64,000 nucleotides of DNA. It comes from Enterobacteria phage vB_EcoM_IME340. The notes beneath the pieces are model-generated. The model had not been told where the DNA came from, did not search any database, and was given only the letters and a program-made list of their open reading frames with translations. The position numbers were made by a program, and so were the translations under genes. This document shows, piece after piece, positions 1 through 64,000 of the stretch. Each line of letters starts with the position of its first letter. The stretch's first letter is position 1. Location of the stretch: sequence record MH051916; one strand, written 5' to 3'.

Positions 1-1209
1 CATGTCTCCACCATCAATTATTCTTGCTTCTTTTTCATCTTTTGCTACGGTATAAGGATTTGCTGATAAAGCATATCTAACTAATAAACCGATAGACGGT
101 TGTAAGCTTTCTGGATCAACAACAACTTTAAATGCACCTACATGTTCAGGGTCATCTAAGTCAAGACCTTCTGTATACGGAGCATAGAAAATTGATCCAA
201 CAATTTCTTTTTCACCGATATTTTCTACTACACCAACGATTACATAATCTAATGGGCTGTTAGTATCGCAATAAAGCGGTAAACCATTAGCTAAGAACCC
301 GTAGGCATTTTGTGAAAGATATTTATCATCTTCTGGTTTATGTTTTAACCAACCTGATGCAGCAAGAATCGCAGCGGCACGAGCTGAAGCAACACAGAAC
401 GTTGCTGTATAAGTTGATTCTTTTTGGATATGCGAAACCATTTCACATACCATTCGATATAATGAACGACCAGCTTCAGGTGCAGATGCATAACTCAAAT
501 CAATGAATCCAGTATCAGTAATTCCTGTAACTTTATAGCGTTTTGATACTGTAATCAAAGACTGTAGAATATCTTTATTAATTTCATCTGCCATTTCAGT
601 TGCAAGCAAATCTTCCAAGAAATTAGGAGCATCGAATCCATTTGCTTCTAAATCTTGTGCTAATTCAACTGTGATACCAGTTTTAAGTTTACGAGATTTA
701 ACTGCGGTTTGCCATTTATTAATTTGGAATCTAGCATCAGCAATTTCGCTATCAGAGCTTTCAAATTTGCTTGTTGACGCTGCGTCAGAAAATAGGCGAA
801 CCTTTAAAAGAACAATTGCAATCTGAAGAGCTAACTCTAAGTCGCTTTCTTCAATATCAGCGAATGGAGTATCTTCTAATACTTTATAAACGATATTATT
901 ATATTTGAATAAATCGCCTTTATTGAGAGTTAATTTAGACTCTTCTGTTAATTCTGTGATTTGTTCTCGGTCTACATATCCAGCTTCGCCAGCGTAAGTA
1001 GCACCAGTTTTAAATGTAAATTCATTGTCTGGGTTAAGGTATTTGATACCATAAAAAGCAGCAACAGGTTGATTAGTTCTTTGCGTTGCTACAATGTCAG
1101 AATATATTAATTTAGTGGTAGCGCGAGTCAAAGCAACGAGATTTGGGCGACCGATTGAGTTGCTATTCGTTGTGGTTGATTCGCGCAGAAGTTCGTTGAT
1201 TTTAGCCAT
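1..1209 (-). CDS. 24: Head vertex protein gp24, C-terminus truncated by window start
   Basis: Minus-strand ORF starting at ATG ending at 1209 (MAKINELLRE...) and running off the window (reverse complement of base 1 onward reads ...ARIIDGGDM); matches recalled T4 gp24; lies downstream of gene 23 as in T4. Confidence 0.88.
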   Translation of the reverse strand, partial: MAKINELLRESTTTNSNSIGRPNLVALTRATTKLIYSDIVATQRTNQPVAAFYGIKYLNPDNEFTFKTGATYAGEAGYVDREQITELTEESKLTLNKGDLFKYNNIVYKVLEDTPFADIEESDLELALQIAIVLLKVRLFSDAASTSKFESSDSEIADARFQINKWQTAVKSRKLKTGITVELAQDLEANGFDAPNFLEDLLATEMADEINKDILQSLITVSKRYKVTGITDTGFIDLSYASAPEAGRSLYRMVCEMVSHIQKESTYTATFCVASARAAAILAASGWLKHKPEDDKYLSQNAYGFLANGLPLYCDTNSPLDYVIVGVVENIGEKEIVGSIFYAPYTEGLDLDDPEHVGAFKVVVDPESLQPSIGLLVRYALSANPYTVAKDEKEARIIDGGDM

Positions 1210-1236
1210 TGCGCTTTCCTTTTGGTTTATATGATT

Positions 1237-1244
1237 TATTTATA
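1237..1244 (-). promoter_or_regulatory. T4 late promoter TATAAATA (gene 24)
   Basis: Plus-strand tatttata = TATAAATA on minus strand, about 28 nt upstream of the gene 24 start. Confidence 0.6.
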
Positions 1245-1257
1245 CCATAAAAACAAC

Positions 1258-1280
1258 TAAAGGGACCCGAAGGTCCCTTA
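1258..1280 (-). terminator. Hairpin terminator after gene 23
   Basis: Inverted repeat gggacc-cgaa-ggtccc followed by T-run on the minus strand, immediately downstream of the gp23 stop. Confidence 0.6.
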
Positions 1281-1292
1281 AATCGTCAAAGA

Positions 1293-2858
1293 TTAGATAC
1301 CTTTAACATATACACGGCGGAAGTAAGCGTTTTTACCAAGGCTATTCAGAATAGAAGGCATACCGCTCTGGATGCGAGAAGCCGGAGCCTGAGCAGCGGA
1401 TTCTGCAAATGGGTTGATACCGATACCGTAACGAGTTTTGAATCCCATTACCGGTTGGAAGTTCTTCGGATCGGAACCACGCAGCGGAGTCAGAGCTACA
1501 TATGGAGCATAGTAAATACCAGCATCCATTTCGTTCGGACCTTTATAACCTACAGTGAAATAATCCTGTTTAGCATACTGGTCGATATATACACGGTATT
1601 TACCACCCAGAACACCAGCAAATACTGACTTGGTAGTATCAGTGTTGAAGCCGGTAGCCAGACCCTGTGCAGCATAAGAAATGCCGGTATCAACTGAAGC
1701 CAGAACGTTAACTACGTTACGGGAAGCGATAATGAAGTTACCTTCACCACGACCAGTCTGACGAGCAATTTCAACTGCTTCTTTGTCAATCTGGAACAAC
1801 AGAGCTTTAAAGGATTCACCTGCCCAGCGAGCACCACGAATATCGATTGGGTCTTGGAAGTCAAATACACCAGCTTTAGAACCCGGAGTCAGGGTCATAC
1901 CAGATTTACCAACCTGAGCTGAGTAGTTAATCCAATCAACAACTTCACGGTTGATTTCCAGCATAATTTCTGTAGCCAGAATACCAGACAGTTCAGCATC
2001 AGCATCCATACCGTGAACAGCGCGGAGGTCTTGTGCTAATTCGATAGAGTAAGCAGCTTTCAGCTGACGAGATTTAGCTTCGATAACTTGTTTATCGATA
2101 CGGAAGCCCATTTCATTCCATGGGTTATCGGTAGAACCGTTGAAACCTTCCTGAAGTTCAGCGATAGAAGTAGCCATACCTTCAGCGATTTCTACCAGTA
2201 CACCAGCTTCCATTTGTTTCTTAACTTCGGCATCTAATTTAGCAGCATCAGTCGCACCAGCATCGATTGTTACTACAGCTGAAGCTTGCAGATACACGGT
2301 ACCAGTTTCCTGGAAGAAGTGAGTATAGATATCACCTACAACGGTTTGTGTGCTAGCAGCCAGAGCTGGGAATTTCTTAGCAGCACCCTGACCAGAGAAC
2401 ATTGCATCTGGACCATACATTGGGTGGAATGCTTCTTTAGCACCGGAAGCGATTGGATCTTTACCATATACTGCGCGCAGTGCGAATACCTGGCCAGTCG
2501 GGCTGTTCATCGGCTGAACACCGCAAATATCGAAAGCAATCAGGTTAGGAATAGCACGACGTACCATACCCATAACAGCTGGGCCAATCTGAGTTACTGC
2601 GCCAGAAGTCTGACCTGCAGCGATGTTAGTAGCATTGTAACCGTGGTCACCACCGATTTCAGCTTCTGTTAAGAAAGAACCGAATGCCTGAGCAATTTTT
2701 TCGTCTTTATATTCCGGAGCTGTCTGGAAATCTTTTTCCTGGTTTTCAAAGATTTTAGCGATAATCGCTTGTTTGCTATTAGCAATTTCCGGTAAACCTT
2801 CACCTTCCAGTAATGGCTTCCATTTGTTCAAAAGTTCAGCTTTAGTTTTGATAGTCAT
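1293..2858 (-). CDS. 23: Major capsid protein gp23
   Basis: 521 aa; N-terminus MTIKTKAELLNKWKPLLEGEGLPEIANSKQAIIAKIFENQEKD matches recalled T4 gp23; canonical position. Confidence 0.97.
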   Translation of the reverse strand: MTIKTKAELLNKWKPLLEGEGLPEIANSKQAIIAKIFENQEKDFQTAPEYKDEKIAQAFGSFLTEAEIGGDHGYNATNIAAGQTSGAVTQIGPAVMGMVRRAIPNLIAFDICGVQPMNSPTGQVFALRAVYGKDPIASGAKEAFHPMYGPDAMFSGQGAAKKFPALAASTQTVVGDIYTHFFQETGTVYLQASAVVTIDAGATDAAKLDAEVKKQMEAGVLVEIAEGMATSIAELQEGFNGSTDNPWNEMGFRIDKQVIEAKSRQLKAAYSIELAQDLRAVHGMDADAELSGILATEIMLEINREVVDWINYSAQVGKSGMTLTPGSKAGVFDFQDPIDIRGARWAGESFKALLFQIDKEAVEIARQTGRGEGNFIIASRNVVNVLASVDTGISYAAQGLATGFNTDTTKSVFAGVLGGKYRVYIDQYAKQDYFTVGYKGPNEMDAGIYYAPYVALTPLRGSDPKNFQPVMGFKTRYGIGINPFAESAAQAPASRIQSGMPSILNSLGKNAYFRRVYVKGI

Positions 2859-2876
2859 TTGTGTTAACCTTTAAAA

Positions 2877-3686
2877 TTAGAAACGAGATGCGACTTTCGC
2901 ATATACACTTACAATATCTTCTGCACCCTGTGCAGCTTTATCTTCTACAGCTTCAGTGACGAAATTTAGTCCGGCTGCTTCAGTATCAGGAGTATTTATA
3001 CCCTCAGTAATAGTGCTTTCATCTTTATTAGACTTCTTCACCATTTCTACGATTGCACTCAATTTACTTGAGAATGCATCTGAATAATCCATACCTTCGA
3101 CCAGAGCAGAGACTTTTTCTTTTTGAGACTCAGTCAGATCTTTAGTACTTTCGCTCAATGCCACTTCACGCTGCACATAATTGATATATGCGTCGCGCAT
3201 ATTGAGTTCTTCGAACAGACGAGCTGATTCTTCTTTATGTTCTTGCAGCTCTTCTTCCATTTCAGCTACAACATCAACTGATTCTTCTGGAACAACAACG
3301 TTGTGTTCAACAAAGAGCTCTTTTAATCCACCAAGCATGGATTCAAACAGTTCGGCTTTGATGCCTTTATCAACTGCTAATTTATTTTCAGCGAGCCATT
3401 CTTTTGCAAGATGGTCAATGAATTTAGAAGCTTGCTCAGCGATTTTCTTCTCAGCTTTTTCTTCGGCTTCTTCTTTATTTTTTTCTACTTCTTCTTCTGC
3501 TTTTTCAGCAATTTTAGCGATATGAGATTCAGCTAATTTAACGGCGTGCTGCTTGACGGTAGCTTCGAATACAGTGCCGAAAGTTTCTTTTGCTTCCGGA
3601 GAAATATTAACTGATTCGAAAATACTATCAAGAGCAACGGAAGCATCAATTTTCTGCGCTTCGGCAATCAGTTGTTCTTTAAGCAT
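2877..3686 (-). CDS. 22: Prohead core scaffold protein gp22
   Basis: 269 aa, highly charged helical (E/K/A rich) scaffold-like protein, upstream of 23 as in T4. Confidence 0.9.
   Translation of the reverse strand: MLKEQLIAEAQKIDASVALDSIFESVNISPEAKETFGTVFEATVKQHAVKLAESHIAKIAEKAEEEVEKNKEEAEEKAEKKIAEQASKFIDHLAKEWLAENKLAVDKGIKAELFESMLGGLKELFVEHNVVVPEESVDVVAEMEEELQEHKEESARLFEELNMRDAYINYVQREVALSESTKDLTESQKEKVSALVEGMDYSDAFSSKLSAIVEMVKKSNKDESTITEGINTPDTEAAGLNFVTEAVEDKAAQGAEDIVSVYAKVASRF
2993..3000 (-). promoter_or_regulatory. T4 late promoter TATAAATA (gene 23), inside 3' end of gene 22
   Basis: Minus strand reads GGTATAAATACTCCTGAT, matching recalled P23 context. Confidence 0.6.
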
Positions 3687-3713
3687 TTTGTAGTCCTGTT
3701 GTTTAGATAATAA

Positions 3714-3721
3714 TATTTATA
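3714..3721 (-). promoter_or_regulatory. T4 late promoter TATAAATA (gene 22)
   Basis: TATAAATA on minus strand about 28 nt upstream of gp22 start, overlapping gp21 stop. Confidence 0.55.
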
Positions 3722-4355
3722 ACGCTTTTTTCATGGCCTCTGCGAGAGCCATATAGGCGTCATCGGCACTTGTATCGGCTTCCGCCGTCTGTGATTCGGT
3801 AATTTCCTTAGGAGTTACCCATGCATCTGGAGCACTTGGACCCCATACTGCATCAACACCTACAGTTAATTTGAATCCTTCGTTTACGATACGATAACCT
3901 TTATTTGTGTCAGTCAATGAACCTAATCCACGAGAAGAAACTCCTGGAATCCATCCGGCACGAATATTAGCTGCTAATTTATCTCCAGGACCATGGTCAC
4001 CTTCAATAACACGAGCTCGTCCGTATACGTCATTTCCTTTCCACCACATATCTTCTATAATGATAGCGGCTTGCATCGGGTCAACATTAGCGCGTGGAGG
4101 ATGATTTAATTCTCCGAGAGCTTGTTTAGTTAAAACTTGCTCATTAATATAGTCTTTTACCGCTTTTTCTAATATACGTTTTGGATAAAGACGTTTATTT
4201 CTATTGACGACTTCCGCTTGCATGAATATTCCTTCGATGTATAAACCCGGTTTTAAACCTAAGTCTTTTCCATCATGAGATTCAAGCATTGGCACGCCAT
4301 CAATAATTTCGCCAGGTTGACCCCAAGTTTCAATTAGTAATTGGGGTTCATTCAT
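3717..4355 (-). CDS. 21: Prohead protease gp21
   Basis: 212 aa, same length as T4 gp21; position between 68 and 22. Confidence 0.9.
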   Translation of the reverse strand: MNEPQLLIETWGQPGEIIDGVPMLESHDGKDLGLKPGLYIEGIFMQAEVVNRNKRLYPKRILEKAVKDYINEQVLTKQALGELNHPPRANVDPMQAAIIIEDMWWKGNDVYGRARVIEGDHGPGDKLAANIRAGWIPGVSSRGLGSLTDTNKGYRIVNEGFKLTVGVDAVWGPSAPDAWVTPKEITESQTAEADTSADDAYMALAEAMKKAL

Positions 4356-4780
4356 TAGCTTAATCCTAATGCTTTACGGCGTTTAAGAGCTTTTTTACGC
4401 TTACGCTGAGCACGAGATTGGCCTGCTGGATTGGCAATCTTCGTTTTGGTAGCTTTACGAGCAATTTGTCTACGTTTTGCTTTAGACAGCCCAGTGGTTT
4501 GAAATGCATTACGTTCACGCGTTTTGCGGTCTTTGGTACGTGTAATTTCACCACGGGCGGAAACATGTTTAACGATAAATTCATTTAGCGGCATATTTTC
4601 ATTAATAGAAGCTAATGCAACCGCTAAATCAGTTTCATCATCAAGCATATTCTCGACAATTGTATTTATATCGTCTTTATTTAAAGCAGAAGACAATTCG
4701 TCAAAGCGACCCTGTGCTTCAGGAATAAGTGCTTCGACATTCTCGAGAACTAATTCATGAGTTTCAGGGATCAGAAGCAT
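4355..4780 (-). CDS. 68: Prohead core protein gp68
   Basis: 141 aa, basic C-terminus; T4 order 20-67-68-21. Confidence 0.8.
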
Positions 4781-5027
4781 TATTCATCATCCTCGTCTTC
4801 GTCATCTTCGTCAGAGTCTTTGTCTTTTTTGTCGTCTTTATCATCACCATCTTCGTCTTCGTCATCATCCTCGTCTTCAGGTTCTTCACCTTCGATTAAG
4901 AAATTACGAGCGATAGCGATTTTTTCTTCTTTAATTAAATCAATCGTTCTTGCAGCCATGGCTTCAGCAAATAATTTACGAGCGGCTACGAGGTCGTTTG
5001 ATTTAATAGCTTCAATTAAACCTTCCA

Positions 5028-5028
<1 letters not shown>
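4780..5028 (-). CDS. 67: Prohead core protein gp67 (acidic)
   Basis: 82 aa with poly-acidic tail [13 protein letters not shown]...; position after gene 20. Confidence 0.8.
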
Positions 5029-6653
<1,625 letters not shown>

Positions 6654-6685
6654 TTAAGCAGGATGGGGATTTCTCCCCATTCATT

Positions 6686-7177
6686 TTATTCCCAATAATC
6701 GAGAGCGAGAGTTACTTCAAAGGTTTGGATTTCATTGTTTGAATCCCAATCTAACTGAAGTTCACCCACGTTAGTAGGCCACAGGCCTTTAATTTCGACT
6801 TCTTTTGTTACAGTTTTAGCGTCACGAGCATATTGGCGTACAATAGCACTCTTTTTATACTCTGCTGGTTTTCCACCAGTAATTTCGTTTCCTTGCCCAG
6901 CAGCAATGCTTTGCCAGTCAACAAACTTCTGGCGTGCATCATGCGCCTCATCATTCATTACTGTAATAGTCCAGTCATCGAATGTACGATCGCCTGCTAC
7001 GTTAATTTTACGGTTCATAAATCCGACTGGAATTTTTTCTACAATACCAGCTGGTAAAGCAGTGGCTTTACATTGAAACGTAAAATTTTGTCCAAGATAA
7101 GAAATTTCTACTTGGAATAAGTTAGGTCGAGCAAAATCACCAGATTCAAACGCTCGTGTTACATCATCTACAAACAT
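6686..7177 (-). CDS. 19: Tail tube protein gp19
   Basis: 163 aa, same length as T4 gp19; between 18 and 20. Confidence 0.9.
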   Translation of the reverse strand: MFVDDVTRAFESGDFARPNLFQVEISYLGQNFTFQCKATALPAGIVEKIPVGFMNRKINVAGDRTFDDWTITVMNDEAHDARQKFVDWQSIAAGQGNEITGGKPAEYKKSAIVRQYARDAKTVTKEVEIKGLWPTNVGELQLDWDSNNEIQTFEVTLALDYWE

Positions 7178-7191
7178 ATTAGCCTCTGTAG

Positions 7192-7199
7192 TATTTATA
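7192..7199 (-). promoter_or_regulatory. T4 late promoter TATAAATA (gene 19)
   Basis: TATAAATA on minus strand just upstream of gp19 start; a second copy at 7251-7258. Confidence 0.55.
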
Positions 7200-7259
7200 T
7201 CCCTATGTTTAACCTAGGGCATATAGAATTAAAGAATTAAGGATATAGTGTATTTATAT

Positions 7260-7277
7260 GGCCTGCCGAAACAGGCC
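7260..7277 (-). terminator. Hairpin after gene 18
   Basis: ggcctg-ccgaaa-caggcc inverted repeat downstream of gp18 stop. Confidence 0.5.
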
Positions 7278-7293
7278 TTTAGAATGCACCGTA

Positions 7294-9273
7294 TTAACCT
7301 GCAAGACCAGTTAACTCATCGAAATCTGCACCAGTAGCAGTTGCGACGAAATTCAAAGTAATATAATTTATACTGCGCGCCGGTTGGATGTAGAATGTTG
7401 CAACAAACTCATTTCTATCAATTACTGACGGAGTGTTATTTGTTGTATCGCAAACTACACGATATTCATAAATTCCACCGAGAGCTTTAATTCCCTGTAA
7501 GTATTGGGCAGTTTCTGTGCGGAATGATGAACGAGTAAACGCGTTGTTTAATTCGAACAAACGATATTTTGAACTACGTCCGATATTCGTTTTCAACATA
7601 TTAAACAGACGACGAACGTTAATACGATCAAATGGAGAAGGAACAGAAGTAGCTGTTTTATCACCATACAATACGTAACCATCACCACCTGTACCGGTTA
7701 CCGGATTGATAGCTTCTTGGTATAAACGGTCGCGCTGAGCCTGGCGAGTTTCAATAGCCAGTTTAATAACGTTCAAAATTTGGCCACGATTATAACCAGC
7801 TGGAGACATCCAAGTCTGAGAAACGTTATCGGTTCTTGCACATAAACCGGCAATATCAGCTGCTAATGGAACCCAGCGATTGACATCATTGTATTTGTCA
7901 TACTGATATTTGTAGTTACCATCAATTGCTGCATAGGTTGAACTGATATTAAAGTTATTATCAGTGTATGAACCTGCTGCAGTTCTCCAGTTGACTAAGT
8001 TATCAACAGCACGAGTTACAGGAATTCCAACTACAGTTTCACGCGGTGGTGAGCACAATACTAAGCAATCTTGGCGAGCATCCCCAATTGAAACGACGTG
8101 TTTTTGGACAGTAGATGCTGTTTCTAAAGATTCACCGGCACAAGAACCCGCAATAAACAACTGAACATCAACAGATTCACGGTCAGCAAAGAAGTCCCAA
8201 GCTTCCATCAAATCTCCTGCTGTTACTTCAGCATTTGATGATAATCCACCAGACAGAGTTAAAATTCCAGAGAAGCCTTCTGGCCAGTTTTGTGCAGTTG
8301 CAAAAATATATTCTGAGCCGCCTTTTGCGAAAAAGTCATCGATATAGATGTTACTATCATAAATATCTTTTTCACCACGCTTAGTTGAAAGAACAACGCT
8401 TTGAACAATAGCATCATTACGACGAACTATAATAGCGTATTGTGAATCAGTTTGTGGTCCATATCCAAACACTGCTTTGGCAGTAGATGCGCGTGTTCCG
8501 CCACCTGGATAAATTGGGAGTAATGCAGAAGCTCCTTTTGCGTAGTCAGCTTTAGATACAATTTCGATTTCAATTTTATCGCCTAACTCGCCTGGATAAA
8601 GAGCTACTACTCCTGGAATTCCATATTTTTCGAGATTTGCTTGAAATTCAACCGCTGTCACAGCAGCTTCAGCATTTTCAATTTCAGCTAATAAAATACC
8701 AGAATCAGTAATAATTTTTCCAAGAGTTATTACCGCAGCTAAACCAGAGGAAGACGAAGAAATTTCCGCAGTCCAGTTAGAACCTAGTGTTGGATATTCA
8801 CCTACTTCTTTCGCTTTAGCGATAATTTTTGCAGTAGGAATATTAATTTTCTTAATTTTTCCATCTGCGTCTACTTCAGTAATTTTACCTTCAGTTTCAA
8901 TATCATCTGAAACATATTTGACCGTGATTTTATCTCCAACCGCGTAGTTACTACCTGGGGCTGAAATAGTGTATTCAATATTACCAGCAATCGGAGATGA
9001 GTTTTTAGCGGTATCTCTATCGACAGCACGCACAACTCGCAAATCATTTCCATATTGTAAGAAATTCATTGCAGACATAAAATAATCAGCAGTTTCAGCT
9101 GTAGGTTGACCAAAAGTATTAACTAAATCTACTTCATTTGTAACCTGTTTAATCTGAAAAGCAGGACCCCACTGGAATTTACCGGCCAAAGCTGCTGTAC
9201 CAGTAGAGTTATTAACAACGGTGCTTTGAACCGTAGTTTCTTTGAGCTCAATGCCCGGAGATAATAAAGTCAT
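7294..9273 (-). CDS. 18: Tail sheath protein gp18
   Basis: 659 aa, same length as T4 gp18; position. Confidence 0.95.
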   Translation of the reverse strand: MTLLSPGIELKETTVQSTVVNNSTGTAALAGKFQWGPAFQIKQVTNEVDLVNTFGQPTAETADYFMSAMNFLQYGNDLRVVRAVDRDTAKNSSPIAGNIEYTISAPGSNYAVGDKITVKYVSDDIETEGKITEVDADGKIKKINIPTAKIIAKAKEVGEYPTLGSNWTAEISSSSSGLAAVITLGKIITDSGILLAEIENAEAAVTAVEFQANLEKYGIPGVVALYPGELGDKIEIEIVSKADYAKGASALLPIYPGGGTRASTAKAVFGYGPQTDSQYAIIVRRNDAIVQSVVLSTKRGEKDIYDSNIYIDDFFAKGGSEYIFATAQNWPEGFSGILTLSGGLSSNAEVTAGDLMEAWDFFADRESVDVQLFIAGSCAGESLETASTVQKHVVSIGDARQDCLVLCSPPRETVVGIPVTRAVDNLVNWRTAAGSYTDNNFNISSTYAAIDGNYKYQYDKYNDVNRWVPLAADIAGLCARTDNVSQTWMSPAGYNRGQILNVIKLAIETRQAQRDRLYQEAINPVTGTGGDGYVLYGDKTATSVPSPFDRINVRRLFNMLKTNIGRSSKYRLFELNNAFTRSSFRTETAQYLQGIKALGGIYEYRVVCDTTNNTPSVIDRNEFVATFYIQPARSINYITLNFVATATGADFDELTGLAG

Positions 9274-9301
9274 TTTTAATCCTCTTTAATATGCTTTAAT
9301 A

Positions 9302-12442
<3,141 letters not shown>

Positions 12443-12483
12443 GATTTCTCCTAATCTGGGCTTTAATTAGTTTATAATATTTA

Positions 12484-14185
<1,702 letters not shown>

Positions 14186-14194
14186 TTAAAATCC

Positions 14195-14213
14195 TTTGGG
14201 GCCTTGCGGCCCC
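14195..14213 (-). terminator. Hairpin terminator after wac
   Basis: ggggcc-ttgc-ggcccc inverted repeat between wac stop and gene 13 start. Confidence 0.55.
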
Positions 14214-14216
14214 ATG

Positions 14217-15674
14217 TTATGCTGGTGATAAAAAGGTAGAAAGTAGTACCCATTCGCCGTCTTTACGAACGTAAGCTTGGCCATCTTTTGGAGCTTCAGG
14301 GATATAACCTGCTTCCTGTAAAGTCTGAACATCCCCCTGTAATGAAGATACATTACTTTTAATACTACGCATTTCTTGATTAATAGAAGAAATGTTAGTT
14401 TCATTAGCTTTTATTGAATTAGTTAATCCGCGCTCTTCTACCGTTGAACCATTTGGATTTGTGCCGCTTACTAGTTTATTTAGTGCAACAACTTGGCCTT
14501 TAATTCCAGTAGTGTTATTACCAATTTCAACTTGTAAGTTTTGAACATCATTGTTCAGTCTATTAACTGAAGTTTCAACAGTTGAAACCCTATTTAAAAG
14601 AGACCCAGGAGGAGAAGGCTGACCTCCGCTAGAATCAGTTCCAACGATTTGGTTTAGCCATGAAACGTTTGCTCGTAGTCCAGATGAAGTGTTTTCACCA
14701 ACAATTCCATTTAAAAACTCAATTGATGTGGTATTATCTTTAATTCTACCTTTAATACTAGAAGGAATATCATCTGAGCCAATTGACGTTTCAATGACAG
14801 TCAATCGTTGTTTAATACCTCCGCTTTTATTTAGTTCATCATTTAAAGCTGAAACTTCTCGTGTATTAGTGTTAACATCTGTGATTATTGAAGTATTTCC
14901 TGGATATCCAATAGAAGTTTTGATAGATTTAATTTCGGAACTAAGATTAATCTGCGATTGATCTAAATTATGAACACGTGAATATATGCTTTCACTGAAT
15001 GAAGATGGTCTTTGTCCAAGTTCTTGTCTAAGATTTCCGACTTCAATTGTCAGTGAACCTACATCAGATTCAATAAATTTTTCTTCCAAATCACTTAGAC
15101 GTATTCCTTGGGAAGTTATAGCATCTGTATTATTAATGATGCGGTGCTTCATACCCGTGCTGCTATTTCCTACAACAGGAAGACCATTAATGTCTTGCCC
15201 AGCATATTGTCCTAATTCTCTTTTAATCCATAACAAATCATTTCTAATCGTTCTATAAACTGAATTTGCTTGCGAATTAAATGGACCAATATCAGAAAGA
15301 ATATTATCAACCGTAGTATTTGTGCCATTTAATATATCAGTGTGTTCATTCGTGAGTGTCTTTAAATTTGATATATCATTTTTATTAATGCTGATCTGTG
15401 ATAGCGCTTCTATATCTCCTGATACATCTAAAATGCCTTGAATGGTTTTAATATCTTCCTGAGATGTTTCAATGGCAGTTTTAAGAATTCCTACATTTTC
15501 GTCGAGAACCTCGACATTTTTAAACACGGAAACAGTTGGTCTATTCATTGACCCATCGTTTCCATACTTAGTACTAGCTCCTAATATTTCTTCACCATTT
15601 TTAATCCATGAAATACGTTCCTGACCTTCGCCAGGAACGCTATCAACAAAAGGTAACTCTTTTAATTCAATCAT
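14217..15674 (-). CDS. wac: Fibritin (whisker) Wac
   Basis: 485 aa segmented coiled coil ending in the foldon [27 protein letters not shown]. Confidence 0.92.
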
Positions 15675-15683
15675 TTGTAATCC

Positions 15684-17240
15684 TTAGTAATGAACTTTAA
15701 TAATATAGTTTAATGATATATTCCATGGTCTAGTTTCATAACCAATTAATCCTTCACGGTTTAACGTACCAAACGAATCACGAGCACCACCCATTTCAAA
15801 TCCGTCGTTAGTAAAGAACAAATGGTTGTCCCAGTCGGCGCTTCTACCATTGCCTAAATATCCACTGCCATTAGATGCGCCAAACGGTGCATAACCTCTG
15901 TTATTTCCATTTTCCCCCCAGGCACCAGCATGTTTATGGTATGACATTTGTTGTGCCTGAACACCGCCAACATGCATTCCGTCACATCCTACACCAAGTC
16001 TATCCTTCCCATAACCATCTTGTCCGCGTTGATTTAAAATATGACTGCCTGTGCCAGCTCCTCTAACAAAAAGACCTCGCATATCAGGAATACCAGGATT
16101 ATTCCAATCACCACCAAATCTTGTTCCAACTGTGTTTCTATAATCAGGAAATTGGGCACCTGAGACGGTTCCACCGTGGCACATAATCCAACCCGGAGGT
16201 GCTGAATCACCCGCAAACATCATAATAGTTCCGACTGGAACCCTTTCGGACGCATATCTTTCAGTGGCAACAGGTTGATCGCCATTTTTCCACATTCCGC
16301 CGCGTGACCAAATTCCGTTTGCTGTAAGATGGTCTAAATTTAAAGAACCATTAATAGTTTGTCCACCACGAGTATTAATTACATCTGCGTTCCATGCTAA
16401 TGCACCAGAGCTATCACCTTCAGGGGCAATACCGGCTTGCGTCGTTAATTTAACTACTCCACGCATAGAACCAGTAGCTCCTCGACCATTTAGTGTTTCA
16501 CCTGTTACTGCAACATCTCCTAAATTACTGTTAATTTCCGATTGTGTTCCTAAACGTATAACACCCTTATATTCTTGTGTTGCAACAGAATTCATAAAGG
16601 TATACGGAGAAATTGCATATCCTTCGCGGAGAGTTCCTTGACGAGTTTGCGCAACAGTAGATAATTGAACTACACCTCTCACAGATTCTGATGCAGTATC
16701 TTCGGAAGGAGCTATTTGTGAAATTAATTTTATTGCAAGTTTTTGCGTTTTTAATGGAGTCATCGCCGTAGTATCATCAACTCCAGCTAAAGCTGCAGGT
16801 GTAGATGATATTTTAATAACCCCGTTTGATGACTCAGACGAATATCTATTTTGGAACACATCGTCAGTATGGTATTTCAGTTTTTGCGGCGTTATTGATG
16901 AATTATTATCTGAGCCTTCTAATGTTTCTTCATTTGTTGAATAGCGCGTTAAACCATACTTAGTTTCAGTAGCATTTGGATACAATAGTCTTGTTGCTAA
17001 TGTAGCTGGCGTAACGATTTTAGAATTATTAGTTCCATCTAAAACCTCTTGCTCTGACGCAATCATTGCTATTCCTTTAACTTCCATAGTTGCATCAGGA
17101 ATACCGTTTACGCCGATATTACTTATTTTTGATAATGCAGACTGCACTGTCGTGACAGTGTCAGGAAAATTCGATCCTACTGGATCGAATTTAACATATT
17201 TTGATTCATTTGATACGTGCTGATATGTATTGTTACTCAT
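15684..17240 (-). CDS. 12: Short tail fiber protein gp12
   Basis: 518 aa; position between 11 and wac; T4 gp12 is slightly longer by recollection. Confidence 0.88.
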
Positions 17241-17896
17241 GCTATTCTCTCAAAATAATAAAATACCGTAGGTTGTGTGTGACTATCTAGCGTGACAGTT
17301 TGCGCACCTAATAATTGCCAAGTTCCGTATCCAGGTTTAGAAGGAGAAATTATTTCTTGTTTGAAAGTAATTCCTTTATCAGAGTATTGTTCTAAGATAT
17401 GTTCTTGGTTATCTAAATACTTAACTTGTATTTTATTTCCTATGGTAGGATGGTCTTCAAATGAATCAATTGCAATAAATTTTGCAACCATTTCCTGCAG
17501 AGCTGTTCTAACGGCACTGGTAAATTCGATTGAAGTCATTCCGTTAGTAGCTTTAACAGGAATGCCAAACATGTTAACAATAACTGGGTCACCTGGTTTG
17601 GCTGAAGTATCATTGACAGTTCCTTCAAATGACCAATAGTCTGTTTGCTGCACGCCAGTAGGAGATACGCCGCTTATATTAACTAATACAGCTCCAACTT
17701 GTTGCTCTGCCATATTTCTAACATCATTGATAGCAGATTCTACATTTGGGTCATAAAAACCTTTTGCTATTTGTGAAATTGTTACAGCGCCTACTGGCTG
17801 ATTATTCATAACCGAAATATCATTTTTCTTAGTTCTAAAACCAAGAAAATCTGCTAAGCGGGAAATAACTCCCGCTTTATTATTAAGTAAACTCAT
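17237..17896 (-). CDS. 11: Baseplate wedge protein gp11
   Basis: ORF track begins at an upstream TTG; ATG at [20 protein letters not shown] gives 219 aa matching recalled T4 gp11; start overlaps gp10 stop. Confidence 0.85.
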
Positions 17897-19701
17897 TATG
17901 CAATCCTTATCCAACGGTATACAGTAATAGACGGTTGAATATTACTAATATTAGCAGGAGGAGTATGTGAAGAGTTTGTTGTTGCGTAGTCTTCACGATA
18001 TTTTGTATATATAGGACCAGTTTCATCTGGGTCATATTGGCAACCTCCAATAATAACTGATCCGTTTTCGTCTTCAATTAAAACTCTTTCGTCGGTTTTA
18101 GTTGCAGGAAGATTTGCGTTTTCAAGTGTCACCGTTGTTGTTCCAACTGTTCCACCGGCAGTATGTGAAGGATTTCCGCTAGAATCTAAATCATTATTGT
18201 TTAAAGCAAAGTTTGGATCCGTAACATCATCATTCCATCCTACTAAAACTTGTCCTTTACCAAATAATTTCCATGAACCAAATCCCATATAAGTCACCGG
18301 ATTATTTGGATTTATAGCATTTTCATAAATTGAACCAACAGGATAAATGCTGTCGAAAATAGATGATATTGAATTATACATTCTAGTATAAGAATCAACT
18401 TTTTCAACATTTGGCCAACCGATTTTATCAAAATCTGTTAAGGCTACATCACCAGTAACTTCGGTAGATGATCCTTTGCTAACATAACGGTCATCCGTTA
18501 ATTCAATAATGTCATCTTTTTCTAAAAGAGTTCCTAAATCATTATTGAACCACGTTATAACGATTATATCACCTGATTCAAATTTTCTATCAAATAAAAG
18601 ACTGGTAGGTTTTCCATCTTCATATTCTATAGAATAATCTGTGTTTGATTCTTTCCATTCACCACCAAGAGATATACAACCTTCTCGCGTATCTGAACTA
18701 GCGCCTTCACACAAAAACAGAGGATATCCAGCGGTTCCAGCCTGCTGCTGTAAAATTCCATTAAAACGAACCTCAAGAGAATTAGGATTAATGGGTTCAC
18801 CAGGAATTAATCCAAATGCAGAAAATGGAATTGATTTCATCGCCGATAAATCAGTAACATAAATGCTTCCTTCTAAAGAAGTCTTTGATGTTAGTTTTGA
18901 ATCTAGTACTTTTATTTGGCGTCTTGTATATGAACTTCTCCATTGTGATACACCATCCATAAATGTTTCAATTTGAACGGTGTCACCAATATTACAAGGC
19001 TGTCTTAATCGAATATTAAATCCATCAAGAGGAACTAATTCGCCTTCATTTTCGCCCGGAGAGCCAAAGTCACTATTTTCGCTAAATACATCACCGTAAT
19101 ACAATTCGTTACCACGATGTTTTACTCTGATGTTATTGACATTATAACTAGTTCCATTGAAAACATCTAAAAAGTCAGTTTGTCCTTGAACTTCAACTAA
19201 AAATTCTTTGCGAGCTACATTACTAATATCTGAACTAACAATTTTGTCAATTTGTTTGTTTTTGACATATTCCCAACGTCCTGGAGCGCAATAAACGAGC
19301 TCTAAATCACTAAATTGAATATTAATTTCAACTGATGATGACGACCCTTTAATTGTATCTCCGGAAGCAGCTACTAGTGTAACTGGATTGACGTTCCATG
19401 TAGCAAATACGTCTCTAGCTCTAATTACCTTGTTGTAATCATTAACAGTTCCTTTAGGAAGTTGTAGAGTTACTCTTCCAGACGAAGTATTAATGGCATA
19501 TGATTTTCCCCATTCTGCCGTTAGTGTTTGTCCAGATGAAGCATCATAAGTTTTCCAGGCACCGGCTGAATATGGAACATCTCCATCACCAAGTTCATAA
19601 TAAAGTTCATCAAAGTTTTCATTTATTTTTATACCACCTTTACGCAGGTAGTCACCGGTACCATCATCAACAACATTACCGATATTAATATTTTGTTTCA
19701 T
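17896..19701 (-). CDS. 10: Baseplate wedge protein gp10
   Basis: 601 aa; synteny. Confidence 0.88.
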
Positions 19702-20567
19702 TATTGAGCCACCCCGATTTTCTGCGTAGCGATAACTTTAACTGCTGCTCTCATACCGACAGTTGAAGAACTTATAGTCGCCGTTACATAATTTTCTTTA
19801 ATACTAAATGCAATATTAGCGATTTCGTCTTCTTCGGTTTCATTCCCAACTCGCATGACAGCATATTCAGAAGAAATGACCGCTGAATTAACAGTATCTA
19901 CAAGAATATTTATTTCTGCCGTTTTAATTTTTCTTCCATCTACTGATTGGCATGTAACTAACAATTTAGCCATGTTATATTCAGTACGATGAAATAATGG
20001 AATGTCAACTGACCCAGATGTAGAAATATTCCATGTACCTTCGGCAGGTGATTCCTTTTGGCCAAACATACTTTCAATAGAATAATTCCAAACTGACGTA
20101 GAATTATCAGATGAAATACAACGTAAAGTAACTTTACTATATGGGCTAGTTACTACCAAATTACCCGAAACACCTTTAATTGAATCAATGGCTTGAATTG
20201 TTAAAGGATTAGTAACTGATATCGATCCGTTAGAATTAATGAATTCAACACAGTCACCGAGTTCTCCTCTTTCAATGATAACTTTAACACCAACAGTAGA
20301 GGTATCAATATCATGTCTAGTACCAACTTTCACCGGAGTTGCGTACTCTGTGATAGAATGCTTTTGATAATATCCAGTAGCATGGATAATTTGGCCGTCA
20401 GCGCCAGTACCATTTGCTACTGCCATTTTACGCTGATCGCCAAACGCGTTATAAATTGCATTAAAATCACTATTAATTTTATTACCACCGTCGAATAAGA
20501 TATCACCAGTAGAAGCGTTACCAATTTCGCCGGTATCAATCAATTTCTTTGGTTCTTGAATGAACAT
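19701..20567 (-). CDS. 9: Baseplate wedge protein gp9 (long tail fiber socket)
   Basis: 288 aa, same length as T4 gp9. Confidence 0.88.
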   Translation of the reverse strand: MFIQEPKKLIDTGEIGNASTGDILFDGGNKINSDFNAIYNAFGDQRKMAVANGTGADGQIIHATGYYQKHSITEYATPVKVGTRHDIDTSTVGVKVIIERGELGDCVEFINSNGSISVTNPLTIQAIDSIKGVSGNLVVTSPYSKVTLRCISSDNSTSVWNYSIESMFGQKESPAEGTWNISTSGSVDIPLFHRTEYNMAKLLVTCQSVDGRKIKTAEINILVDTVNSAVISSEYAVMRVGNETEEDEIANIAFSIKENYVTATISSSTVGMRAAVKVIATQKIGVAQ

Positions 20568-20591
20568 AGCGGTTTCCTTATGAGTTTATAG

Positions 20592-20599
20592 TATTTATA
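20592..20599 (-). promoter_or_regulatory. T4 late promoter TATAAATA (gene 9)
   Basis: TATAAATA on minus strand 25 nt upstream of gp9 ATG. Confidence 0.55.
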
Positions 20600-20600
20600 A

Positions 20601-20625
20601 AGAAAAAGGGAGCCCATGGGCTCCC
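20601..20625 (-). terminator. Hairpin terminator after gene 8
   Basis: gggagccc-atg-gggctccc inverted repeat with T-run on minus strand. Confidence 0.6.
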
Positions 20626-20630
20626 TTAAT

Positions 20631-21635
20631 TTAAAATGTAAACAGAATATTGATTTCTTCTGTTTGATCCATTGCCATAATAATAGGTGGCCTATTTTCC
20701 ATATAAATCATTTCGCCCGAATGCCTCATTAAATCTTCCGGATCATAGTAATCCTTTTCAGCTTTAACGTTTGGGTCATTTGGATGAACTTTAGCTTCAA
20801 GAGGATTCGTGATTATCGATATTTGTCTAAATCCTTTATTTCCTGGCAATGCAGCTTCAGGAAAATAAACTGAATCTAAGTATGCTTTAAAACGAATAGT
20901 ATTTGCCTTAACCCGGTAAATTAATCCAAAATCATCTTGCTGCCAAGTGAGGTTATCTTCATACCCCCATCTAGTCGGGTCTTCTTTTAATTCCTCGGGC
21001 CAAGGAACCACGATATATTCATTCGTGCATCTGTTTATAGATACATCAGGCGGAATCTCAAAAAGATATTCCCATACATACCCGTCTCCAGGTTCGATTG
21101 TTCCTTCCGCGTCTCCTCGACCTTCAGGAGGAGTCATTGACCTAACAGAAGGAGTCCATTTTCCACCTAGCTTAAGGCATTCATCCTTATTAGTTAAAGA
21201 CTCAATTGAGCACATTCCAGTATCAGGAACATCTAAACAACGATATACTAACCAGCCTGCGCCTGATTCGGTAGCGTTGTAAGGAGCTGAGTTACACACT
21301 ACAATATCGTTAATTCTAAATGTGTATGGATCCGGATATCTAGTATCTCCCCAATCTCGACGAGGAATAACTGCATCAAGCATAGATGGAAGAACCTTCA
21401 CGGTTCCCATCATATGAGTCCACATGTCAGTTACACCTAACACAGAATCGGTGGGATAAGGTGGGGCAAATCCCACCTCATTTTCGTTTGATGACCACGG
21501 TTCTGATCTTCCAAATGTAATAAAGATAGTGTTTTTATCCGGACCACTTCCAATTGAATTATAAAAATTCAACATTTTTTCTGTTCTAAATTTTGAAGTA
21601 ACTATCGCACGATAGATAACACTTGAATCATTCAT
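20631..21635 (-). CDS. 8: Baseplate wedge protein gp8
   Basis: 334 aa, same length as T4 gp8. Confidence 0.88.
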   Translation of the reverse strand: MNDSSVIYRAIVTSKFRTEKMLNFYNSIGSGPDKNTIFITFGRSEPWSSNENEVGFAPPYPTDSVLGVTDMWTHMMGTVKVLPSMLDAVIPRRDWGDTRYPDPYTFRINDIVVCNSAPYNATESGAGWLVYRCLDVPDTGMCSIESLTNKDECLKLGGKWTPSVRSMTPPEGRGDAEGTIEPGDGYVWEYLFEIPPDVSINRCTNEYIVVPWPEELKEDPTRWGYEDNLTWQQDDFGLIYRVKANTIRFKAYLDSVYFPEAALPGNKGFRQISIITNPLEAKVHPNDPNVKAEKDYYDPEDLMRHSGEMIYMENRPPIIMAMDQTEEINILFTF

Positions 21636-24600
21636 CTATTTTAACCTGTGTTGGATTTTCAGGGTCTCTTGGATTTCCTATATTATCTTTTAGACGTTTA
21701 TTAACTAAATCCCTAAATTGCGCAAATGTTGTTCCAGATGCATCAAATAGAGGACTCATTAATTTACGTCGTTCAGATGGCAATTGACCTTGAAATATTG
21801 AATTATTATTTTCAGCATTATAGTCATCAGGAAGAGGATATTCTACACCAGCCATTGGGCCAGGTTCATAAATTGCTTCGCCTGTTACTGAGTCATGCTC
21901 AATTTCACCGGTTGGAGTTAATTTAGCTACTCTATCAGCATATTCAGTAGGCAATCCAGAATCCCATTTATAGTTTTTGTATTTATTAATTATAGTCTCT
22001 GTATGTTTAAGAGTTAAACCGACATTAATAAACATTGTTAAAAGGGTAATTGCTATAAATCCAAATCCTACTGGATGAACAAAACGAATAACGTCAGATT
22101 TCCAGCGGGAAGAAGGTAAATTGGATTTAATTTTCATTACATAATATGATCTACTTCTATTAATATAGTCTATATTATTTTGAAGCAAATCCTTTCCTTT
22201 AACCCCGCGAATAATTTCGCCTTCGAAACTAGGGAGTCTTTCTGCTTTAACTTCTTGACCGGCAATTAATCTTCCCAAAAGATTATGAATAGTTACGGTC
22301 CATTGCAATTTGCCATTGGAATAGCTTCTTTCTATATAAGTAACATTACATCTTCCTGTAGCAGTATAAATCGTTTGTCCTACTAAATCTTCAGTCAAAG
22401 AATCAGATTGAACGATTATATCATATTCAGTACCAGCCCCAGATTCAATTTCAATTTCAACTTCTTCATTATAAAGAACTTTAAAAAGAAATTTGTATGA
22501 TGCTTCAATTCCTTTAGTAGAATAAAAATCATAGCTACGTGATTCAAAAAATCTTGCAACAGCATCACGTTTGTCAGCATTTAAATAAATGTTTCTTTTA
22601 TATATCTCTGACCACAAATATTCCCACGCATGCTCTTCTCGCGGATATTGGTTACGAATTAAATTTCGTAAATTATTATACTGAGTTCCATATCCATCAG
22701 AAAGATACTGAATATATGCTTCGCAGAATGCCTCAAAATTAGAATCCTGTAGCAAATAAGAATCAGGCATCATTGTGCCAATCAATGGTCTTAAATCAGG
22801 ATCAGCTAATCCATGCTCTTCTTCCGGGGACCAAGGAGTTTCATGCTCTTGGTTTTGTAAAAATGCTTTTAAAAATATTCCAGTTGGCTTCCAAATTATT
22901 TCAACCGTGTCTCTCACTCGATAGTTAAAATCATAGTAAGAAATTATTTCACCAGAAGATTTATAAAAAAGCATCCCAGACGCATATTTTTTAAATCCCG
23001 TGAATTTAACATTTGGCATTACTATCGTGCAATCACCATCATCCCAATATTCATGAACTAATCTATCTGGCGATGTTTCCGGAATATTTTCTATAACTTT
23101 AGTGTATTTTAAATCAGCATAAACTACTACAGCTCTATCAGAGTTGTTTATCCAACAGCGTGTGTTAGATTTTTTAGACCAGTTAAAGAATGGTTCTGCG
23201 TAGTATTTCATCGGCTGAGGTGTAAAAGTTTCCCAATCAGATTTTTCATCTGCTATAAATGCCATCATATGATAATGCTTATCAGCTAGCCATTCACGAG
23301 GAAATTCATATTTAACAGCACCGATTAACTGATACTTCACCACAGTTTCAGGGTCATTAACAACGTTATCGCTTAAAAATTTAAAATTACTAGAAGATAA
23401 AGAAACTAATTTACCGTCAGTTGACATATTCGCATACCCTGGTTGAATACGTCTTCTTTCTTCTTCAGTGTTGCCAAAAACTCTTTTCCACGTTTTTGTG
23501 TCATGATTTAAAACATATATTCCTTTATCAACAGAATCAATTATTTTTGATGTTCTAGGATTAGCATTTAATGTTTCAACTTCACCAATAATAAGAGCAA
23601 AAACTTTATCACCAATAGAATCCATTTTATAACATACTGCTTTAGGATTTCCAGTTATAGTCATCGTATCAGGTTCAAATAGCCTTTCCGAATACGTTGG
23701 AGATAATGGATCAGAATCTATAGGTGCATTACTCGTTTTTATGTATCTAACTTTGTCTCTGGCGACAACGTAAATGTAATCATCGGTGCAAGTAATAGCT
23801 TCTGCAATGCGATATACATTAGCTGGTAAAGTCGCGTAAGTGGCAAAAATTTCTACATCAAATCCTAGATGTAATTGGTCGCCAAGTTTAGCGAATGTTA
23901 TATCCTGCGAACTAAATCTGACATCATCAGCTGACCATCTAACATCAGTAGATTTGCGGCCGTAGAAAATCTTGTCGTATCCTAGAACGTATGTTGTGTT
24001 TGCAGATTGGTAATATACTGTCTTAGATAAAGGATATCCTACACGGTCATTGAAGAGCTTTACAGCTTTCCAAGTTTGTCCTTTATCATTGGATACTTTA
24101 ACTACAGGTTGATAACGCTCAAAAAGGTATAGAATCCCTTCTGATTCCATCAAATAAACTCGGTTAATATCCTTACATACTTGCTGAATAGAACCCTGTA
24201 TTTCATGATACTCATTTTCACCAATAATAAAATTACTTATTGATGAAACATCAACATATGATGGGCTAAATTGAAACGATTCATTCATCAATGCAGCCAT
24301 TATAGTGTCATTGTTAAAATTGACATAGTCAGAATTATTAAGAGTAAATTTTTCCTGAATGAATTTATTAGCTAATTGCATTTCAATCATGTTTTGAAAT
24401 GTATAAGCATTTGTAGCAAAAGTTTCAAACTCTTCAGTATAAATCCAATCAGACTGCTCAAAATCCTGCGCAGCTGTAGCTACTCTAATAATGTACGATG
24501 TCAATGGGTCGGCATCATCAAAAAAGAAGCTGTTATTTGCAGTATATCCTAAGTTAACCCATCTGTATTGATTACTCGGGAGATTTTCCCCCGAGTCTGT

Positions 24601-24726
24601 TTTTGTCTCAGCGATTTCTACAAAATAGTAGAAATTAGCACCAACGTCATCCCAGCGTACTTGCACCTGATTTGCGGATAACTTGGAAATTCTGAGACTA
24701 GTGACTGAAGGTGCTTTTACTGTCAT
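21628..24726 (-). CDS. 7: Baseplate wedge protein gp7
   Basis: 1032 aa, same length as T4 gp7. Confidence 0.9.
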   Translation of the reverse strand: MTVKAPSVTSLRISKLSANQVQVRWDDVGANFYYFVEIAETKTDSGENLPSNQYRWVNLGYTANNSFFFDDADPLTSYIIRVATAAQDFEQSDWIYTEEFETFATNAYTFQNMIEMQLANKFIQEKFTLNNSDYVNFNNDTIMAALMNESFQFSPSYVDVSSISNFIIGENEYHEIQGSIQQVCKDINRVYLMESEGILYLFERYQPVVKVSNDKGQTWKAVKLFNDRVGYPLSKTVYYQSANTTYVLGYDKIFYGRKSTDVRWSADDVRFSSQDITFAKLGDQLHLGFDVEIFATYATLPANVYRIAEAITCTDDYIYVVARDKVRYIKTSNAPIDSDPLSPTYSERLFEPDTMTITGNPKAVCYKMDSIGDKVFALIIGEVETLNANPRTSKIIDSVDKGIYVLNHDTKTWKRVFGNTEEERRRIQPGYANMSTDGKLVSLSSSNFKFLSDNVVNDPETVVKYQLIGAVKYEFPREWLADKHYHMMAFIADEKSDWETFTPQPMKYYAEPFFNWSKKSNTRCWINNSDRAVVVYADLKYTKVIENIPETSPDRLVHEYWDDGDCTIVMPNVKFTGFKKYASGMLFYKSSGEIISYYDFNYRVRDTVEIIWKPTGIFLKAFLQNQEHETPWSPEEEHGLADPDLRPLIGTMMPDSYLLQDSNFEAFCEAYIQYLSDGYGTQYNNLRNLIRNQYPREEHAWEYLWSEIYKRNIYLNADKRDAVARFFESRSYDFYSTKGIEASYKFLFKVLYNEEVEIEIESGAGTEYDIIVQSDSLTEDLVGQTIYTATGRCNVTYIERSYSNGKLQWTVTIHNLLGRLIAGQEVKAERLPSFEGEIIRGVKGKDLLQNNIDYINRSRSYYVMKIKSNLPSSRWKSDVIRFVHPVGFGFIAITLLTMFINVGLTLKHTETIINKYKNYKWDSGLPTEYADRVAKLTPTGEIEHDSVTGEAIYEPGPMAGVEYPLPDDYNAENNNSIFQGQLPSERRKLMSPLFDASGTTFAQFRDLVNKRLKDNIGNPRDPENPTQVKIDE

Positions 24727-26705
24727 TGTGATATAGGCTCCAAATCGATAGTTAAGTATTGTGGACGTAAATCATTTTCAAATACGATCAGTGAACCATC
24801 GCGTGTGAAAATAACATCGTCTATTGGATCAGAATATAGCTCAATAGTCTGAACCTCAAATTTATCGGATGTTAAATTAATTTTAGCGATATTCCAATAA
24901 ATCATGTCAGCTGGATAATTTATTTCACCGATAACATAGTATTTGTCACGTCCATCGGAACTTGCTAATTTATTAAAATCATTGCCTGTATATGGCTGAA
25001 TGTTTTCATTTTCTGTAACATCACCCGAAGCAAATGGACCAATAATAACTTTACCAATTCCTTTAGAATCTCGGTCTGTTGATACTATACGAACGTCATA
25101 TAATACATCTTCTTCTAAGCCAGTATCAGGATTTACAACCTTTCGTCCGGAATTAAATGAAAACGTATTAGATTCCATAGAACGATCTTTTATTTGATTA
25201 TTGTATTTAATACCCGCTTCAGGCGTTTTATAGAAGTTTTGTACTTCACGTACCATCTGAATTGTCGCCGATGAGCCAATAATAGAATGATCTGCATCAT
25301 CTACATATGTCAACATCTTAGATTTAGCGAAAGATGAATTAAAAATTTCTACGTCTTCGGTATAATAACGATCAATTTTATCAATTATTTGACCTTCTAG
25401 CCACTGTTCTGATTCTTGCAGCTTATTTAAAGCATATGTGACTTTTAAATTAGTCTTAACAAAAAGATAATTAGGAGAAATAATTGATGGTGTAATAGGA
25501 GCTAAATTATAATCTTTGAGATAATTTTTAATATCTTCACGTTGTACAGTAGTTAAATATAGTCCTGATTTAGGTTTAGCAGCAATAAATGCATAACCAG
25601 GCTTAGTAGAATCAGTGAAAGTCTGAACCGCTTGAATAATAGAACCGAATCTTTCTGAGACGAATGTATCATAGTCAGTCGCAGTTACGCAGCGTTGCTG
25701 GGTTTCGCGTTTAATAGTACCCAATTCGCGAATACGTTCAATATCTTCTGGGTCACCGCCGCCATCTGCCCCAACAAAATCTGGGTCATCGTTTGGGTTT
25801 TCGTTAATATTGATGACAGTTATATTTGTTAATGTATCTGCGTATGAAAATCCGACTGCACCATTCGCATCTGCACCGTTAGTACTGATGTACTCAATAA
25901 CAATCGTAGAGTTCTGGGTAGGTTTAAGACCTCCAATATAATTAGCAGTCAATGCTCCTTCTGCCGCATTAACAGAAATCTCGCCTTCACCAAAATAAAA
26001 CTCAGTATTTCCATCAATAGTTTCACGCATGTAGTAAATTGTTGATGTAGAACCAGCATGAACCATTGACTTTCTTGTCCAGTTAATCCATTCTGCTCCA
26101 TCAACGTATAGTTTAACTTGGTTTCTATCTATATTTTTGTCATAAATGATAATAGGTGTTAATTTATCATAAATGATTTCAGTTCTTACTATACGTCCTT
26201 GGGCCAATTTTAATCGTGGAAAATATTGGTTATTTTTATCACGAATAGCAATAACATCTTCGGTAGATACAAAGTTATAAGGATTAACAGAAGTATCCTT
26301 TGCATATGCTAAAAAGCGAGTACCGCGAGGAATAGTAATGTAATTTCTATTCAATGCATCTGTGCAAGTTAGCATAATTTCAGTTTGAGCAGCTGATTTT
26401 GAAGTAGGTAAATATCCATTATCTTGTGCCGCTTGAACTACTGAACTACGTAAGTTAGCAGTACGCATAAAGCTTTCATATACGGCAGCATTACCAAACT
26501 GCTGAATGTATAATGTATTATAAGCTAAAAGGTCACACAGAACGTTTAATCTTGAGCCTTCAAAATCATAATCCAAAAATTCATTTTGACCATTAAGCCA
26601 TTCAATGAGGTTTTGTTTTATTTCAGCAAATGTACCCCCGACGAATATCTCGGGAATAGCATTTGCTGTTCTTGTTAATTGATAATTTACAGGGGTATTT
26701 GCCAT
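24723..26705 (-). CDS. 6: Baseplate wedge protein gp6
   Basis: 660 aa, same length as T4 gp6. Confidence 0.9.
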   Translation of the reverse strand: MANTPVNYQLTRTANAIPEIFVGGTFAEIKQNLIEWLNGQNEFLDYDFEGSRLNVLCDLLAYNTLYIQQFGNAAVYESFMRTANLRSSVVQAAQDNGYLPTSKSAAQTEIMLTCTDALNRNYITIPRGTRFLAYAKDTSVNPYNFVSTEDVIAIRDKNNQYFPRLKLAQGRIVRTEIIYDKLTPIIIYDKNIDRNQVKLYVDGAEWINWTRKSMVHAGSTSTIYYMRETIDGNTEFYFGEGEISVNAAEGALTANYIGGLKPTQNSTIVIEYISTNGADANGAVGFSYADTLTNITVININENPNDDPDFVGADGGGDPEDIERIRELGTIKRETQQRCVTATDYDTFVSERFGSIIQAVQTFTDSTKPGYAFIAAKPKSGLYLTTVQREDIKNYLKDYNLAPITPSIISPNYLFVKTNLKVTYALNKLQESEQWLEGQIIDKIDRYYTEDVEIFNSSFAKSKMLTYVDDADHSIIGSSATIQMVREVQNFYKTPEAGIKYNNQIKDRSMESNTFSFNSGRKVVNPDTGLEEDVLYDVRIVSTDRDSKGIGKVIIGPFASGDVTENENIQPYTGNDFNKLASSDGRDKYYVIGEINYPADMIYWNIAKINLTSDKFEVQTIELYSDPIDDVIFTRDGSLIVFENDLRPQYLTIDLEPISQ

Positions 26706-26713
26706 TTTAAATC

Positions 26714-27007
26714 CTATTTAATGAATACTTTAGATGATGCCTGAGCCACAGTATCACCGCATGATATTGGATCAGCCATTTGAACAGCTTTCTTTCCAGT
26801 GACATATACCTTAGAAGTTCTAGGTTGTGTCACTCCGCCATGTGTTTCATATGGCTTTTTAATTTCTGTATGTTCTGTAATTGGATCACCTGCTACGAGA
26901 ACAGCAATCCCTCCAGTGAATACTTTACTTTGTGTAGCATTCACAACTGTTGGAGGCCACGCTTCATGGCCAGCAGTAACACACTTATCATAACTTAATC
27001 CTGACAT
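26714..27007 (-). CDS. 5.4: PAAR-repeat spike tip protein gp5.4
   Basis: 97 aa, position downstream of gene 5; size and position of T4 gp5.4. Confidence 0.82.
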
Positions 27008-27564
27008 TATTGCCTCTCATATACGTAGCTTCTCAATTTATTAGCCCAACGACTCCAATTTCCAACTATAGTTTTTGTGTAATTTTTAACAAGAGTTTTT
27101 CTTATTGGAGCTGGAGGATCGGTTGGTTCAGTAGTATCAGAAGATGACCTAGAATTACTGCCAGAACCTCCAGATTCACTTTGTTCTTGGTAGTCATATA
27201 TTAATGTTACTTCATAAGTGAATGTCTTCTGGAGGTTTTGAGGAGCTTTCCATAGATATAACTGAGTATTAGAATCAGTTGGAAGGTCTTCCCATGAAGC
27301 AGCAGTTTTAAATTCATCATCTAAACGATATTTCAATGCGTCATTTCCAAATCCAAACACAGATTCATACGTTCCATATAAATGATTTTCTTCTACTAAA
27401 ACCCCAGGAGTTTCTTCGTAACTAGTTATATTTATAGATACTAACGTTTCACCCGTTTCTAATTGAGCGGTAAAGGTGACGTCGATAGAAGAACCTTCCA
27501 TGGATTCTCCTAAATCAGCGCTCATTGGAAGTATATTAGCCAATGTCAATCCTCGATCCATCAA
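27007..27564 (-). CDS. 5.1: gp5.1-like protein
   Basis: 185 aa ORF between 5 and 5.4, overlapping the gene 5 3' end; synteny only. Confidence 0.65.
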
Positions 27565-29263
27565 TTGTGTATTGACCAGATGAAATAGAACTCATAGATG
27601 CCATTTTTTCTGTCCAATCACCACCAACGTCCCAATCAACTGTCCCAGCAACTTTCCAAGAAAGATTTCCATTTACTGTATTAGTCTGATTTCCTTCAAC
27701 TAAAGTGGTAGCATCCCCTTTAACTGTAATGTCAGCATTACCTTCAACTACAATAGTAACATTACCTTTAACTAGGATAGTTCCATTACCTTCAACTGTC
27801 TTAGTTTCATCGCCACGGACAAATATTGTGTTGCTTCCATCTATTTGGTGAAGACGATTATCCATGTTGTAATAAATTTCTGATCCACCGACGTTAGTCT
27901 TTTTATCGCCGGCTACCAAAAAATTACCGTCAGCATTTGTTATATCATACAAATTATCAACAGTTTTTCTCGTTCTTCTTCCTGATGGTGATACTTCCTC
28001 ATACGTTCCAGTCGGATGAACTAATCTGTATCGCTCTTGCCCAGGGGTATCATCAAATTCCTGAATATGACCGCTTTCAGTTTCCATTGTATGAACATAC
28101 GGATACTCACCTTTATATGAAGAAACAGGTTCTTTGAATAAAATTCTTGAATCATTCGGAATAGGAGGATCGGCCGGGTCAGAAGACTTTGCTACAGTAG
28201 CAGCCATTGCTGACAAAGACCTAGCTGGCGTTTTAACTTCAATACCGTATGATTCCAAATTACCTGTAAGAATAATCATGGTAACACGGGATGCACGGCC
28301 TTTTGTTTGTTGATACCACAATGAATCACGACCAGCTTTATATGCTTTTTCCCAATCTCCGGCTAACATAGCAGTTAACATTGTGTTAAATTTAGCTACA
28401 CCTCCAACACCCATCTGAAATGCCATATTTTCTAATGCCATTTGACGAGAACGATTAACTGCTTTCCAAACTGGGCCAACTTTAGAATGTGATTTAATGT
28501 CACGTTGCATATCAGCCAAATCGCGTTCAAATAAAGTTACCGCTTCTTCCATTGTAATAGAACCTGGATTTCCGGTAATTTCACGACCAACTTGTTTTGA
28601 TAAAACTTTATTAATTTGGGTCATATCACGAACTGGCTGCTTCATGATAAGATGACCAATACCAATTGTCGGATATCCTTCAGTATCCCAATAAACTTTT
28701 AGTCTTAATCCTTCATCACGGCGAAGCATTTCAGCCATTGACATATTTGGATTATCATCAGTTGGAATCTCTGATAGTGGTCTATCATCGGGATTTATCG
28801 CAGTATCTAAATTACTATCTTGGATAATATTAGAAGACGAATCATATCCTACTTCTCCGCCTTGGTTTAATACGTTAGTATCATTTCCTAGACGTCTAGG
28901 ATACTGACCAGTTGGGTCAGAAAATCCTTCAAGTCTATTAGGTTTTTCGCGAACTATTCCGCCATAAGTGCCAAGGACAATTCCGTTAGTTTTCCATTTG
29001 TCTAAAAAATGACCATATACTCTAGTTCCTTCTACTGGCCCTGTAACAGAACCTCCAATTCCAGACATTGCTGCAGAAGTTATCGGTTGAATAACTGACA
29101 TCCATGGCAATTTATCGGTTGGAATACCCATTACATCACCTTGTGCTCTTTGAGGCGGATGCAGACCAACCACACGAACACGAACACGACCTAATTTTAA
29201 TGGGTCCATTCTATCTTCAACAACACCAACAAACCAATTGAGGTTATTACTTATCATTTCCAT
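27536..29263 (-). CDS. 5: Baseplate hub/cell-puncturing protein gp5 with lysozyme domain
   Basis: 575 aa; MEMISNNLNWF N-terminus, internal T4-lysozyme-like segment (LRLKVYWDTEGYPTIGIGHL), C-terminal VEGN beta-helix repeats. Confidence 0.95.
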   Translation of the reverse strand: MEMISNNLNWFVGVVEDRMDPLKLGRVRVRVVGLHPPQRAQGDVMGIPTDKLPWMSVIQPITSAAMSGIGGSVTGPVEGTRVYGHFLDKWKTNGIVLGTYGGIVREKPNRLEGFSDPTGQYPRRLGNDTNVLNQGGEVGYDSSSNIIQDSNLDTAINPDDRPLSEIPTDDNPNMSMAEMLRRDEGLRLKVYWDTEGYPTIGIGHLIMKQPVRDMTQINKVLSKQVGREITGNPGSITMEEAVTLFERDLADMQRDIKSHSKVGPVWKAVNRSRQMALENMAFQMGVGGVAKFNTMLTAMLAGDWEKAYKAGRDSLWYQQTKGRASRVTMIILTGNLESYGIEVKTPARSLSAMAATVAKSSDPADPPIPNDSRILFKEPVSSYKGEYPYVHTMETESGHIQEFDDTPGQERYRLVHPTGTYEEVSPSGRRTRKTVDNLYDITNADGNFLVAGDKKTNVGGSEIYYNMDNRLHQIDGSNTIFVRGDETKTVEGNGTILVKGNVTIVVEGNADITVKGDATTLVEGNQTNTVNGNLSWKVAGTVDWDVGGDWTEKMASMSSISSGQYTIDGSRIDIG

Positions 29264-29837
29264 AAGATTTCTCCATTATACGTATAAGGTCGTTCATAAA
29301 TGAATTAATGTCTGATTTTGCTATTATTTTTATTTGACGAAGTTTTTCATTTTCAAGAACAGCAGCTTCATACGTATCGACCGCAGCAAGTGCTCCTTCA
29401 TATTGAGGATATTTTCTAGCTTTATCGCCTTTGTCATACCAAACATATGGATTATCATCGTATGATATTAAATTATAAAATTTTTCACCATTCTCATTCA
29501 CATGATATACTATTTGGTCTCCACCTACGTTTTTGTATTTTTGTATAGATGCTTGATAAGCAGCTTCTTGCGAAGTAATCCATCCATAATACGGGTCATA
29601 ATTATCATTACACATCAATAAAACCCAATACAACTGTGGATTTCCATATATAGTATTTGCTAATTCTTCGGGACGAGGTGAACCTTTAATATAATAAGTA
29701 CGTAAGCGGTATCCCGCAAGAGCACGTTTGAAATAGTCTTTATAGTTTCTAAAAATATCTGTCATAGGAATAGTCGGCGCGTTTTTATTCACCGTTTTGG
29801 CCGCATATTCAATTGGATCAAAAAATGTAAAGAGCAT
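29247..29837 (-). CDS. 53: Baseplate wedge protein gp53
   Basis: 196 aa, same length and position as T4 gp53. Confidence 0.88.
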   Translation of the reverse strand: MLFTFFDPIEYAAKTVNKNAPTIPMTDIFRNYKDYFKRALAGYRLRTYYIKGSPRPEELANTIYGNPQLYWVLLMCNDNYDPYYGWITSQEAAYQASIQKYKNVGGDQIVYHVNENGEKFYNLISYDDNPYVWYDKGDKARKYPQYEGALAAVDTYEAAVLENEKLRQIKIIAKSDINSFMNDLIRIMEKSYGNDK

Positions 29838-29850
29838 GGGCCCTCCTGTT

Positions 29851-29858
29851 TATAAATA
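29851..29858 (+). promoter_or_regulatory. T4 late promoter TATAAATA (gene 4)
   Basis: tataaata on plus strand 27 nt upstream of gp4 ATG. Confidence 0.55.
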
Positions 29859-29865
29859 TATTATC

Positions 29866-29873
29866 TATTTATA
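29866..29873 (-). promoter_or_regulatory. T4 late promoter TATAAATA (gene 53), divergent from P4
   Basis: tatttata on plus strand = TATAAATA on minus, upstream of gp53 start. Confidence 0.55.
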
Positions 29874-29884
29874 AGGAGAATCCA

Positions 29885-30337
29885 ATGGCATATTCTGGAA
29901 AATGGGTTCCTAAAAATATATCAAAGTATAGAGGTGACCCTAAAAAAATTACGTATAGATCAAATTGGGAAAAATTCTTTTTTGAATGGTTAGATAAAAA
30001 TCCAGAAATTATTGCATGGGGTAGTGAAACAGCAGTAATTCCTTATTTTTGTAATGCAGAAGGGAAAAAACGTAGATACTTCATGGATATTTGGATGAAA
30101 GATTCTTCTGGACAAGAATTTTTTATTGAAATAAAACCTAAAAAAGAAACACAACCACCAGTTAAACCCGCACATCTAACAACCGCAGCGAAGAAAAGAT
30201 TTATGAATGAAATTTATACATATTCTGTTAATACTGACAAATGGAAAGCAGCGCAATCTTTAGCTGAAAAGCGTGGAATAAAATTTAGAATTTTAACAGA
30301 AGATGGATTACGAGCTCTTGGCTTTAAGGGGGCATAA
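29885..30337 (+). CDS. 4: Head completion protein gp4
   Basis: 150 aa, same length as T4 gp4; first gene of plus-strand block. Confidence 0.88.
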
Positions 30338-31161
30338 TGGCTATTTTTCAAATAATTAATGAAAGCACTCCCCAAGTTCCAAAGGTTAAGCAATCATTAA
30401 ACGAAAAGAAATGGATTCAGATAGGTCTTGAATATAAAAAGGCCAAAGCAAAAGGAATGACAGGAAAGCAATTTGCTGAAGAAAGAGGAATCAAATACTC
30501 TACATTTACTTCAGCAATGTCAAAATATGCTTCAGGAATTAAAACGGCTGAAAAGATTCAAAAGCTTGAATCAAAACCAATGAATAAACTCAATAAGCAA
30601 GAAAGACAACTGCTTATGATAAATTCATTCAGACAAACATTGCGTGATAAAATTCGTAATGAAGGCGCAGCAATTAATAATAAAACCAGAAAGTGGTTTG
30701 CTGAAACTATTAAGCAAGTAAAAGGACATAAAGTTGTTCGCCCGCAGCCGGGGCGAATATATGCTTTTGCTTATGATGCTAAACACAAGGAAACTCTTCC
30801 TTATTGGGATAAATTTCCTTTGATAATTTACCTTGGTTTAGGTAAACATAATTTAATGTACGGATTGAACTTGCACTATATTCCACCTAAAGCTCGTCAA
30901 CAGTTTCTAGAAGAGCTTTTAAAGCAATATGCAAATACACCTACTATTACTAATAAAACGAAATTAAAAATTGATTGGAGTCAAGTGAAAGGATTTAGAG
31001 GTGCAGACCAAATGATTAAGGCATATATACCTGGTAATATTATGGGTAGCCTTGTTGAAATCGCCCCGAAAGACTGGGCGAACGTTGTGTTAATGCCACT
31101 TCAGCAGTTCGTTTCAAAAGGAAAACGTTTCTCTGCAAACAAAGTCTGGTCAAATATCTAA
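30337..31161 (+). CDS. 2: DNA end protector protein gp2
   Basis: 274 aa, same length as T4 gp2; follows gene 4. Confidence 0.88.
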
Positions 31162-31267
31162 TTCTATTATCTTCCATTCTTTTCTATTGTTTGTTCTAAT
31201 TGGAATTGAATGGAAGGGACTTAGACCCATTATACCACCAACATTTATAAAGCATTATGAGGAATAT

Positions 31268-31798
31268 ATGTCGCAAGCACTACAACAAATTTTTAACCAA
31301 GCAAATACAACTAACTTTGTAGTATCAATACCGCATAGTAATACTACATCTGCTTTTACTTTAAATGCTCAGTCAGTTCCTATTCCAGGAATTAGAATAC
31401 CTGTTACTGATACCGTGACTGGGCCGTTTGGACTAGGCAGAGCGCAACGTCCAGGAGTTACATTTGAGTACGATCCACTCATCGTGAGATTTATAGTTGA
31501 TGAAGAGCTTAAGTCGTGGATAGGAATGTATGAATGGATGCTAGGAACTAGTAACTATCTTACAGGCGAAAATACTGCCCAAAAAACAGGTCCTGAATAC
31601 ATTACGCTTTACATTTTAGATAATAGTAAAACTGAAATCGTGATGTCAATAAATTTTTATAAGCCTTGGGTTTCTGACCTGTCTGAAGTAGAATTTAGCT
31701 ACACGGAAGATTCAGACCCAGCTTTAGTATGTACAGCAACGATTCCTTATACGTATTTTCAAGTAGAAAAAGATGGCAAAATTATAGCAGAAGTTTAA
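31268..31798 (+). CDS. 3: Tail tube terminator/tail completion protein gp3
   Basis: ORF track 203 aa from upstream alternative start; ATG at MSQALQQIFNQ gives 176 aa as in T4 gp3. Confidence 0.85.
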   Translation: MSQALQQIFNQANTTNFVVSIPHSNTTSAFTLNAQSVPIPGIRIPVTDTVTGPFGLGRAQRPGVTFEYDPLIVRFIVDEELKSWIGMYEWMLGTSNYLTGENTAQKTGPEYITLYILDNSKTEIVMSINFYKPWVSDLSEVEFSYTEDSDPALVCTATIPYTYFQVEKDGKIIAEV

Positions 31799-31847
31799 TG
31801 CTTCAGTTTCATGTGTTATAATCTTAACTAAATTTGAGGAGAAACAT

Positions 31848-32572
31848 ATGAAACTAATCTTTTTAAGTGGTGTAAAGCGTAGTGGAAAAGATACTACTGC
31901 AGATTTTATCATGAATAATTATTCTGCAGTTAAATATCAACTTGCTGGTCCTATTAAAGATGCATTGGCTTATGCATGGGGTGTATTTGCAGCAAACACT
32001 GACTATCCTTGCTTAACTCGTAGAGAGTTTGAAGGAATTGACTATGATCGTGAGACTAATTTAAATCTGACTAAATTAGAAGTAATTACGATTATGGAAC
32101 AAGCATTTTGCTATCTTAATAGTAAAAGCCCAATTAAAGGCGTGTTTGTTTTTGATGACGAAGGACAAGAATCAGTTAATTCCGTAGCATTTAACAAGAT
32201 TATTGACGTTATAAATAATATTGAAGATCAATGGTCAGTCCGTCGTCTGATGCAAGCCCTAGGTACGGATTTGATTGTTAATAACTTCGACCGCATGTAT
32301 TGGGTAAAATTATTTGCTTTAGATTATCTTGATAAATTTAACTCAGGTTATGATTATTATATCGTTCCTGATACTCGTCAAGATCATGAAATGGATGCGG
32401 CTAGGGCGATGGGTGCTACAGTAATTCATGTAGTTCGTCCTGGTCAAAAATCCAATGATACTCATATTACAGAAGCTGGATTGCCAATTCGTGATGGCGA
32501 TTTAGTAATTACAAACGATGGTTCTCTTGAAGAACTTTTTTCTAAAATTAAAAATACACTAAAGGTACTATA

Positions 32573-32573
<1 letters not shown>
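31848..32573 (+). CDS. 1: Deoxynucleoside monophosphate kinase gp1
   Basis: 241 aa; MKLIFLSGVKRSGKDTTADF P-loop N-terminus matching recalled T4 gp1. Confidence 0.93.
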
Positions 32574-33270
<697 letters not shown>

Positions 33271-33283
33271 TTTCACAAAGTTA

Positions 33284-33312
33284 TTTACACGGGGTTTTAG
33301 TTGTGATACTAT
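33284..33312 (+). promoter_or_regulatory. T4 early promoter (-35 tttaca, 17 bp spacer, -10 tactat)
   Basis: Conserved early-promoter cassette followed by tatcaaaac leader and ggagaataaaATG. Confidence 0.6.
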
Positions 33313-33348
33313 TACCCTATCAAAACAAATGAGTGATTGGAGAATAAA

Positions 33349-33621
33349 ATGAAAACATTTAAAGAATTTATCAATGAAGCTACTTTTAACGAAAAAGTAA
33401 AAATTAGCAAAGCTGTCAAGACTTTGATTGCTGACATCAATTACCTATATGATATTGATTTAACTGACTATGTAACAGTTGGTAACAAACGTAACTTTTT
33501 CGTGTTTGACATCTCTGAACTTGACCAGAATCAAATTAACAACATTGAGCGTTTTGCTAATGATAAGGGTCTTCGTCATGAGTCAGCGGGTTATAAAAAA
33601 TACGCAATTTATTTAAAATGA
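33349..33621 (+). CDS. ipI: Internal protein (ipI position) with capsid-targeting sequence
   Basis: 90 aa from ATG with GGAG SD (track begins at upstream TTG); N-terminus MKTFKEFINEA is a capsid-targeting sequence (T4 internal proteins begin MKTYQEFIAEA by recollection); first gene after 57B as T4 ipI. Confidence 0.75.
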   Translation: MKTFKEFINEATFNEKVKISKAVKTLIADINYLYDIDLTDYVTVGNKRNFFVFDISELDQNQINNIERFANDKGLRHESAGYKKYAIYLK

Positions 33622-33651
33622 GTTTACTTTTAAATAGGGTTGTGGTACTAT
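33622..33651 (+). promoter_or_regulatory. T4 early promoter (-35 gtttac, -10 tactat)
   Basis: gtttac, 18 bp spacer, tggtactat. Confidence 0.6.
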
Positions 33652-33681
33652 TATCTCATCAAAATTAATTAGGAAAATAAA

Positions 33682-33990
33682 ATGAAAACATTTAAAGAAT
33701 TTATCAATGAAGCGGCTGCACCAAAGACATTCGTTATTAATACTCAAGCGAGTCTTGATGATGAGTACGCGGAGGCAATTCTGAGGTCACTTGCTAAGAA
33801 CGGCGTTGAAGTAATCGCCTCGGACTTTAAGAAAGGGGCTTCCGAGATGTTTATTTCTATAACTAAAGGATCTAAAGCTAAAATCAAATCATCATTCGGT
33901 GTTGCTCGTACCGATCAAATCGACAATCATGACTTTAAACAAACTGGTGTTAAACGGCAGAACATAATTGCATCACGCGGAATAAAATAG
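33682..33990 (+). CDS. Internal-protein-like protein with capsid-targeting sequence
   Basis: 102 aa, N-terminus MKTFKEFINEAAA (capsid-targeting sequence). Confidence 0.72.
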   Translation: MKTFKEFINEAAAPKTFVINTQASLDDEYAEAILRSLAKNGVEVIASDFKKGASEMFISITKGSKAKIKSSFGVARTDQIDNHDFKQTGVKRQNIIASRGIK

Positions 33991-34000
33991 TTTATAAACC

Positions 34001-34030
34001 GTTTACTTTTAGATGGGGTAGTGATATTAT
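34001..34030 (+). promoter_or_regulatory. T4 early promoter (-35 gtttac, -10 tattat)
   Basis: gtttac, 18 bp spacer, gtgatattat, then ggagaataaaATG. Confidence 0.55.
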
Positions 34031-34058
34031 TACCCTATCAACTACTGAGGAGAATAAA

Positions 34059-34241
34059 ATGAAACGTTGTGAATTAATTCGAAATGTTGCTATTGCAATT
34101 TCTGCTTCCGCTTTTAGTTTTTCAATGTTTGTTGGATTTATATGCGGATTATTAACTACAGCAGAAAATGTGTTTTCACTTGTAGTAGCATTTTTAATTG
34201 GTTTAATTGCTATCGTTATGGATAAAATTTCTAAAGGTTAA
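34059..34241 (+). CDS. Small membrane protein
   Basis: 60 aa, two hydrophobic helices; GGAG SD; downstream of early promoter. Confidence 0.55.
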   Translation: MKRCELIRNVAIAISASAFSFSMFVGFICGLLTTAENVFSLVVAFLIGLIAIVMDKISKG

Positions 34242-34243
34242 TA

Positions 34244-34531
34244 ATGATTCTTTATGCTAAAGTATCATCCATTGAAAATGGATATAAATATGATCAAGAA
34301 GCAACTAAAGCCTTGATTGATGATTATGGCATTTTAACGTGTTTTGAAGTTGAAAAGGTTTACATTGACCGTTCATCTTCTCAGGTTAAATTAGTTAAGG
34401 AAGACCGTAAATTTAATACAGTAAATTTTGATTTCTTTATTGAAACAGAAAAAGGTCCTCTTGAATATGATATTTTCAAGAATCCTTTGGGTCTTGAATG
34501 CATCGTAAACATGTATTATCATAAATGGTAA
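34244..34531 (+). CDS. Hypothetical protein
   Basis: 95 aa ORF tightly coupled to the preceding ORF. Confidence 0.5.
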   Translation: MILYAKVSSIENGYKYDQEATKALIDDYGILTCFEVEKVYIDRSSSQVKLVKEDRKFNTVNFDFFIETEKGPLEYDIFKNPLGLECIVNMYYHKW

Positions 34532-34628
34532 ATATGCTTTAAGAATTATTTGTTATTATTAACTCATATCGCACTGATTAATACCCTCTATCATCAAGGG
34601 TTCTTGCTTGAGAGCCTTTGTTAATAAT

Positions 34629-34701
34629 TGGGAATTAGCCAAGTTGGTAAGGCACTGGATTTTGATTCCAGGATGCAAAGGTTCGAGTCCTTTATTCCCA
34701 G
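34629..34701 (+). tRNA. tRNA-Gln (anticodon UUG)
   Basis: Cloverleaf folded by hand: acceptor tgggaat/attccca, anticodon loop ttTTGat, T-arm aaagg-ttcgagt-ccttt. Confidence 0.85.
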
Positions 34702-34702
34702 C

Positions 34703-34789
34703 GCGAGAATGGTCAAATTGGTAAAGGCACAGCACTTAAAATGCTGCGGAATGATTTCCTTGTGGGTTCGAGTCCCACTTCTCGCACCA
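34703..34789 (+). tRNA. tRNA-Leu (anticodon UAA), class II, encoded CCA
   Basis: Acceptor gcgagaa/ttctcgc, anticodon loop ctTAAaa, long variable arm, T-loop gttcgag, ends ACCA. Confidence 0.85.
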
Positions 34790-34794
34790 AATTT

Positions 34795-34868
<74 letters not shown>

Positions 34869-34878
34869 ATTTAATTTA

Positions 34879-34952
34879 CTCCGTGTAGCTCAGTTTGGTA
34901 GAGCGTCTGCTTTGGGAGCAGAATGTCGCAGGTTCAAATCCTGCCGCGGAGA
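34879..34952 (+). tRNA. tRNA-Pro (anticodon UGG)
   Basis: Acceptor ctccgtg/cgcggag, D-arm gctc-agtttggtag-agc, anticodon loop ttTGGga, T-arm gcagg-ttcaaat-cctgc. Confidence 0.85.
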
Positions 34953-34954
34953 CT

Positions 34955-35044
34955 GGAGGCGTGGCAGAGTGGTTTAATGCACCGGTCTTGAAAACCGGCA
35001 GTCGCTCCGGCGACTCATAGGTTCAAATCCTATCGCCTCCGCCA
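34955..35044 (+). tRNA. tRNA-Ser (anticodon UGA), class II
   Basis: Acceptor ggaggcg/cgcctcc, anticodon loop ctTGAaa, long variable arm, T-loop ttcaaat, encoded CCA. Confidence 0.85.
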
Positions 35045-35049
35045 GTTTT

Positions 35050-35125
35050 GCTGATTTAGCTCAGTAGGTAGAGCACCTCACTTGTAATGAGGACGTCGGC
35101 GGTTCGATTCCGTCAATCAGCACCA
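35050..35125 (+). tRNA. tRNA-Thr (anticodon UGU)
   Basis: Acceptor gctgatt/aatcagc, anticodon loop ctTGTaa, T-loop ttcgatt, encoded CCA. Confidence 0.85.
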
Positions 35126-35126
35126 A

Positions 35127-35201
35127 GGCCCTGTAGCTGGAAGGTTCAAGCAAGCGACTCATAATCGCCAGATGGTGGTTCAATTCCACCCAGGGCCACC
35201 A
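35127..35201 (+). tRNA. tRNA-Ile (anticodon CAU, presumably lysidine-modified to read AUA)
   Basis: Acceptor ggccctg/cagggcc, anticodon loop ctCATaa, T-arm ggtgg-ttcaatt-ccacc, encoded CCA; T4 tRNA-Ile is known to carry a CAU-derived anticodon. Confidence 0.75.
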
Positions 35202-35210
35202 AATTAATTT

Positions 35211-35297
35211 GGGGAGTTATCCCGTAGAGGTAGCGGTGTGGACTGTAAATTCATTGTCATTGCGACTCGGGTGGTTCGACTCCATCACTCCCCACCA
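35211..35297 (+). tRNA. Class II tRNA-like gene, probable tRNA-Tyr (anticodon GUA)
   Basis: Acceptor ggggagt/actcccc, anticodon arm gtgga-ctGTAaa-ttcat (two G-U pairs), long variable arm, T-arm ggtgg-ttcgact-ccatc, encoded CCA; D-stem has a mismatch. Confidence 0.55.
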
Positions 35298-35301
35298 ATT
35301 T

Positions 35302-35376
35302 GGATGTGTAGCTCAATGGCAGAGCGATCGCCTGTTAAGCGATTGGTTATAGGTTCGAATCCTATCACGTCCGCCA
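35302..35376 (+). tRNA. tRNA-Asn (anticodon GUU)
   Basis: Acceptor ggatgtg/cacgtcc, D-arm gctc-aatggca-gagc, anticodon arm atcgc-ctGTTaa-gcgat, T-arm atagg-ttcgaat-cctat, encoded CCA. Confidence 0.8.
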
Positions 35377-35380
35377 AATC

Positions 35381-35456
35381 CGAGGCATAGCTCAGAAGGA
35401 AGAGCAAGGACCTTCTAAGTCCTAGGTCGTAGGTTCGATCCCTACTGCCTCGACCA
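35381..35456 (+). tRNA. tRNA-Arg (anticodon UCU)
   Basis: Acceptor cgaggca/tgcctcg, D-arm gctc-agaagga-agagc, anticodon loop ctTCTaa, T-arm gtagg-ttcgatc-cctac, encoded CCA. Confidence 0.8.
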
Positions 35457-35472
35457 ATTAAGTGAGGAAAAT

Positions 35473-35823
35473 ATGAAAGGTAATGTTTATTTAGTAGTTC
35501 ATGATTTAACATTCTATTTTAATCACAATGACACTGTTATTTCTGAACGTGTAATTAATTTACTTTATCAGCATGCAGATTATGTTTATGTCGAAAACGA
35601 ATACGGTCATTGGCAATTTCTCAAAAATCGTTCATTTGGTTTAGATGGTTACGAATACTTTGAACGTAAAGACCTTTTAGATAAAATTCCATTATCTACA
35701 CAATATCAAAATCACAAGTCTTTACATAAATGTCGGCTAATTCGAAATGCTGAATCTGCTTATGAAGCAATTGATTTATGGCGTAAACGCCGTGAACAGA
35801 TTGATGCTTTAAAAGAATACTAA
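35473..35823 (+). CDS. Hypothetical protein
   Basis: 116 aa ORF starting 17 nt after tRNA-Arg with SD gaggaaaat. Confidence 0.55.
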   Translation: MKGNVYLVVHDLTFYFNHNDTVISERVINLLYQHADYVYVENEYGHWQFLKNRSFGLDGYEYFERKDLLDKIPLSTQYQNHKSLHKCRLIRNAESAYEAIDLWRKRREQIDALKEY

Positions 35824-35920
35824 GAAACCGGGTCGCTACCGGTAAGTCGTCGGACTGATGTTCCCTGGAGTATAGTTTCTCCCACAGTTTTACTGTGTTC
35901 TGATTCTTTACTATCACAGC

Positions 35921-36078
35921 AGAAACGGCGCACAGAATTATCGATTCGAGGAAATATCTTTGCCGTAAGCCGAGTAGCGTTTTTGACGGAACGTTCGGAT
36001 ATGGTCGAGATATGGCCTTTTAAAAATATTAAGTAGCGTCAACTGCTTAATAACCGGGTTCGAATCCCGGCGTTTCGT
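35921..36078 (+). ncRNA. Candidate stable small RNA (T4 species 1/2-like) with tRNA-like T-arm
   Basis: Non-coding stretch after the tRNA cluster; 5' gaaacggcg can pair with 3' cggcgtttc; internal ccggg-ttcgaat-cccgg T-arm-like hairpin; followed by terminator. Confidence 0.3.
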
Positions 36079-36130
36079 ACAAACACTTGCCTTAGCAGGT
36101 GGAACCCCGACAAGGTTGCCGCAAGGCTTA

Positions 36131-36158
36131 GCCCCGACCGAAAGGTTGGGGCTTTTTA
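36131..36158 (+). terminator. Rho-independent terminator
   Basis: gccccgacc-gaaa-ggttggggc hairpin followed by ttttt. Confidence 0.65.
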
Positions 36159-36247
36159 GTTTGAATCACATAGAGAATGCTGTTACGGATAATAACAAAG
36201 TAATAAATAATTAATAACCAACCGATAAATTATTTCAAGGATTTTAA

Positions 36248-36811
36248 ATGAAAACCTATGCCGAGTTTTTAACCGAAGCAGCAAAATTACCATCTGAAGC
36301 AGATCTTACTAAAGTATTCTTCCACTTGGACCCAAAAGACCGCGGCGATTTTCTTAAGTGGAAAGCTAAAGCTATTGAAATGTATAACATTGATAATAGT
36401 TCTTTTACGATGAGTCAAGAAAATAAATTCAATAAAGCATTTTTCAAAATTTCTAAGAAACTGGCATCTGGCGCTCAGGTTCCTAAATCTGCCTTAGCTA
36501 CTCCTGAACGTGCACCTGTCAAAATTTCTAAGAATATGTTCGACACTAAAAAATACGTTAATGCTTTGAATAAAGCTCTTGATGCATTGGATGATGCAAA
36601 GAAGGCAGCCCGTGATCTTCAAGATGTGTACACCGATTTTGATCGTAAAACTAAAGGTTCTATTTCAAATAGCGAACGCAATAGTGTAAGTGTTTATTCT
36701 GATAGTCTTGATGTTCTTGGCGATGCGTATACTGAAATTAAAAATCGTATTAACACCGCATCTAAGCTAAAAGCTGCCGCAGAAGCTATAATAACTAAAC
36801 TAGATAAATAA
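36248..36811 (+). CDS. Internal-protein-like protein with capsid-targeting sequence
   Basis: 187 aa; N-terminus MKTYAEFLTEAAK (capsid-targeting sequence); lysine-rich helical body. Confidence 0.7.
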   Translation: MKTYAEFLTEAAKLPSEADLTKVFFHLDPKDRGDFLKWKAKAIEMYNIDNSSFTMSQENKFNKAFFKISKKLASGAQVPKSALATPERAPVKISKNMFDTKKYVNALNKALDALDDAKKAARDLQDVYTDFDRKTKGSISNSERNSVSVYSDSLDVLGDAYTEIKNRINTASKLKAAAEAIITKLDK

Positions 36812-36819
36812 TTTTAAAT

Positions 36820-36846
36820 CCCTATCTAAATGATAGGGCTTTTTGG
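36820..36846 (+). terminator. Rho-independent terminator
   Basis: ccctatc-taaat-gataggg hairpin followed by ctttttgg. Confidence 0.6.
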
Positions 36847-36977
36847 TATCTAGGCCTTTCCGGGCCTCTCTAGGCATCATTTAGTTTATATCCTTTATAA
36901 TATATTATCCTACCTTTTAATTGCCCCTCCCCGCCCTAGAATTCCCCAAAACTTTTTAAAAATTTTTTCACAAAACT

Positions 36978-37007
36978 GTTTACATCCCTGTTCTTCCATG
37001 GTACTAT
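36978..37007 (+). promoter_or_regulatory. T4 early promoter with A/T-rich UP element
   Basis: aaactttttaaaaattttttcacaaaactGTTTACa, 18 bp spacer, ggTACTATacaactatcaact. Confidence 0.65.
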
Positions 37008-37051
37008 ACAACTATCAACTACTGATACAGAAAAACAACTTGGAGAATAAA

Positions 37052-37315
37052 ATGGATAATTACGGCGAACTGTTCAACTTCTTTATGAAATGTGTTTCAG
37101 AAGATTTTGGTCGTACAGTGAATGATATTAAAGTTATCGGTCCTGATCATCCGATGTTTGAAACTTACGCAGTAATGGGTAATGAAGATGGTCAGTGGTA
37201 TACTGTAAAGGTTGTGATTAACATGTTCACTGCTGAAGGTTATGTTAAACTGTCTTCTAAAGTTTACCATGATAACGATGAAATCGCAGAAGAATATTTC
37301 AATAATATGAAATAA
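37052..37315 (+). CDS. Hypothetical protein
   Basis: 87 aa from ATG (MDNYGELF) with ggagaataaaATG; the track ORF began upstream across the promoter. Confidence 0.55.
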   Translation: MDNYGELFNFFMKCVSEDFGRTVNDIKVIGPDHPMFETYAVMGNEDGQWYTVKVVINMFTAEGYVKLSSKVYHDNDEIAEEYFNNMK

Positions 37316-37383
37316 TTGTGTACAAACACCAAGGACGGTGTTATTATAGACTTATCAAAACAAATACAGAAACGGAGAAATAA

Positions 37384-37560
37384 ATGACTACTTTAATTAT
37401 TTGGTTTGACGAAAATGAAGAAACATACTGCGTGAACATTGGCGAAAGCCCAATGCCAGAATTTGAATCTTCGGATAAAAACTCGGTTGTATCTTGGGCT
37501 GAAGGTTATAAAGCAGCAAAAGGCGATGTTGAAATAGTTTACAAACTATCCGGAGTATAA
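37384..37560 (+). CDS. Small hypothetical protein
   Basis: 58 aa ORF (MTTLIIWFDENEETYC...) with GGAG SD, below the track's size threshold. Confidence 0.4.
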   Translation: MTTLIIWFDENEETYCVNIGESPMPEFESSDKNSVVSWAEGYKAAKGDVEIVYKLSGV

Positions 37561-37603
37561 TACTTTCATGGATTTTAAATCTTAATTAACCTAAGGAAAT
37601 ACT

Positions 37604-38197
37604 ATGAACACACTGAAGAAAATTGTTGAGTTTATTCGCACTAAACTTGGTTCTGCTATGGCTAAAAATCTATCTGTTGAAGAACAGTATACTGCCGCAG
37701 CAGCAAAACTGCTTGATAAAATTAAAGACCTAAAAACTGCTTCTGTTAAATCTATTAATGAAGAAAAACGTATTCGTGAACTTATTGTTGAAAAGAATAA
37801 ACAGGCTGAATCAAAAGAGCGTGAAATTCGCAAGCTTCTTTCCGAAGGTCAAGATGTAACAATGCATGCTAAACTCGGTTTGCTATATCGTCGAACAGCT
37901 GAACAGCTGACTACTAAAGCTGATGGTTATGCTGAAATGCGAATTGAAATCGCTAAGAAAGTAGTTGAGTTAGATGATGCTCGCCAAGAACTTGCAGTTA
38001 AATTGGAATATATCCGTGAAACTCGTGCAGCAAATGCCCTTGGAATTAGTACTGCTGATGATGTAGTTGAAATTGCAGCACTGACTAAGGTTGATATTGA
38101 AGATACTCTTGCTCGAGTTGAAACCTTTAATGGTAATATTTCTGGGGTTGAAACTACCTCTGCCGATGTTCAGGAATATATTAATTCTCTGAAATAA
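37604..38197 (+). CDS. Coiled-coil protein (possibly PspA/IM30-like)
   Basis: 197 aa, almost entirely heptad-rich helix; weak resemblance to PspA organisation. Confidence 0.6.
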
Positions 38198-38202
38198 TGA
38201 TA

Positions 38203-38218
38203 AGGGGCTTCGGCCCCT
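38203..38218 (+). terminator. Hairpin (possible terminator or RNA stabilizer)
   Basis: aggggc-ttcg-gcccct tetraloop hairpin right after stop. Confidence 0.45.
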
Positions 38219-38238
38219 ATTACTTGGAGTAAATAGGA

Positions 38239-38847
38239 ATGAAAATGCAAAGTGATTTCAATTCAATGTTTGAAGAGTTCCAAAGACAGATTGATGTTCC
38301 AGACCAATTACTACATGCTCTTAAACGCATGGCAGAAGGACGTAATTATTATTGGGGTTCTTCATATGAAACTGATGAAAGTCTTTCTGGAAGATTTTCT
38401 AGAGGTAAAAAGTCTTTAATACGTCCTGGAATACTTATTAACAGTATTGAATCAATTCATTCATTGACATGTGATTTTGATGTTGAATTTACTGATTTTG
38501 TTTCTCCTGAATGGACGGTCTGTTATTTAAACGACGATTTTGATTATCTTGGTGTTTATAGTTTAAGTGACGCATGGTTTAAACGTAATTTACAAAAGTC
38601 AAATTTATTCTATATTGATACTACAGTAAAATTTCAGGGAAAGAAATATTTCTTTACTCTTATAGTTGATTCTGAAACGAAGCATGAAAATAAACGTATT
38701 CTTAGTAAAAGAAATATCTTGAATATTGTTGATGATCTTTTTGATAAATTAGTGGAAAATCCTAATTTTGAAAGTGATTTATTACTAGAAAAATTTGTGA
38801 AGGAATGCAGAGAATATGTCAAAGCCATCAATGTATCTTCCAAGTAA
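38239..38847 (+). CDS. Hypothetical protein
   Basis: 202 aa ORF with SD gagtaaatagg. Confidence 0.6.
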   Translation: MKMQSDFNSMFEEFQRQIDVPDQLLHALKRMAEGRNYYWGSSYETDESLSGRFSRGKKSLIRPGILINSIESIHSLTCDFDVEFTDFVSPEWTVCYLNDDFDYLGVYSLSDAWFKRNLQKSNLFYIDTTVKFQGKKYFFTLIVDSETKHENKRILSKRNILNIVDDLFDKLVENPNFESDLLLEKFVKECREYVKAINVSSK

Positions 38848-39208
38848 ACCGTTGAAGTATGAATTAAAGCGCCAGCTAATTTCTACTGATGTATTAATAG
38901 GTCCTGTTATACTTATATCATTTGTAATTCTATTGATTATTGGAGGTGTTTTAGATGTTATGACTGATATTGATTCTGGCGAAATACTTGTGTTAATGCT
39001 AATTCTTCCATTGGTAGTTCCACTTTTATTAGTACCCGTAAATTGGGTAGGATACTGGTATCAAGGAAGACATTATCGTAAACGCGTACGTGATTGGAAA
39101 GCACAGTGTAAAAAGATTAAAAAGGAACATCAGCTTAAACTTGCTGCGTATGAATTTGATGAAATTATGAAATTTGTTAAGGAATCACGATGCAAAAGCC
39201 AAAACTAA
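38816..39208 (+). CDS. Membrane protein
   Basis: 130 aa; two hydrophobic segments then basic cytoplasmic tail; overlaps neighbours. Confidence 0.55.
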   Translation: MSKPSMYLPSKPLKYELKRQLISTDVLIGPVILISFVILLIIGGVLDVMTDIDSGEILVLMLILPLVVPLLLVPVNWVGYWYQGRHYRKRVRDWKAQCKKIKKEHQLKLAAYEFDEIMKFVKESRCKSQN

Positions 39209-39533
39209 ATAAAGTCAAATATTCGTTTCCTGAGTCATTTTTAATTTTTGCTGTGGCGTTGGCTGCAGCTCTTGCGGGTAGTCTTTTTGGATTGTTAATT
39301 GACTGTCTTATTTTAAACATCGACGGCACAGTAAATATAACAGAAGTTTGGAGTGAACTTCGCTATACTAAAATTATTTCATTATTTTCATTCTTTGGTA
39401 CCATGTTATATTTTCATTATGATAATTTTAAAATAAATTGGCAAAGAAAAAAAGATTACAAAATACAATTAAAAGAATATAATAGCTACATGTCTTATAT
39501 TGAAAATGAATCAATGAAAGAGTTTGTGAGTGA

Positions 39534-39552
<19 letters not shown>
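39190..39552 (+). CDS. Membrane protein
   Basis: 120 aa; two predicted transmembrane helices. Confidence 0.55.
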
Positions 39553-40795
<1,243 letters not shown>

Positions 40796-40796
40796 T

Positions 40797-40826
40797 GTTT
40801 ACTTCCTCCAAGGACTTTGATACTAT
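40797..40826 (+). promoter_or_regulatory. T4 early promoter (gtttac / tactat)
   Basis: gtttac, 18 bp spacer, tgatactatacattcatcaacta. Confidence 0.6.
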
Positions 40827-40853
40827 ACATTCATCAACTACTTGGAGGAAATT

Positions 40854-41267
40854 ATGACTCGTATCAATTTAACACTTGTTTCTGAACTGACCGACCAACA
40901 TCTTATGGCTGAGTATCGTGAATTACCACGCGTATTTGGTGCAGTCCGTAAACATGTTCAAAACGGTAAACGTGTAAAGGATTTTAAAATCTCTCCAACA
41001 TTTATCTTAGGCACAGGTCACGTAACATTCTTTTATGACAAACTCGAATTTTTACGTTTACGTCAAATCGAGCTAATCGCTGAATGCTTGAAACGTGGTT
41101 TCAAAATCAAGGACACGACTGTCCAGGATATTTCCGACATCCCTGTCGAATTTCGTAATAATTATGTCCCGTCCGAAGCGTCCATTGCGATAAGTCAAGC
41201 TCGCTTAGATGAAAAAATTGCTCAACGCCCTACTTGGTACAAATACTATGGTAAATCAATTTACTAA
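40854..41267 (+). CDS. denV: Endonuclease V (pyrimidine dimer glycosylase) DenV
   Basis: ATG at [31 protein letters not shown], matching recalled T4 endo V; the track ORF began 4 codons upstream. Confidence 0.93.
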
Positions 41268-41273
41268 GGAAAA

Positions 41274-41534
41274 ATGAAAATGTATCAAGAATTTATCGCT
41301 GAAGCAGATGCCAAAGGCCCCAAATTTAAAGTTAAAGCTTTCGTTGGTGATGCCGAAGATTTTGGCTCATTAAAACGTAATGGGTATTTTTTCTTAGGTG
41401 GTGATGGTAAAGAAATCAACACCTATGCAAAACGTAGTGAAATTGCTTATGTTGCTGCAAGTCCTAAAGTAGATGTTGACGATATTGGATACGATTTTAA
41501 CAACTTCGGAATTATTTCTGGCGGTGAAGCTTAA
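41274..41534 (+). CDS. Internal-protein-like protein with capsid-targeting sequence
   Basis: 86 aa; N-terminus MKMYQEFIAEA. Confidence 0.7.
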   Translation: MKMYQEFIAEADAKGPKFKVKAFVGDAEDFGSLKRNGYFFLGGDGKEINTYAKRSEIAYVAASPKVDVDDIGYDFNNFGIISGGEA

Positions 41535-41537
41535 ACG

Positions 41538-41568
41538 GTTTACGCTTAAGTATTAATATGGTATAATT
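41538..41568 (+). promoter_or_regulatory. T4 early promoter (gtttac / tataat)
   Basis: gtttac, ~19 bp spacer, ggtataattactctatcaaaac. Confidence 0.55.
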
Positions 41569-41597
41569 ACTCTATCAAAACAAACAAGGAAACAAAA

Positions 41598-41912
41598 ATG
41601 AAAACATATAAAGAATTTATTGCAGAATCCGCCAACCAACGCGTTGAAGGTGGTTATATTTGGATTGAACAAGTTGAGCCACCGAGCCGCACTTCTACAG
41701 GTAAATGGAAAATTACTGTTGATGGTCCTGGTGGTAAACGTAGGACTCTTAAAGAAATTAATGGGTACTATGAAGAAGCTCTTTCGGATGCAGGAACTTA
41801 CATGATGCAAATCATGATTAAAAACCCTGAAAACCGTTTTGCAGCTAAAGTCTTCCGACGCATCGGTAATAAACTTTATGACGCATACTCTAAAAACTTC
41901 CCTAAAGAATAA
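41598..41912 (+). CDS. Internal protein, ipII-like size
   Basis: 104 aa; N-terminus MKTYKEFIAESA (capsid-targeting sequence). Confidence 0.72.
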   Translation: MKTYKEFIAESANQRVEGGYIWIEQVEPPSRTSTGKWKITVDGPGGKRRTLKEINGYYEEALSDAGTYMMQIMIKNPENRFAAKVFRRIGNKLYDAYSKNFPKE

Positions 41913-41938
41913 CATGAATTAAAACAATAGGAACAAAA

Positions 41939-42517
41939 ATGAAAACGTATCAAGAATTTATTGCTGAAGCTTCTGTAGTAAAGGCCAAAGGCATTAATAA
42001 GGACGAGTGGAACTATCGTGGTGGAAACGGCTTTGACCCTAAAACAGCCCCTATTGAACGATACTTAGCTACAAAAGCTTCCGATTTTAAAGCTTTCGCT
42101 TGGGAAGGACTTCGCTGGCGTACCGATTTAAATATTGAAGTTGACGGACTTAAATTTGCTCATATTGAAGATGTTGTTGCTAGTAACTTAGACGCAGCTT
42201 TTGTTAAAGCCGACAGTGATCTTCGTCGCTGGAATTTAAAACTGTTCTCTAAACAAAAAGGCCCGAAGTTTGTGCCTAAAGCCGGTAAATGGGTCATTGA
42301 TAATAAATTAGCTAAGGCTGTCAACTACGCTGGTCTTGAATTCGCCAAGCACAAATCATCATGGAAAGGTCTTGATGCAATGGCTTTCCGTAAAGAATTT
42401 GCCGATGTTATGGCTAAAGGCGGCTTTAAGGCAGAAATAGATACCTCTAAAGGTACGTTTAAGGACGCTAATGTTCAGTACGCTTACGCCGTTGCTAATG
42501 CAGCCCGTGGTAATTAA
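41939..42517 (+). CDS. Internal protein, ipIII-like size
   Basis: 192 aa; N-terminus MKTYQEFIAEAS, identical over the first 11 residues to the capsid-targeting sequence recalled for T4 internal proteins. Confidence 0.75.
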   Translation: MKTYQEFIAEASVVKAKGINKDEWNYRGGNGFDPKTAPIERYLATKASDFKAFAWEGLRWRTDLNIEVDGLKFAHIEDVVASNLDAAFVKADSDLRRWNLKLFSKQKGPKFVPKAGKWVIDNKLAKAVNYAGLEFAKHKSSWKGLDAMAFRKEFADVMAKGGFKAEIDTSKGTFKDANVQYAYAVANAARGN

Positions 42518-42694
42518 TAAGGCCGATACTTAGGCCTATTTACATTCAAATAACATGGGAACAACCTGGACCTCATGATTCTATGAGGGATTCCCGCCAA
42601 CCTGTAATAAGGTCGAGCCCAAGTGCGGTAATGGGTAAATACAGAAATGGACAATTCACGCGCCATGGAATGGCCCAAATTTAGAGAGAATAAA

Positions 42695-43237
42695 ATGAGA
42701 ACATTTTTAACTGGTCCTTATCTATCCCTGATGAATGCTTTTACACACCATTCTGATGCTAGAGTAGAAGAAATTTGTAATAGTGGATTTTATGTACCTG
42801 ATTCGCCACATTTATTTAAAGAATACTGCACACTTCGATTAGATGGTGGACGTCAATCCGGTAAATCAACTGCAGTAACTAATTTTGCCGCTAATTGGTT
42901 GTATGACGGTGGAACAGTTATTGTTCTTTCTAATACTTCAGCTTACGCTAAAATTTCTGCGGGCCACATTAAAAAAGAATTTTCACGCTATTCTAATGAT
43001 GATATTCGATTCCGTTTATTTACTGATTCTGTCCGTAGTTTTGTTGGTAATAGAGGTAGCAAGTTCAGAGGTTTATCGCTTTCGCGGATTTTGTATATAA
43101 TCGATGAGCCTGTTAAATCTCCTGATATGGATAAAATTTACGATATTCATATTGAAACTGTGCAATACTGCTGCAATAGTAAATGTTGCATTGGTGGTAT
43201 TACTCGTCCACAGTTTTTCGTAATTGGAATGCAATGA
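42695..43237 (+). CDS. P-loop NTPase
   Basis: Walker A GGRQSGKST and Walker B-like ILYIIDEP; start placed at MRTFLTG with gagagaataaaATG (track ORF began 16 codons upstream). Confidence 0.6.
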   Translation: MRTFLTGPYLSLMNAFTHHSDARVEEICNSGFYVPDSPHLFKEYCTLRLDGGRQSGKSTAVTNFAANWLYDGGTVIVLSNTSAYAKISAGHIKKEFSRYSNDDIRFRLFTDSVRSFVGNRGSKFRGLSLSRILYIIDEPVKSPDMDKIYDIHIETVQYCCNSKCCIGGITRPQFFVIGMQ

Positions 43238-43563
43238 TGACAGATACGCAACTTTTCGAATATCTTTATTTTTCGCCAAAAACTATTAAAAATAAATTGG
43301 TGAATCATTTTGAAATTTTGGCAAATAACAACGTCTTGAGCGAATTTTATCCTAAGCAATACAAATTACAAAAAGGCGTATTCAAAGGATGCAGAGTTTT
43401 GTGTACTGCTCCTAATGCAAGATTAATGAATAAAATTCCATATTTTACCATGGAATTTATTGATGGACCTTTTAAAGGACTAATCACCCAAAGTTTAATG
43501 GCATATGATTCTGAGCCATTTTTAATTAAAGAACAATCTTGGATAAATTTATTTTCTAATTGA
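43234..43563 (+). CDS. Hypothetical protein
   Basis: 109 aa from ATG overlapping the previous stop (ATGATGA). Confidence 0.5.
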   Translation: MMTDTQLFEYLYFSPKTIKNKLVNHFEILANNNVLSEFYPKQYKLQKGVFKGCRVLCTAPNARLMNKIPYFTMEFIDGPFKGLITQSLMAYDSEPFLIKEQSWINLFSN

Positions 43564-43569
43564 GGTTAT

Positions 43570-43932
43570 ATGAAAGCATATCAAATTCTTGAAGGCACGC
43601 ATAAAGGTACTATTTATTTTGAAGATGGTATTCAAGCACGAATTATTGTCTCTAAAACTTTTAAAGATGACTCTTTTGTAGACCCAGAAATTTTCTATGG
43701 TTTGCATGCCCGTGAAATTGAAATTGAAACACAACCTACAGTTAAAATTGAAGGTGGTCAACACCTGAACGTTAACGTTCTGCGTCGTGAAACTCTGGAA
43801 GATGCAGTTAAGCATCCGGAAAAATATCCGCAGCTGACCATCCGTGTATCCGGATATGCAGTTCGCTTTAACTCTCTGACTCCGGAACAGCAACGCGACG
43901 TTATTGCTCGTACCTTTACTGAGAGTTTGTAA
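43570..43932 (+). CDS. Autonomous glycyl-radical cofactor, GrcA/YfiD-like (T4 Y06I family)
   Basis: 120 aa; C-terminal [24 protein letters not shown] glycyl-radical motif. Confidence 0.85.
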
Positions 43933-44153
43933 TGGCAAAGATAATTATTGAAGGTTCTGAAGATGTGCTAAATGCTTTCGCCGAGTGGTTTAGTAATTCA
44001 GGCGAACAGCAATTTAATGAAGCGTGGAACATGGGTGATATTAGTGGAATTTATCCTACGACAGAAATTTCTGTTCAAGGATATGGAATTCATGAACCTA
44101 TTCGTTTAGTTGAATATGATTTGGGAACAGGTGAGGAAGTAAAATATGATTGA
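43932..44153 (+). CDS. Hypothetical protein
   Basis: 73 aa ORF, start overlaps the preceding stop. Confidence 0.5.
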   Translation: MAKIIIEGSEDVLNAFAEWFSNSGEQQFNEAWNMGDISGIYPTTEISVQGYGIHEPIRLVEYDLGTGEEVKYD

Positions 44154-44412
44154 AGACATTAAAGGTTATAAGCCACATACTGACGATAAAATCAGTAAAG
44201 TGAATGCTATCAAAGACGCTGAAGTTCGTTTAGGACTTATCTTTGATGCTTTATACGATGAATTCTGGGAAGCACTAGATAATTGTGAAGACTGTGAATT
44301 CGCGAAGAATTATGCTGAAAGCCTCGATCAGTTAACTATTGCTAAAACGAAACTCAAAGAAGCCAGTATGTGGGCTTGTCGTGCTGTGTTCCAACCAGAG
44401 GAAAAATATTAA
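44146..44412 (+). CDS. Hypothetical small helical protein (vs.4 position)
   Basis: 88 aa; coupled to neighbours. Confidence 0.5.
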
Positions 44413-44690
44413 TGGCTCAATTAAGCGCAGGGTTTGGTTATGAGTATTATACTGCCCCTCGTCGTGTATCTGTTGCTCCTAAGAAAATTCAAAGTCTTGA
44501 TGACTTCCAGGAAGTAGTTCGTAAAGCTTTCCAGGACTATGCGAGTTATCTTAAAGAAGATTCACAGGACTGTCTCGAAGAAGATGAAATTGCTTACTAT
44601 GAGCAGCGTCTTGAACAGCTCAAAAACCTACATGAGGTTCGTGCAGAAGTTACAAAGTCTATGAATAAATTGATTAGATTTAAAGAATAA
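44412..44690 (+). CDS. Hypothetical small protein
   Basis: 92 aa from ATG at MAQLSAGF overlapping the preceding stop. Confidence 0.5.
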
Positions 44691-44693
44691 CTG

Positions 44694-44723
44694 TTTACTT
44701 TTCCTCTTGACTGTGGTATAATT
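44694..44723 (+). promoter_or_regulatory. T4 early promoter (gtttac / tataat)
   Basis: gtttac, 18 bp spacer, tgtggTATAATttttctatcag, then gaggagaataacATG. Confidence 0.65.
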
Positions 44724-44749
44724 TTTCTATCAGTTAAGAGGAGAATAAC

Positions 44750-45211
44750 ATGACTATCAACACAGAAGTTTTTATCCGTCGAAATAAGCTTCGTCGTCAC
44801 TTTGAGTCGGAGTTTCGTCAAATTAACAATGAGATTCATGAGGCATCAAAAGCAGCAGGAGTCTCATCGTTTCATCTAAAATATTCTCAACATCTTCTTG
44901 ATCGTGCAATTCAACGGGAGATTGATGAGACATATGTTTTTGAATTATTCCACAAAATAAAAGACCATGTTTTAGAAGTTAATGAATTCCTGAGTATGCC
45001 TCCGCGTCCTGACATTGATGAGGATTTTATTGATGGAGTTGAATATCGCCCTGGACGTTTAGAAATTACAGATGGAAATCTTTGGCTTGGATTTACGGTT
45101 TGTAAGCCTAATGAGAAGTTCAAAAACCCGTCACTTCAATGCAGGATGGCAATTATCAACAGTCGTCGTTTACCAGGAAAGGCTTCTAAAGCAGTAATTA
45201 AAACTCAATGA
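44750..45211 (+). CDS. regB: Site-specific endoribonuclease RegB
   Basis: 153 aa, same length as T4 RegB; basic N-terminus; expected position between vs genes and denV side. Confidence 0.8.
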   Translation: MTINTEVFIRRNKLRRHFESEFRQINNEIHEASKAAGVSSFHLKYSQHLLDRAIQREIDETYVFELFHKIKDHVLEVNEFLSMPPRPDIDEDFIDGVEYRPGRLEITDGNLWLGFTVCKPNEKFKNPSLQCRMAIINSRRLPGKASKAVIKTQ

Positions 45212-45218
45212 GGTAAGC

Positions 45219-45764
45219 ATGAGAAAAGCACTACTCGCTGGTCTATTGGCCATTTCAATGATGGCACATAGCTCCGAGCATACTTTCAGTAATGTCCAAC
45301 TCGATAACATGCGTTACGCATATCAATTCGGGGAACAATTTTCTAAGGATGGAAAATATAAAACACACAAAAATATCCACAAGAGTGGATTAGGTCATAT
45401 AATGGCTGCTATTTTATGGCAAGAAAGCTCTGCCGGAGTTAATTTAAAATCTAAACCAAAGCATCATGCCTATGGAATGTTCCAAAATTATTTGCCGACC
45501 ATGCGAGCAAGAGTTAAGGAACTTGGTTATAATATGACCGATGCTGAAATAAAAAGAATGTTGAATAAACGGTCCAATTCAGCTTCCTGGGCGTACATTG
45601 AACTTTCTTATTGGTTAAATATACATAAGGGCGATATAAGAAAGGCAATATCCTCTTATAATTCGGGATGGAATGTTAAAGCAGGTTCTAAATATGCTTC
45701 TGAAGTCCTAGAAAAGGCTAACTACCTTAAAAATAATAAACTGTTGGAAATAGTAAATGACTAA
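45219..45764 (+). CDS. Secreted lytic-transglycosylase-like protein (T4 vs.1 position)
   Basis: 181 aa; signal peptide MRKALLAGLLAISMMAHS; SLT-like motifs ILWQESS, YGMFQNY, SSYNSGWN. Confidence 0.7.
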   Translation: MRKALLAGLLAISMMAHSSEHTFSNVQLDNMRYAYQFGEQFSKDGKYKTHKNIHKSGLGHIMAAILWQESSAGVNLKSKPKHHAYGMFQNYLPTMRARVKELGYNMTDAEIKRMLNKRSNSASWAYIELSYWLNIHKGDIRKAISSYNSGWNVKAGSKYASEVLEKANYLKNNKLLEIVND

Positions 45765-46104
45765 AATTTTGGTTTTATGTATAGGATTAATTTCATTTTC
45801 TGCTTATGCGTCAGCAGATACATCATATACTGAAATTAGGGAGTATGTGAACCGCACTGCAGCGGATTATTGTGGGAAAAATAAAGCATGCCAAGCTGAA
45901 TTTGCGCAGAAATTAATATATGCATATAAAGACGGAGAAAGAGATAAATCAAGCAGATACAAAAACGATACATTATTAAAACGATATGCTAAAAAGTGGA
46001 ATACCCTAGAATGTTCAGTTGCGGAGGAAAAAGATAAAGCCGCTTGTCATTCAATGGTTGACCGTTTAGTAGATTCTTATAATCGAGGATTGAGTACTAG
46101 ATGA
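45757..46104 (+). CDS. vs: Valyl-tRNA synthetase modifier-like secreted protein
   Basis: 115 aa with signal peptide, same length and position as T4 vs. Confidence 0.6.
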   Translation: MTKILVLCIGLISFSAYASADTSYTEIREYVNRTAADYCGKNKACQAEFAQKLIYAYKDGERDKSSRYKNDTLLKRYAKKWNTLECSVAEEKDKAACHSMVDRLVDSYNRGLSTR

Positions 46105-46580
46105 TTGTAAAATATATCAAGGGCGATATTGTCGCCCTCTTTCTTGAAGGTAATATTATTGCGCACGGGTGTAACTGTTTTCATACAATGGGCAGTGGTG
46201 TAGCTGGTCAATTAGCAAGAGCCTATCCCAAAATTTTAGAAATAGATAAAACCACTACTGAGTACGGTTCTCGTGATAAATTAGGCGATATGTCTATTGT
46301 TTTTAAACATAAACCTAATGGGTTTGGCATATGTTATAACTTGTATACGCAATACGAACCAGGTCCTAATCTTGATTATGGTGCTTTAGTAAACTGCATG
46401 ATAGAATTAAATCTACAGGCAGAAACCCTTTTGTTTAAACCGGTAATTTACATTCCACGCATAGGTTGTGGTATTGCTGGCGGCGATTGGGATAAGGTTT
46501 CTAAATTAATCGACATGTTTACTCCTGATATTGATTTAATAGTGGTGGATTATGAAAGTACATTACCCACATCCGTTTGA
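46101..46580 (+). CDS. Macro-domain (ADP-ribose binding/processing) protein
   Basis: 159 aa; macro signatures IKGDIV...NIIAHGCNCFHTMGSGVAGQLARAYP and IPRIGCGIAGGDW. Confidence 0.75.
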   Translation: MIVKYIKGDIVALFLEGNIIAHGCNCFHTMGSGVAGQLARAYPKILEIDKTTTEYGSRDKLGDMSIVFKHKPNGFGICYNLYTQYEPGPNLDYGALVNCMIELNLQAETLLFKPVIYIPRIGCGIAGGDWDKVSKLIDMFTPDIDLIVVDYESTLPTSV

Positions 46581-46764
46581 TCCTAAAAACAAAGCAGTAA
46601 TTATTCGTCAATGGGAACGCATTTGCCGTACTAAATGTCCAATTAATAGTCCACATGATGTAGATAAAGACTACATTGGAACATTCGTTGAATATACATT
46701 TATTGATAAGAAAGGTCGTAAACAGCATGTAGAAGAATACTGCGTAAAGGTGACATGGTTATGA
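46552..46764 (+). CDS. Hypothetical protein
   Basis: 70 aa ORF overlapping neighbours. Confidence 0.45.
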   Translation: MKVHYPHPFDPKNKAVIIRQWERICRTKCPINSPHDVDKDYIGTFVEYTFIDKKGRKQHVEEYCVKVTWL

Positions 46765-46967
46765 GCCAAACTAGTATTCTTAAAAATGCCCACTGTGAAA
46801 AGTGTAAGTGGCCGGTTGTTTTTGCTTTATGTAACGATGAAATGGCTTGTGATTTCGATTATTGGTGCTATTGTTCTAATAAAGGATGCATCAATCATAA
46901 AGGTGAAGGATTTTATTCGGGATTTTATCCTTATCCAGATTTCGTTAAAGAAGGTAAACCGAAATGA
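46755..46967 (+). CDS. Cysteine-rich small protein (possible zinc binding)
   Basis: 70 aa with CEKCKW...CNDEMACDFDYWCYCSNKGC. Confidence 0.5.
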   Translation: MVMSQTSILKNAHCEKCKWPVVFALCNDEMACDFDYWCYCSNKGCINHKGEGFYSGFYPYPDFVKEGKPK

Positions 46968-47137
46968 ATAGTTCTGAGTTACAATATGAAGTGTTACGTG
47001 AACTTGATAATTTAATTGAACTCGCTGTTAATAAAGGTTTTGCCATTGGAATTGGTCAAAAAGATACTGATCATTTAACTGTGGAAATATTTAAGCAAAA
47101 GCGAATTATTTTAAAACTTCTGGAAATTAATATATGA
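46964..47137 (+). CDS. Small hypothetical protein
   Basis: 57 aa ORF (MNSSELQYEVLRELDNLIELAVNKGF...) overlapping the previous stop. Confidence 0.4.
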   Translation: MNSSELQYEVLRELDNLIELAVNKGFAIGIGQKDTDHLTVEIFKQKRIILKLLEINI

Positions 47138-47319
47138 GCCTAAGCAAAGAACAAAAAGACAAACTCTTTTCTCTTATCCACGAAATTATGGATAAAAATA
47201 GTGAATTGGAAAAAGTTTGTAATGAATGCGGTCCTTTTAGCGCAAATGAATATGAAGAACTTTCCAAAGAATTTGATAATAAAGAACAAGAACTCATTGA
47301 TTATATAAATTCCTTATGA
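47134..47319 (+). CDS. Small helical protein, ~60 aa paralog family member
   Basis: 61 aa; shares the pattern EQK..LF.L..EI...G...YEEL with five other ORFs. Confidence 0.5.
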   Translation: MSLSKEQKDKLFSLIHEIMDKNSELEKVCNECGPFSANEYEELSKEFDNKEQELIDYINSL

Positions 47320-47504
47320 TTACTCGCGAACAAAAGAACGAAATATTATTTTTAGTTGGTGAAATTATTAGTTTAGAAAAGGATTTGTCTTTTGAAATAT
47401 CTTCTGAATATGGAGATGCCGAAACATATTACGAATTAGTAAAATCTATCGATAAAGCTGAAAATGATTTAGAAACATATTTAGAAAATTTAACTAAGGA
47501 CTAA
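47316..47504 (+). CDS. Small helical protein, ~60 aa paralog family member
   Basis: 62 aa; paralog of 47134-47319. Confidence 0.5.
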   Translation: MITREQKNEILFLVGEIISLEKDLSFEISSEYGDAETYYELVKSIDKAENDLETYLENLTKD

Positions 47505-47505
47505 G

Positions 47506-48087
47506 ATGGCGAGTTTAATTTTTACTTATGCAGCAATGAATGCTGGAAAATCTGCTTCTCTTTTGACTGCTGCGCATAATTATAAAGAACGTGGAATGAG
47601 TGTATTAGTTCTTAAGCCTGCTATTGATACTCGCGATTCTGTCTGTGAAGTCGTTTCTCGCATTGGAATTAAACAGGAAGCGAATATTATTACAGATGAT
47701 ATGGATATTTTCGAGTTCTATAAATGGGCTGAAGCACAAAAAGATATTCATTGCGTATTTGTAGATGAAGCCCAGTTTTTAAAAACTGAACAAGTGCATC
47801 AATTGAGTCGAATTGTTGATACATATAATGTTCCTGTTATGGCTTATGGATTAAGGACTGATTTCGCTGGAAAATTGTTTGAAGGTTCTAAAGAACTTTT
47901 AGCGATTGCAGATAAACTTATTGAACTAAAGGCAGTTTGTCATTGCGGCAAAAAAGCGATTATGACAGCTCGATTGATGGAAGATGGAACACCAGTTAAA
48001 GAAGGTAATCAAATCTGTATTGGTGATGAAATTTATGTTTCTTTGTGTAGAAAACACTGGAACGAATTAACTAAAAAGCTCGGTTAG
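47506..48087 (+). CDS. tk: Thymidine kinase
   Basis: 193 aa; P-loop MNAGKSASLL and zinc-ribbon cysteines CHCGKKA...C; same length as T4 Tk. Confidence 0.95.
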   Translation: MASLIFTYAAMNAGKSASLLTAAHNYKERGMSVLVLKPAIDTRDSVCEVVSRIGIKQEANIITDDMDIFEFYKWAEAQKDIHCVFVDEAQFLKTEQVHQLSRIVDTYNVPVMAYGLRTDFAGKLFEGSKELLAIADKLIELKAVCHCGKKAIMTARLMEDGTPVKEGNQICIGDEIYVSLCRKHWNELTKKLG

Positions 48088-48129
48088 TGCAAAAGTTATA
48101 AATAGGTTTATCTAACTAAAGGGGTATAT

Positions 48130-48342
48130 ATGCTACAATTAACTGAAAAGCAACTTCGCAATCTTACTGTGCTTCAATTAGATGAAATTCGTAGGGAAGT
48201 TGGAAATATCATTTCAGCTTTGCGTCGAGAAGTATCACTCAACCAATCTCCGGCAGACTATACTAGATTGCGAAATTTTGAAAAATACCTTGATAAAGTT
48301 AAGGCCGTGCATCGGCATAAAGTAAATACAGGACAAAAATGA
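48130..48342 (+). CDS. Hypothetical small protein
   Basis: 70 aa ORF between tk and rI. Confidence 0.5.
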
Positions 48343-48354
48343 TAGGAGGCCTTT

Positions 48355-48648
48355 ATGGCCTTAAAAGCAACGGCACTTTTTGCCACGCTAGGATTGTCAT
48401 TTGTTTTATCTCCATCGATTGAAGCGAATGTCGATCCTCATTTTGATAAATTTATGGAATCTGGTATTAGGCACGTTTATACACTTTTTGAAAATAAAAG
48501 CGTAGAATCGTCTGAACAATTCTATAGTTTTATGAGAACGACCTATAAAAATGACCCGTGCTCTTCTGATTTTGAATGTATAGAACGAGGCGCGGAGATG
48601 GCACAATCATACGCTAGAATTATGAACATTAAATTGGAGACTGAATGA
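48355..48648 (+). CDS. rI: Lysis inhibition regulator (antiholin) RI
   Basis: 97 aa with N-terminal signal-anchor-release segment; same length and position as T4 RI. Confidence 0.78.
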   Translation: MALKATALFATLGLSFVLSPSIEANVDPHFDKFMESGIRHVYTLFENKSVESSEQFYSFMRTTYKNDPCSSDFECIERGAEMAQSYARIMNIKLETE

Positions 48649-49031
48649 AATTCAGCGACTTTTCACAAAGTGGAAAACCTTCAAAGGCAGATGAATACTT
48701 AGGTTTATTAATGGCTGCACAAGCTTATTTTCATTCTGCACATTTTGAAACTAAAAGTTATGCTAGACACAAAGCATACGATTTTATTTTCTCCGAGTTG
48801 CCAGATTTAATTGATAAATTTGGTGAGCAATATTTGGGGTATTCTGGTAGAAAATACACACCTTCAATTCCAGATGCCAGTAAACTTCCTACCGACACAA
48901 TTAAAATGATTGATCGCATACTAGACCAATCTAACAGCATTTATAAAGAAATGCCTCCAGCCATCCAAAGCACGATAGATGATATTACTGGAATGTTTTA
49001 CCAGAGTAAGTATCTTCTTTCCCTCGAATAA
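48645..49031 (+). CDS. Hypothetical protein (T4 rI.-1 position)
   Basis: 128 aa, stop-start overlap with rI. Confidence 0.6.
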
Positions 49032-49035
49032 CATT

Positions 49036-49059
49036 AGTCTCCTTCGGGAGACTTTTTTC
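49036..49059 (+). terminator. Rho-independent terminator
   Basis: agtctcc-ttcg-ggagact hairpin followed by tttttt. Confidence 0.75.
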
Positions 49060-49068
49060 ATTTTACCG

Positions 49069-49098
49069 GTTTACTTTCCGTTTGAGCTGTGGTACTAT
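49069..49098 (+). promoter_or_regulatory. T4 early promoter (gtttac / tactat)
   Basis: gtttac, 18 bp spacer, tgtggTACTATacaactatc, then gaggagaacatcATG. Confidence 0.65.
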
Positions 49099-49126
49099 AC
49101 AACTATCGGATAAAGAGGAGAACATC

Positions 49127-49315
49127 ATGAAAATTGAAGCACTCAATCAAGAAGGAAATATCTACGTCATCATTAACGGTGATTTTTTCGTCGACATGGA
49201 TGAAGTTACCAGTGAAGAACTTGAAGAACTTCTTAAGAAACGTTATGATATGTGTGATGAAGCTGCAACTCATATGGCGTGTGCAATATTCTCTCTTTCA
49301 TATGTGGTGGAATAA
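49127..49315 (+). CDS. Small acidic protein
   Basis: 62 aa from ATG at MKIEALNQ with GAGGAG SD. Confidence 0.5.
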
Positions 49316-49518
49316 TGATTAGTATCGAACAAGCAGATAAAATTAAAGAATTGGTAGCTTTAATTCGCAAAGCAGATGAGGAACTTAGTGACTTTGCTTG
49401 GTTTTCGGCAGGCATTGCAAATAAAGGTATTGAAGAATTTGAAGCTAAAGTTGATAATGCTGTAGAAGCTTTAGATATGTTTCTTGATGAAATTATCGAT
49501 CACAATACGAGAGTTTAA
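49315..49518 (+). CDS. Small helical protein, ~60 aa paralog family member
   Basis: 67 aa from ATG at [17 protein letters not shown]. Confidence 0.5.
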   Translation: MISIEQADKIKELVALIRKADEELSDFAWFSAGIANKGIEEFEAKVDNAVEALDMFLDEIIDHNTRV

Positions 49519-49520
49519 GT

Positions 49521-49715
49521 ATGCTGACACACGAACAGTTTGAAAAAATCATTAAATTAGCACGTGATGTTGAAATAGATTCATATCAATTAGCAGTTGA
49601 GCATTGTGAAGGATATTCATACGAAGGTATAGCAGCAGCTAAAAGAGATTTGGATAAATCTAAAGCTAAGTTAGTTCAATATCTTGAAATGATTAGGTGG
49701 AATAATGAAAACTGA
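49521..49715 (+). CDS. Small helical protein, ~60 aa paralog family member
   Basis: 64 aa (MLTHEQFEKIIKLARDV...). Confidence 0.5.
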   Translation: MLTHEQFEKIIKLARDVEIDSYQLAVEHCEGYSYEGIAAAKRDLDKSKAKLVQYLEMIRWNNEN

Positions 49716-49878
49716 AAAGCAGATGTTTTTAATGAAGCTAATTGAAGAATATGCTAATGCAGTTTCTGACTATGAGTGTTCTTCTCGTGAAAGGGGTATA
49801 GCTTTCGCAAAAGAAGAAATGAAAATCATGGTTGATGCTCACACAAAGCTTCAGAATTTTATTGAAAACGTCATTTAA
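49705..49878 (+). CDS. Small helical protein, ~60 aa paralog family member
   Basis: 57 aa ORF (MKTEKQMFLMKLIEEYANAV...) overlapping the previous stop; below the track threshold. Confidence 0.45.
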   Translation: MKTEKQMFLMKLIEEYANAVSDYECSSRERGIAFAKEEMKIMVDAHTKLQNFIENVI

Positions 49879-49880
49879 CG

Positions 49881-49910
49881 GTTTACAAGTTGGCAAGGTT
49901 ATGGTATAGT
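49881..49910 (+). promoter_or_regulatory. T4 early promoter (gtttac / tatagt)
   Basis: gtttac, 18 bp spacer, tggTATAGT. Confidence 0.55.
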
Positions 49911-49938
49911 AATCTTGTCAACTGCTAAGGAGAAGAGA

Positions 49939-50043
49939 ATGAAAATTTTGTTTGTTGTGTATGTGATGATTCAATATAATTACCCAATGTTTACGTATAA
50001 TTTGGTGAACAACATTATTGATATTATTCAAAGGAGTATGTAA
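49939..50043 (+). CDS. Very small hydrophobic ORF
   Basis: 34 aa (MKILFVVYVMIQYNYPMF...) with aaggagaagagaATG directly after the promoter. Confidence 0.3.
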   Translation: MKILFVVYVMIQYNYPMFTYNLVNNIIDIIQRSM

Positions 50044-50228
50044 TGACAAGTGAGCAGGCTTTTAAATTAAGAGAATTAATTGAGACGTATAGTAGAGCTG
50101 TTCATACATCAACAATTATTGATGAATCAGCTTTCTCCGGACATGCTAACAAGATTAAATACAAAACTCTTATGGAAGAAGCTAAAGTAAATCTTGATTC
50201 TTATATTGAAACTTTAATTGGTAAATAA
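50043..50228 (+). CDS. Small helical protein, ~60 aa paralog family member
   Basis: 61 aa (MTSEQAFKLRELIETYSRAV...). Confidence 0.5.
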   Translation: MTSEQAFKLRELIETYSRAVHTSTIIDESAFSGHANKIKYKTLMEEAKVNLDSYIETLIGK

Positions 50229-50229
50229 T

Positions 50230-50772
50230 ATGAAAGCTGTAATTGAAACAACTGATTTGTTCGGTGACCTGGTTATCGAAAAACGTGATAATGTATACGT
50301 TCTGACGCAGGAAGACGATAATATTACTATTCTTCCTATGGAACTGGCTGCGATTTTATCTTATGCTCCCTCAGGAGTTACCGGTGTAACTAATATTACA
50401 GGCGACCTCCAAGTTCGTTTTTATCGTGGCCTTTACGGCGGTAATATTGAAACTGAATTTATGTGTCTTTCTATCAACAATTGGGCAACATTCGTTACCA
50501 AGGTGAAAGAATTCTTGGAATCTGAAACAATCGAAACACCCGAAAAGGCTAAACTTCAATGGGCTAAAGATCGCGGTGCTAGCATTATTAATCCAGTAGC
50601 TGCAAATTATACTACGACTTTGGATGTCAAGACTTCTTATGAAGATGGCGATGTCGTACTTGTTCGCCAAATTGATGATTCTCGAGCACATATTGTCACA
50701 TTTACCAAAGACGAAGCTATTGCACTAAAGACTTATCTTGATTCTGTCATTCCAACTATGATTTCAAAGTGA
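50230..50772 (+). CDS. Hypothetical protein, tandem paralog 1
   Basis: 180 aa from ATG at MKAVIETTD; C-terminus KDEAIALKTYLDSVIPTM resembles the next ORF. Confidence 0.6.
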   Translation: MKAVIETTDLFGDLVIEKRDNVYVLTQEDDNITILPMELAAILSYAPSGVTGVTNITGDLQVRFYRGLYGGNIETEFMCLSINNWATFVTKVKEFLESETIETPEKAKLQWAKDRGASIINPVAANYTTTLDVKTSYEDGDVVLVRQIDDSRAHIVTFTKDEAIALKTYLDSVIPTMISK

Positions 50773-50778
50773 GGAAAT

Positions 50779-51300
50779 ATGTTTATTTCAAGTGGAAGTG
50801 GTTTAATTCGCGTTGAATTTAAAAATGACATCTTTCTTATTCAAGGAGATGATATTATTAAAATGAGTTATGACGAAATCAAGAAAATTTGTCATGCTCT
50901 TGAAAGTCATGGAAAAGTGAACGCTGTTATTGATATTGGCGATTTATGGGTGACACTTTATGAAGTATCCGAAGGATTTAACATTGAAGATGAAAATAAC
51001 ATTTTAGCTATTGATAAAAGAACTGATTTGTTTGATGTATTAAAAGCCTATGAGCAGTCAAATGGCGGAAGAAAAGCTGTATTGATTTATCAAAAACCGC
51101 ATTCATGTGGAACTGCTTCAATCATTTCAAATATTGAAGGCGAAGTTGATACTTATATGTGTGTTTTAAAAGCTGGTGGTGACCGTCATCCGGATTTTAT
51201 TTCTATTCGTCAAAACAATGAAGAAATTTCATTGTCAAAATCAGAAGCTGAAGCTATGATTAAGTATTTAACAACCGTTACGCCTTCAATGAAAGGATAA
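50779..51300 (+). CDS. Hypothetical protein, tandem paralog 2
   Basis: 173 aa; C-terminus KSEAEAMIKYLTTVTPSM resembles the previous ORF. Confidence 0.6.
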   Translation: MFISSGSGLIRVEFKNDIFLIQGDDIIKMSYDEIKKICHALESHGKVNAVIDIGDLWVTLYEVSEGFNIEDENNILAIDKRTDLFDVLKAYEQSNGGRKAVLIYQKPHSCGTASIISNIEGEVDTYMCVLKAGGDRHPDFISIRQNNEEISLSKSEAEAMIKYLTTVTPSMKG

Positions 51301-51302
51301 TT

Positions 51303-51764
51303 ATGATTATTAATGAAAACTCTTGGCACTATAAATTATTCAAATTGTTTAACGATGAATGGCAACGACCTAAGACACTATGCGCATATTTTTGGTCTAT
51401 TGCCATACCTACATTTTTCGTTTCTATTTTTGGGTGTGCTATACTCGTAGGGTTAACAATTATTTGTGCAGAAAGCCTACAACGTTGGCTTATTTTCGGT
51501 AGTTTATGGACTCTTCTTCCATCGGCATTTATACTTGCGCTTTTGGTTGTTTTACTTATTATCGGTTCATTTGTTATTCCTGCACATTTGCGTGAAAAAT
51601 ATAAAGATTATAAATGGAAAAAGGATTATGCTTTACACGTAGAAAATATTGATAGGGCGTATAAAGGTTTACCTCCTATTCAACCCAAGAAATCGATTAT
51701 CGTTGAATTTTTAAAAGCTCGTAAAGCTAAAGTATGTCCTGTTATTGAATATAAGGCTGAATGA
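51303..51764 (+). CDS. Membrane protein
   Basis: 153 aa with two long hydrophobic helices. Confidence 0.6.
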   Translation: MIINENSWHYKLFKLFNDEWQRPKTLCAYFWSIAIPTFFVSIFGCAILVGLTIICAESLQRWLIFGSLWTLLPSAFILALLVVLLIIGSFVIPAHLREKYKDYKWKKDYALHVENIDRAYKGLPPIQPKKSIIVEFLKARKAKVCPVIEYKAE

Positions 51765-52774
51765 TGAAAACAGTAATGAAAAGCTATTTTGGTAGTCATC
51801 TTTATGGAATTTCTACTCCAGAATCTGATGTAGATTTTAAAGAAATCTTTGTTCCTCCTGCTCGCGATATTCTTATTGGAAACGTCAAAGAGCACATGAG
51901 TAAAAACACTAACAACACATCATCTAAAAACACTAAAGATGATATTGACCATGAACTATACAGTCTTAAGTATTTCTTTAAATTAGCAGCAGATGGTGAA
52001 ACTGTAGCATTGGATATGCTTCACACTCCACCTGAACTAGTGGTTAAATCTGATTTGCCTGATGTGTGGAAGTTTATTCAAGACAACCGTTCTCGTTTTT
52101 ATACGACTAACATGAAATCCTATTTAGGATATGTCCGCAAGCAAGCTTCTAAATATGGTGTTAAGGGTTCTCGTTTGGCCGCATTGCGTGATGTATTGAA
52201 AGTAGTTAATCAAATCCCCGATCAGTGGGTTGATTACCGAGAAGATGGAACACAAGGACAACGTCGTACTAAAATTGCAGATATTAAACACCGTCTTCCA
52301 GAAAACGAATTCTGCGAATGGGTATTTCATAATCATGAGAAAACAGGCCCGCAAACGTTCTATACTGTGTTGGGTCGTAAATATCAGACAACGCTTTCTC
52401 TTATTGAGCTTAAGCAGTCTTTGAATAAACTTGATGCTGAATATGGTGAACGCGCTCGTAAGGCTGAAGCTAATGAGGGCATTGACTGGAAAGCTCTGAG
52501 TCATGCTTGCCGTGGTGGACTCCAACTATTGGAAATTTACAAAACTGGTGACTTAGTCTATCCACTTCAAGACGCTCCATTTATTCTCGACGTGAAGTTG
52601 GGTAAACATCCATTTAAAACTGTTCAAGAGTTTTTGGAAGATGTGGTCGATCAAGTAGAAGCAGCATCCATTGAAGCTTCTAAGAACGGTATGCAGCAAA
52701 AAGTAGACATGGGTTTCTGGGATGACTTCCTTGAGAGGGTTTATCTTGAAAACCACCGAAGTTATTATAAATGA
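51761..52774 (+). CDS. Pol-beta superfamily nucleotidyltransferase
   Basis: 337 aa; N-terminal signature GSHLYGISTPESDVD (G-S-x9-SD-x-D), later acidic residues, helical C-terminal domain. Confidence 0.7.
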   Translation: MMKTVMKSYFGSHLYGISTPESDVDFKEIFVPPARDILIGNVKEHMSKNTNNTSSKNTKDDIDHELYSLKYFFKLAADGETVALDMLHTPPELVVKSDLPDVWKFIQDNRSRFYTTNMKSYLGYVRKQASKYGVKGSRLAALRDVLKVVNQIPDQWVDYREDGTQGQRRTKIADIKHRLPENEFCEWVFHNHEKTGPQTFYTVLGRKYQTTLSLIELKQSLNKLDAEYGERARKAEANEGIDWKALSHACRGGLQLLEIYKTGDLVYPLQDAPFILDVKLGKHPFKTVQEFLEDVVDQVEAASIEASKNGMQQKVDMGFWDDFLERVYLENHRSYYK

Positions 52775-52776
52775 TA

Positions 52777-52802
52777 GGGAGCCTTCGGGCTCCCTTTTTT
52801 AT
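52777..52802 (+). terminator. Rho-independent terminator
   Basis: gggagcc-ttcg-ggctccc hairpin followed by tttttt. Confidence 0.75.
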
Positions 52803-52825
52803 TTCAAAATTTTTTTCACAAAACG

Positions 52826-52855
52826 GTTTACAAGCATAAAGCTTTATGGTACTAT
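52826..52855 (+). promoter_or_regulatory. T4 early promoter with UP element
   Basis: aaaatttttttcacaaaacgGTTTACa, 18 bp spacer, tggTACTATacaactatcaact, then ggagaataaaATG. Confidence 0.65.
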
Positions 52856-52889
52856 ACAACTATCAACTGATACGGATTTGGAGAATAAA

Positions 52890-53858
52890 ATGAAAACTGT
52901 AACTATCAATAAGGGTATCTACTTCGGTAAAGAAATCTCTGGAACTTTTGAGCTCTTAGGCGAATGGTTCCCAGATAATGCTCCGGTAGATGCACAAGGA
53001 GATGGTAAAGTTTTTGTTGAAATTGACGGTAAACGTCGCGGTGTTTGGGTTTACAAATCAGATATTTCATATGATGGTGTAAAAGTTGAAGAAGTTAAAG
53101 AATCGTATGAAGATATGAAAACCCGCATTAATAAAAGATTTAATGTTATGGGAATGATGACGAATGGTATTATTAATGGAAATATTCGTTCATTAATTAT
53201 CTCTGGCGCAGCAGGTATTGGTAAAACGTATTCTTTAGATAAAGCTTTAAATAAAGCAAATGATAATGGATACATTGAATATAAAAGCATTAATGGTAAA
53301 ATCTCTGGTATTGGTCTTTATGAGCAGCTTTGGAATAATCGTGAAGAGAATTCTGTCCTTTTGATTGATGATGTGGATGTTTTTTCTGATATGGACATTC
53401 TTAATCTTCTGAAAGCTGCTCTGGACACTGGAGAGACCCGTAAAGTCTGCTGGAGCACTGCATCTTCTTACTTAGAAGAAAAAGGCATTGACCGTGAGTT
53501 TGAATTTAAAGGAACGATTGTTTTTATCACAAACGTTGACATTGACCGCGAATTAGACCGTGGTACTAAACTTGCCCCACACTTACAAGCATTAGTGTCA
53601 CGCTCAGTTTATTTGGATTTGGGTGTTCACACTAATGAAGAAATTATGGTCAGGGTTGAAGATGTTATTCTTTCAACTGACATGATGCAAAAGCGCGGTC
53701 TTTCTGATGAAGAAACTTATAAAGCATTATCATGGATGAAAGTTAATGTTAATCGTTTACGCAATGTTTCACTGCGTACTGCTCTTTATCTTGCTGACTT
53801 TATTATGACCGACAAAAACGGTTGGGAAGAAATTGCTGAGGTTACTCTTCTGAAATAA
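52890..53858 (+). CDS. AAA+ ATPase
   Basis: 322 aa from ATG at MKTVTINK; Walker A SGAAGIGKT, Walker B VLLIDDVD. Confidence 0.72.
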   Translation: MKTVTINKGIYFGKEISGTFELLGEWFPDNAPVDAQGDGKVFVEIDGKRRGVWVYKSDISYDGVKVEEVKESYEDMKTRINKRFNVMGMMTNGIINGNIRSLIISGAAGIGKTYSLDKALNKANDNGYIEYKSINGKISGIGLYEQLWNNREENSVLLIDDVDVFSDMDILNLLKAALDTGETRKVCWSTASSYLEEKGIDREFEFKGTIVFITNVDIDRELDRGTKLAPHLQALVSRSVYLDLGVHTNEEIMVRVEDVILSTDMMQKRGLSDEETYKALSWMKVNVNRLRNVSLRTALYLADFIMTDKNGWEEIAEVTLLK

Positions 53859-53959
53859 TTCATAAGAGGACTTCTATGACAAAAAGGCAGTTCAGAAATA
53901 GATTATATGGACTGCCATTAAAAAGATGACTAGAATTAAACTGGTAAATGGAGGTAGTG

Positions 53960-54262
53960 ATGTTATACTCAAAGGCTCGTGAAATTTACGAAACTAAGAT
54001 TAAAGAAGCTGTATTTCAATTTGCAACGACAATGCGATGGACAAATGACTGGGAGTATTCAAAAAATCATAAGAAGCCCATGGTGACAAGAAAGGCTCAC
54101 ATGTTAGTGTTAATAGACCGTGAGCAGATTAAAGCCCGAGAAGCCCTCCAGAATCATAAAAAGGCTGCCTTTGAATGGTTTATGGATAACACTGCTCCCG
54201 AGACTAAGAAAGCAGTGAGCGCATGGTTCAGTGGAAAAAATTGTGAAAGAAGTTTCTTTTAG
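53960..54262 (+). CDS. Hypothetical protein
   Basis: 100 aa from ATG at MLYSKAREIY with GGAGG SD. Confidence 0.5.
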   Translation: MLYSKAREIYETKIKEAVFQFATTMRWTNDWEYSKNHKKPMVTRKAHMLVLIDREQIKAREALQNHKKAAFEWFMDNTAPETKKAVSAWFSGKNCERSFF

Positions 54263-54264
54263 TG

Positions 54265-54294
54265 GTTTACAAGACTGTTCCTCTGTGGTACTAT
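54265..54294 (+). promoter_or_regulatory. T4 early promoter (gtttac / tactat)
   Basis: gtttac, 18 bp spacer, tgtggTACTATacaactatcaactac. Confidence 0.65.
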
Positions 54295-54322
54295 ACAACT
54301 ATCAACTACGGAGGAACACAAA

Positions 54323-54850
54323 ATGAACGCTAAAGATATTTTCAACTTGGTAAATTACAACGATGGTAAATTTAAATCTGAAGCACAAAGTAAGTTCTTT
54401 AATGACATCTCAATCGGAGGTGAAATCACTGTTGATGGAGGACAAATTTACAAATCCCGTTGGAATTGGATCGTTATTATCGATGAGATTGGTATTGTAG
54501 AAATTTACAAGAATACGAATAAAAATCGTACATTACACTGGTCTCGTGATACTAACGAACAGTACAAAAAGGATAAAGCATCTAAATTATCTCGTGTAAC
54601 TCAAGAAGATATTGAGTTCATCAAGAAAGATATTTTAATGTATGATAATTTAATTGCTGAAGAGCAAGCTGTTATTGATAAATTTGACGAGATTAAAGCT
54701 TCTCGTGAAATTCCTGATTTTATGAAAGAATCAGTGAATGAACGATACACTCTCATTTCAGAGCGTATTGAAACTTACAAAAAGCAAAGAGCTGAACGCC
54801 AAAATACTCTTCGGAAGTTTGAAGAACGGTTAAAGACGGTACTCGCATAA
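54323..54850 (+). CDS. Hypothetical protein with C-terminal coiled coil
   Basis: 175 aa; SD ggaggaacacaaaATG. Confidence 0.6.
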   Translation: MNAKDIFNLVNYNDGKFKSEAQSKFFNDISIGGEITVDGGQIYKSRWNWIVIIDEIGIVEIYKNTNKNRTLHWSRDTNEQYKKDKASKLSRVTQEDIEFIKKDILMYDNLIAEEQAVIDKFDEIKASREIPDFMKESVNERYTLISERIETYKKQRAERQNTLRKFEERLKTVLA

Positions 54851-54905
54851 CCGCTTTATACCAAGGATGGTATAATGGTTCTAAGCCCTTTTAATTGAGA
54901 TTATT

Positions 54906-55313
54906 ATGAAACAGTTGATAATTAAAAGATTGAATTTATTGATATGTTGTTTATGTGTAGTAGTTGCATACGGTTATTACGCAATTAATGATTATATGCA
55001 CTATAAAGATTATGATGTTACTGTAGTTAATACTATTACAGGAACACAAGGAAAAGGGTCTAGTTTATCGTTTATTGCCGTATATGAACTCAAAGACGGT
55101 TATAGATTTAGTGAATATATTTCCCCAGAGATGTATTCTTCAATAGAAAAAGGTGATAATATTACTGTAAGTTTACGTCCTTTCGACGTAAAACAGACAC
55201 TGTTTGATAATATTATTTGGTTCTTTGGGATGGTATTAGTTCAATCTGTGTGTGGTGCTTACGTAGTCTGTTCCATCTTATTCTGTATATTTAGTAAAAT
55301 TGAAATTGAGTGA
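54906..55313 (+). CDS. Membrane protein
   Basis: 135 aa; N-terminal and C-terminal transmembrane helices flanking a soluble domain. Confidence 0.6.
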   Translation: MKQLIIKRLNLLICCLCVVVAYGYYAINDYMHYKDYDVTVVNTITGTQGKGSSLSFIAVYELKDGYRFSEYISPEMYSSIEKGDNITVSLRPFDVKQTLFDNIIWFFGMVLVQSVCGAYVVCSILFCIFSKIEIE

Positions 55314-55320
55314 GGAAAAT

Positions 55321-56211
55321 ATGTCAGTCGTAATTAATAATGTCAATGCAGTAATTAAATCTTTAGTTAATAAAAAAATGATGAATGAATGGACTGTATT
55401 TCGTCGTGGAGAGCCAGATAAATTTTTTCATAGATTTAACCCAACTTTGGATTTGAATGTTATTGACAGAGATGTTCATGCCGAAATTTTAGATAAGTTT
55501 AAAGTTGATATTGGCTTTGGATTAGAAAAACATTTACAGCGAACAAATGGGTCTGGAATGAGTTTATCTAATCGCATTATGAAAGCCCTTAATAAAATTG
55601 GAGCGTTGTCTCGTATTAATGCGAGTGAAATCCTTCGTAATTATAATAAAGGATATGACCTTTATGGTCGACTAATGCCGAAATTATCATTCGATCAAAT
55701 GATAGCGGATTTGTGGGAAAATCAACGACGATTATTAGCATTAGGCGCTCGATTAGCTAAAGGTCTAGATAAACAAATGATTTTTAAGACCAATAATACA
55801 GAAGACCTTAAATGCTTTAAATTTAGTATTCGTGGAGATGATTATTACATCAGAGCTCGCTCTACAGATTATGTTAATATGGGGCATCATCTCTGTTTGG
55901 CTTTTGAAGTTTTAAAAGAAGCTGGAACATTAGAATATTCATCTGGTGCAAAATGCCCTATTGGTTCAAGTTGTATTTTAATTTATCGCCCGGATGAATC
56001 CAGTTCAACTAAATTGCCTACGAAACCTGTACCAGTTCGTAGTAACGAAAAACATTCTGAACAAATTGATTATTTTAATAAACAGATTGAAGAGCTGAAT
56101 ATTTCTATTCAACAATATGACGATGAAATTTTCAGACTATCTGGATTGAGTAGTAAAGCTAAATCTGAGCGTGAAAAGTTAATTAAAATTGTTGATTTAC
56201 TTAAATCTTAA
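55321..56211 (+). CDS. Paralog family protein A (variable N-domain, conserved C-terminal coiled coil)
   Basis: 296 aa from ATG at MSVVINN (track began at upstream TTG); C-terminal KPV linker plus coiled coil shared with the next three ORFs. Confidence 0.62.
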   Translation: MSVVINNVNAVIKSLVNKKMMNEWTVFRRGEPDKFFHRFNPTLDLNVIDRDVHAEILDKFKVDIGFGLEKHLQRTNGSGMSLSNRIMKALNKIGALSRINASEILRNYNKGYDLYGRLMPKLSFDQMIADLWENQRRLLALGARLAKGLDKQMIFKTNNTEDLKCFKFSIRGDDYYIRARSTDYVNMGHHLCLAFEVLKEAGTLEYSSGAKCPIGSSCILIYRPDESSSTKLPTKPVPVRSNEKHSEQIDYFNKQIEELNISIQQYDDEIFRLSGLSSKAKSEREKLIKIVDLLKS

Positions 56212-56219
56212 GGAACACT

Positions 56220-57248
56220 ATGAAAACTCGTTCTCAAATTGAAGATATGGTTCGTAACGCTAGCGATACTCGTGATGTTATGACATTTTTGTGTGAAAAT
56301 AATTTAGATTTTGATAAAGTTAATCGTGCTATTCATCACTTTAAATATCTGAATAGCAGTGAATGGGTGCGTAATTTTAGTAAAGCAGGGTATATTACGC
56401 AAATGACTGCTCGTGAGCAGCTCACCGATTTCTGTAAAACTATTGATTATAAAAATCCTCTATTTGTTCAAGGCGTTGGTCAAAGTAAGGTCAATTTATC
56501 ATCTGGATTTTTCAATCCAAATCATTATCGTATTGAATGGAGATTTATTGCTCTGTTCCGTAGACAATTAAAGCAAATTTTATCAACTGCGAGTCGATTA
56601 AAAGGTTCTGATATTAACTTAAAGAATCTGAAATTTGATGGTTATACTCTTCAGATGGAAGTAAGACCATTAAAAGAAAATAATAGAACCGCACGAATTA
56701 GCTTTAAACCTAATACAAAAAATTCTCTTTCAATTTGTGAATGCCTTAAATCACAGTTGACAGAAGCATTTAAGTATATGGATGTTGTTGCTGGTGTTCA
56801 GTCTAAGATTTCAAAGCATTTCGAACGATTTAAATTAGACACAACAACATATGAACTTGATATGATCGTTTCATTTAAATACGATTTTTTGAGAAAGGAT
56901 GAAGTCACGCAAGAGAAAAAGCAGGAAGTGCAAGATAACTTAAATTTAAATTTATCCAATTACTCATCAAACGATCCTAAATTTTGGATGTATAGTTCAG
57001 GTAATAAGGATGCATGGAAATTCAATAAAGTGAATTTTCTTCCTGTTGAAAATCCGAGTCTTAAACCTGTTGAAAAATGGCATGCTGATGCGATTGAGAA
57101 GTCTATCAAGGCAGTAGATGATGAACTCGTTAAAGCAACTAATGAAGTGTTAGAAGCTGAAAAGATGTTAGAAAAAGCTCAAGAAAAAGTCAAAAATCTC
57201 ACGAAGCAACGTTCTAAACTGAACAATGCACTAAATGCACTGAACTAG
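56220..57248 (+). CDS. Paralog family protein B
   Basis: 342 aa; shares the W..F...L...A..L core motif and C-terminal coiled coil with A, C and D. Confidence 0.62.
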   Translation: MKTRSQIEDMVRNASDTRDVMTFLCENNLDFDKVNRAIHHFKYLNSSEWVRNFSKAGYITQMTAREQLTDFCKTIDYKNPLFVQGVGQSKVNLSSGFFNPNHYRIEWRFIALFRRQLKQILSTASRLKGSDINLKNLKFDGYTLQMEVRPLKENNRTARISFKPNTKNSLSICECLKSQLTEAFKYMDVVAGVQSKISKHFERFKLDTTTYELDMIVSFKYDFLRKDEVTQEKKQEVQDNLNLNLSNYSSNDPKFWMYSSGNKDAWKFNKVNFLPVENPSLKPVEKWHADAIEKSIKAVDDELVKATNEVLEAEKMLEKAQEKVKNLTKQRSKLNNALNALN

Positions 57249-57278
57249 TTTACTTTACCACAAGGATGTGGTATAATG
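57249..57278 (+). promoter_or_regulatory. T4 early promoter (gtttac / tataat)
   Basis: gtttac, 18 bp spacer, tgtggTATAAT, then gaggagattaatATG. Confidence 0.6.
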
Positions 57279-57305
57279 TTCTTACTTTCTACTGAGGAGA
57301 TTAAT

Positions 57306-58307
57306 ATGACTCGTAACGAATATATCAAATCATTCAACAGCGTTATTGATGATAAAGCTATACCGATGTTTGGCCAAAATAGCGTTATTTCCATTATCAA
57401 TCAATGGCTCAATAGTGTTGACGCAAGTATTGTTTCTTCTGTTAAATTTATTCATGAAATTCGTAAAATTTCTAGCCGTGTAGATAAAGATGTTATCAAG
57501 AAAGCCTTTAAAGAGTCTCGTCTTCTTTCATATTTGGTTAATCGGGATATTCTTGGTAATTTTGGGAAAGAAATTAAACGAACCAAAGATGTAGTAGGAT
57601 ATAATTGGTTCGGTGATGTTAATTCTTATCATCTTAATGTCAAAGAAGACCCCGAGAATATTTTTACTCGTCGTTGGATTAGTAATTTCAGACTTTTCAA
57701 AGGACAGATTCTAAAATCAGCTTCTAAATTATGTTATGGCGATTATCGTCAAATTCATCCTTTGGCTTCTGATATGATTATCATAAAAGAATATGAACTT
57801 GATAAAAATAAAGTATCTATTTTTGTGAATTATGGATTTTTTACACCAGAAACTAATCAAAAGAACATTAATAAATTTTTCTCAATTGCTAGCACTATAA
57901 CTCGTCAATTAGAGACTGCACTACTTTGTATGGAAACGGTAGAAAATATTCATACTTATCCTTTTAAGAATATGTGCGGTTGGGAAGGATATAAAATTGT
58001 AGTTAGTCTTCGTGAAGTGAAATGTGCTTATTCACCGACTGATAAAGAAATTTACCAACAAAAATGTGATGAAATTGTGAATACTCCTAAAGAAGAAACT
58101 ACACTTGAGGAACTAATGGATAATCTTGATGATTCGCCTGAACCCGTAGAAATTCGTCCAGAAGTTATTGCACTAGAAAAAGCTTATAAAGAAGCTCTAG
58201 AAATTTCTAATAAAGCGCAGAAAGAATATGAGCAGGCTAAAAGGATTTGGGAAGAATCTGTTAATCGCCTTGATCGTTTAGAACAAGCTTTACAGTTAAT
58301 TAAGTAA
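57306..58307 (+). CDS. Paralog family protein C
   Basis: 333 aa from ATG at MTRNEY; C-terminal coiled coil. Confidence 0.62.
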   Translation: MTRNEYIKSFNSVIDDKAIPMFGQNSVISIINQWLNSVDASIVSSVKFIHEIRKISSRVDKDVIKKAFKESRLLSYLVNRDILGNFGKEIKRTKDVVGYNWFGDVNSYHLNVKEDPENIFTRRWISNFRLFKGQILKSASKLCYGDYRQIHPLASDMIIIKEYELDKNKVSIFVNYGFFTPETNQKNINKFFSIASTITRQLETALLCMETVENIHTYPFKNMCGWEGYKIVVSLREVKCAYSPTDKEIYQQKCDEIVNTPKEETTLEELMDNLDDSPEPVEIRPEVIALEKAYKEALEISNKAQKEYEQAKRIWEESVNRLDRLEQALQLIK

Positions 58308-58359
58308 TTTAAAGCCAAGGATGGCTCGGAGTATAAATCATTAACCAAGTGAGAAGAAC

Positions 58360-59289
58360 ATGAAAACTCGTAAACATTATATTGATTATTTTGATAGTCT
58401 TATTACTAAACACCGTAATTATCAAATCGGGCACAGAGCAGTAATCAATAATATTCTTCGTGATTTCCTTCAATATGTTGGCCAAGAAAATCATATCTGT
58501 AAAGATACACAGAACGCTTATTCTCATTCGTTGGGCAATTTGCTTGAATGGTTTAAACGTTCTCGTATGTTATCTTCTACTGTAGCTCGCGATAACATTA
58601 AAAACTTTATGAAGCCGAGCTTTATTAAATCTGAGACATCTATAACTGATTTGGTTGAATTTACTATTGTTAACGATGTTAAAAAGACTCATTTGGCTGA
58701 TTGGTTATCTACCATTCCTGAAACTAAATTTGCTGATAAATTTGCTTGTCAATTCAATGACCAAGTGAATATGCTTTTTAAGCATGCTCGCAAACTGTTT
58801 ACTGCGGGCGATGACCGTACAAATACAGTTCATGTTAAGGACTGGGTTATTGCTGATGAAGTAACACACAAGCCAGGTGGTTCATCAGTATTAATTAATA
58901 TCCAGGTTCCTTATTATTACTCACGTAATCTCGGCACCATGACAGCTAGAGAAATTAATAAGCACAACAAAACTATTCGTTCGTTATCTTATAAACTTCG
59001 CATGATGTTAAAAATCATGGACGTAGTAGAAATGTATGACGAAACCGAAAATAATGGTTCAATGTTATACAGTTCACGTATTCTAATTAAACTGAAGAAC
59101 CCTAATACATATAAGCCAGTTGTAAAAGAACCTAAAGTAGAAAAGGTTGATAACCTGAGCGAAGAACGCGAATATCTCAATGCTCGTTTGATTGAAGTTG
59201 AAGCCCAGATTGCCGAACACACCAAATTGTTAAAAGCTCTTAATGCAAAAGCAAATGGTTTACGCAATGCTATTGAGGTATTGAAATGA
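58360..59289 (+). CDS. Paralog family protein D
   Basis: 309 aa; C-terminal coiled coil. Confidence 0.62.
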   Translation: MKTRKHYIDYFDSLITKHRNYQIGHRAVINNILRDFLQYVGQENHICKDTQNAYSHSLGNLLEWFKRSRMLSSTVARDNIKNFMKPSFIKSETSITDLVEFTIVNDVKKTHLADWLSTIPETKFADKFACQFNDQVNMLFKHARKLFTAGDDRTNTVHVKDWVIADEVTHKPGGSSVLINIQVPYYYSRNLGTMTAREINKHNKTIRSLSYKLRMMLKIMDVVEMYDETENNGSMLYSSRILIKLKNPNTYKPVVKEPKVEKVDNLSEEREYLNARLIEVEAQIAEHTKLLKALNAKANGLRNAIEVLK

Positions 59290-59603
59290 AAAAGCGTCTA
59301 TTAGAAGATATTGCAGCTTCAAGTAATTCCAGTCTAATTAAAATTATTATGGCTGGTGAAGAAGACGATCTGGAAATGCGTGGAAAGATTCATGGTTGCG
59401 ATGATTTAGACTTTAAACCTCCAGCCTGGGATGCCATTATGGTTATGGTTGAACGCCGCGAAAGGGCTTCTAAAAACGTTCCTAATTGCCCTGAATGTGG
59501 AACTGAACAGGTTCAATTAATTCATTGGCAGACTAGTAATCTTCGTTATAAATGCCGTCATTGCAAACATCGATTTGAGAGAGAAGAAAATGACCAAGCG
59601 TAA
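59286..59603 (+). CDS. Zinc-ribbon protein
   Basis: 105 aa with CPECG...CRHCKH C4 motif. Confidence 0.6.
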
Positions 59604-59832
59604 AGAATATATGGAGATTGCTGAAAAAGCAGTCCGTGAATTAGCAATAGCTTATTATAATGAACACGGTAAATTTCCTGATAGATACAGCGTGCTTAAA
59701 TCTGCTTTAACTCGTTCATATAAAAATATGCTATCAGAAGTAAGTGATATTATATACAAATATAAAGAACAAACTGGCCAAAGTCTTGATTATGACGAGA
59801 CTTTTAAACAAGTACTAGGAATTAAGGAATAA
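59590..59832 (+). CDS. Hypothetical protein
   Basis: 80 aa from ATG at MTKRKEY. Confidence 0.45.
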
Positions 59833-59833
59833 T

Positions 59834-60097
59834 ATGTTTAAAGTATATGGTTATGATAGCAACATCCATAAATGTGTGTATTGCGATAATGCAAAACGTC
59901 TTTTGACTGTGAAGAAACAGCCGTTTGAATTTATCAACATTATGCCGGAAAAAGGTGTTTTTGATGATGAGAAAATTGCTGAGCTTCTGACTAAACTAGG
60001 TCGTGATACTCAAATCGGATTGACGATGCCTCAGGTATTTGCTCCTGATGGAAGTCATATTGGTGGATTTGACCAATTGCGGGAATACTTTAAATGA
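59834..60097 (+). CDS. nrdC: Glutaredoxin/thioredoxin NrdC
   Basis: 87 aa; MFKVYGYDSNIHKCVYCDNAKRLL with CVYC active site, matching recalled T4 NrdC. Confidence 0.93.
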   Translation: MFKVYGYDSNIHKCVYCDNAKRLLTVKKQPFEFINIMPEKGVFDDEKIAELLTKLGRDTQIGLTMPQVFAPDGSHIGGFDQLREYFK

Positions 60098-60309
60098 TGC
60101 TCGAAGGAACTGATTATATCCATGACTACCGCGGAAGCGCGGTATATGTTGGTGATGAGGTTGCAGTTTATTATGGGTATGGAACTTTGATGACAGCAAA
60201 GGTTATTCAAATTAAAAATGGCCGCGCTAAACTTGAAGTTTATTATTCTAATGGTGAAAAGTCTATTTCTAAATGGAAATATGGCGATTGCATGGTTAAA
60301 CTGGGGTAA
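60094..60309 (+). CDS. Hypothetical protein
   Basis: 71 aa ORF coupled to nrdC. Confidence 0.5.
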   Translation: MMLEGTDYIHDYRGSAVYVGDEVAVYYGYGTLMTAKVIQIKNGRAKLEVYYSNGEKSISKWKYGDCMVKLG

Positions 60310-60311
60310 AT

Positions 60312-60620
60312 ATGATTTACGATGTTGATGCAGTTTTGAGCGAAATAATCGAAGACCATGATGCATTTTCAGAAAATTATGATTTCGATTTTTCGGATTA
60401 TCTTAAACCTGTCGAAATAGAAGACTGGGTGCAAGACGGTAAATGTCAATATCGTCAGTGTGTTTATTTTAGTCCAAAACATAATGTACATGTTTCCGTA
60501 AATGAATGCCGTTCAGGTTCTTATCATTCTGACTGGTATTATGCAGTTCCTACTGTTGAACTAGTCGAACCTCGAGAACGTGTAGTAACTCAGACAATAC
60601 GAGAATGGATTACGCTATAA
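60312..60620 (+). CDS. Hypothetical protein
   Basis: 102 aa ORF. Confidence 0.5.
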   Translation: MIYDVDAVLSEIIEDHDAFSENYDFDFSDYLKPVEIEDWVQDGKCQYRQCVYFSPKHNVHVSVNECRSGSYHSDWYYAVPTVELVEPRERVVTQTIREWITL

Positions 60621-60743
60621 AACCCTGGTGGGCGGCTAGATGGGAAACTGTAGAGCCAGAGCCGGAAGAATCGGTTTACACTGATGAAGAAACAGTATAT
60701 AATGAACCTACAATAAATGACATAATTGATATGGAGATGGGAC

Positions 60744-61190
60744 ATGATTACAGTAGATAAGTGGTTTAGAATTAATCGTGCTGATAAAGAGCTGTGTAAT
60801 TACTGGCCAGAACTTAGTGCAGGTACTGTCTTTAAAGTTCGTGAACTTGTAAAAGAATGTGAAGATGATATAGAACCTGATACTGGAATTATTGAAATTG
60901 AACTTTCTGATGGAAAGATTATTAACATCTACGATAAGCCAATTACGTATTGGTGCTTATGGAATACTGAATCAGTAGAAAATGGCGAAATTGAAGAAGT
61001 TGTAGAACGAGTTGATCAAGCTATTCATAAACCTAAAGCCGCTTTTCAAGGTGAACGTATTTCATATGCATTAGCTAAATTAGCTGCGCAAGAAAATAAC
61101 GATGGTTATGAAGGAAATTTGATGCAAGCTGCGGCAGAATATATTGAATGGCTTGAAACTCAAATTTCTTTTTCTGACCGAGCGTTTTAA
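60744..61190 (+). CDS. Hypothetical acidic protein (T4 pin region)
   Basis: 148 aa from ATG at MITVDKWF (track began at upstream TTG); lies between nrdC and 49 where T4 carries pin, but identity not verified. Confidence 0.5.
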   Translation: MITVDKWFRINRADKELCNYWPELSAGTVFKVRELVKECEDDIEPDTGIIEIELSDGKIINIYDKPITYWCLWNTESVENGEIEEVVERVDQAIHKPKAAFQGERISYALAKLAAQENNDGYEGNLMQAAAEYIEWLETQISFSDRAF

Positions 61191-61366
61191 TGAAAACTGA
61201 ATTGGTTTATACTGAAAAGTTAAATGGTGGTAAGGTTTGGAAACTTTTTATTAAAGGAAGTCCTACCGACTCTAATATGACCACTTGTGTAGGAACTTAT
61301 TCTCGTCCTACTAAAAAGATGATTCGGCAATATAAGCGATTGCATCGAATGTTTTACAATACTTGA
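61190..61366 (+). CDS. Small basic protein
   Basis: 58 aa ORF (MKTELVYTEKLNGGKVWKLFIKGSPTD...) overlapping the previous stop. Confidence 0.4.
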   Translation: MKTELVYTEKLNGGKVWKLFIKGSPTDSNMTTCVGTYSRPTKKMIRQYKRLHRMFYNT

Positions 61367-61377
61367 AAATAATAAAT

Positions 61378-61407
61378 ACCCTTATCTATTTAAGGTAAGG
61401 GTTTATT
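61378..61407 (+). terminator. Hairpin upstream of gene 49
   Basis: accctta ... taagggt inverted repeat followed by ttatt. Confidence 0.4.
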
Positions 61408-61881
61408 ATGTTATTGACTGGCAAATTATACAAAGAAGAAAAACAGAAATTTTATGATGCACAAAACGGTAAATGCTTAATTTGCCAACGAGAATTAAAT
61501 CCTGATGTTCAAGCTAATCACCTTGACCATGACCATGAATTAAATGGACCGAAAGCTGGAAAGGTACGTGGATTGCTTTGTAATCTATGCAATGCTGCGG
61601 AAGGTCAAATGAAGCATAAATTTAATCGTTCTGGCTTAAAGGGACAAGGTGTTGATTATCTTGAATGGTTAGAAAATTTACTTACTTATTTAAAATCCGA
61701 TTACACCCAAAATAATATTCACCCTAACTTTGTTGGAGATAAATCAAAGGAATTTTCTCGTTTAGGAAAAGAGGAAATGATGGCTGAGATGCTTCAAAGA
61801 GGATTTGAATATAATGAATCTGACACTAAAACACAATTAATAGCTTCATTTAAGAAGCAGCTTAGAAAGAGTTTAAAATGA
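61408..61881 (+). CDS. 49: Endonuclease VII (Holliday junction resolvase) gp49
   Basis: 157 aa; MLLTGKLYKEEKQKFYDAQNGKCLICQREL...HLDHDHELNGPKAGKVRGLLCNLCN zinc/His-Cys motif, matching recalled T4 endo VII. Confidence 0.93.
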   Translation: MLLTGKLYKEEKQKFYDAQNGKCLICQRELNPDVQANHLDHDHELNGPKAGKVRGLLCNLCNAAEGQMKHKFNRSGLKGQGVDYLEWLENLLTYLKSDYTQNNIHPNFVGDKSKEFSRLGKEEMMAEMLQRGFEYNESDTKTQLIASFKKQLRKSLK

Positions 61882-63695
61882 CAATTGAAAAAGAAATTGA
61901 AGGATTAATTCATAAAACTAATAAAGACCTTTTAAACGAGAATGCTAATAAAGATTCTCGTGTTTTTCCAACTCAACGGGACCTTATGGCTGGTATTGTG
62001 TCTAAACACATTGCCAAAAATATGGTCCCGTCTTTTATTATGAAAGCGCATGAAAGCGGAATTATCCATTTCCATGATATTGATTATTCTCCTGCTCTTC
62101 CATTTACTAATTGCTGTTTAGTAGATTTAAAAGGAATGCTTGAGAACGGATTTAAGCTCGGTAATGCACAGATTGAAACTCCTAAATCAATTGGCGTTGC
62201 TACTGCAATTATGGCACAAATTACTGCACAGGTTGCTTCTCATCAATATGGCGGAACGACTTTTGCGAATGTAGATAAAGTCCTTTCTCCTTATGTTAAA
62301 CGCACCTATGCAAAACATATTGAGGACGCGGAAAAATGGCAAATCGCTGATGCATTGAATTATGCCCAATCTAAAACAGAAAAAGACGTATACGATGCAT
62401 TCCAAGCTTATGAATATGAAGTAAATACTCTCTTTAGTTCAAACGGACAAACGCCCTTTGTAACAATTACATTTGGCACGGGAACTGACTGGACCGAACG
62501 AATGATTCAGAAAGCAATTCTGAAAAATCGTATTAAAGGTCTTGGTCGTGATGGGATAACTCCTATTTTCCCTAAACTTGTCATGTTCGTTGAAGAAGGT
62601 GTTAATCTTTATAAAGACGATCCGAATTATGATATTAAGCAGCTTGCTTTAGAGTGCGCAAGCAAAAGAATGTATCCTGACATCATTTCGGCTAAGAACA
62701 ATAAAGCTATCACCGGTTCATCTATTCCTGTTTCTCCAATGGGTTGCCGTAGTTTCTTGGGCGTATGGAAAGATTCGACTGGTAATGAAATTCTTGATGG
62801 ACGTAATAATCTTGGTGTTGTAACACTGAATCTTCCTCGCATTGCGCTAGATTCTTATATTGGAACACAGTTCAATGAACAGAAATTTGCCGAATTGTTC
62901 AATGAGCGAATGGATTTATGTTTTGAAGCATTGATGTGTAGAATTAGTTCCTTAAAAGGAGTTAAAGCTACTGTTGCTCCTATTCTTTACCAAGAAGGTG
63001 CATTCGGGGTTCGTCTTAAACCTGATGACGATATAATTGAGTTATTTAAAAACGGTAGAAGTTCAGTGTCCTTAGGATACATTGGTATTCACGAATTGAA
63101 TATTCTTGTCGGTCGTGATATTGGACAAGAAATTTTAACTAAAATGAATGCTCATCTTAAGCAGTGGACTGAAAGAACTGGTTTTGCTTTTAGCTTGTAT
63201 TCTACTCCTGCTGAAAACCTGTGCTATCGCTTCTGTAAACTTGATACCGAAAAATATGGAAGTGTAAAAGATGTTACCGATAAAGGCTGGTACACTAACA
63301 GTTTCCATGTTTCAGTAGAAGAAAATATTACTCCGTTTGAAAAGATTTCTCGCGAAGCCCCATATCATTTCATCGCGACAGGCGGTCACATTTCTTATGT
63401 TGAACTTCCTGATATGAAAAATAACCTAAAAGGCCTTGAGGCTGTATGGGATTATGCTGCACAACATTTAGATTATTTTGGCGTTAATATGCCAGTAGAT
63501 AAATGTTTTACGTGTGGAAGTACCCATGAAATGACTCCTACTGAAAACGGATTTGTTTGTTCTATTTGTGGAGAAACTGATCCTAAAAAGATGAACACAA
63601 TAAGAAGAACATGTGGCTATTTGGGAAATCCGAATGAACGCGGATTTAATCTTGGCAAAAATAAAGAAATCATGCATAGGGTTAAACACCAATGA
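61878..63695 (+). CDS. nrdD: Anaerobic ribonucleoside-triphosphate reductase NrdD
   Basis: 605 aa uninterrupted; C-terminal zinc ribbon CFTCGSTHEM...CSICGE and glycyl-radical motif RRTCGYLG. Confidence 0.95.
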   Translation: MTIEKEIEGLIHKTNKDLLNENANKDSRVFPTQRDLMAGIVSKHIAKNMVPSFIMKAHESGIIHFHDIDYSPALPFTNCCLVDLKGMLENGFKLGNAQIETPKSIGVATAIMAQITAQVASHQYGGTTFANVDKVLSPYVKRTYAKHIEDAEKWQIADALNYAQSKTEKDVYDAFQAYEYEVNTLFSSNGQTPFVTITFGTGTDWTERMIQKAILKNRIKGLGRDGITPIFPKLVMFVEEGVNLYKDDPNYDIKQLALECASKRMYPDIISAKNNKAITGSSIPVSPMGCRSFLGVWKDSTGNEILDGRNNLGVVTLNLPRIALDSYIGTQFNEQKFAELFNERMDLCFEALMCRISSLKGVKATVAPILYQEGAFGVRLKPDDDIIELFKNGRSSVSLGYIGIHELNILVGRDIGQEILTKMNAHLKQWTERTGFAFSLYSTPAENLCYRFCKLDTEKYGSVKDVTDKGWYTNSFHVSVEENITPFEKISREAPYHFIATGGHISYVELPDMKNNLKGLEAVWDYAAQHLDYFGVNMPVDKCFTCGSTHEMTPTENGFVCSICGETDPKKMNTIRRTCGYLGNPNERGFNLGKNKEIMHRVKHQ

Positions 63696-64000
63696 ATTAC
63701 GATAGATTTTATCCCTGCGATTTTGTGAATGGCCCTGGATGCAGGGTCGTTCTTTTCGTTACAGGTTGTTTGCATAAATGTGAAGGGTGTTATAATAAAT
63801 CAACATGGAATGCTAGAAATGGCGTTCCATTCACTGGTGAAACACTAGAACAATTAATTGAATGTTTGAATAATGATTATATAGAAGGATTAACTATAAC
63901 TGGAGGAGACCCTCTTTATCCTGATAACCGAGATGATGTTCATTGCATTGTTCAAACGGTAAAAAATCTTTATCCGAATAAAAGCATTTGGTTGTGGACA
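63692..64000 (+). CDS. nrdG: Anaerobic RNR activating enzyme NrdG (radical SAM), truncated by window end
   Basis: Start overlaps nrdD stop; CLHKCEGCYN radical-SAM CxxxCxxC cluster motif; ORF runs to window end. Confidence 0.88.
   Translation, partial: MNYDRFYPCDFVNGPGCRVVLFVTGCLHKCEGCYNKSTWNARNGVPFTGETLEQLIECLNNDYIEGLTITGGDPLYPDNRDDVHCIVQTVKNLYPNKSIWLWT

Follow-up and report, generated by a model that had tools for sequence, protein, structure and literature searches.

In phage T4, nrdC.5 supplied alone in trans restores infection of cells carrying Dsr1, a SIR2 NADase that senses phage capsid protein (Srikant, Guegler & Laub 2022). In that report nrdC.5 is treated as a stand-alone, uncharacterised gene; here we find that it is one of four paralogues. 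DSAD1 of phage SPbeta is reported to suppress DSR2, a sensor-coupled SIR2 NADase whose trigger is a virion protein. DSR2 is a sensor of the tail tube and Dsr1 of capsid protein, and we use DSAD1 as a working analogy for NrdC.5 only, claiming no sequence or structural relation. The T-even dmd-tifA-adfA island and the internal proteins IPI, IPII and IPIII are likewise dispensable clusters in which each gene acts against a different host system and genes are gained, lost or swapped among relatives. The nrdC.3 to nrdC.6 locus differs from these in consisting of four adjacent true paralogues of about 300 amino acids, with a coiled-coil tail and no capsid-targeting signal. Unlike the internal proteins, their products would be cytoplasmic, early and not injected.

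The window, the whole 64,000-nucleotide stretch of Enterobacteria phage vB_EcoM_IME340 (MH051916) analysed here, belongs to a Tequatrovirus with about 92% DNA identity to T4; gene names from nrdC.6 to nrdC.2 were assigned by synteny and this 92% identity. Its open reading frames agree with the original prediction of four consecutive genes, all on the + strand, of 296, 342, 333 and 309 amino acids: nrdC.6 (55321-56211; T4 synteny, phrog_2257), nrdC.5 (56220-57248; Pfam DUF7235, identity to T4), nrdC.4 (57306-58307; T4 synteny, phrog_1435) and nrdC.3 (58360-59289; phrog_1435, BLASTP and hhalign to nrdC.4). The gene at 56220-57248 is thus the orthologue of the published anti-Dsr1 gene, and the other three are its distant paralogues.

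Reading frames and synteny also bear out the Zn-ribbon gene placed after the array and the position of the array upstream of nrdC. This gene, nrdC.2 (59286-59603, + strand, 105 amino acids; weak Pfam Zn-ribbon hits, phrog_1474), has a CxxC...CxxC Zn ribbon at its C-terminal end, is unrelated to the nrdC.3-6 family by hhalign (P = 0.6-0.8), and is followed by nrdC.1 and then nrdC. Across the loci compared it always lies directly 3' of the last family member, an adjacency kept in Tequatro-, Gapriver-, Dhaka-, Mosig- and Karamvirus, in Klebsiella Roth67 and in metagenome L009. In the window its start and the nrdC.3 stop overlap by 4 nt; overlap with the last family member is seen in five loci (4 nt in four, 1 nt in Mosigvirus), and in Klebsiella Roth67 nrdC.2 lies 21 nt downstream. 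Consensus scanning and direct reading identified a putative T4-early-type promoter-like site, GTTTAC-N17-(TG)gTATAAT (57248-57277, + strand), within the 57-nt gap 5' of nrdC.4, with a GAGGAG ribosome-binding site after it, and a weaker TTTAAA-N18-TATAAA in the gap 5' of nrdC.3 (58308-58359). Both the early-type site and the order of genes in T4 suggest that nrdC.6 to nrdC.3 are transcribed early.

Pfam and PHROGs divide the four paralogues into three separate families. nrdC.5 matches DUF7235 (PF23882) over residues 1-342 and profile positions 1-307 of 307 (415.9 bits against a gathering score of 30 bits; E = 1.5e-124), a Pfam profile matched by none of nrdC.3, nrdC.4 and nrdC.6; it is 94.4% identical in amino-acid sequence to T4 NrdC.5 over 340 residues and occupies the same position as the T4 gene, between nrdC.6 and nrdC.4. 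phrog_1435 matches both nrdC.4 (E = 9e-168) and nrdC.3 (E = 3e-117), PF26897 ('Phage_T4_Y04OP') is carried by all nrdC.4 homologues, phrog_2257 matches nrdC.6 (E = 2e-152), and PF26899 is carried by 105/105 nrdC.6 homologues. In PF26897/phrog_1435, nrdC.4 and nrdC.3 are therefore placed together already, and PF26899 defines the nrdC.6 orthologues, with function unassigned; these families are kept apart in the databases, whereas here they are joined with DUF7235 as one superfamily of common multi-part architecture. No link of nrdC.5 to nrdC.3, nrdC.4 or nrdC.6 was found in the papers reached by text searches, or in Pfam or PHROGs.

The paralogues are highly diverged, with identity below 25%. 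BLASTP joins nrdC.4 to nrdC.3 (E = 8e-8) and gives no significant match for nrdC.6/nrdC.5 or nrdC.5/nrdC.4; these null results and the division into three database families favour an alternative in which the four genes are not homologous, each having an unrelated N-terminal domain and a generic coiled-coil tail gained by convergence or chance. Profile-profile comparison speaks against it. Alignments by hhalign between paralogues were all collinear, with P = 2e-14 for nrdC.4/nrdC.3, 1e-5 to 9e-7 for nrdC.5/nrdC.4, 3e-4 to 7e-3 for nrdC.6/nrdC.4, 2e-3 for nrdC.5/nrdC.3 and 7e-3 for nrdC.6/nrdC.5; against the nrdC.4/.3 profile, nrdC.5 reached 91% probability (E = 9e-7) over 251 columns. With the N-domains alone the values were 6e-15 (nrdC.4/.3), 4e-6 (nrdC.5/.4), 3e-4 (nrdC.6/.4), 2e-3 (nrdC.5/.3) and 7.5e-3 (nrdC.6/.5), the nrdC.6/nrdC.3 comparison being not significant, while the controls gave P = 0.08-0.7 (reversed profiles) and 0.15-0.8 (the unrelated neighbours nrdC.8,.7,.2 and.1). 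In addition, the nrdC.5 and nrdC.4 families are bridged by P0234, a metagenomic protein that matches the former at 97.5% (6e-12) and the latter at 95.9% (6e-9). Together with the shared motifs and reciprocal structural matches described below, these results confirm that nrdC.3-6 are homologous over their whole length, beyond the coiled coil. We consider non-homology very improbable and already largely refuted. The profile searches that the original prediction had named as its possible refutation came out in favour of homology not confined to low-complexity coiled coil; the variable N-domains of its title are, however, not unrelated to one another, and the N-terminal parts contain most of the detectable homology.

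Three motifs, defined by hhalign and the merged alignment and all on the + strand, are collinear in the four paralogues and in register across seven lineages. Motif 1 (h-K-x-S/G-R-x-L-S-x3-A-x3-L-x2-F/Y-x-K) lies at 55576-55653 in nrdC.6, 56364-56441 in nrdC.5, 57495-57572 in nrdC.4 and 58540-58617 in nrdC.3. Motif 2 (W-x2-F ... IL-x2-A-x-K-L-x2-GD; 55699-55779, 56538-56615, 57669-57755 and 58735-58821, in the same gene order) corresponds to the internal W-x(2,3)-F...L...A..L motif noticed earlier, which is real and one of three. Motif 3, a helix 'qLe-AL--Md-V', lies at 55885-55926, 56745-56789, 57897-57941 and 58984-59028.

The same fold is predicted by AF2 for nrdC.4 and nrdC.6, the two models that the comparison covers. 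The nrdC.4 model (pLDDT 82.8) has helices at 3-84, an alpha/beta part at 88-235, a disordered linker at 263-283 and a single helix at 285-332; that of nrdC.6 (pLDDT 78) has a helical N-part, an alpha/beta part, a disordered linker at 228-242 and C-terminal helices at 243-272 and 277-295, and the order of secondary-structure elements is identical. In Foldseek the two models reciprocally match seven shared BFVD proteins at probability 0.99-1.0, all from Straboviridae (PM2, IME523, fHyAci03, Acj9, two Acj61 proteins and fHe-Yen9-01), and the nrdC.4 model also matches JS10 NrdC.6 (E = 5e-5). nrdC.6 is the most diverged member, and its tie to the other paralogues comes mainly from predicted structure, its profile-profile P-values by themselves being weak. 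The N-terminal regions are homologous, if diverged, versions of a single fold in two parts, a helical bundle plus an alpha/beta domain. A mimic of the HK97-fold capsid protein, serving as a decoy for the Dsr1 sensor, was also considered; comparison with a major capsid protein gave no such structural similarity.

A [KE]PV tripeptide, the predicted linker, is present in 4/4 proteins immediately before the C-terminal helix (residue 235 in nrdC.6, 282 in nrdC.5, 279 in nrdC.4, 252 in nrdC.3). The helix (56041-56208 in nrdC.6, 57069-57245 in nrdC.5, 58155-58304 in nrdC.4 and 59149-59286 in nrdC.3; + strand) was delimited by a heptad test, C-terminal listings and AF2 helices, the nrdC.4 and nrdC.6 models both placing a long terminal helix after a disordered linker. 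The last 46-59 residues of each paralogue form one unbroken heptad repeat, with 75-88% of a/d positions hydrophobic against 17-30% elsewhere, a contrast reached by only 0-9 of 2000 shuffles. All four share the heptad register and end in the nine-residue motif L-x-x-[AI]-[LIV]-x-[ALV]-L-K. The C-terminal coiled coil described as conserved is thus common to the family in heptad repeat, architecture, register and terminal motif, but not in sequence: between paralogues the helices show little likeness (hhalign P = 0.003-0.13), and they are strongly conserved only inside each orthologous group. This paralogue-specific sequence gives no indication of a single shared docking partner, and the helical hairpin in the nrdC.6 model suggests that the helices could pack intramolecularly rather than oligomerise.

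Copy number varies: Tequatrovirus has four family members, Mosig-, Dhaka- and Gaprivervirus have three each, and Karamvirus and Klebsiella T4-like phages have a single one. Natural deletions and chimeras of the family's genes also exist. The nrdC.3 gene has undergone allele replacement: the allele in the window is of Mosigvirus-like type and shares only 62% identity with nrdC.3 of T4 itself, with dS of 1.13 against 0.08-0.38 for neighbours. Gene-wide dN/dS for nrdC.3-6 is 0.14-0.27, against 0.00-0.12 for neighbours except nrdC.7 (0.30); this is above most neighbours, yet it is not positive selection. The proposed diversifying multigene family stands as a set of diverged paralogues recovered by profile searches, but not as one driven by positive selection; its diversity is explained by duplication long ago, by replacement of alleles and by loss of genes. 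Searched exhaustively by HMMER with the nrdC.4/.3 profile, 1.84 billion proteins yielded only 10 representatives, and so no sign of this subfamily beyond a narrow, phage-linked set. We show here that the nrdC.3-6 family is restricted to phages, and we regard it as Straboviridae-specific. The Straboviridae with relatives of these genes infect about a dozen host genera.

Reported inhibitors of other defence systems surround the array. nrdC.8 (54323-54850, + strand) is identical at 174/175 positions to Bas37_0203, for which inhibition of Druantia type III is reported, and is unrelated to the nrdC.3-6 family (hhalign P = 0.15-0.5). nrdC.1 (59590-59832, + strand) shares 97.5% identity with T4 NrdC.1, which is reported to inhibit Septu, and the orthologue of gp49.2, a reported OLD inhibitor, lies at 60312-60620 (+ strand; 94/99 identical to T4). 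All of nrdC.3-6 are scored 'Non-essential' in the T4 and Bas37 transposon maps and are dispensable on K-12. Among the four, an experimental phenotype is reported only for nrdC.5, and none of nrdC.3, nrdC.4 and nrdC.6 was flagged when several clinical isolates were screened by HIDEN-SEQ.

These observations are best read as a tandem family, lying within an anti-defence island, whose non-essential early members block immune sensors. We think it rather probable that nrdC.3-6 are ancient, Straboviridae-specific tandem duplicates, each a stoichiometric, non-enzymatic inhibitor of a different host immune protein. With the published anti-Dsr1 function of nrdC.5 the family acquires a concrete biological role, and nrdC.3, nrdC.4 and nrdC.6, whose anti-defence roles we infer, become good candidate immune blockers. 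From N- to C-terminus, the protein consists of a helical bundle, an alpha/beta domain, a flexible linker rich in proline and acidic residues, and the heptad-repeat helix. Each paralogue may bind its own host immune protein directly, in the way that NrdC.5 acts functionally against Dsr1, with target specificity residing in the helical-plus-alpha/beta body. The C-terminal coiled coil could render the inhibitor oligomeric, which would increase its avidity where the target immune protein is itself a multimer.

It is possible, if unlikely, that nrdC.5 alone is anti-defence and that the other paralogues use the shared scaffold in unrelated host-takeover or phage-phage competition roles. The HIDEN-SEQ results across clinical isolates fit this, and at below 25% identity functions may have drifted; however, those screens took in few defence systems, and the genes behave as accessory or host-range genes (dispensable, variable in copy number, subject to allele replacement) set among four validated anti-defence genes. 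Enzymatic activity, for example on NAD+ or its breakdown products, would counter NAD-depleting immunity metabolically, as the NADase nature of Dsr1 and the use of NAD-reconstitution pathways by phages against NAD-depleting systems might suggest. Nearly all columns conserved over the four families are hydrophobic and no constellation of polar residues is shared, which argues for the non-enzymatic reading; neither Pfam, PDB sequences nor fold comparison yielded a match to any enzyme family, and the paralogues are too different for a common active site. We give enzymes almost no credence.

A further alternative, which we regard as improbable, is that the alpha/beta core derives from or mimics a gpU-like tail-terminator or tail-completion protein, the family acting as early decoys for receptors of conserved virion parts. 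The match to that fold is weak and partial (about 100/333 residues, without sequence signal), and nrdC.3-6 differ in having extra helical and coiled-coil modules and in being early, non-structural genes. Equally doubtful is an extension of this idea, the 'immune-receptor plug', in which a tail-terminator-derived core became an early oligomeric decoy and coliphage duplication produced a panel, each member occupying a different sensor (Dsr1/Avs7-type, other Avs) before late structural proteins appear.

Although no phage is better studied than T4, about half its genes are without assigned function. Under the preferred reading of nrdC.3-6 as immune-sensor blockers, kinship with the anti-Dsr1 protein NrdC.5 makes immune-inhibitor candidates of nrdC.3, nrdC.4 and nrdC.6, until now orphan genes, and of their Straboviridae relatives. 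One scaffold with four proposed specificities, chimeras and alleles is a natural experiment that could be used to map inhibitor-target recognition. The result also adds weight to the view that the block from nrdC.11 to 49.1 is a dense anti-defence island, a view of use in predicting which hosts therapeutic T4-like phages can infect.

An ORF scan and alignment to the T4 record place nrdC.6 (55321-56211), nrdC.5 (56220-57248), nrdC.4 (57306-58307) and nrdC.3 (58360-59289) in tandem on the plus strand, followed by the Zn-ribbon gene nrdC.2 (59286-59603) and then nrdC.1 and nrdC, in agreement with the lengths, strand and order originally described for the four open reading frames. Intergenic gaps in the array measure 7, 8, 57 and 52 nt; the end of nrdC.3 and the start of nrdC.2 share the tetranucleotide ATGA. 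The 57-nt gap 5' of nrdC.4 contains GTTTAC-N17-TGgTATAAT, a promoter-like site that matches the T4 early-promoter consensus. The window belongs to a T4-like phage; in a DNA search, the 4.9-kb array region matched 690 phage records, with 91.9% identity to T4 itself. An Rfam search of 51500-61500 returned no RNA family, and no meaningful minus-strand ORF was found over the array (all are ≤92 aa and lie within plus-strand genes). Between nrdC.11 and nrdC.10, a GC-rich hairpin with a perfect 8-bp stem and a trailing T-run (52776-52795) resembles an intrinsic terminator; after it comes a promoter-like TTTACA-N17-TACTAT (52827-52855).

In existing classifications, phrog_1435 and Pfam PF26897 (‘Phage_T4_Y04OP’) each cover both nrdC.4 and nrdC.3, the nrdC.5 family is DUF7235, and nrdC.6 belongs to phrog_2257 and PF26899. 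DUF7235 in nrdC.5 was the sole real Pfam match on the array; those to PHL, Phage_int_SAM_1, AAA_23 and DUF4164 were sub-threshold noise. By BLASTP a single pair, nrdC.4 and nrdC.3, could be connected (E = 8e-8; 25% identity over 275 residues), and the pairwise comparisons nrdC.6/nrdC.5 and nrdC.5/nrdC.4 gave no significant match, so profiles were needed. Non-redundant family alignments were built from database homologues and the arrays of eight other phages, and compared by hhalign. The nrdC.4/nrdC.3 pair was again the closest (P = 2e-14, probability 98%), followed by nrdC.5/nrdC.4 (1e-5 in one run; 9e-7, 91% and 251 collinear columns in a second), nrdC.6/nrdC.4 (7.5e-4 and 7e-3 in two runs), nrdC.5/nrdC.3 (2e-3) and nrdC.6/nrdC.5 (1.4e-2).

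Similarity confined to a low-complexity coiled coil would, by the criterion of the original note, undermine this relationship. Each of the four tails is a single uninterrupted heptad repeat, and all finish in identical register with L-x-x-[AI]-[LIV]-x-[ALV]-L-K. When the sequence from the [KE]PV linker onward was removed, the N-terminal parts alone still gave P-values of 6e-15, 4e-6, 3e-4, 2e-3 and 7.5e-3 (nrdC.4/.3,.5/.4,.6/.4,.5/.3 and.6/.5, respectively), while the C-terminal helices alone gave only 0.003-0.13 between paralogues. Reversed profiles scored 0.08-0.7, and the neighbours nrdC.8, nrdC.7, nrdC.2 and nrdC.1 scored 0.15-0.8 against the four families, values that also rule these genes out as truncated family members (nrdC.8 included, which has a long terminal helix too). 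With N-terminal matches this strong and clean controls, a coiled-coil artefact does not account for the similarity. Searched exhaustively with HMMER and the nrdC.4/nrdC.3 profile, 1.84 billion representatives yielded only 10 proteins, and neither nrdC.5 nor nrdC.6 was among the direct matches. One of the ten, the metagenomic protein P0234, combines an nrdC.4-type body with an nrdC.5-type tail, matches both family profiles (nrdC.4, 95.9%, 6e-9; nrdC.5, 97.5%, 6e-12) and bridges the two families. We regard the homology of nrdC.5, nrdC.4 and nrdC.3 as close to certain, and that of nrdC.6 to the other three as probable.

Shared motifs and predicted structure also tie the families together. When the four families were aligned jointly with three singletons (seven lineages), three motifs fell in register in every lineage: hK-SR-LS---A---L--F-K, W--F------IL--A-KL--GD and qL--AL--MdVV. 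AlphaFold2 models of nrdC.4 and nrdC.6 (pLDDT 82.8 and 78.4) have a common order of elements, namely five to six N-terminal helices, a long helix carrying the second motif, a beta-hairpin, a long helix with the third motif, another beta-hairpin, a disordered linker and the terminal helix. Searched against viral models with Foldseek, both queries retrieve a common set of full-length proteins at probability 0.99-1.0, from Pectobacterium phage PM2, Enterobacter phage IME523, Acinetobacter phages fHyAci03, Acj9 and Acj61 (which contributes two, adjacent in accession number) and Yersinia phage fHe-Yen9-01; the nrdC.4 model also matches NrdC.6 of JS10 (E = 5e-5).

Within each orthologous group conservation is highest in the terminal helix, where mean pairwise identity reaches 71, 51, 71 and 82%, compared with 65, 47, 51 and 64% in the alpha/beta part; between paralogues the helix sequence is family-specific. 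This pattern would fit a self-association element particular to each paralogue better than a common docking site. The merged alignment held no constellation of conserved polar residues across paralogues, and Pfam, PDB profile and fold searches matched no enzyme family, which favours a binding role over an enzymatic one. The three family profiles, run against PDB sequences, retrieved no solved relative; the hits were limited to designed helical repeats and one ribosomal protein with weak E-values.

Several phages carry rearranged arrays (L-numbers denote compared loci with their own coordinates). In Salmonella phage Manna (L004, 5215-6252), nrdC.6 residues 1-277 are joined in frame to nrdC.4 residues 256-333, with nrdC.5 deleted, at a 21-nt imperfect repeat (QQYDDEI / QQKCDEI) whose equivalents in the window lie at 56110-56130 and 58056-58076; this chimera is a domain-swap mutant supplied by nature. 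P0120, encoded on a 167-kb contig, is an nrdC.5::nrdC.3 fusion with KVN/QVN microhomology at the joint. In phage ACG-C40 (L005, 5805-6216), nrdC.4 is gone entirely, nrdC.5 is reduced to a 71-aa stub and nrdC.3 to its final 72 codons. Two records of nrdC.6 are unusual in other ways. In the GenBank T4 reference AF158101 (L001, 4314-5141) the annotated product has 275 aa and a divergent tail lacking the coiled coil, while the T4 gene table of the HIDEN-SEQ preprint lists 891 nt (296 aa) (10.1101/2025.11.20.689424); the short annotation is likely a frameshift or an error in the old record or strain. In Shigella phage Sf25 (P0122, 378 aa) about 82 residues (IRAHSTDY...QIEEL) are exactly duplicated, either by a real tandem duplication or as an assembly artefact.

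Distant T4-like phages have one family member. Karamvirus myPSH1140 and Klebsiella phage Roth67 are single-copy, Mosigvirus has three copies (nrdC.6-, nrdC.5- and nrdC.3-like), Dhakavirus and Gaprivervirus have three (nrdC.6-, nrdC.5- and nrdC.4-like), and Tequatrovirus has four. The member in Enterobacter phage myPSH1140 is an unannotated ORF of ~336 aa (L010, 4904-5914; hhalign to nrdC.6 51%, 1.5e-4), in a 1.08-kb stretch without annotation immediately 5' of the nrdC.2 homologue. Between their nrdC.6-like and nrdC.5-like genes, Gaprivervirus (L002, 4844-5059) and Dhakavirus (L003, 4856-5071) share a conserved ORF for a predicted membrane protein of 71 aa, which Tequatrovirus lacks. No DNA-level similarity between paralogues is left, repeats within the array being merely short, chance-level matches; the duplications are therefore ancient.

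Between the window and T4, dN/dS is 0.14-0.27 for the four array genes and 0.00-0.12 for their neighbours, bar nrdC.7 (0.30). Values below 0.3 reject gene-wide positive selection, and the array pattern is one of relaxed constraint. The nrdC.3 product is 62% identical to its T4 counterpart (dS 1.13) between flanking genes of 90-100% identity. Two old nrdC.3 alleles exist within Tequatrovirus, their divergence concentrated in the alpha/beta part, and the copy in the window is an allele replacement. At 78% identity it is closer to the Mosigvirus copy than to T4, a sign of inter-genus exchange.

In every locus with a family member, the last copy is followed at once by an nrdC.2-type Zn-ribbon gene, in most cases so closely that stop and start codons overlap, and this constancy suggests translational coupling or partnership. 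Far commoner than the array, the nrdC.2 gene occurs in 1124 phage records, those of Klebsiella, Aeromonas and Vibrio phages among them. Its neighbourhood in Aeromonas phage 65.2 (L012, 8770-12144) contains ribose-phosphate pyrophosphokinase and nicotinamide phosphoribosyltransferase genes, a pair for NAD salvage of the kind reported to work against immunity by NAD depletion.

In published work the T4 nrdC.5 gene alone, in trans, restored plating of a deletion mutant on cells with ECOR17 Dsr1 (PMC9391042). The Dsr1 sensor domain, which Avs7 also has, is triggered by the phage major capsid protein (bioRxiv 10.64898/2026.01.04.697583). We considered capsid-protein mimicry as the mode of block and rejected it, as HK97-fold matches were absent from the structure searches. 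Neighbouring genes are also reported to act against defences: the HIDEN-SEQ preprint (10.1101/2025.11.20.689424) describes inhibition of Septu by T4 nrdC.1 and of Druantia type III by Bas37_0203. By the Bas37 gene table and 174/175 identical residues, Bas37_0203 of phage KarlGJung is nrdC.8 (54323-54850), a name the preprint does not give it; despite its long terminal helix, nrdC.8 is unrelated to the four-gene family. Gp49.2 inhibits OLD (PMC13096335), and its orthologue in the window (60312-60620) is 94/99 identical to T4. In place of T4 gene 49.3 the window has an unrelated 71-aa ORF (60094-60309), as do ACG-C40 and Manna. With four genes of anti-defence function, one of them a family member, the array lies inside an anti-defence island.

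In both T4 and Bas37, nrdC.3 to nrdC.6 are ‘non-essential’ on K-12 (10.1101/2025.11.20.689424). The original observation is confirmed, and its interpretation is partly supported. The array is not a new kind of system; relative to the databases and literature searched, what is new is that three families listed as of ‘unknown function’ are united with an anti-defence protein under a common architecture. The interpretation can now be put more sharply: the four genes belong to a family specific to Straboviridae and expanded in tandem, whose products are dispensable and early; one of them is a known Dsr1 antagonist, and together they are most likely a set of oligomeric blockers of immune proteins.

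Follow-up and report, generated by a model that had tools for sequence, protein, structure and literature searches.

Organization of the 49-nrdD-nrdG locus

Gene 49, nrdD and nrdG follow one another on the + strand at the end of the DNA analysed here, a stretch of 64,000 nucleotides from Enterobacteria phage vB_EcoM_IME340 (MH051916), hereinafter designated the window. Gene 49 (61408-61881, + strand) codes for recombination endonuclease VII. Its product is 100% identical in amino-acid sequence to T4 gp49 and matches the Pfam families Endonuclease_7 (2.1e-21) and Endonuc-dimeris (8.6e-33). The Endonuclease_7 match is the sole match to a Pfam nuclease family near nrdD, and it belongs to a recombination resolvase (the Holliday-junction resolvase of T4) that has its own Pfam family, lies directly upstream of nrdD and is no homing enzyme. 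The stop codon of gene 49 overlaps the start of nrdD by 4 nt.

nrdD (61878-63695, + strand), the gene for the large subunit of class III (anaerobic) ribonucleotide reductase, is a single continuous open reading frame (ORF) of 605 aa that is free of introns, just as a preliminary description of this DNA had stated. The encoded protein covers the whole Pfam NRDD model (PF13597, E=1.2e-170, model positions 1-562 of 562) and has a C-terminal glycyl-radical domain (Gly_radical, 1.6e-25). Specifically, RRTCGYLG and CFTCG...CSICG in its translation represent the glycyl-radical motif and the Cys4 metal site. Compared with spliced T4 NrdD, only 5 of the 605 residues differ.

nrdG (63692-64000, + strand), the gene for the radical-SAM activase of NrdD, is represented by the first 103 of its ~156 codons, and the window end cuts the rest. 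With the C-terminal third outside the window, the translated part matches Fer4_12 (1.3e-30) and Radical_SAM (4.1e-06) in Pfam and contains the sequence CLHKCEGC, which fits the CX3CX2C iron-sulfur cluster motif. The allele is of the T2 type, the part present having 97% amino-acid identity to T2 NrdG and 70% to T4 NrdG.

The nrdD stop codon overlaps the nrdG start codon, as described before, in an ATGA at 63692-63695 (+ strand). The 3' end of nrdD reads ...CACCAATGAATTACGAT, and the letters of the junction are ...CAC CAA TGA in the nrdD frame versus ATG AAT TAC in the nrdG frame. The nrdD frame closes with TGA at 63693-63695, while nrdG opens at 63692 in another frame. The two genes therefore overlap and are not fused. 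The preliminary description had called nrdD 'fused' to nrdG, but no single frame runs through both domains, and a stop codon lies between them within the 4-nt overlap. The two genes are probably translated in coupled fashion, because nrdG starts inside the nrdD stop codon.

The window as a whole is a Tequatrovirus segment. Blastn comparison shows that it is collinear with the reverse complement of the T4 map (NC_000866) from ~42.8 to 108.5 kb, with 90-97% identity along the collinear stretch. Late genes 24 to 53 occupy the - strand from 1 to 29.8 kb. Early and middle genes, namely 4, 2, 3, 1, the tRNA cluster, e, tk, rI, the nrdC region and 49-nrdD-nrdG, occupy the + strand from 29.9 to 64 kb, and the sign of the GC skew flips at 30 kb. 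The closest database genomes are Tequatroviruses of E. coli and Shigella with ~96-98% identity, none of which is identical. The window is mosaic, with top database matches that are only ~96% identical and change along its length. With a best 25-kb database match of 96%, the annotation was carried over from T4 and T2, not from an identical record.

The intron insertion site in nrdD

In T4, a group I intron interrupts nrdD. The preliminary description had proposed an alignment to the T4 exon junction, and this alignment places the empty insertion site at 62415/62416 (+ strand), inside codon Tyr180 (T/AT). Specifically, T4 positions 45850 and 44814 flank window positions 62413/62416 in the blastn alignment, and T4 44815-45847, the 1033 nt of the intron, is absent from the window. 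The exact junction was taken from the spliced T4 sequence.

The window was searched for group I introns with Rfam. No match to Intron_gpI (RF00028) was found on either strand of the 64 kb, at the gathering threshold or at E<=5, and the Rfam matches over the window at the gathering threshold are tRNAs only. As a positive control, the T4 nrdD intron scored 105.3 bits, with a gathering score of 50.

The exon sequence around the insertion site, which corresponds to the homing region of the intron endonuclease I-TevII (62406-62460, + strand), is a T2-type allele. It reads GCTTATGAAT/ATGAAGTAAATACTCTCTTT in the window versus GCTTATGAGT/ATGAAGTGAACACGTTATTC in T4, where the slash marks the intron insertion site. 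Over 105 nt of the homing region, the window has a single difference from T2. Around the insertion and cleavage sites, the window departs from the T4 exon context at 7 of 30 positions. The differences from T4 in the homing region are silent and cluster just downstream of the insertion site, where a 60-nt bin holds 10 window/T4 mismatches versus ~3 per 60 nt elsewhere in nrdD. T4-type flanks are found in no intron-less record, and the best uninterrupted match to the spliced T4 junction is 95%.

Slots of the T4 homing endonuclease genes

The T4 annotation lists six homing endonuclease genes (HEGs) in the interval that corresponds to the window: mobC, I-TevII, mobD, segB, segC and segD. It bears out the preliminary description, which had named the nrdD intron of T4 and HEGs in the T4 tRNA, nrdC and nrd regions and had made no mention of mobC at the T4 nrdD/nrdG junction or of the gp49 nuclease upstream of nrdD. 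None of the six is present in the window, and synteny with T4 (blastn) shows a clean gap or a replacement at each position.

At the locus itself, two slots are empty. The T4 annotation places mobC between nrdD and nrdG, where the window has the ATGA overlap (63692-63695, + strand), and the slot of the intron with I-TevII is the uninterrupted codon 180 (62415/62416, + strand).

The other four slots lie elsewhere in the window. The mobD slot (51303-51764, + strand) holds an ORF for a 153-aa membrane protein (phrog_944, membrane protein) without a nuclease domain; by synteny with T4, this ORF sits between two y05I/mobD.1 paralogs and nrdC.11. The slot measures 963 bp in the window versus 809 bp in T4, and a hidden HEG was therefore considered here. 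This candidate was rejected, since the ORFs in the slot are the two y05I/mobD.1 paralogs and the membrane protein, without a nuclease domain. The segB slot (35202-35380, + strand) contains tRNA-Tyr and tRNA-Asn, as identified with ARAGORN. The slot of segC and 5.3 (27004-27010, - strand) is a direct junction of genes 5.1 and 5.4 at 27007: the window lacks T4 80215-80778, and ORFs 27007-27564 and 26714-27007 abut. Finally, the segD slot (1222-1281) is a ~60-bp spacer between gene 23 and gene 24, with T4 106521-107311, which includes segD, replaced.

Searches for homing endonuclease genes

The claim that the window has no HEG held up in every search applied: tblastn, seg and mob HMMs, Pfam, PHROGs and synteny with T4. 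All 15 T4 HEG proteins gave tblastn matches to the window with E>=0.1 throughout, and those of HNH/mob type gave E>1. The search with GIY-YIG and HNH HMMs, which the preliminary description had proposed, used models built from T4 proteins, nine of the GIY-YIG and five of the HNH type, with all filters switched off. Among 909 six-frame segments of the window, no match was found below E=0.65 with the GIY-YIG (seg) HMM or below E=1 with the HNH (mob) HMM.

Pfam assigned no GIY-YIG, SegE_GIY-YIG, HNH, NUMOD or LAGLIDADG family to the 74 + strand ORFs of 29.9-64 kb, and the 18 antisense ORFs of at least 80 aa had no Pfam match. The six T4 HEGs of the interval served as a positive control, and all match GIY-YIG, SegE_GIY-YIG, NUMOD or HNH in Pfam, with scores that are partly low at 18-28 bits (HNH of mobD 18, I-TevII 22). 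Given these low scores for some T4 HEGs, a highly diverged HEG of an undescribed family could escape among the small ORFs without an assigned function.

Homology to T4 accounts for most ORFs of the window. All 25 late ORFs of 1-29.9 kb match T4 genes other than HEGs (24 of 25 over the full length), as do 63 of the 78 + strand ORFs. The 15 + strand ORFs without a T4 homologue fall into PHROG or Pfam families, none of which is annotated as a nuclease, and several are internal-head-protein-like.

Nuclease-type domains in the window are those of gp49 (Endonuclease_7), gp4 (TnsA-like N-terminal domain), DenV and RegB, all conserved T4 functions. gp4 (29885-30337) was considered as a HEG on account of its TnsA-like endonuclease domain; it is the T4 head-completion protein, with 99% identity. 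The N-termini of SegB and SegC gave tblastn matches at 25743-25895 on the + strand (E 0.1-0.2). We take these as chance, because they run antisense inside the conserved gene 6 and are missed by the GIY-YIG HMM.

Predicted susceptibility to mobile elements of T4

According to the preliminary description, the phage would be a target for invasion by the T4 intron and HEGs in mixed infection. Compared with this expectation, the sequence is in good agreement for segB and leaves invasion by I-TevII only plausible. The preferred SegB site, of 27 bp, has been mapped inside the tRNA-Asn gene of T2L, and T4 x T2L crosses yielded segB in 99.6% of the progeny versus 63% when segB was disrupted (PMC2330249). 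The window tRNA-Asn (35302-35376) is identical at 75 of 75 positions to the tRNA-Asn of a T2 record, which is a different isolate from T2L, and it holds the core motif of the SegB site, GGTTCGAATCC, at 35352. The window thus has a tRNA-Asn gene that carries the preferred site mapped in T2L and, on this good evidence, is a plausible target for SegB invasion from T4.

The nrdD site, with its T2 allele and its seven differences in 30 positions from T4, is an only plausible target of I-TevII. The differences between the window and T4 lie around the insertion site and the stretch that I-TevII reportedly cuts. The site could thus be a resistant (immune) allele instead, one whose silent substitutions block I-TevII cleavage, so that the T4 nrdD intron would not be gained in mixed infection. 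Three observations speak for resistance: the seven differences around the insertion site and the presumed cut region, a mismatch density there ~3-fold that of the remaining nrdD, and the lack of any intron-less record with T4-type flanks, 95% being the best uninterrupted match. However, polymorphic flanks are the classical intron-minus pattern. Quirk et al. reportedly found in 1989 that flanks are conserved in intron-plus and polymorphic in intron-minus phages, a pattern usually ascribed to co-conversion in intron-plus phages. In addition, GIY-YIG endonucleases of phages are relaxed in specificity, and I-TevII tolerates degenerate sites, to the point of cleaving its own intron at a sequence that only resembles its target (PMC3984707). 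We therefore regard resistance of the nrdD site as rather unlikely.

At the nrdD/nrdG junction, mobC of T4 lies exactly in the ATGA overlap and shares its first seven codons (MNYDRIY) with nrdG. Further into nrdG, nt ~90-300 form a sharply bounded, diverged patch, in which T4 has 68% nucleotide identity to the window and T2 over the part present. Beyond residue ~103, in the C-terminal third, NrdG of T2 and T4 are identical. The T4-type patch is found in coliphage records only beside mobC (32 records) and otherwise resembles Klebsiella T4-like phages (82-92% identity). The restriction of the patch to records with mobC, together with its likeness to Klebsiella phages, suggests that mobC may have entered T4 together with a co-converted foreign flank. 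Going further, the patch may mark both the MobC target and the co-conversion tract; T4 would have gained mobC with a Klebsiella-like 5' segment of nrdG, and the common allele in the window would be the one sensitive to MobC. We put this extended proposal forward only tentatively. If it is true, the locus would lend itself readily to mapping where MobC cuts.

Interpretation of the locus

An intron-free nrdD without HEGs is real but ordinary, and it is the usual state of T4's relatives. Searches with 200-nt probes centred on the intron site and on the nrdD-nrdG junction found the intron site uninterrupted in 607 of 670 matching phage records (about 90%) and the junction uninterrupted in 562 of 817. 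The unusualness implied by the preliminary description is thus not borne out, with T2 arranged identically and nine-tenths of the related records uninterrupted at the intron site. The arrangement is already known. That introns occur in some T-even phages and not in others has been known since 1987-89, and intron and HEG variability, homing and marker exclusion were established between 1987 and 2010. T4, with 15 HEGs, has been termed 'an oddity' among its relatives (PMC2988022), and HEG counts are 1 in T2, 2 each in RB14, RB15 and RB18, and none in RB26 (Table 5 of PMC2993671).

We conclude, with a probability of roughly 95%, that the three genes form a standard Tequatrovirus operon of the T2 type (49-nrdD-nrdG), with the mobile-element slots of T4 unoccupied. 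No observation speaks against this structure. Specifically, nrdD encodes the glycyl-radical anaerobic ribonucleotide reductase in one uninterrupted ORF, and nrdG its radical-SAM activase. The unfilled slots are those of the group I intron with I-TevII (codon 180) and of mobC (nrdD/nrdG junction) at the locus, and those of mobD, segB, segC and segD elsewhere in the window. In co-infection with T4, the phage would behave as a T2-like recipient, and local markers would probably be lost by endonuclease-initiated gene conversion.

The empty sites could also be secondary, if the lineage once had the intron, free-standing HEGs or both and lost them precisely, e.g. by recombination with an intron-less relative. 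The mosaic nature of the window, whose ~96% best matches shift along its length, would suit such a history, and close relatives carry an intron (IME537, with ~97.7% exon identity), so gain and loss are both frequent in this gene pool. However, no scar is visible: the six-frame searches found no remnants of an intron or HEG, nothing disrupts the ATGA overlap, and the flanking sequence is the majority T2-type allele. Secondary loss is accordingly unlikely. It is very improbable that a HEG or intron is present but was overlooked as degenerate or of an undescribed family; 15 ORFs lack a T4 homologue, most of them without an assigned function, and the sensitivity of Pfam is marginal for some phage HEGs, but all 15 belong to PHROG or Pfam families without nuclease annotation, none lies inside or beside a conserved gene as HEGs do, and Rfam is empty for introns at E<=5.

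As a T2-type operon with unoccupied slots, the locus places the phage among the Tequatroviruses poor in HEGs, which are the majority, and its alleles at nrdD, nrdG and tRNA-Asn are of the T2 type. From the work on T4 x T2, marker loss to T4 is expected around the tRNA cluster and possibly at nrdD and nrdG, which is a practical point for cocktails that mix such phages with T4-like, HEG-rich phages. Beyond annotation, the significance is little.

Comparison with T2, T4 and IME537

The closest counterpart of the locus is that of T2 (AP018813, 40366-43120). T2 likewise has a continuous nrdD of 605 aa, which overlaps gene 49 and nrdG by 4 nt each, and no mobC, and its nrdD has 96.3% nucleotide and 99.5% amino-acid identity to that of the window. 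Unlike T2, the window has a 58-aa DUF7279 ORF (61190-61366) between pin and gene 49, and it has a T4-like tRNA-Thr where T2 has an ORF, as fits its mosaic nature.

T4 shares gene order and orientation with the window in its 49-nrdD(sunY)-mobC-nrdG region (NC_000866, 42446-46855), including the fully identical gp49. Unlike in the window, nrdD codon 180 of T4 is split by a group IA intron of 1033 nt that encodes I-TevII, and the nrdD/nrdG overlap is the exact insertion point of mobC (210 aa, HNH). The nrdG of T4 differs from that of the window by the diverged patch at nt ~90-300.

Escherichia phage vB_EcoM_IME537 resembles the window in its nrdD exons, which are 97-98% identical, and resembles T4 in having an intron at the identical nrdD site. 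This intron is 1045 nt long, with 66% nucleotide identity to the T4 intron, and its endonuclease has 56% amino-acid identity to I-TevII. The exon-2 flank of IME537 is a third allele, unlike that of the window. IME537 thus represents a second, diverged lineage of intron and endonuclease at the nrdD site that is uninterrupted in the window and in T2.

Divergence at the nrdD/nrdG junction

In T4, mobC is placed exactly within the ATGA overlap of nrdD and nrdG, whereas this overlap is intact in the window and in T2. The first seven codons, MNYDRIY, are common to T4 mobC and nrdG, a duplication of ~21 nt (window 63692-63712; positions 6907-7539 and 6447-6917 of L001, the T4 sequence used for comparison). 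Within nrdG, nt ~90-309 (window 63780-64000) form a sharply bounded divergent patch, with nucleotide identity of 68% to T4 and 95% to T2. Among coliphage records in the database, the T4-type patch is found only adjoining mobC (32 records); otherwise, it resembles the sequence of Klebsiella T4-like phages, with 82-92% identity. This distribution suggests that the T4-type patch would be a foreign flank brought in with mobC by co-conversion.

A second lineage of nrdD intron is present in Escherichia phage IME537 (1215-2259 of L007, its own numbering). This intron of 1045 nt occupies the identical insertion site, but shares only 66% nucleotide identity with the T4 intron, and its endonuclease shares 56% amino acid identity with I-TevII. 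The exon-2 flank of IME537 is a third allele.

Structural genes, tRNA genes and internal proteins

The products of wac and the genes for gp12, gp11 and gp10 (window 14217-19701) are 62-85% identical to those of T4 at the amino acid level, compared with 98-100% for the surrounding structural genes. This stretch is the usual host-range mosaic patch.

The tRNA cluster (window 34629-35823) contains ten tRNA genes (Gln, Leu, Gly, Pro, Ser, Thr, Met-type CAT, Tyr, Asn and Arg), compared with eight in T4. Its Met-Tyr-Asn-Arg portion is T2-type, as is a 116-aa ORF at 35473-35823 (98% amino acid identity). The tRNA-Tyr was called by ARAGORN, while Rfam gives just a weak tRNA-Sec match. Escape from Septu defence was recently linked to a phage tRNA-Tyr (PMC13096335).

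Seven ORFs (window 33337-33990, 36248-36811 and 40514-42517) have internal-protein-type N-termini (MKT[Y/F]xEF...), compared with three internal proteins in T4. The denV homologue, with 78.6% nucleotide and 91% amino acid identity to T4, is located between e and ipIII, not after ipII.

Intergenic repeats and insertions relative to T4

An intergenic repeat of ~90-100 bp, at window 36955-37061, 52792-52896 and 54265-54312, has intergenic matches in T4 at ~6.6, 27.0, 55.3, 70.7 and 146.9 kb (76-97% identity). The repeat may correspond to the early-promoter/stem-loop cassettes known in T4-type phages.

Compared with T4, the tk.3 and tk.2 homologues are separated by an insertion of two small ORFs (window 46755-47137): a 70-aa ORF that carries a Phage_zn_bind domain, and another of 57 aa. 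An insertion of ~137 bp separating pin and gene 49 contains a 58-aa ORF (61190-61366; Pfam DUF7279, 2.4e-15), which is absent from both T4 and T2. Window 50218-51764 contains two tandem y05I/mobD.1 paralogs (Pfam T4_y05I_N, T4_y05I_C) and a 153-aa membrane protein, while the same slot of T4 contains one mobD.1, followed by mobD.
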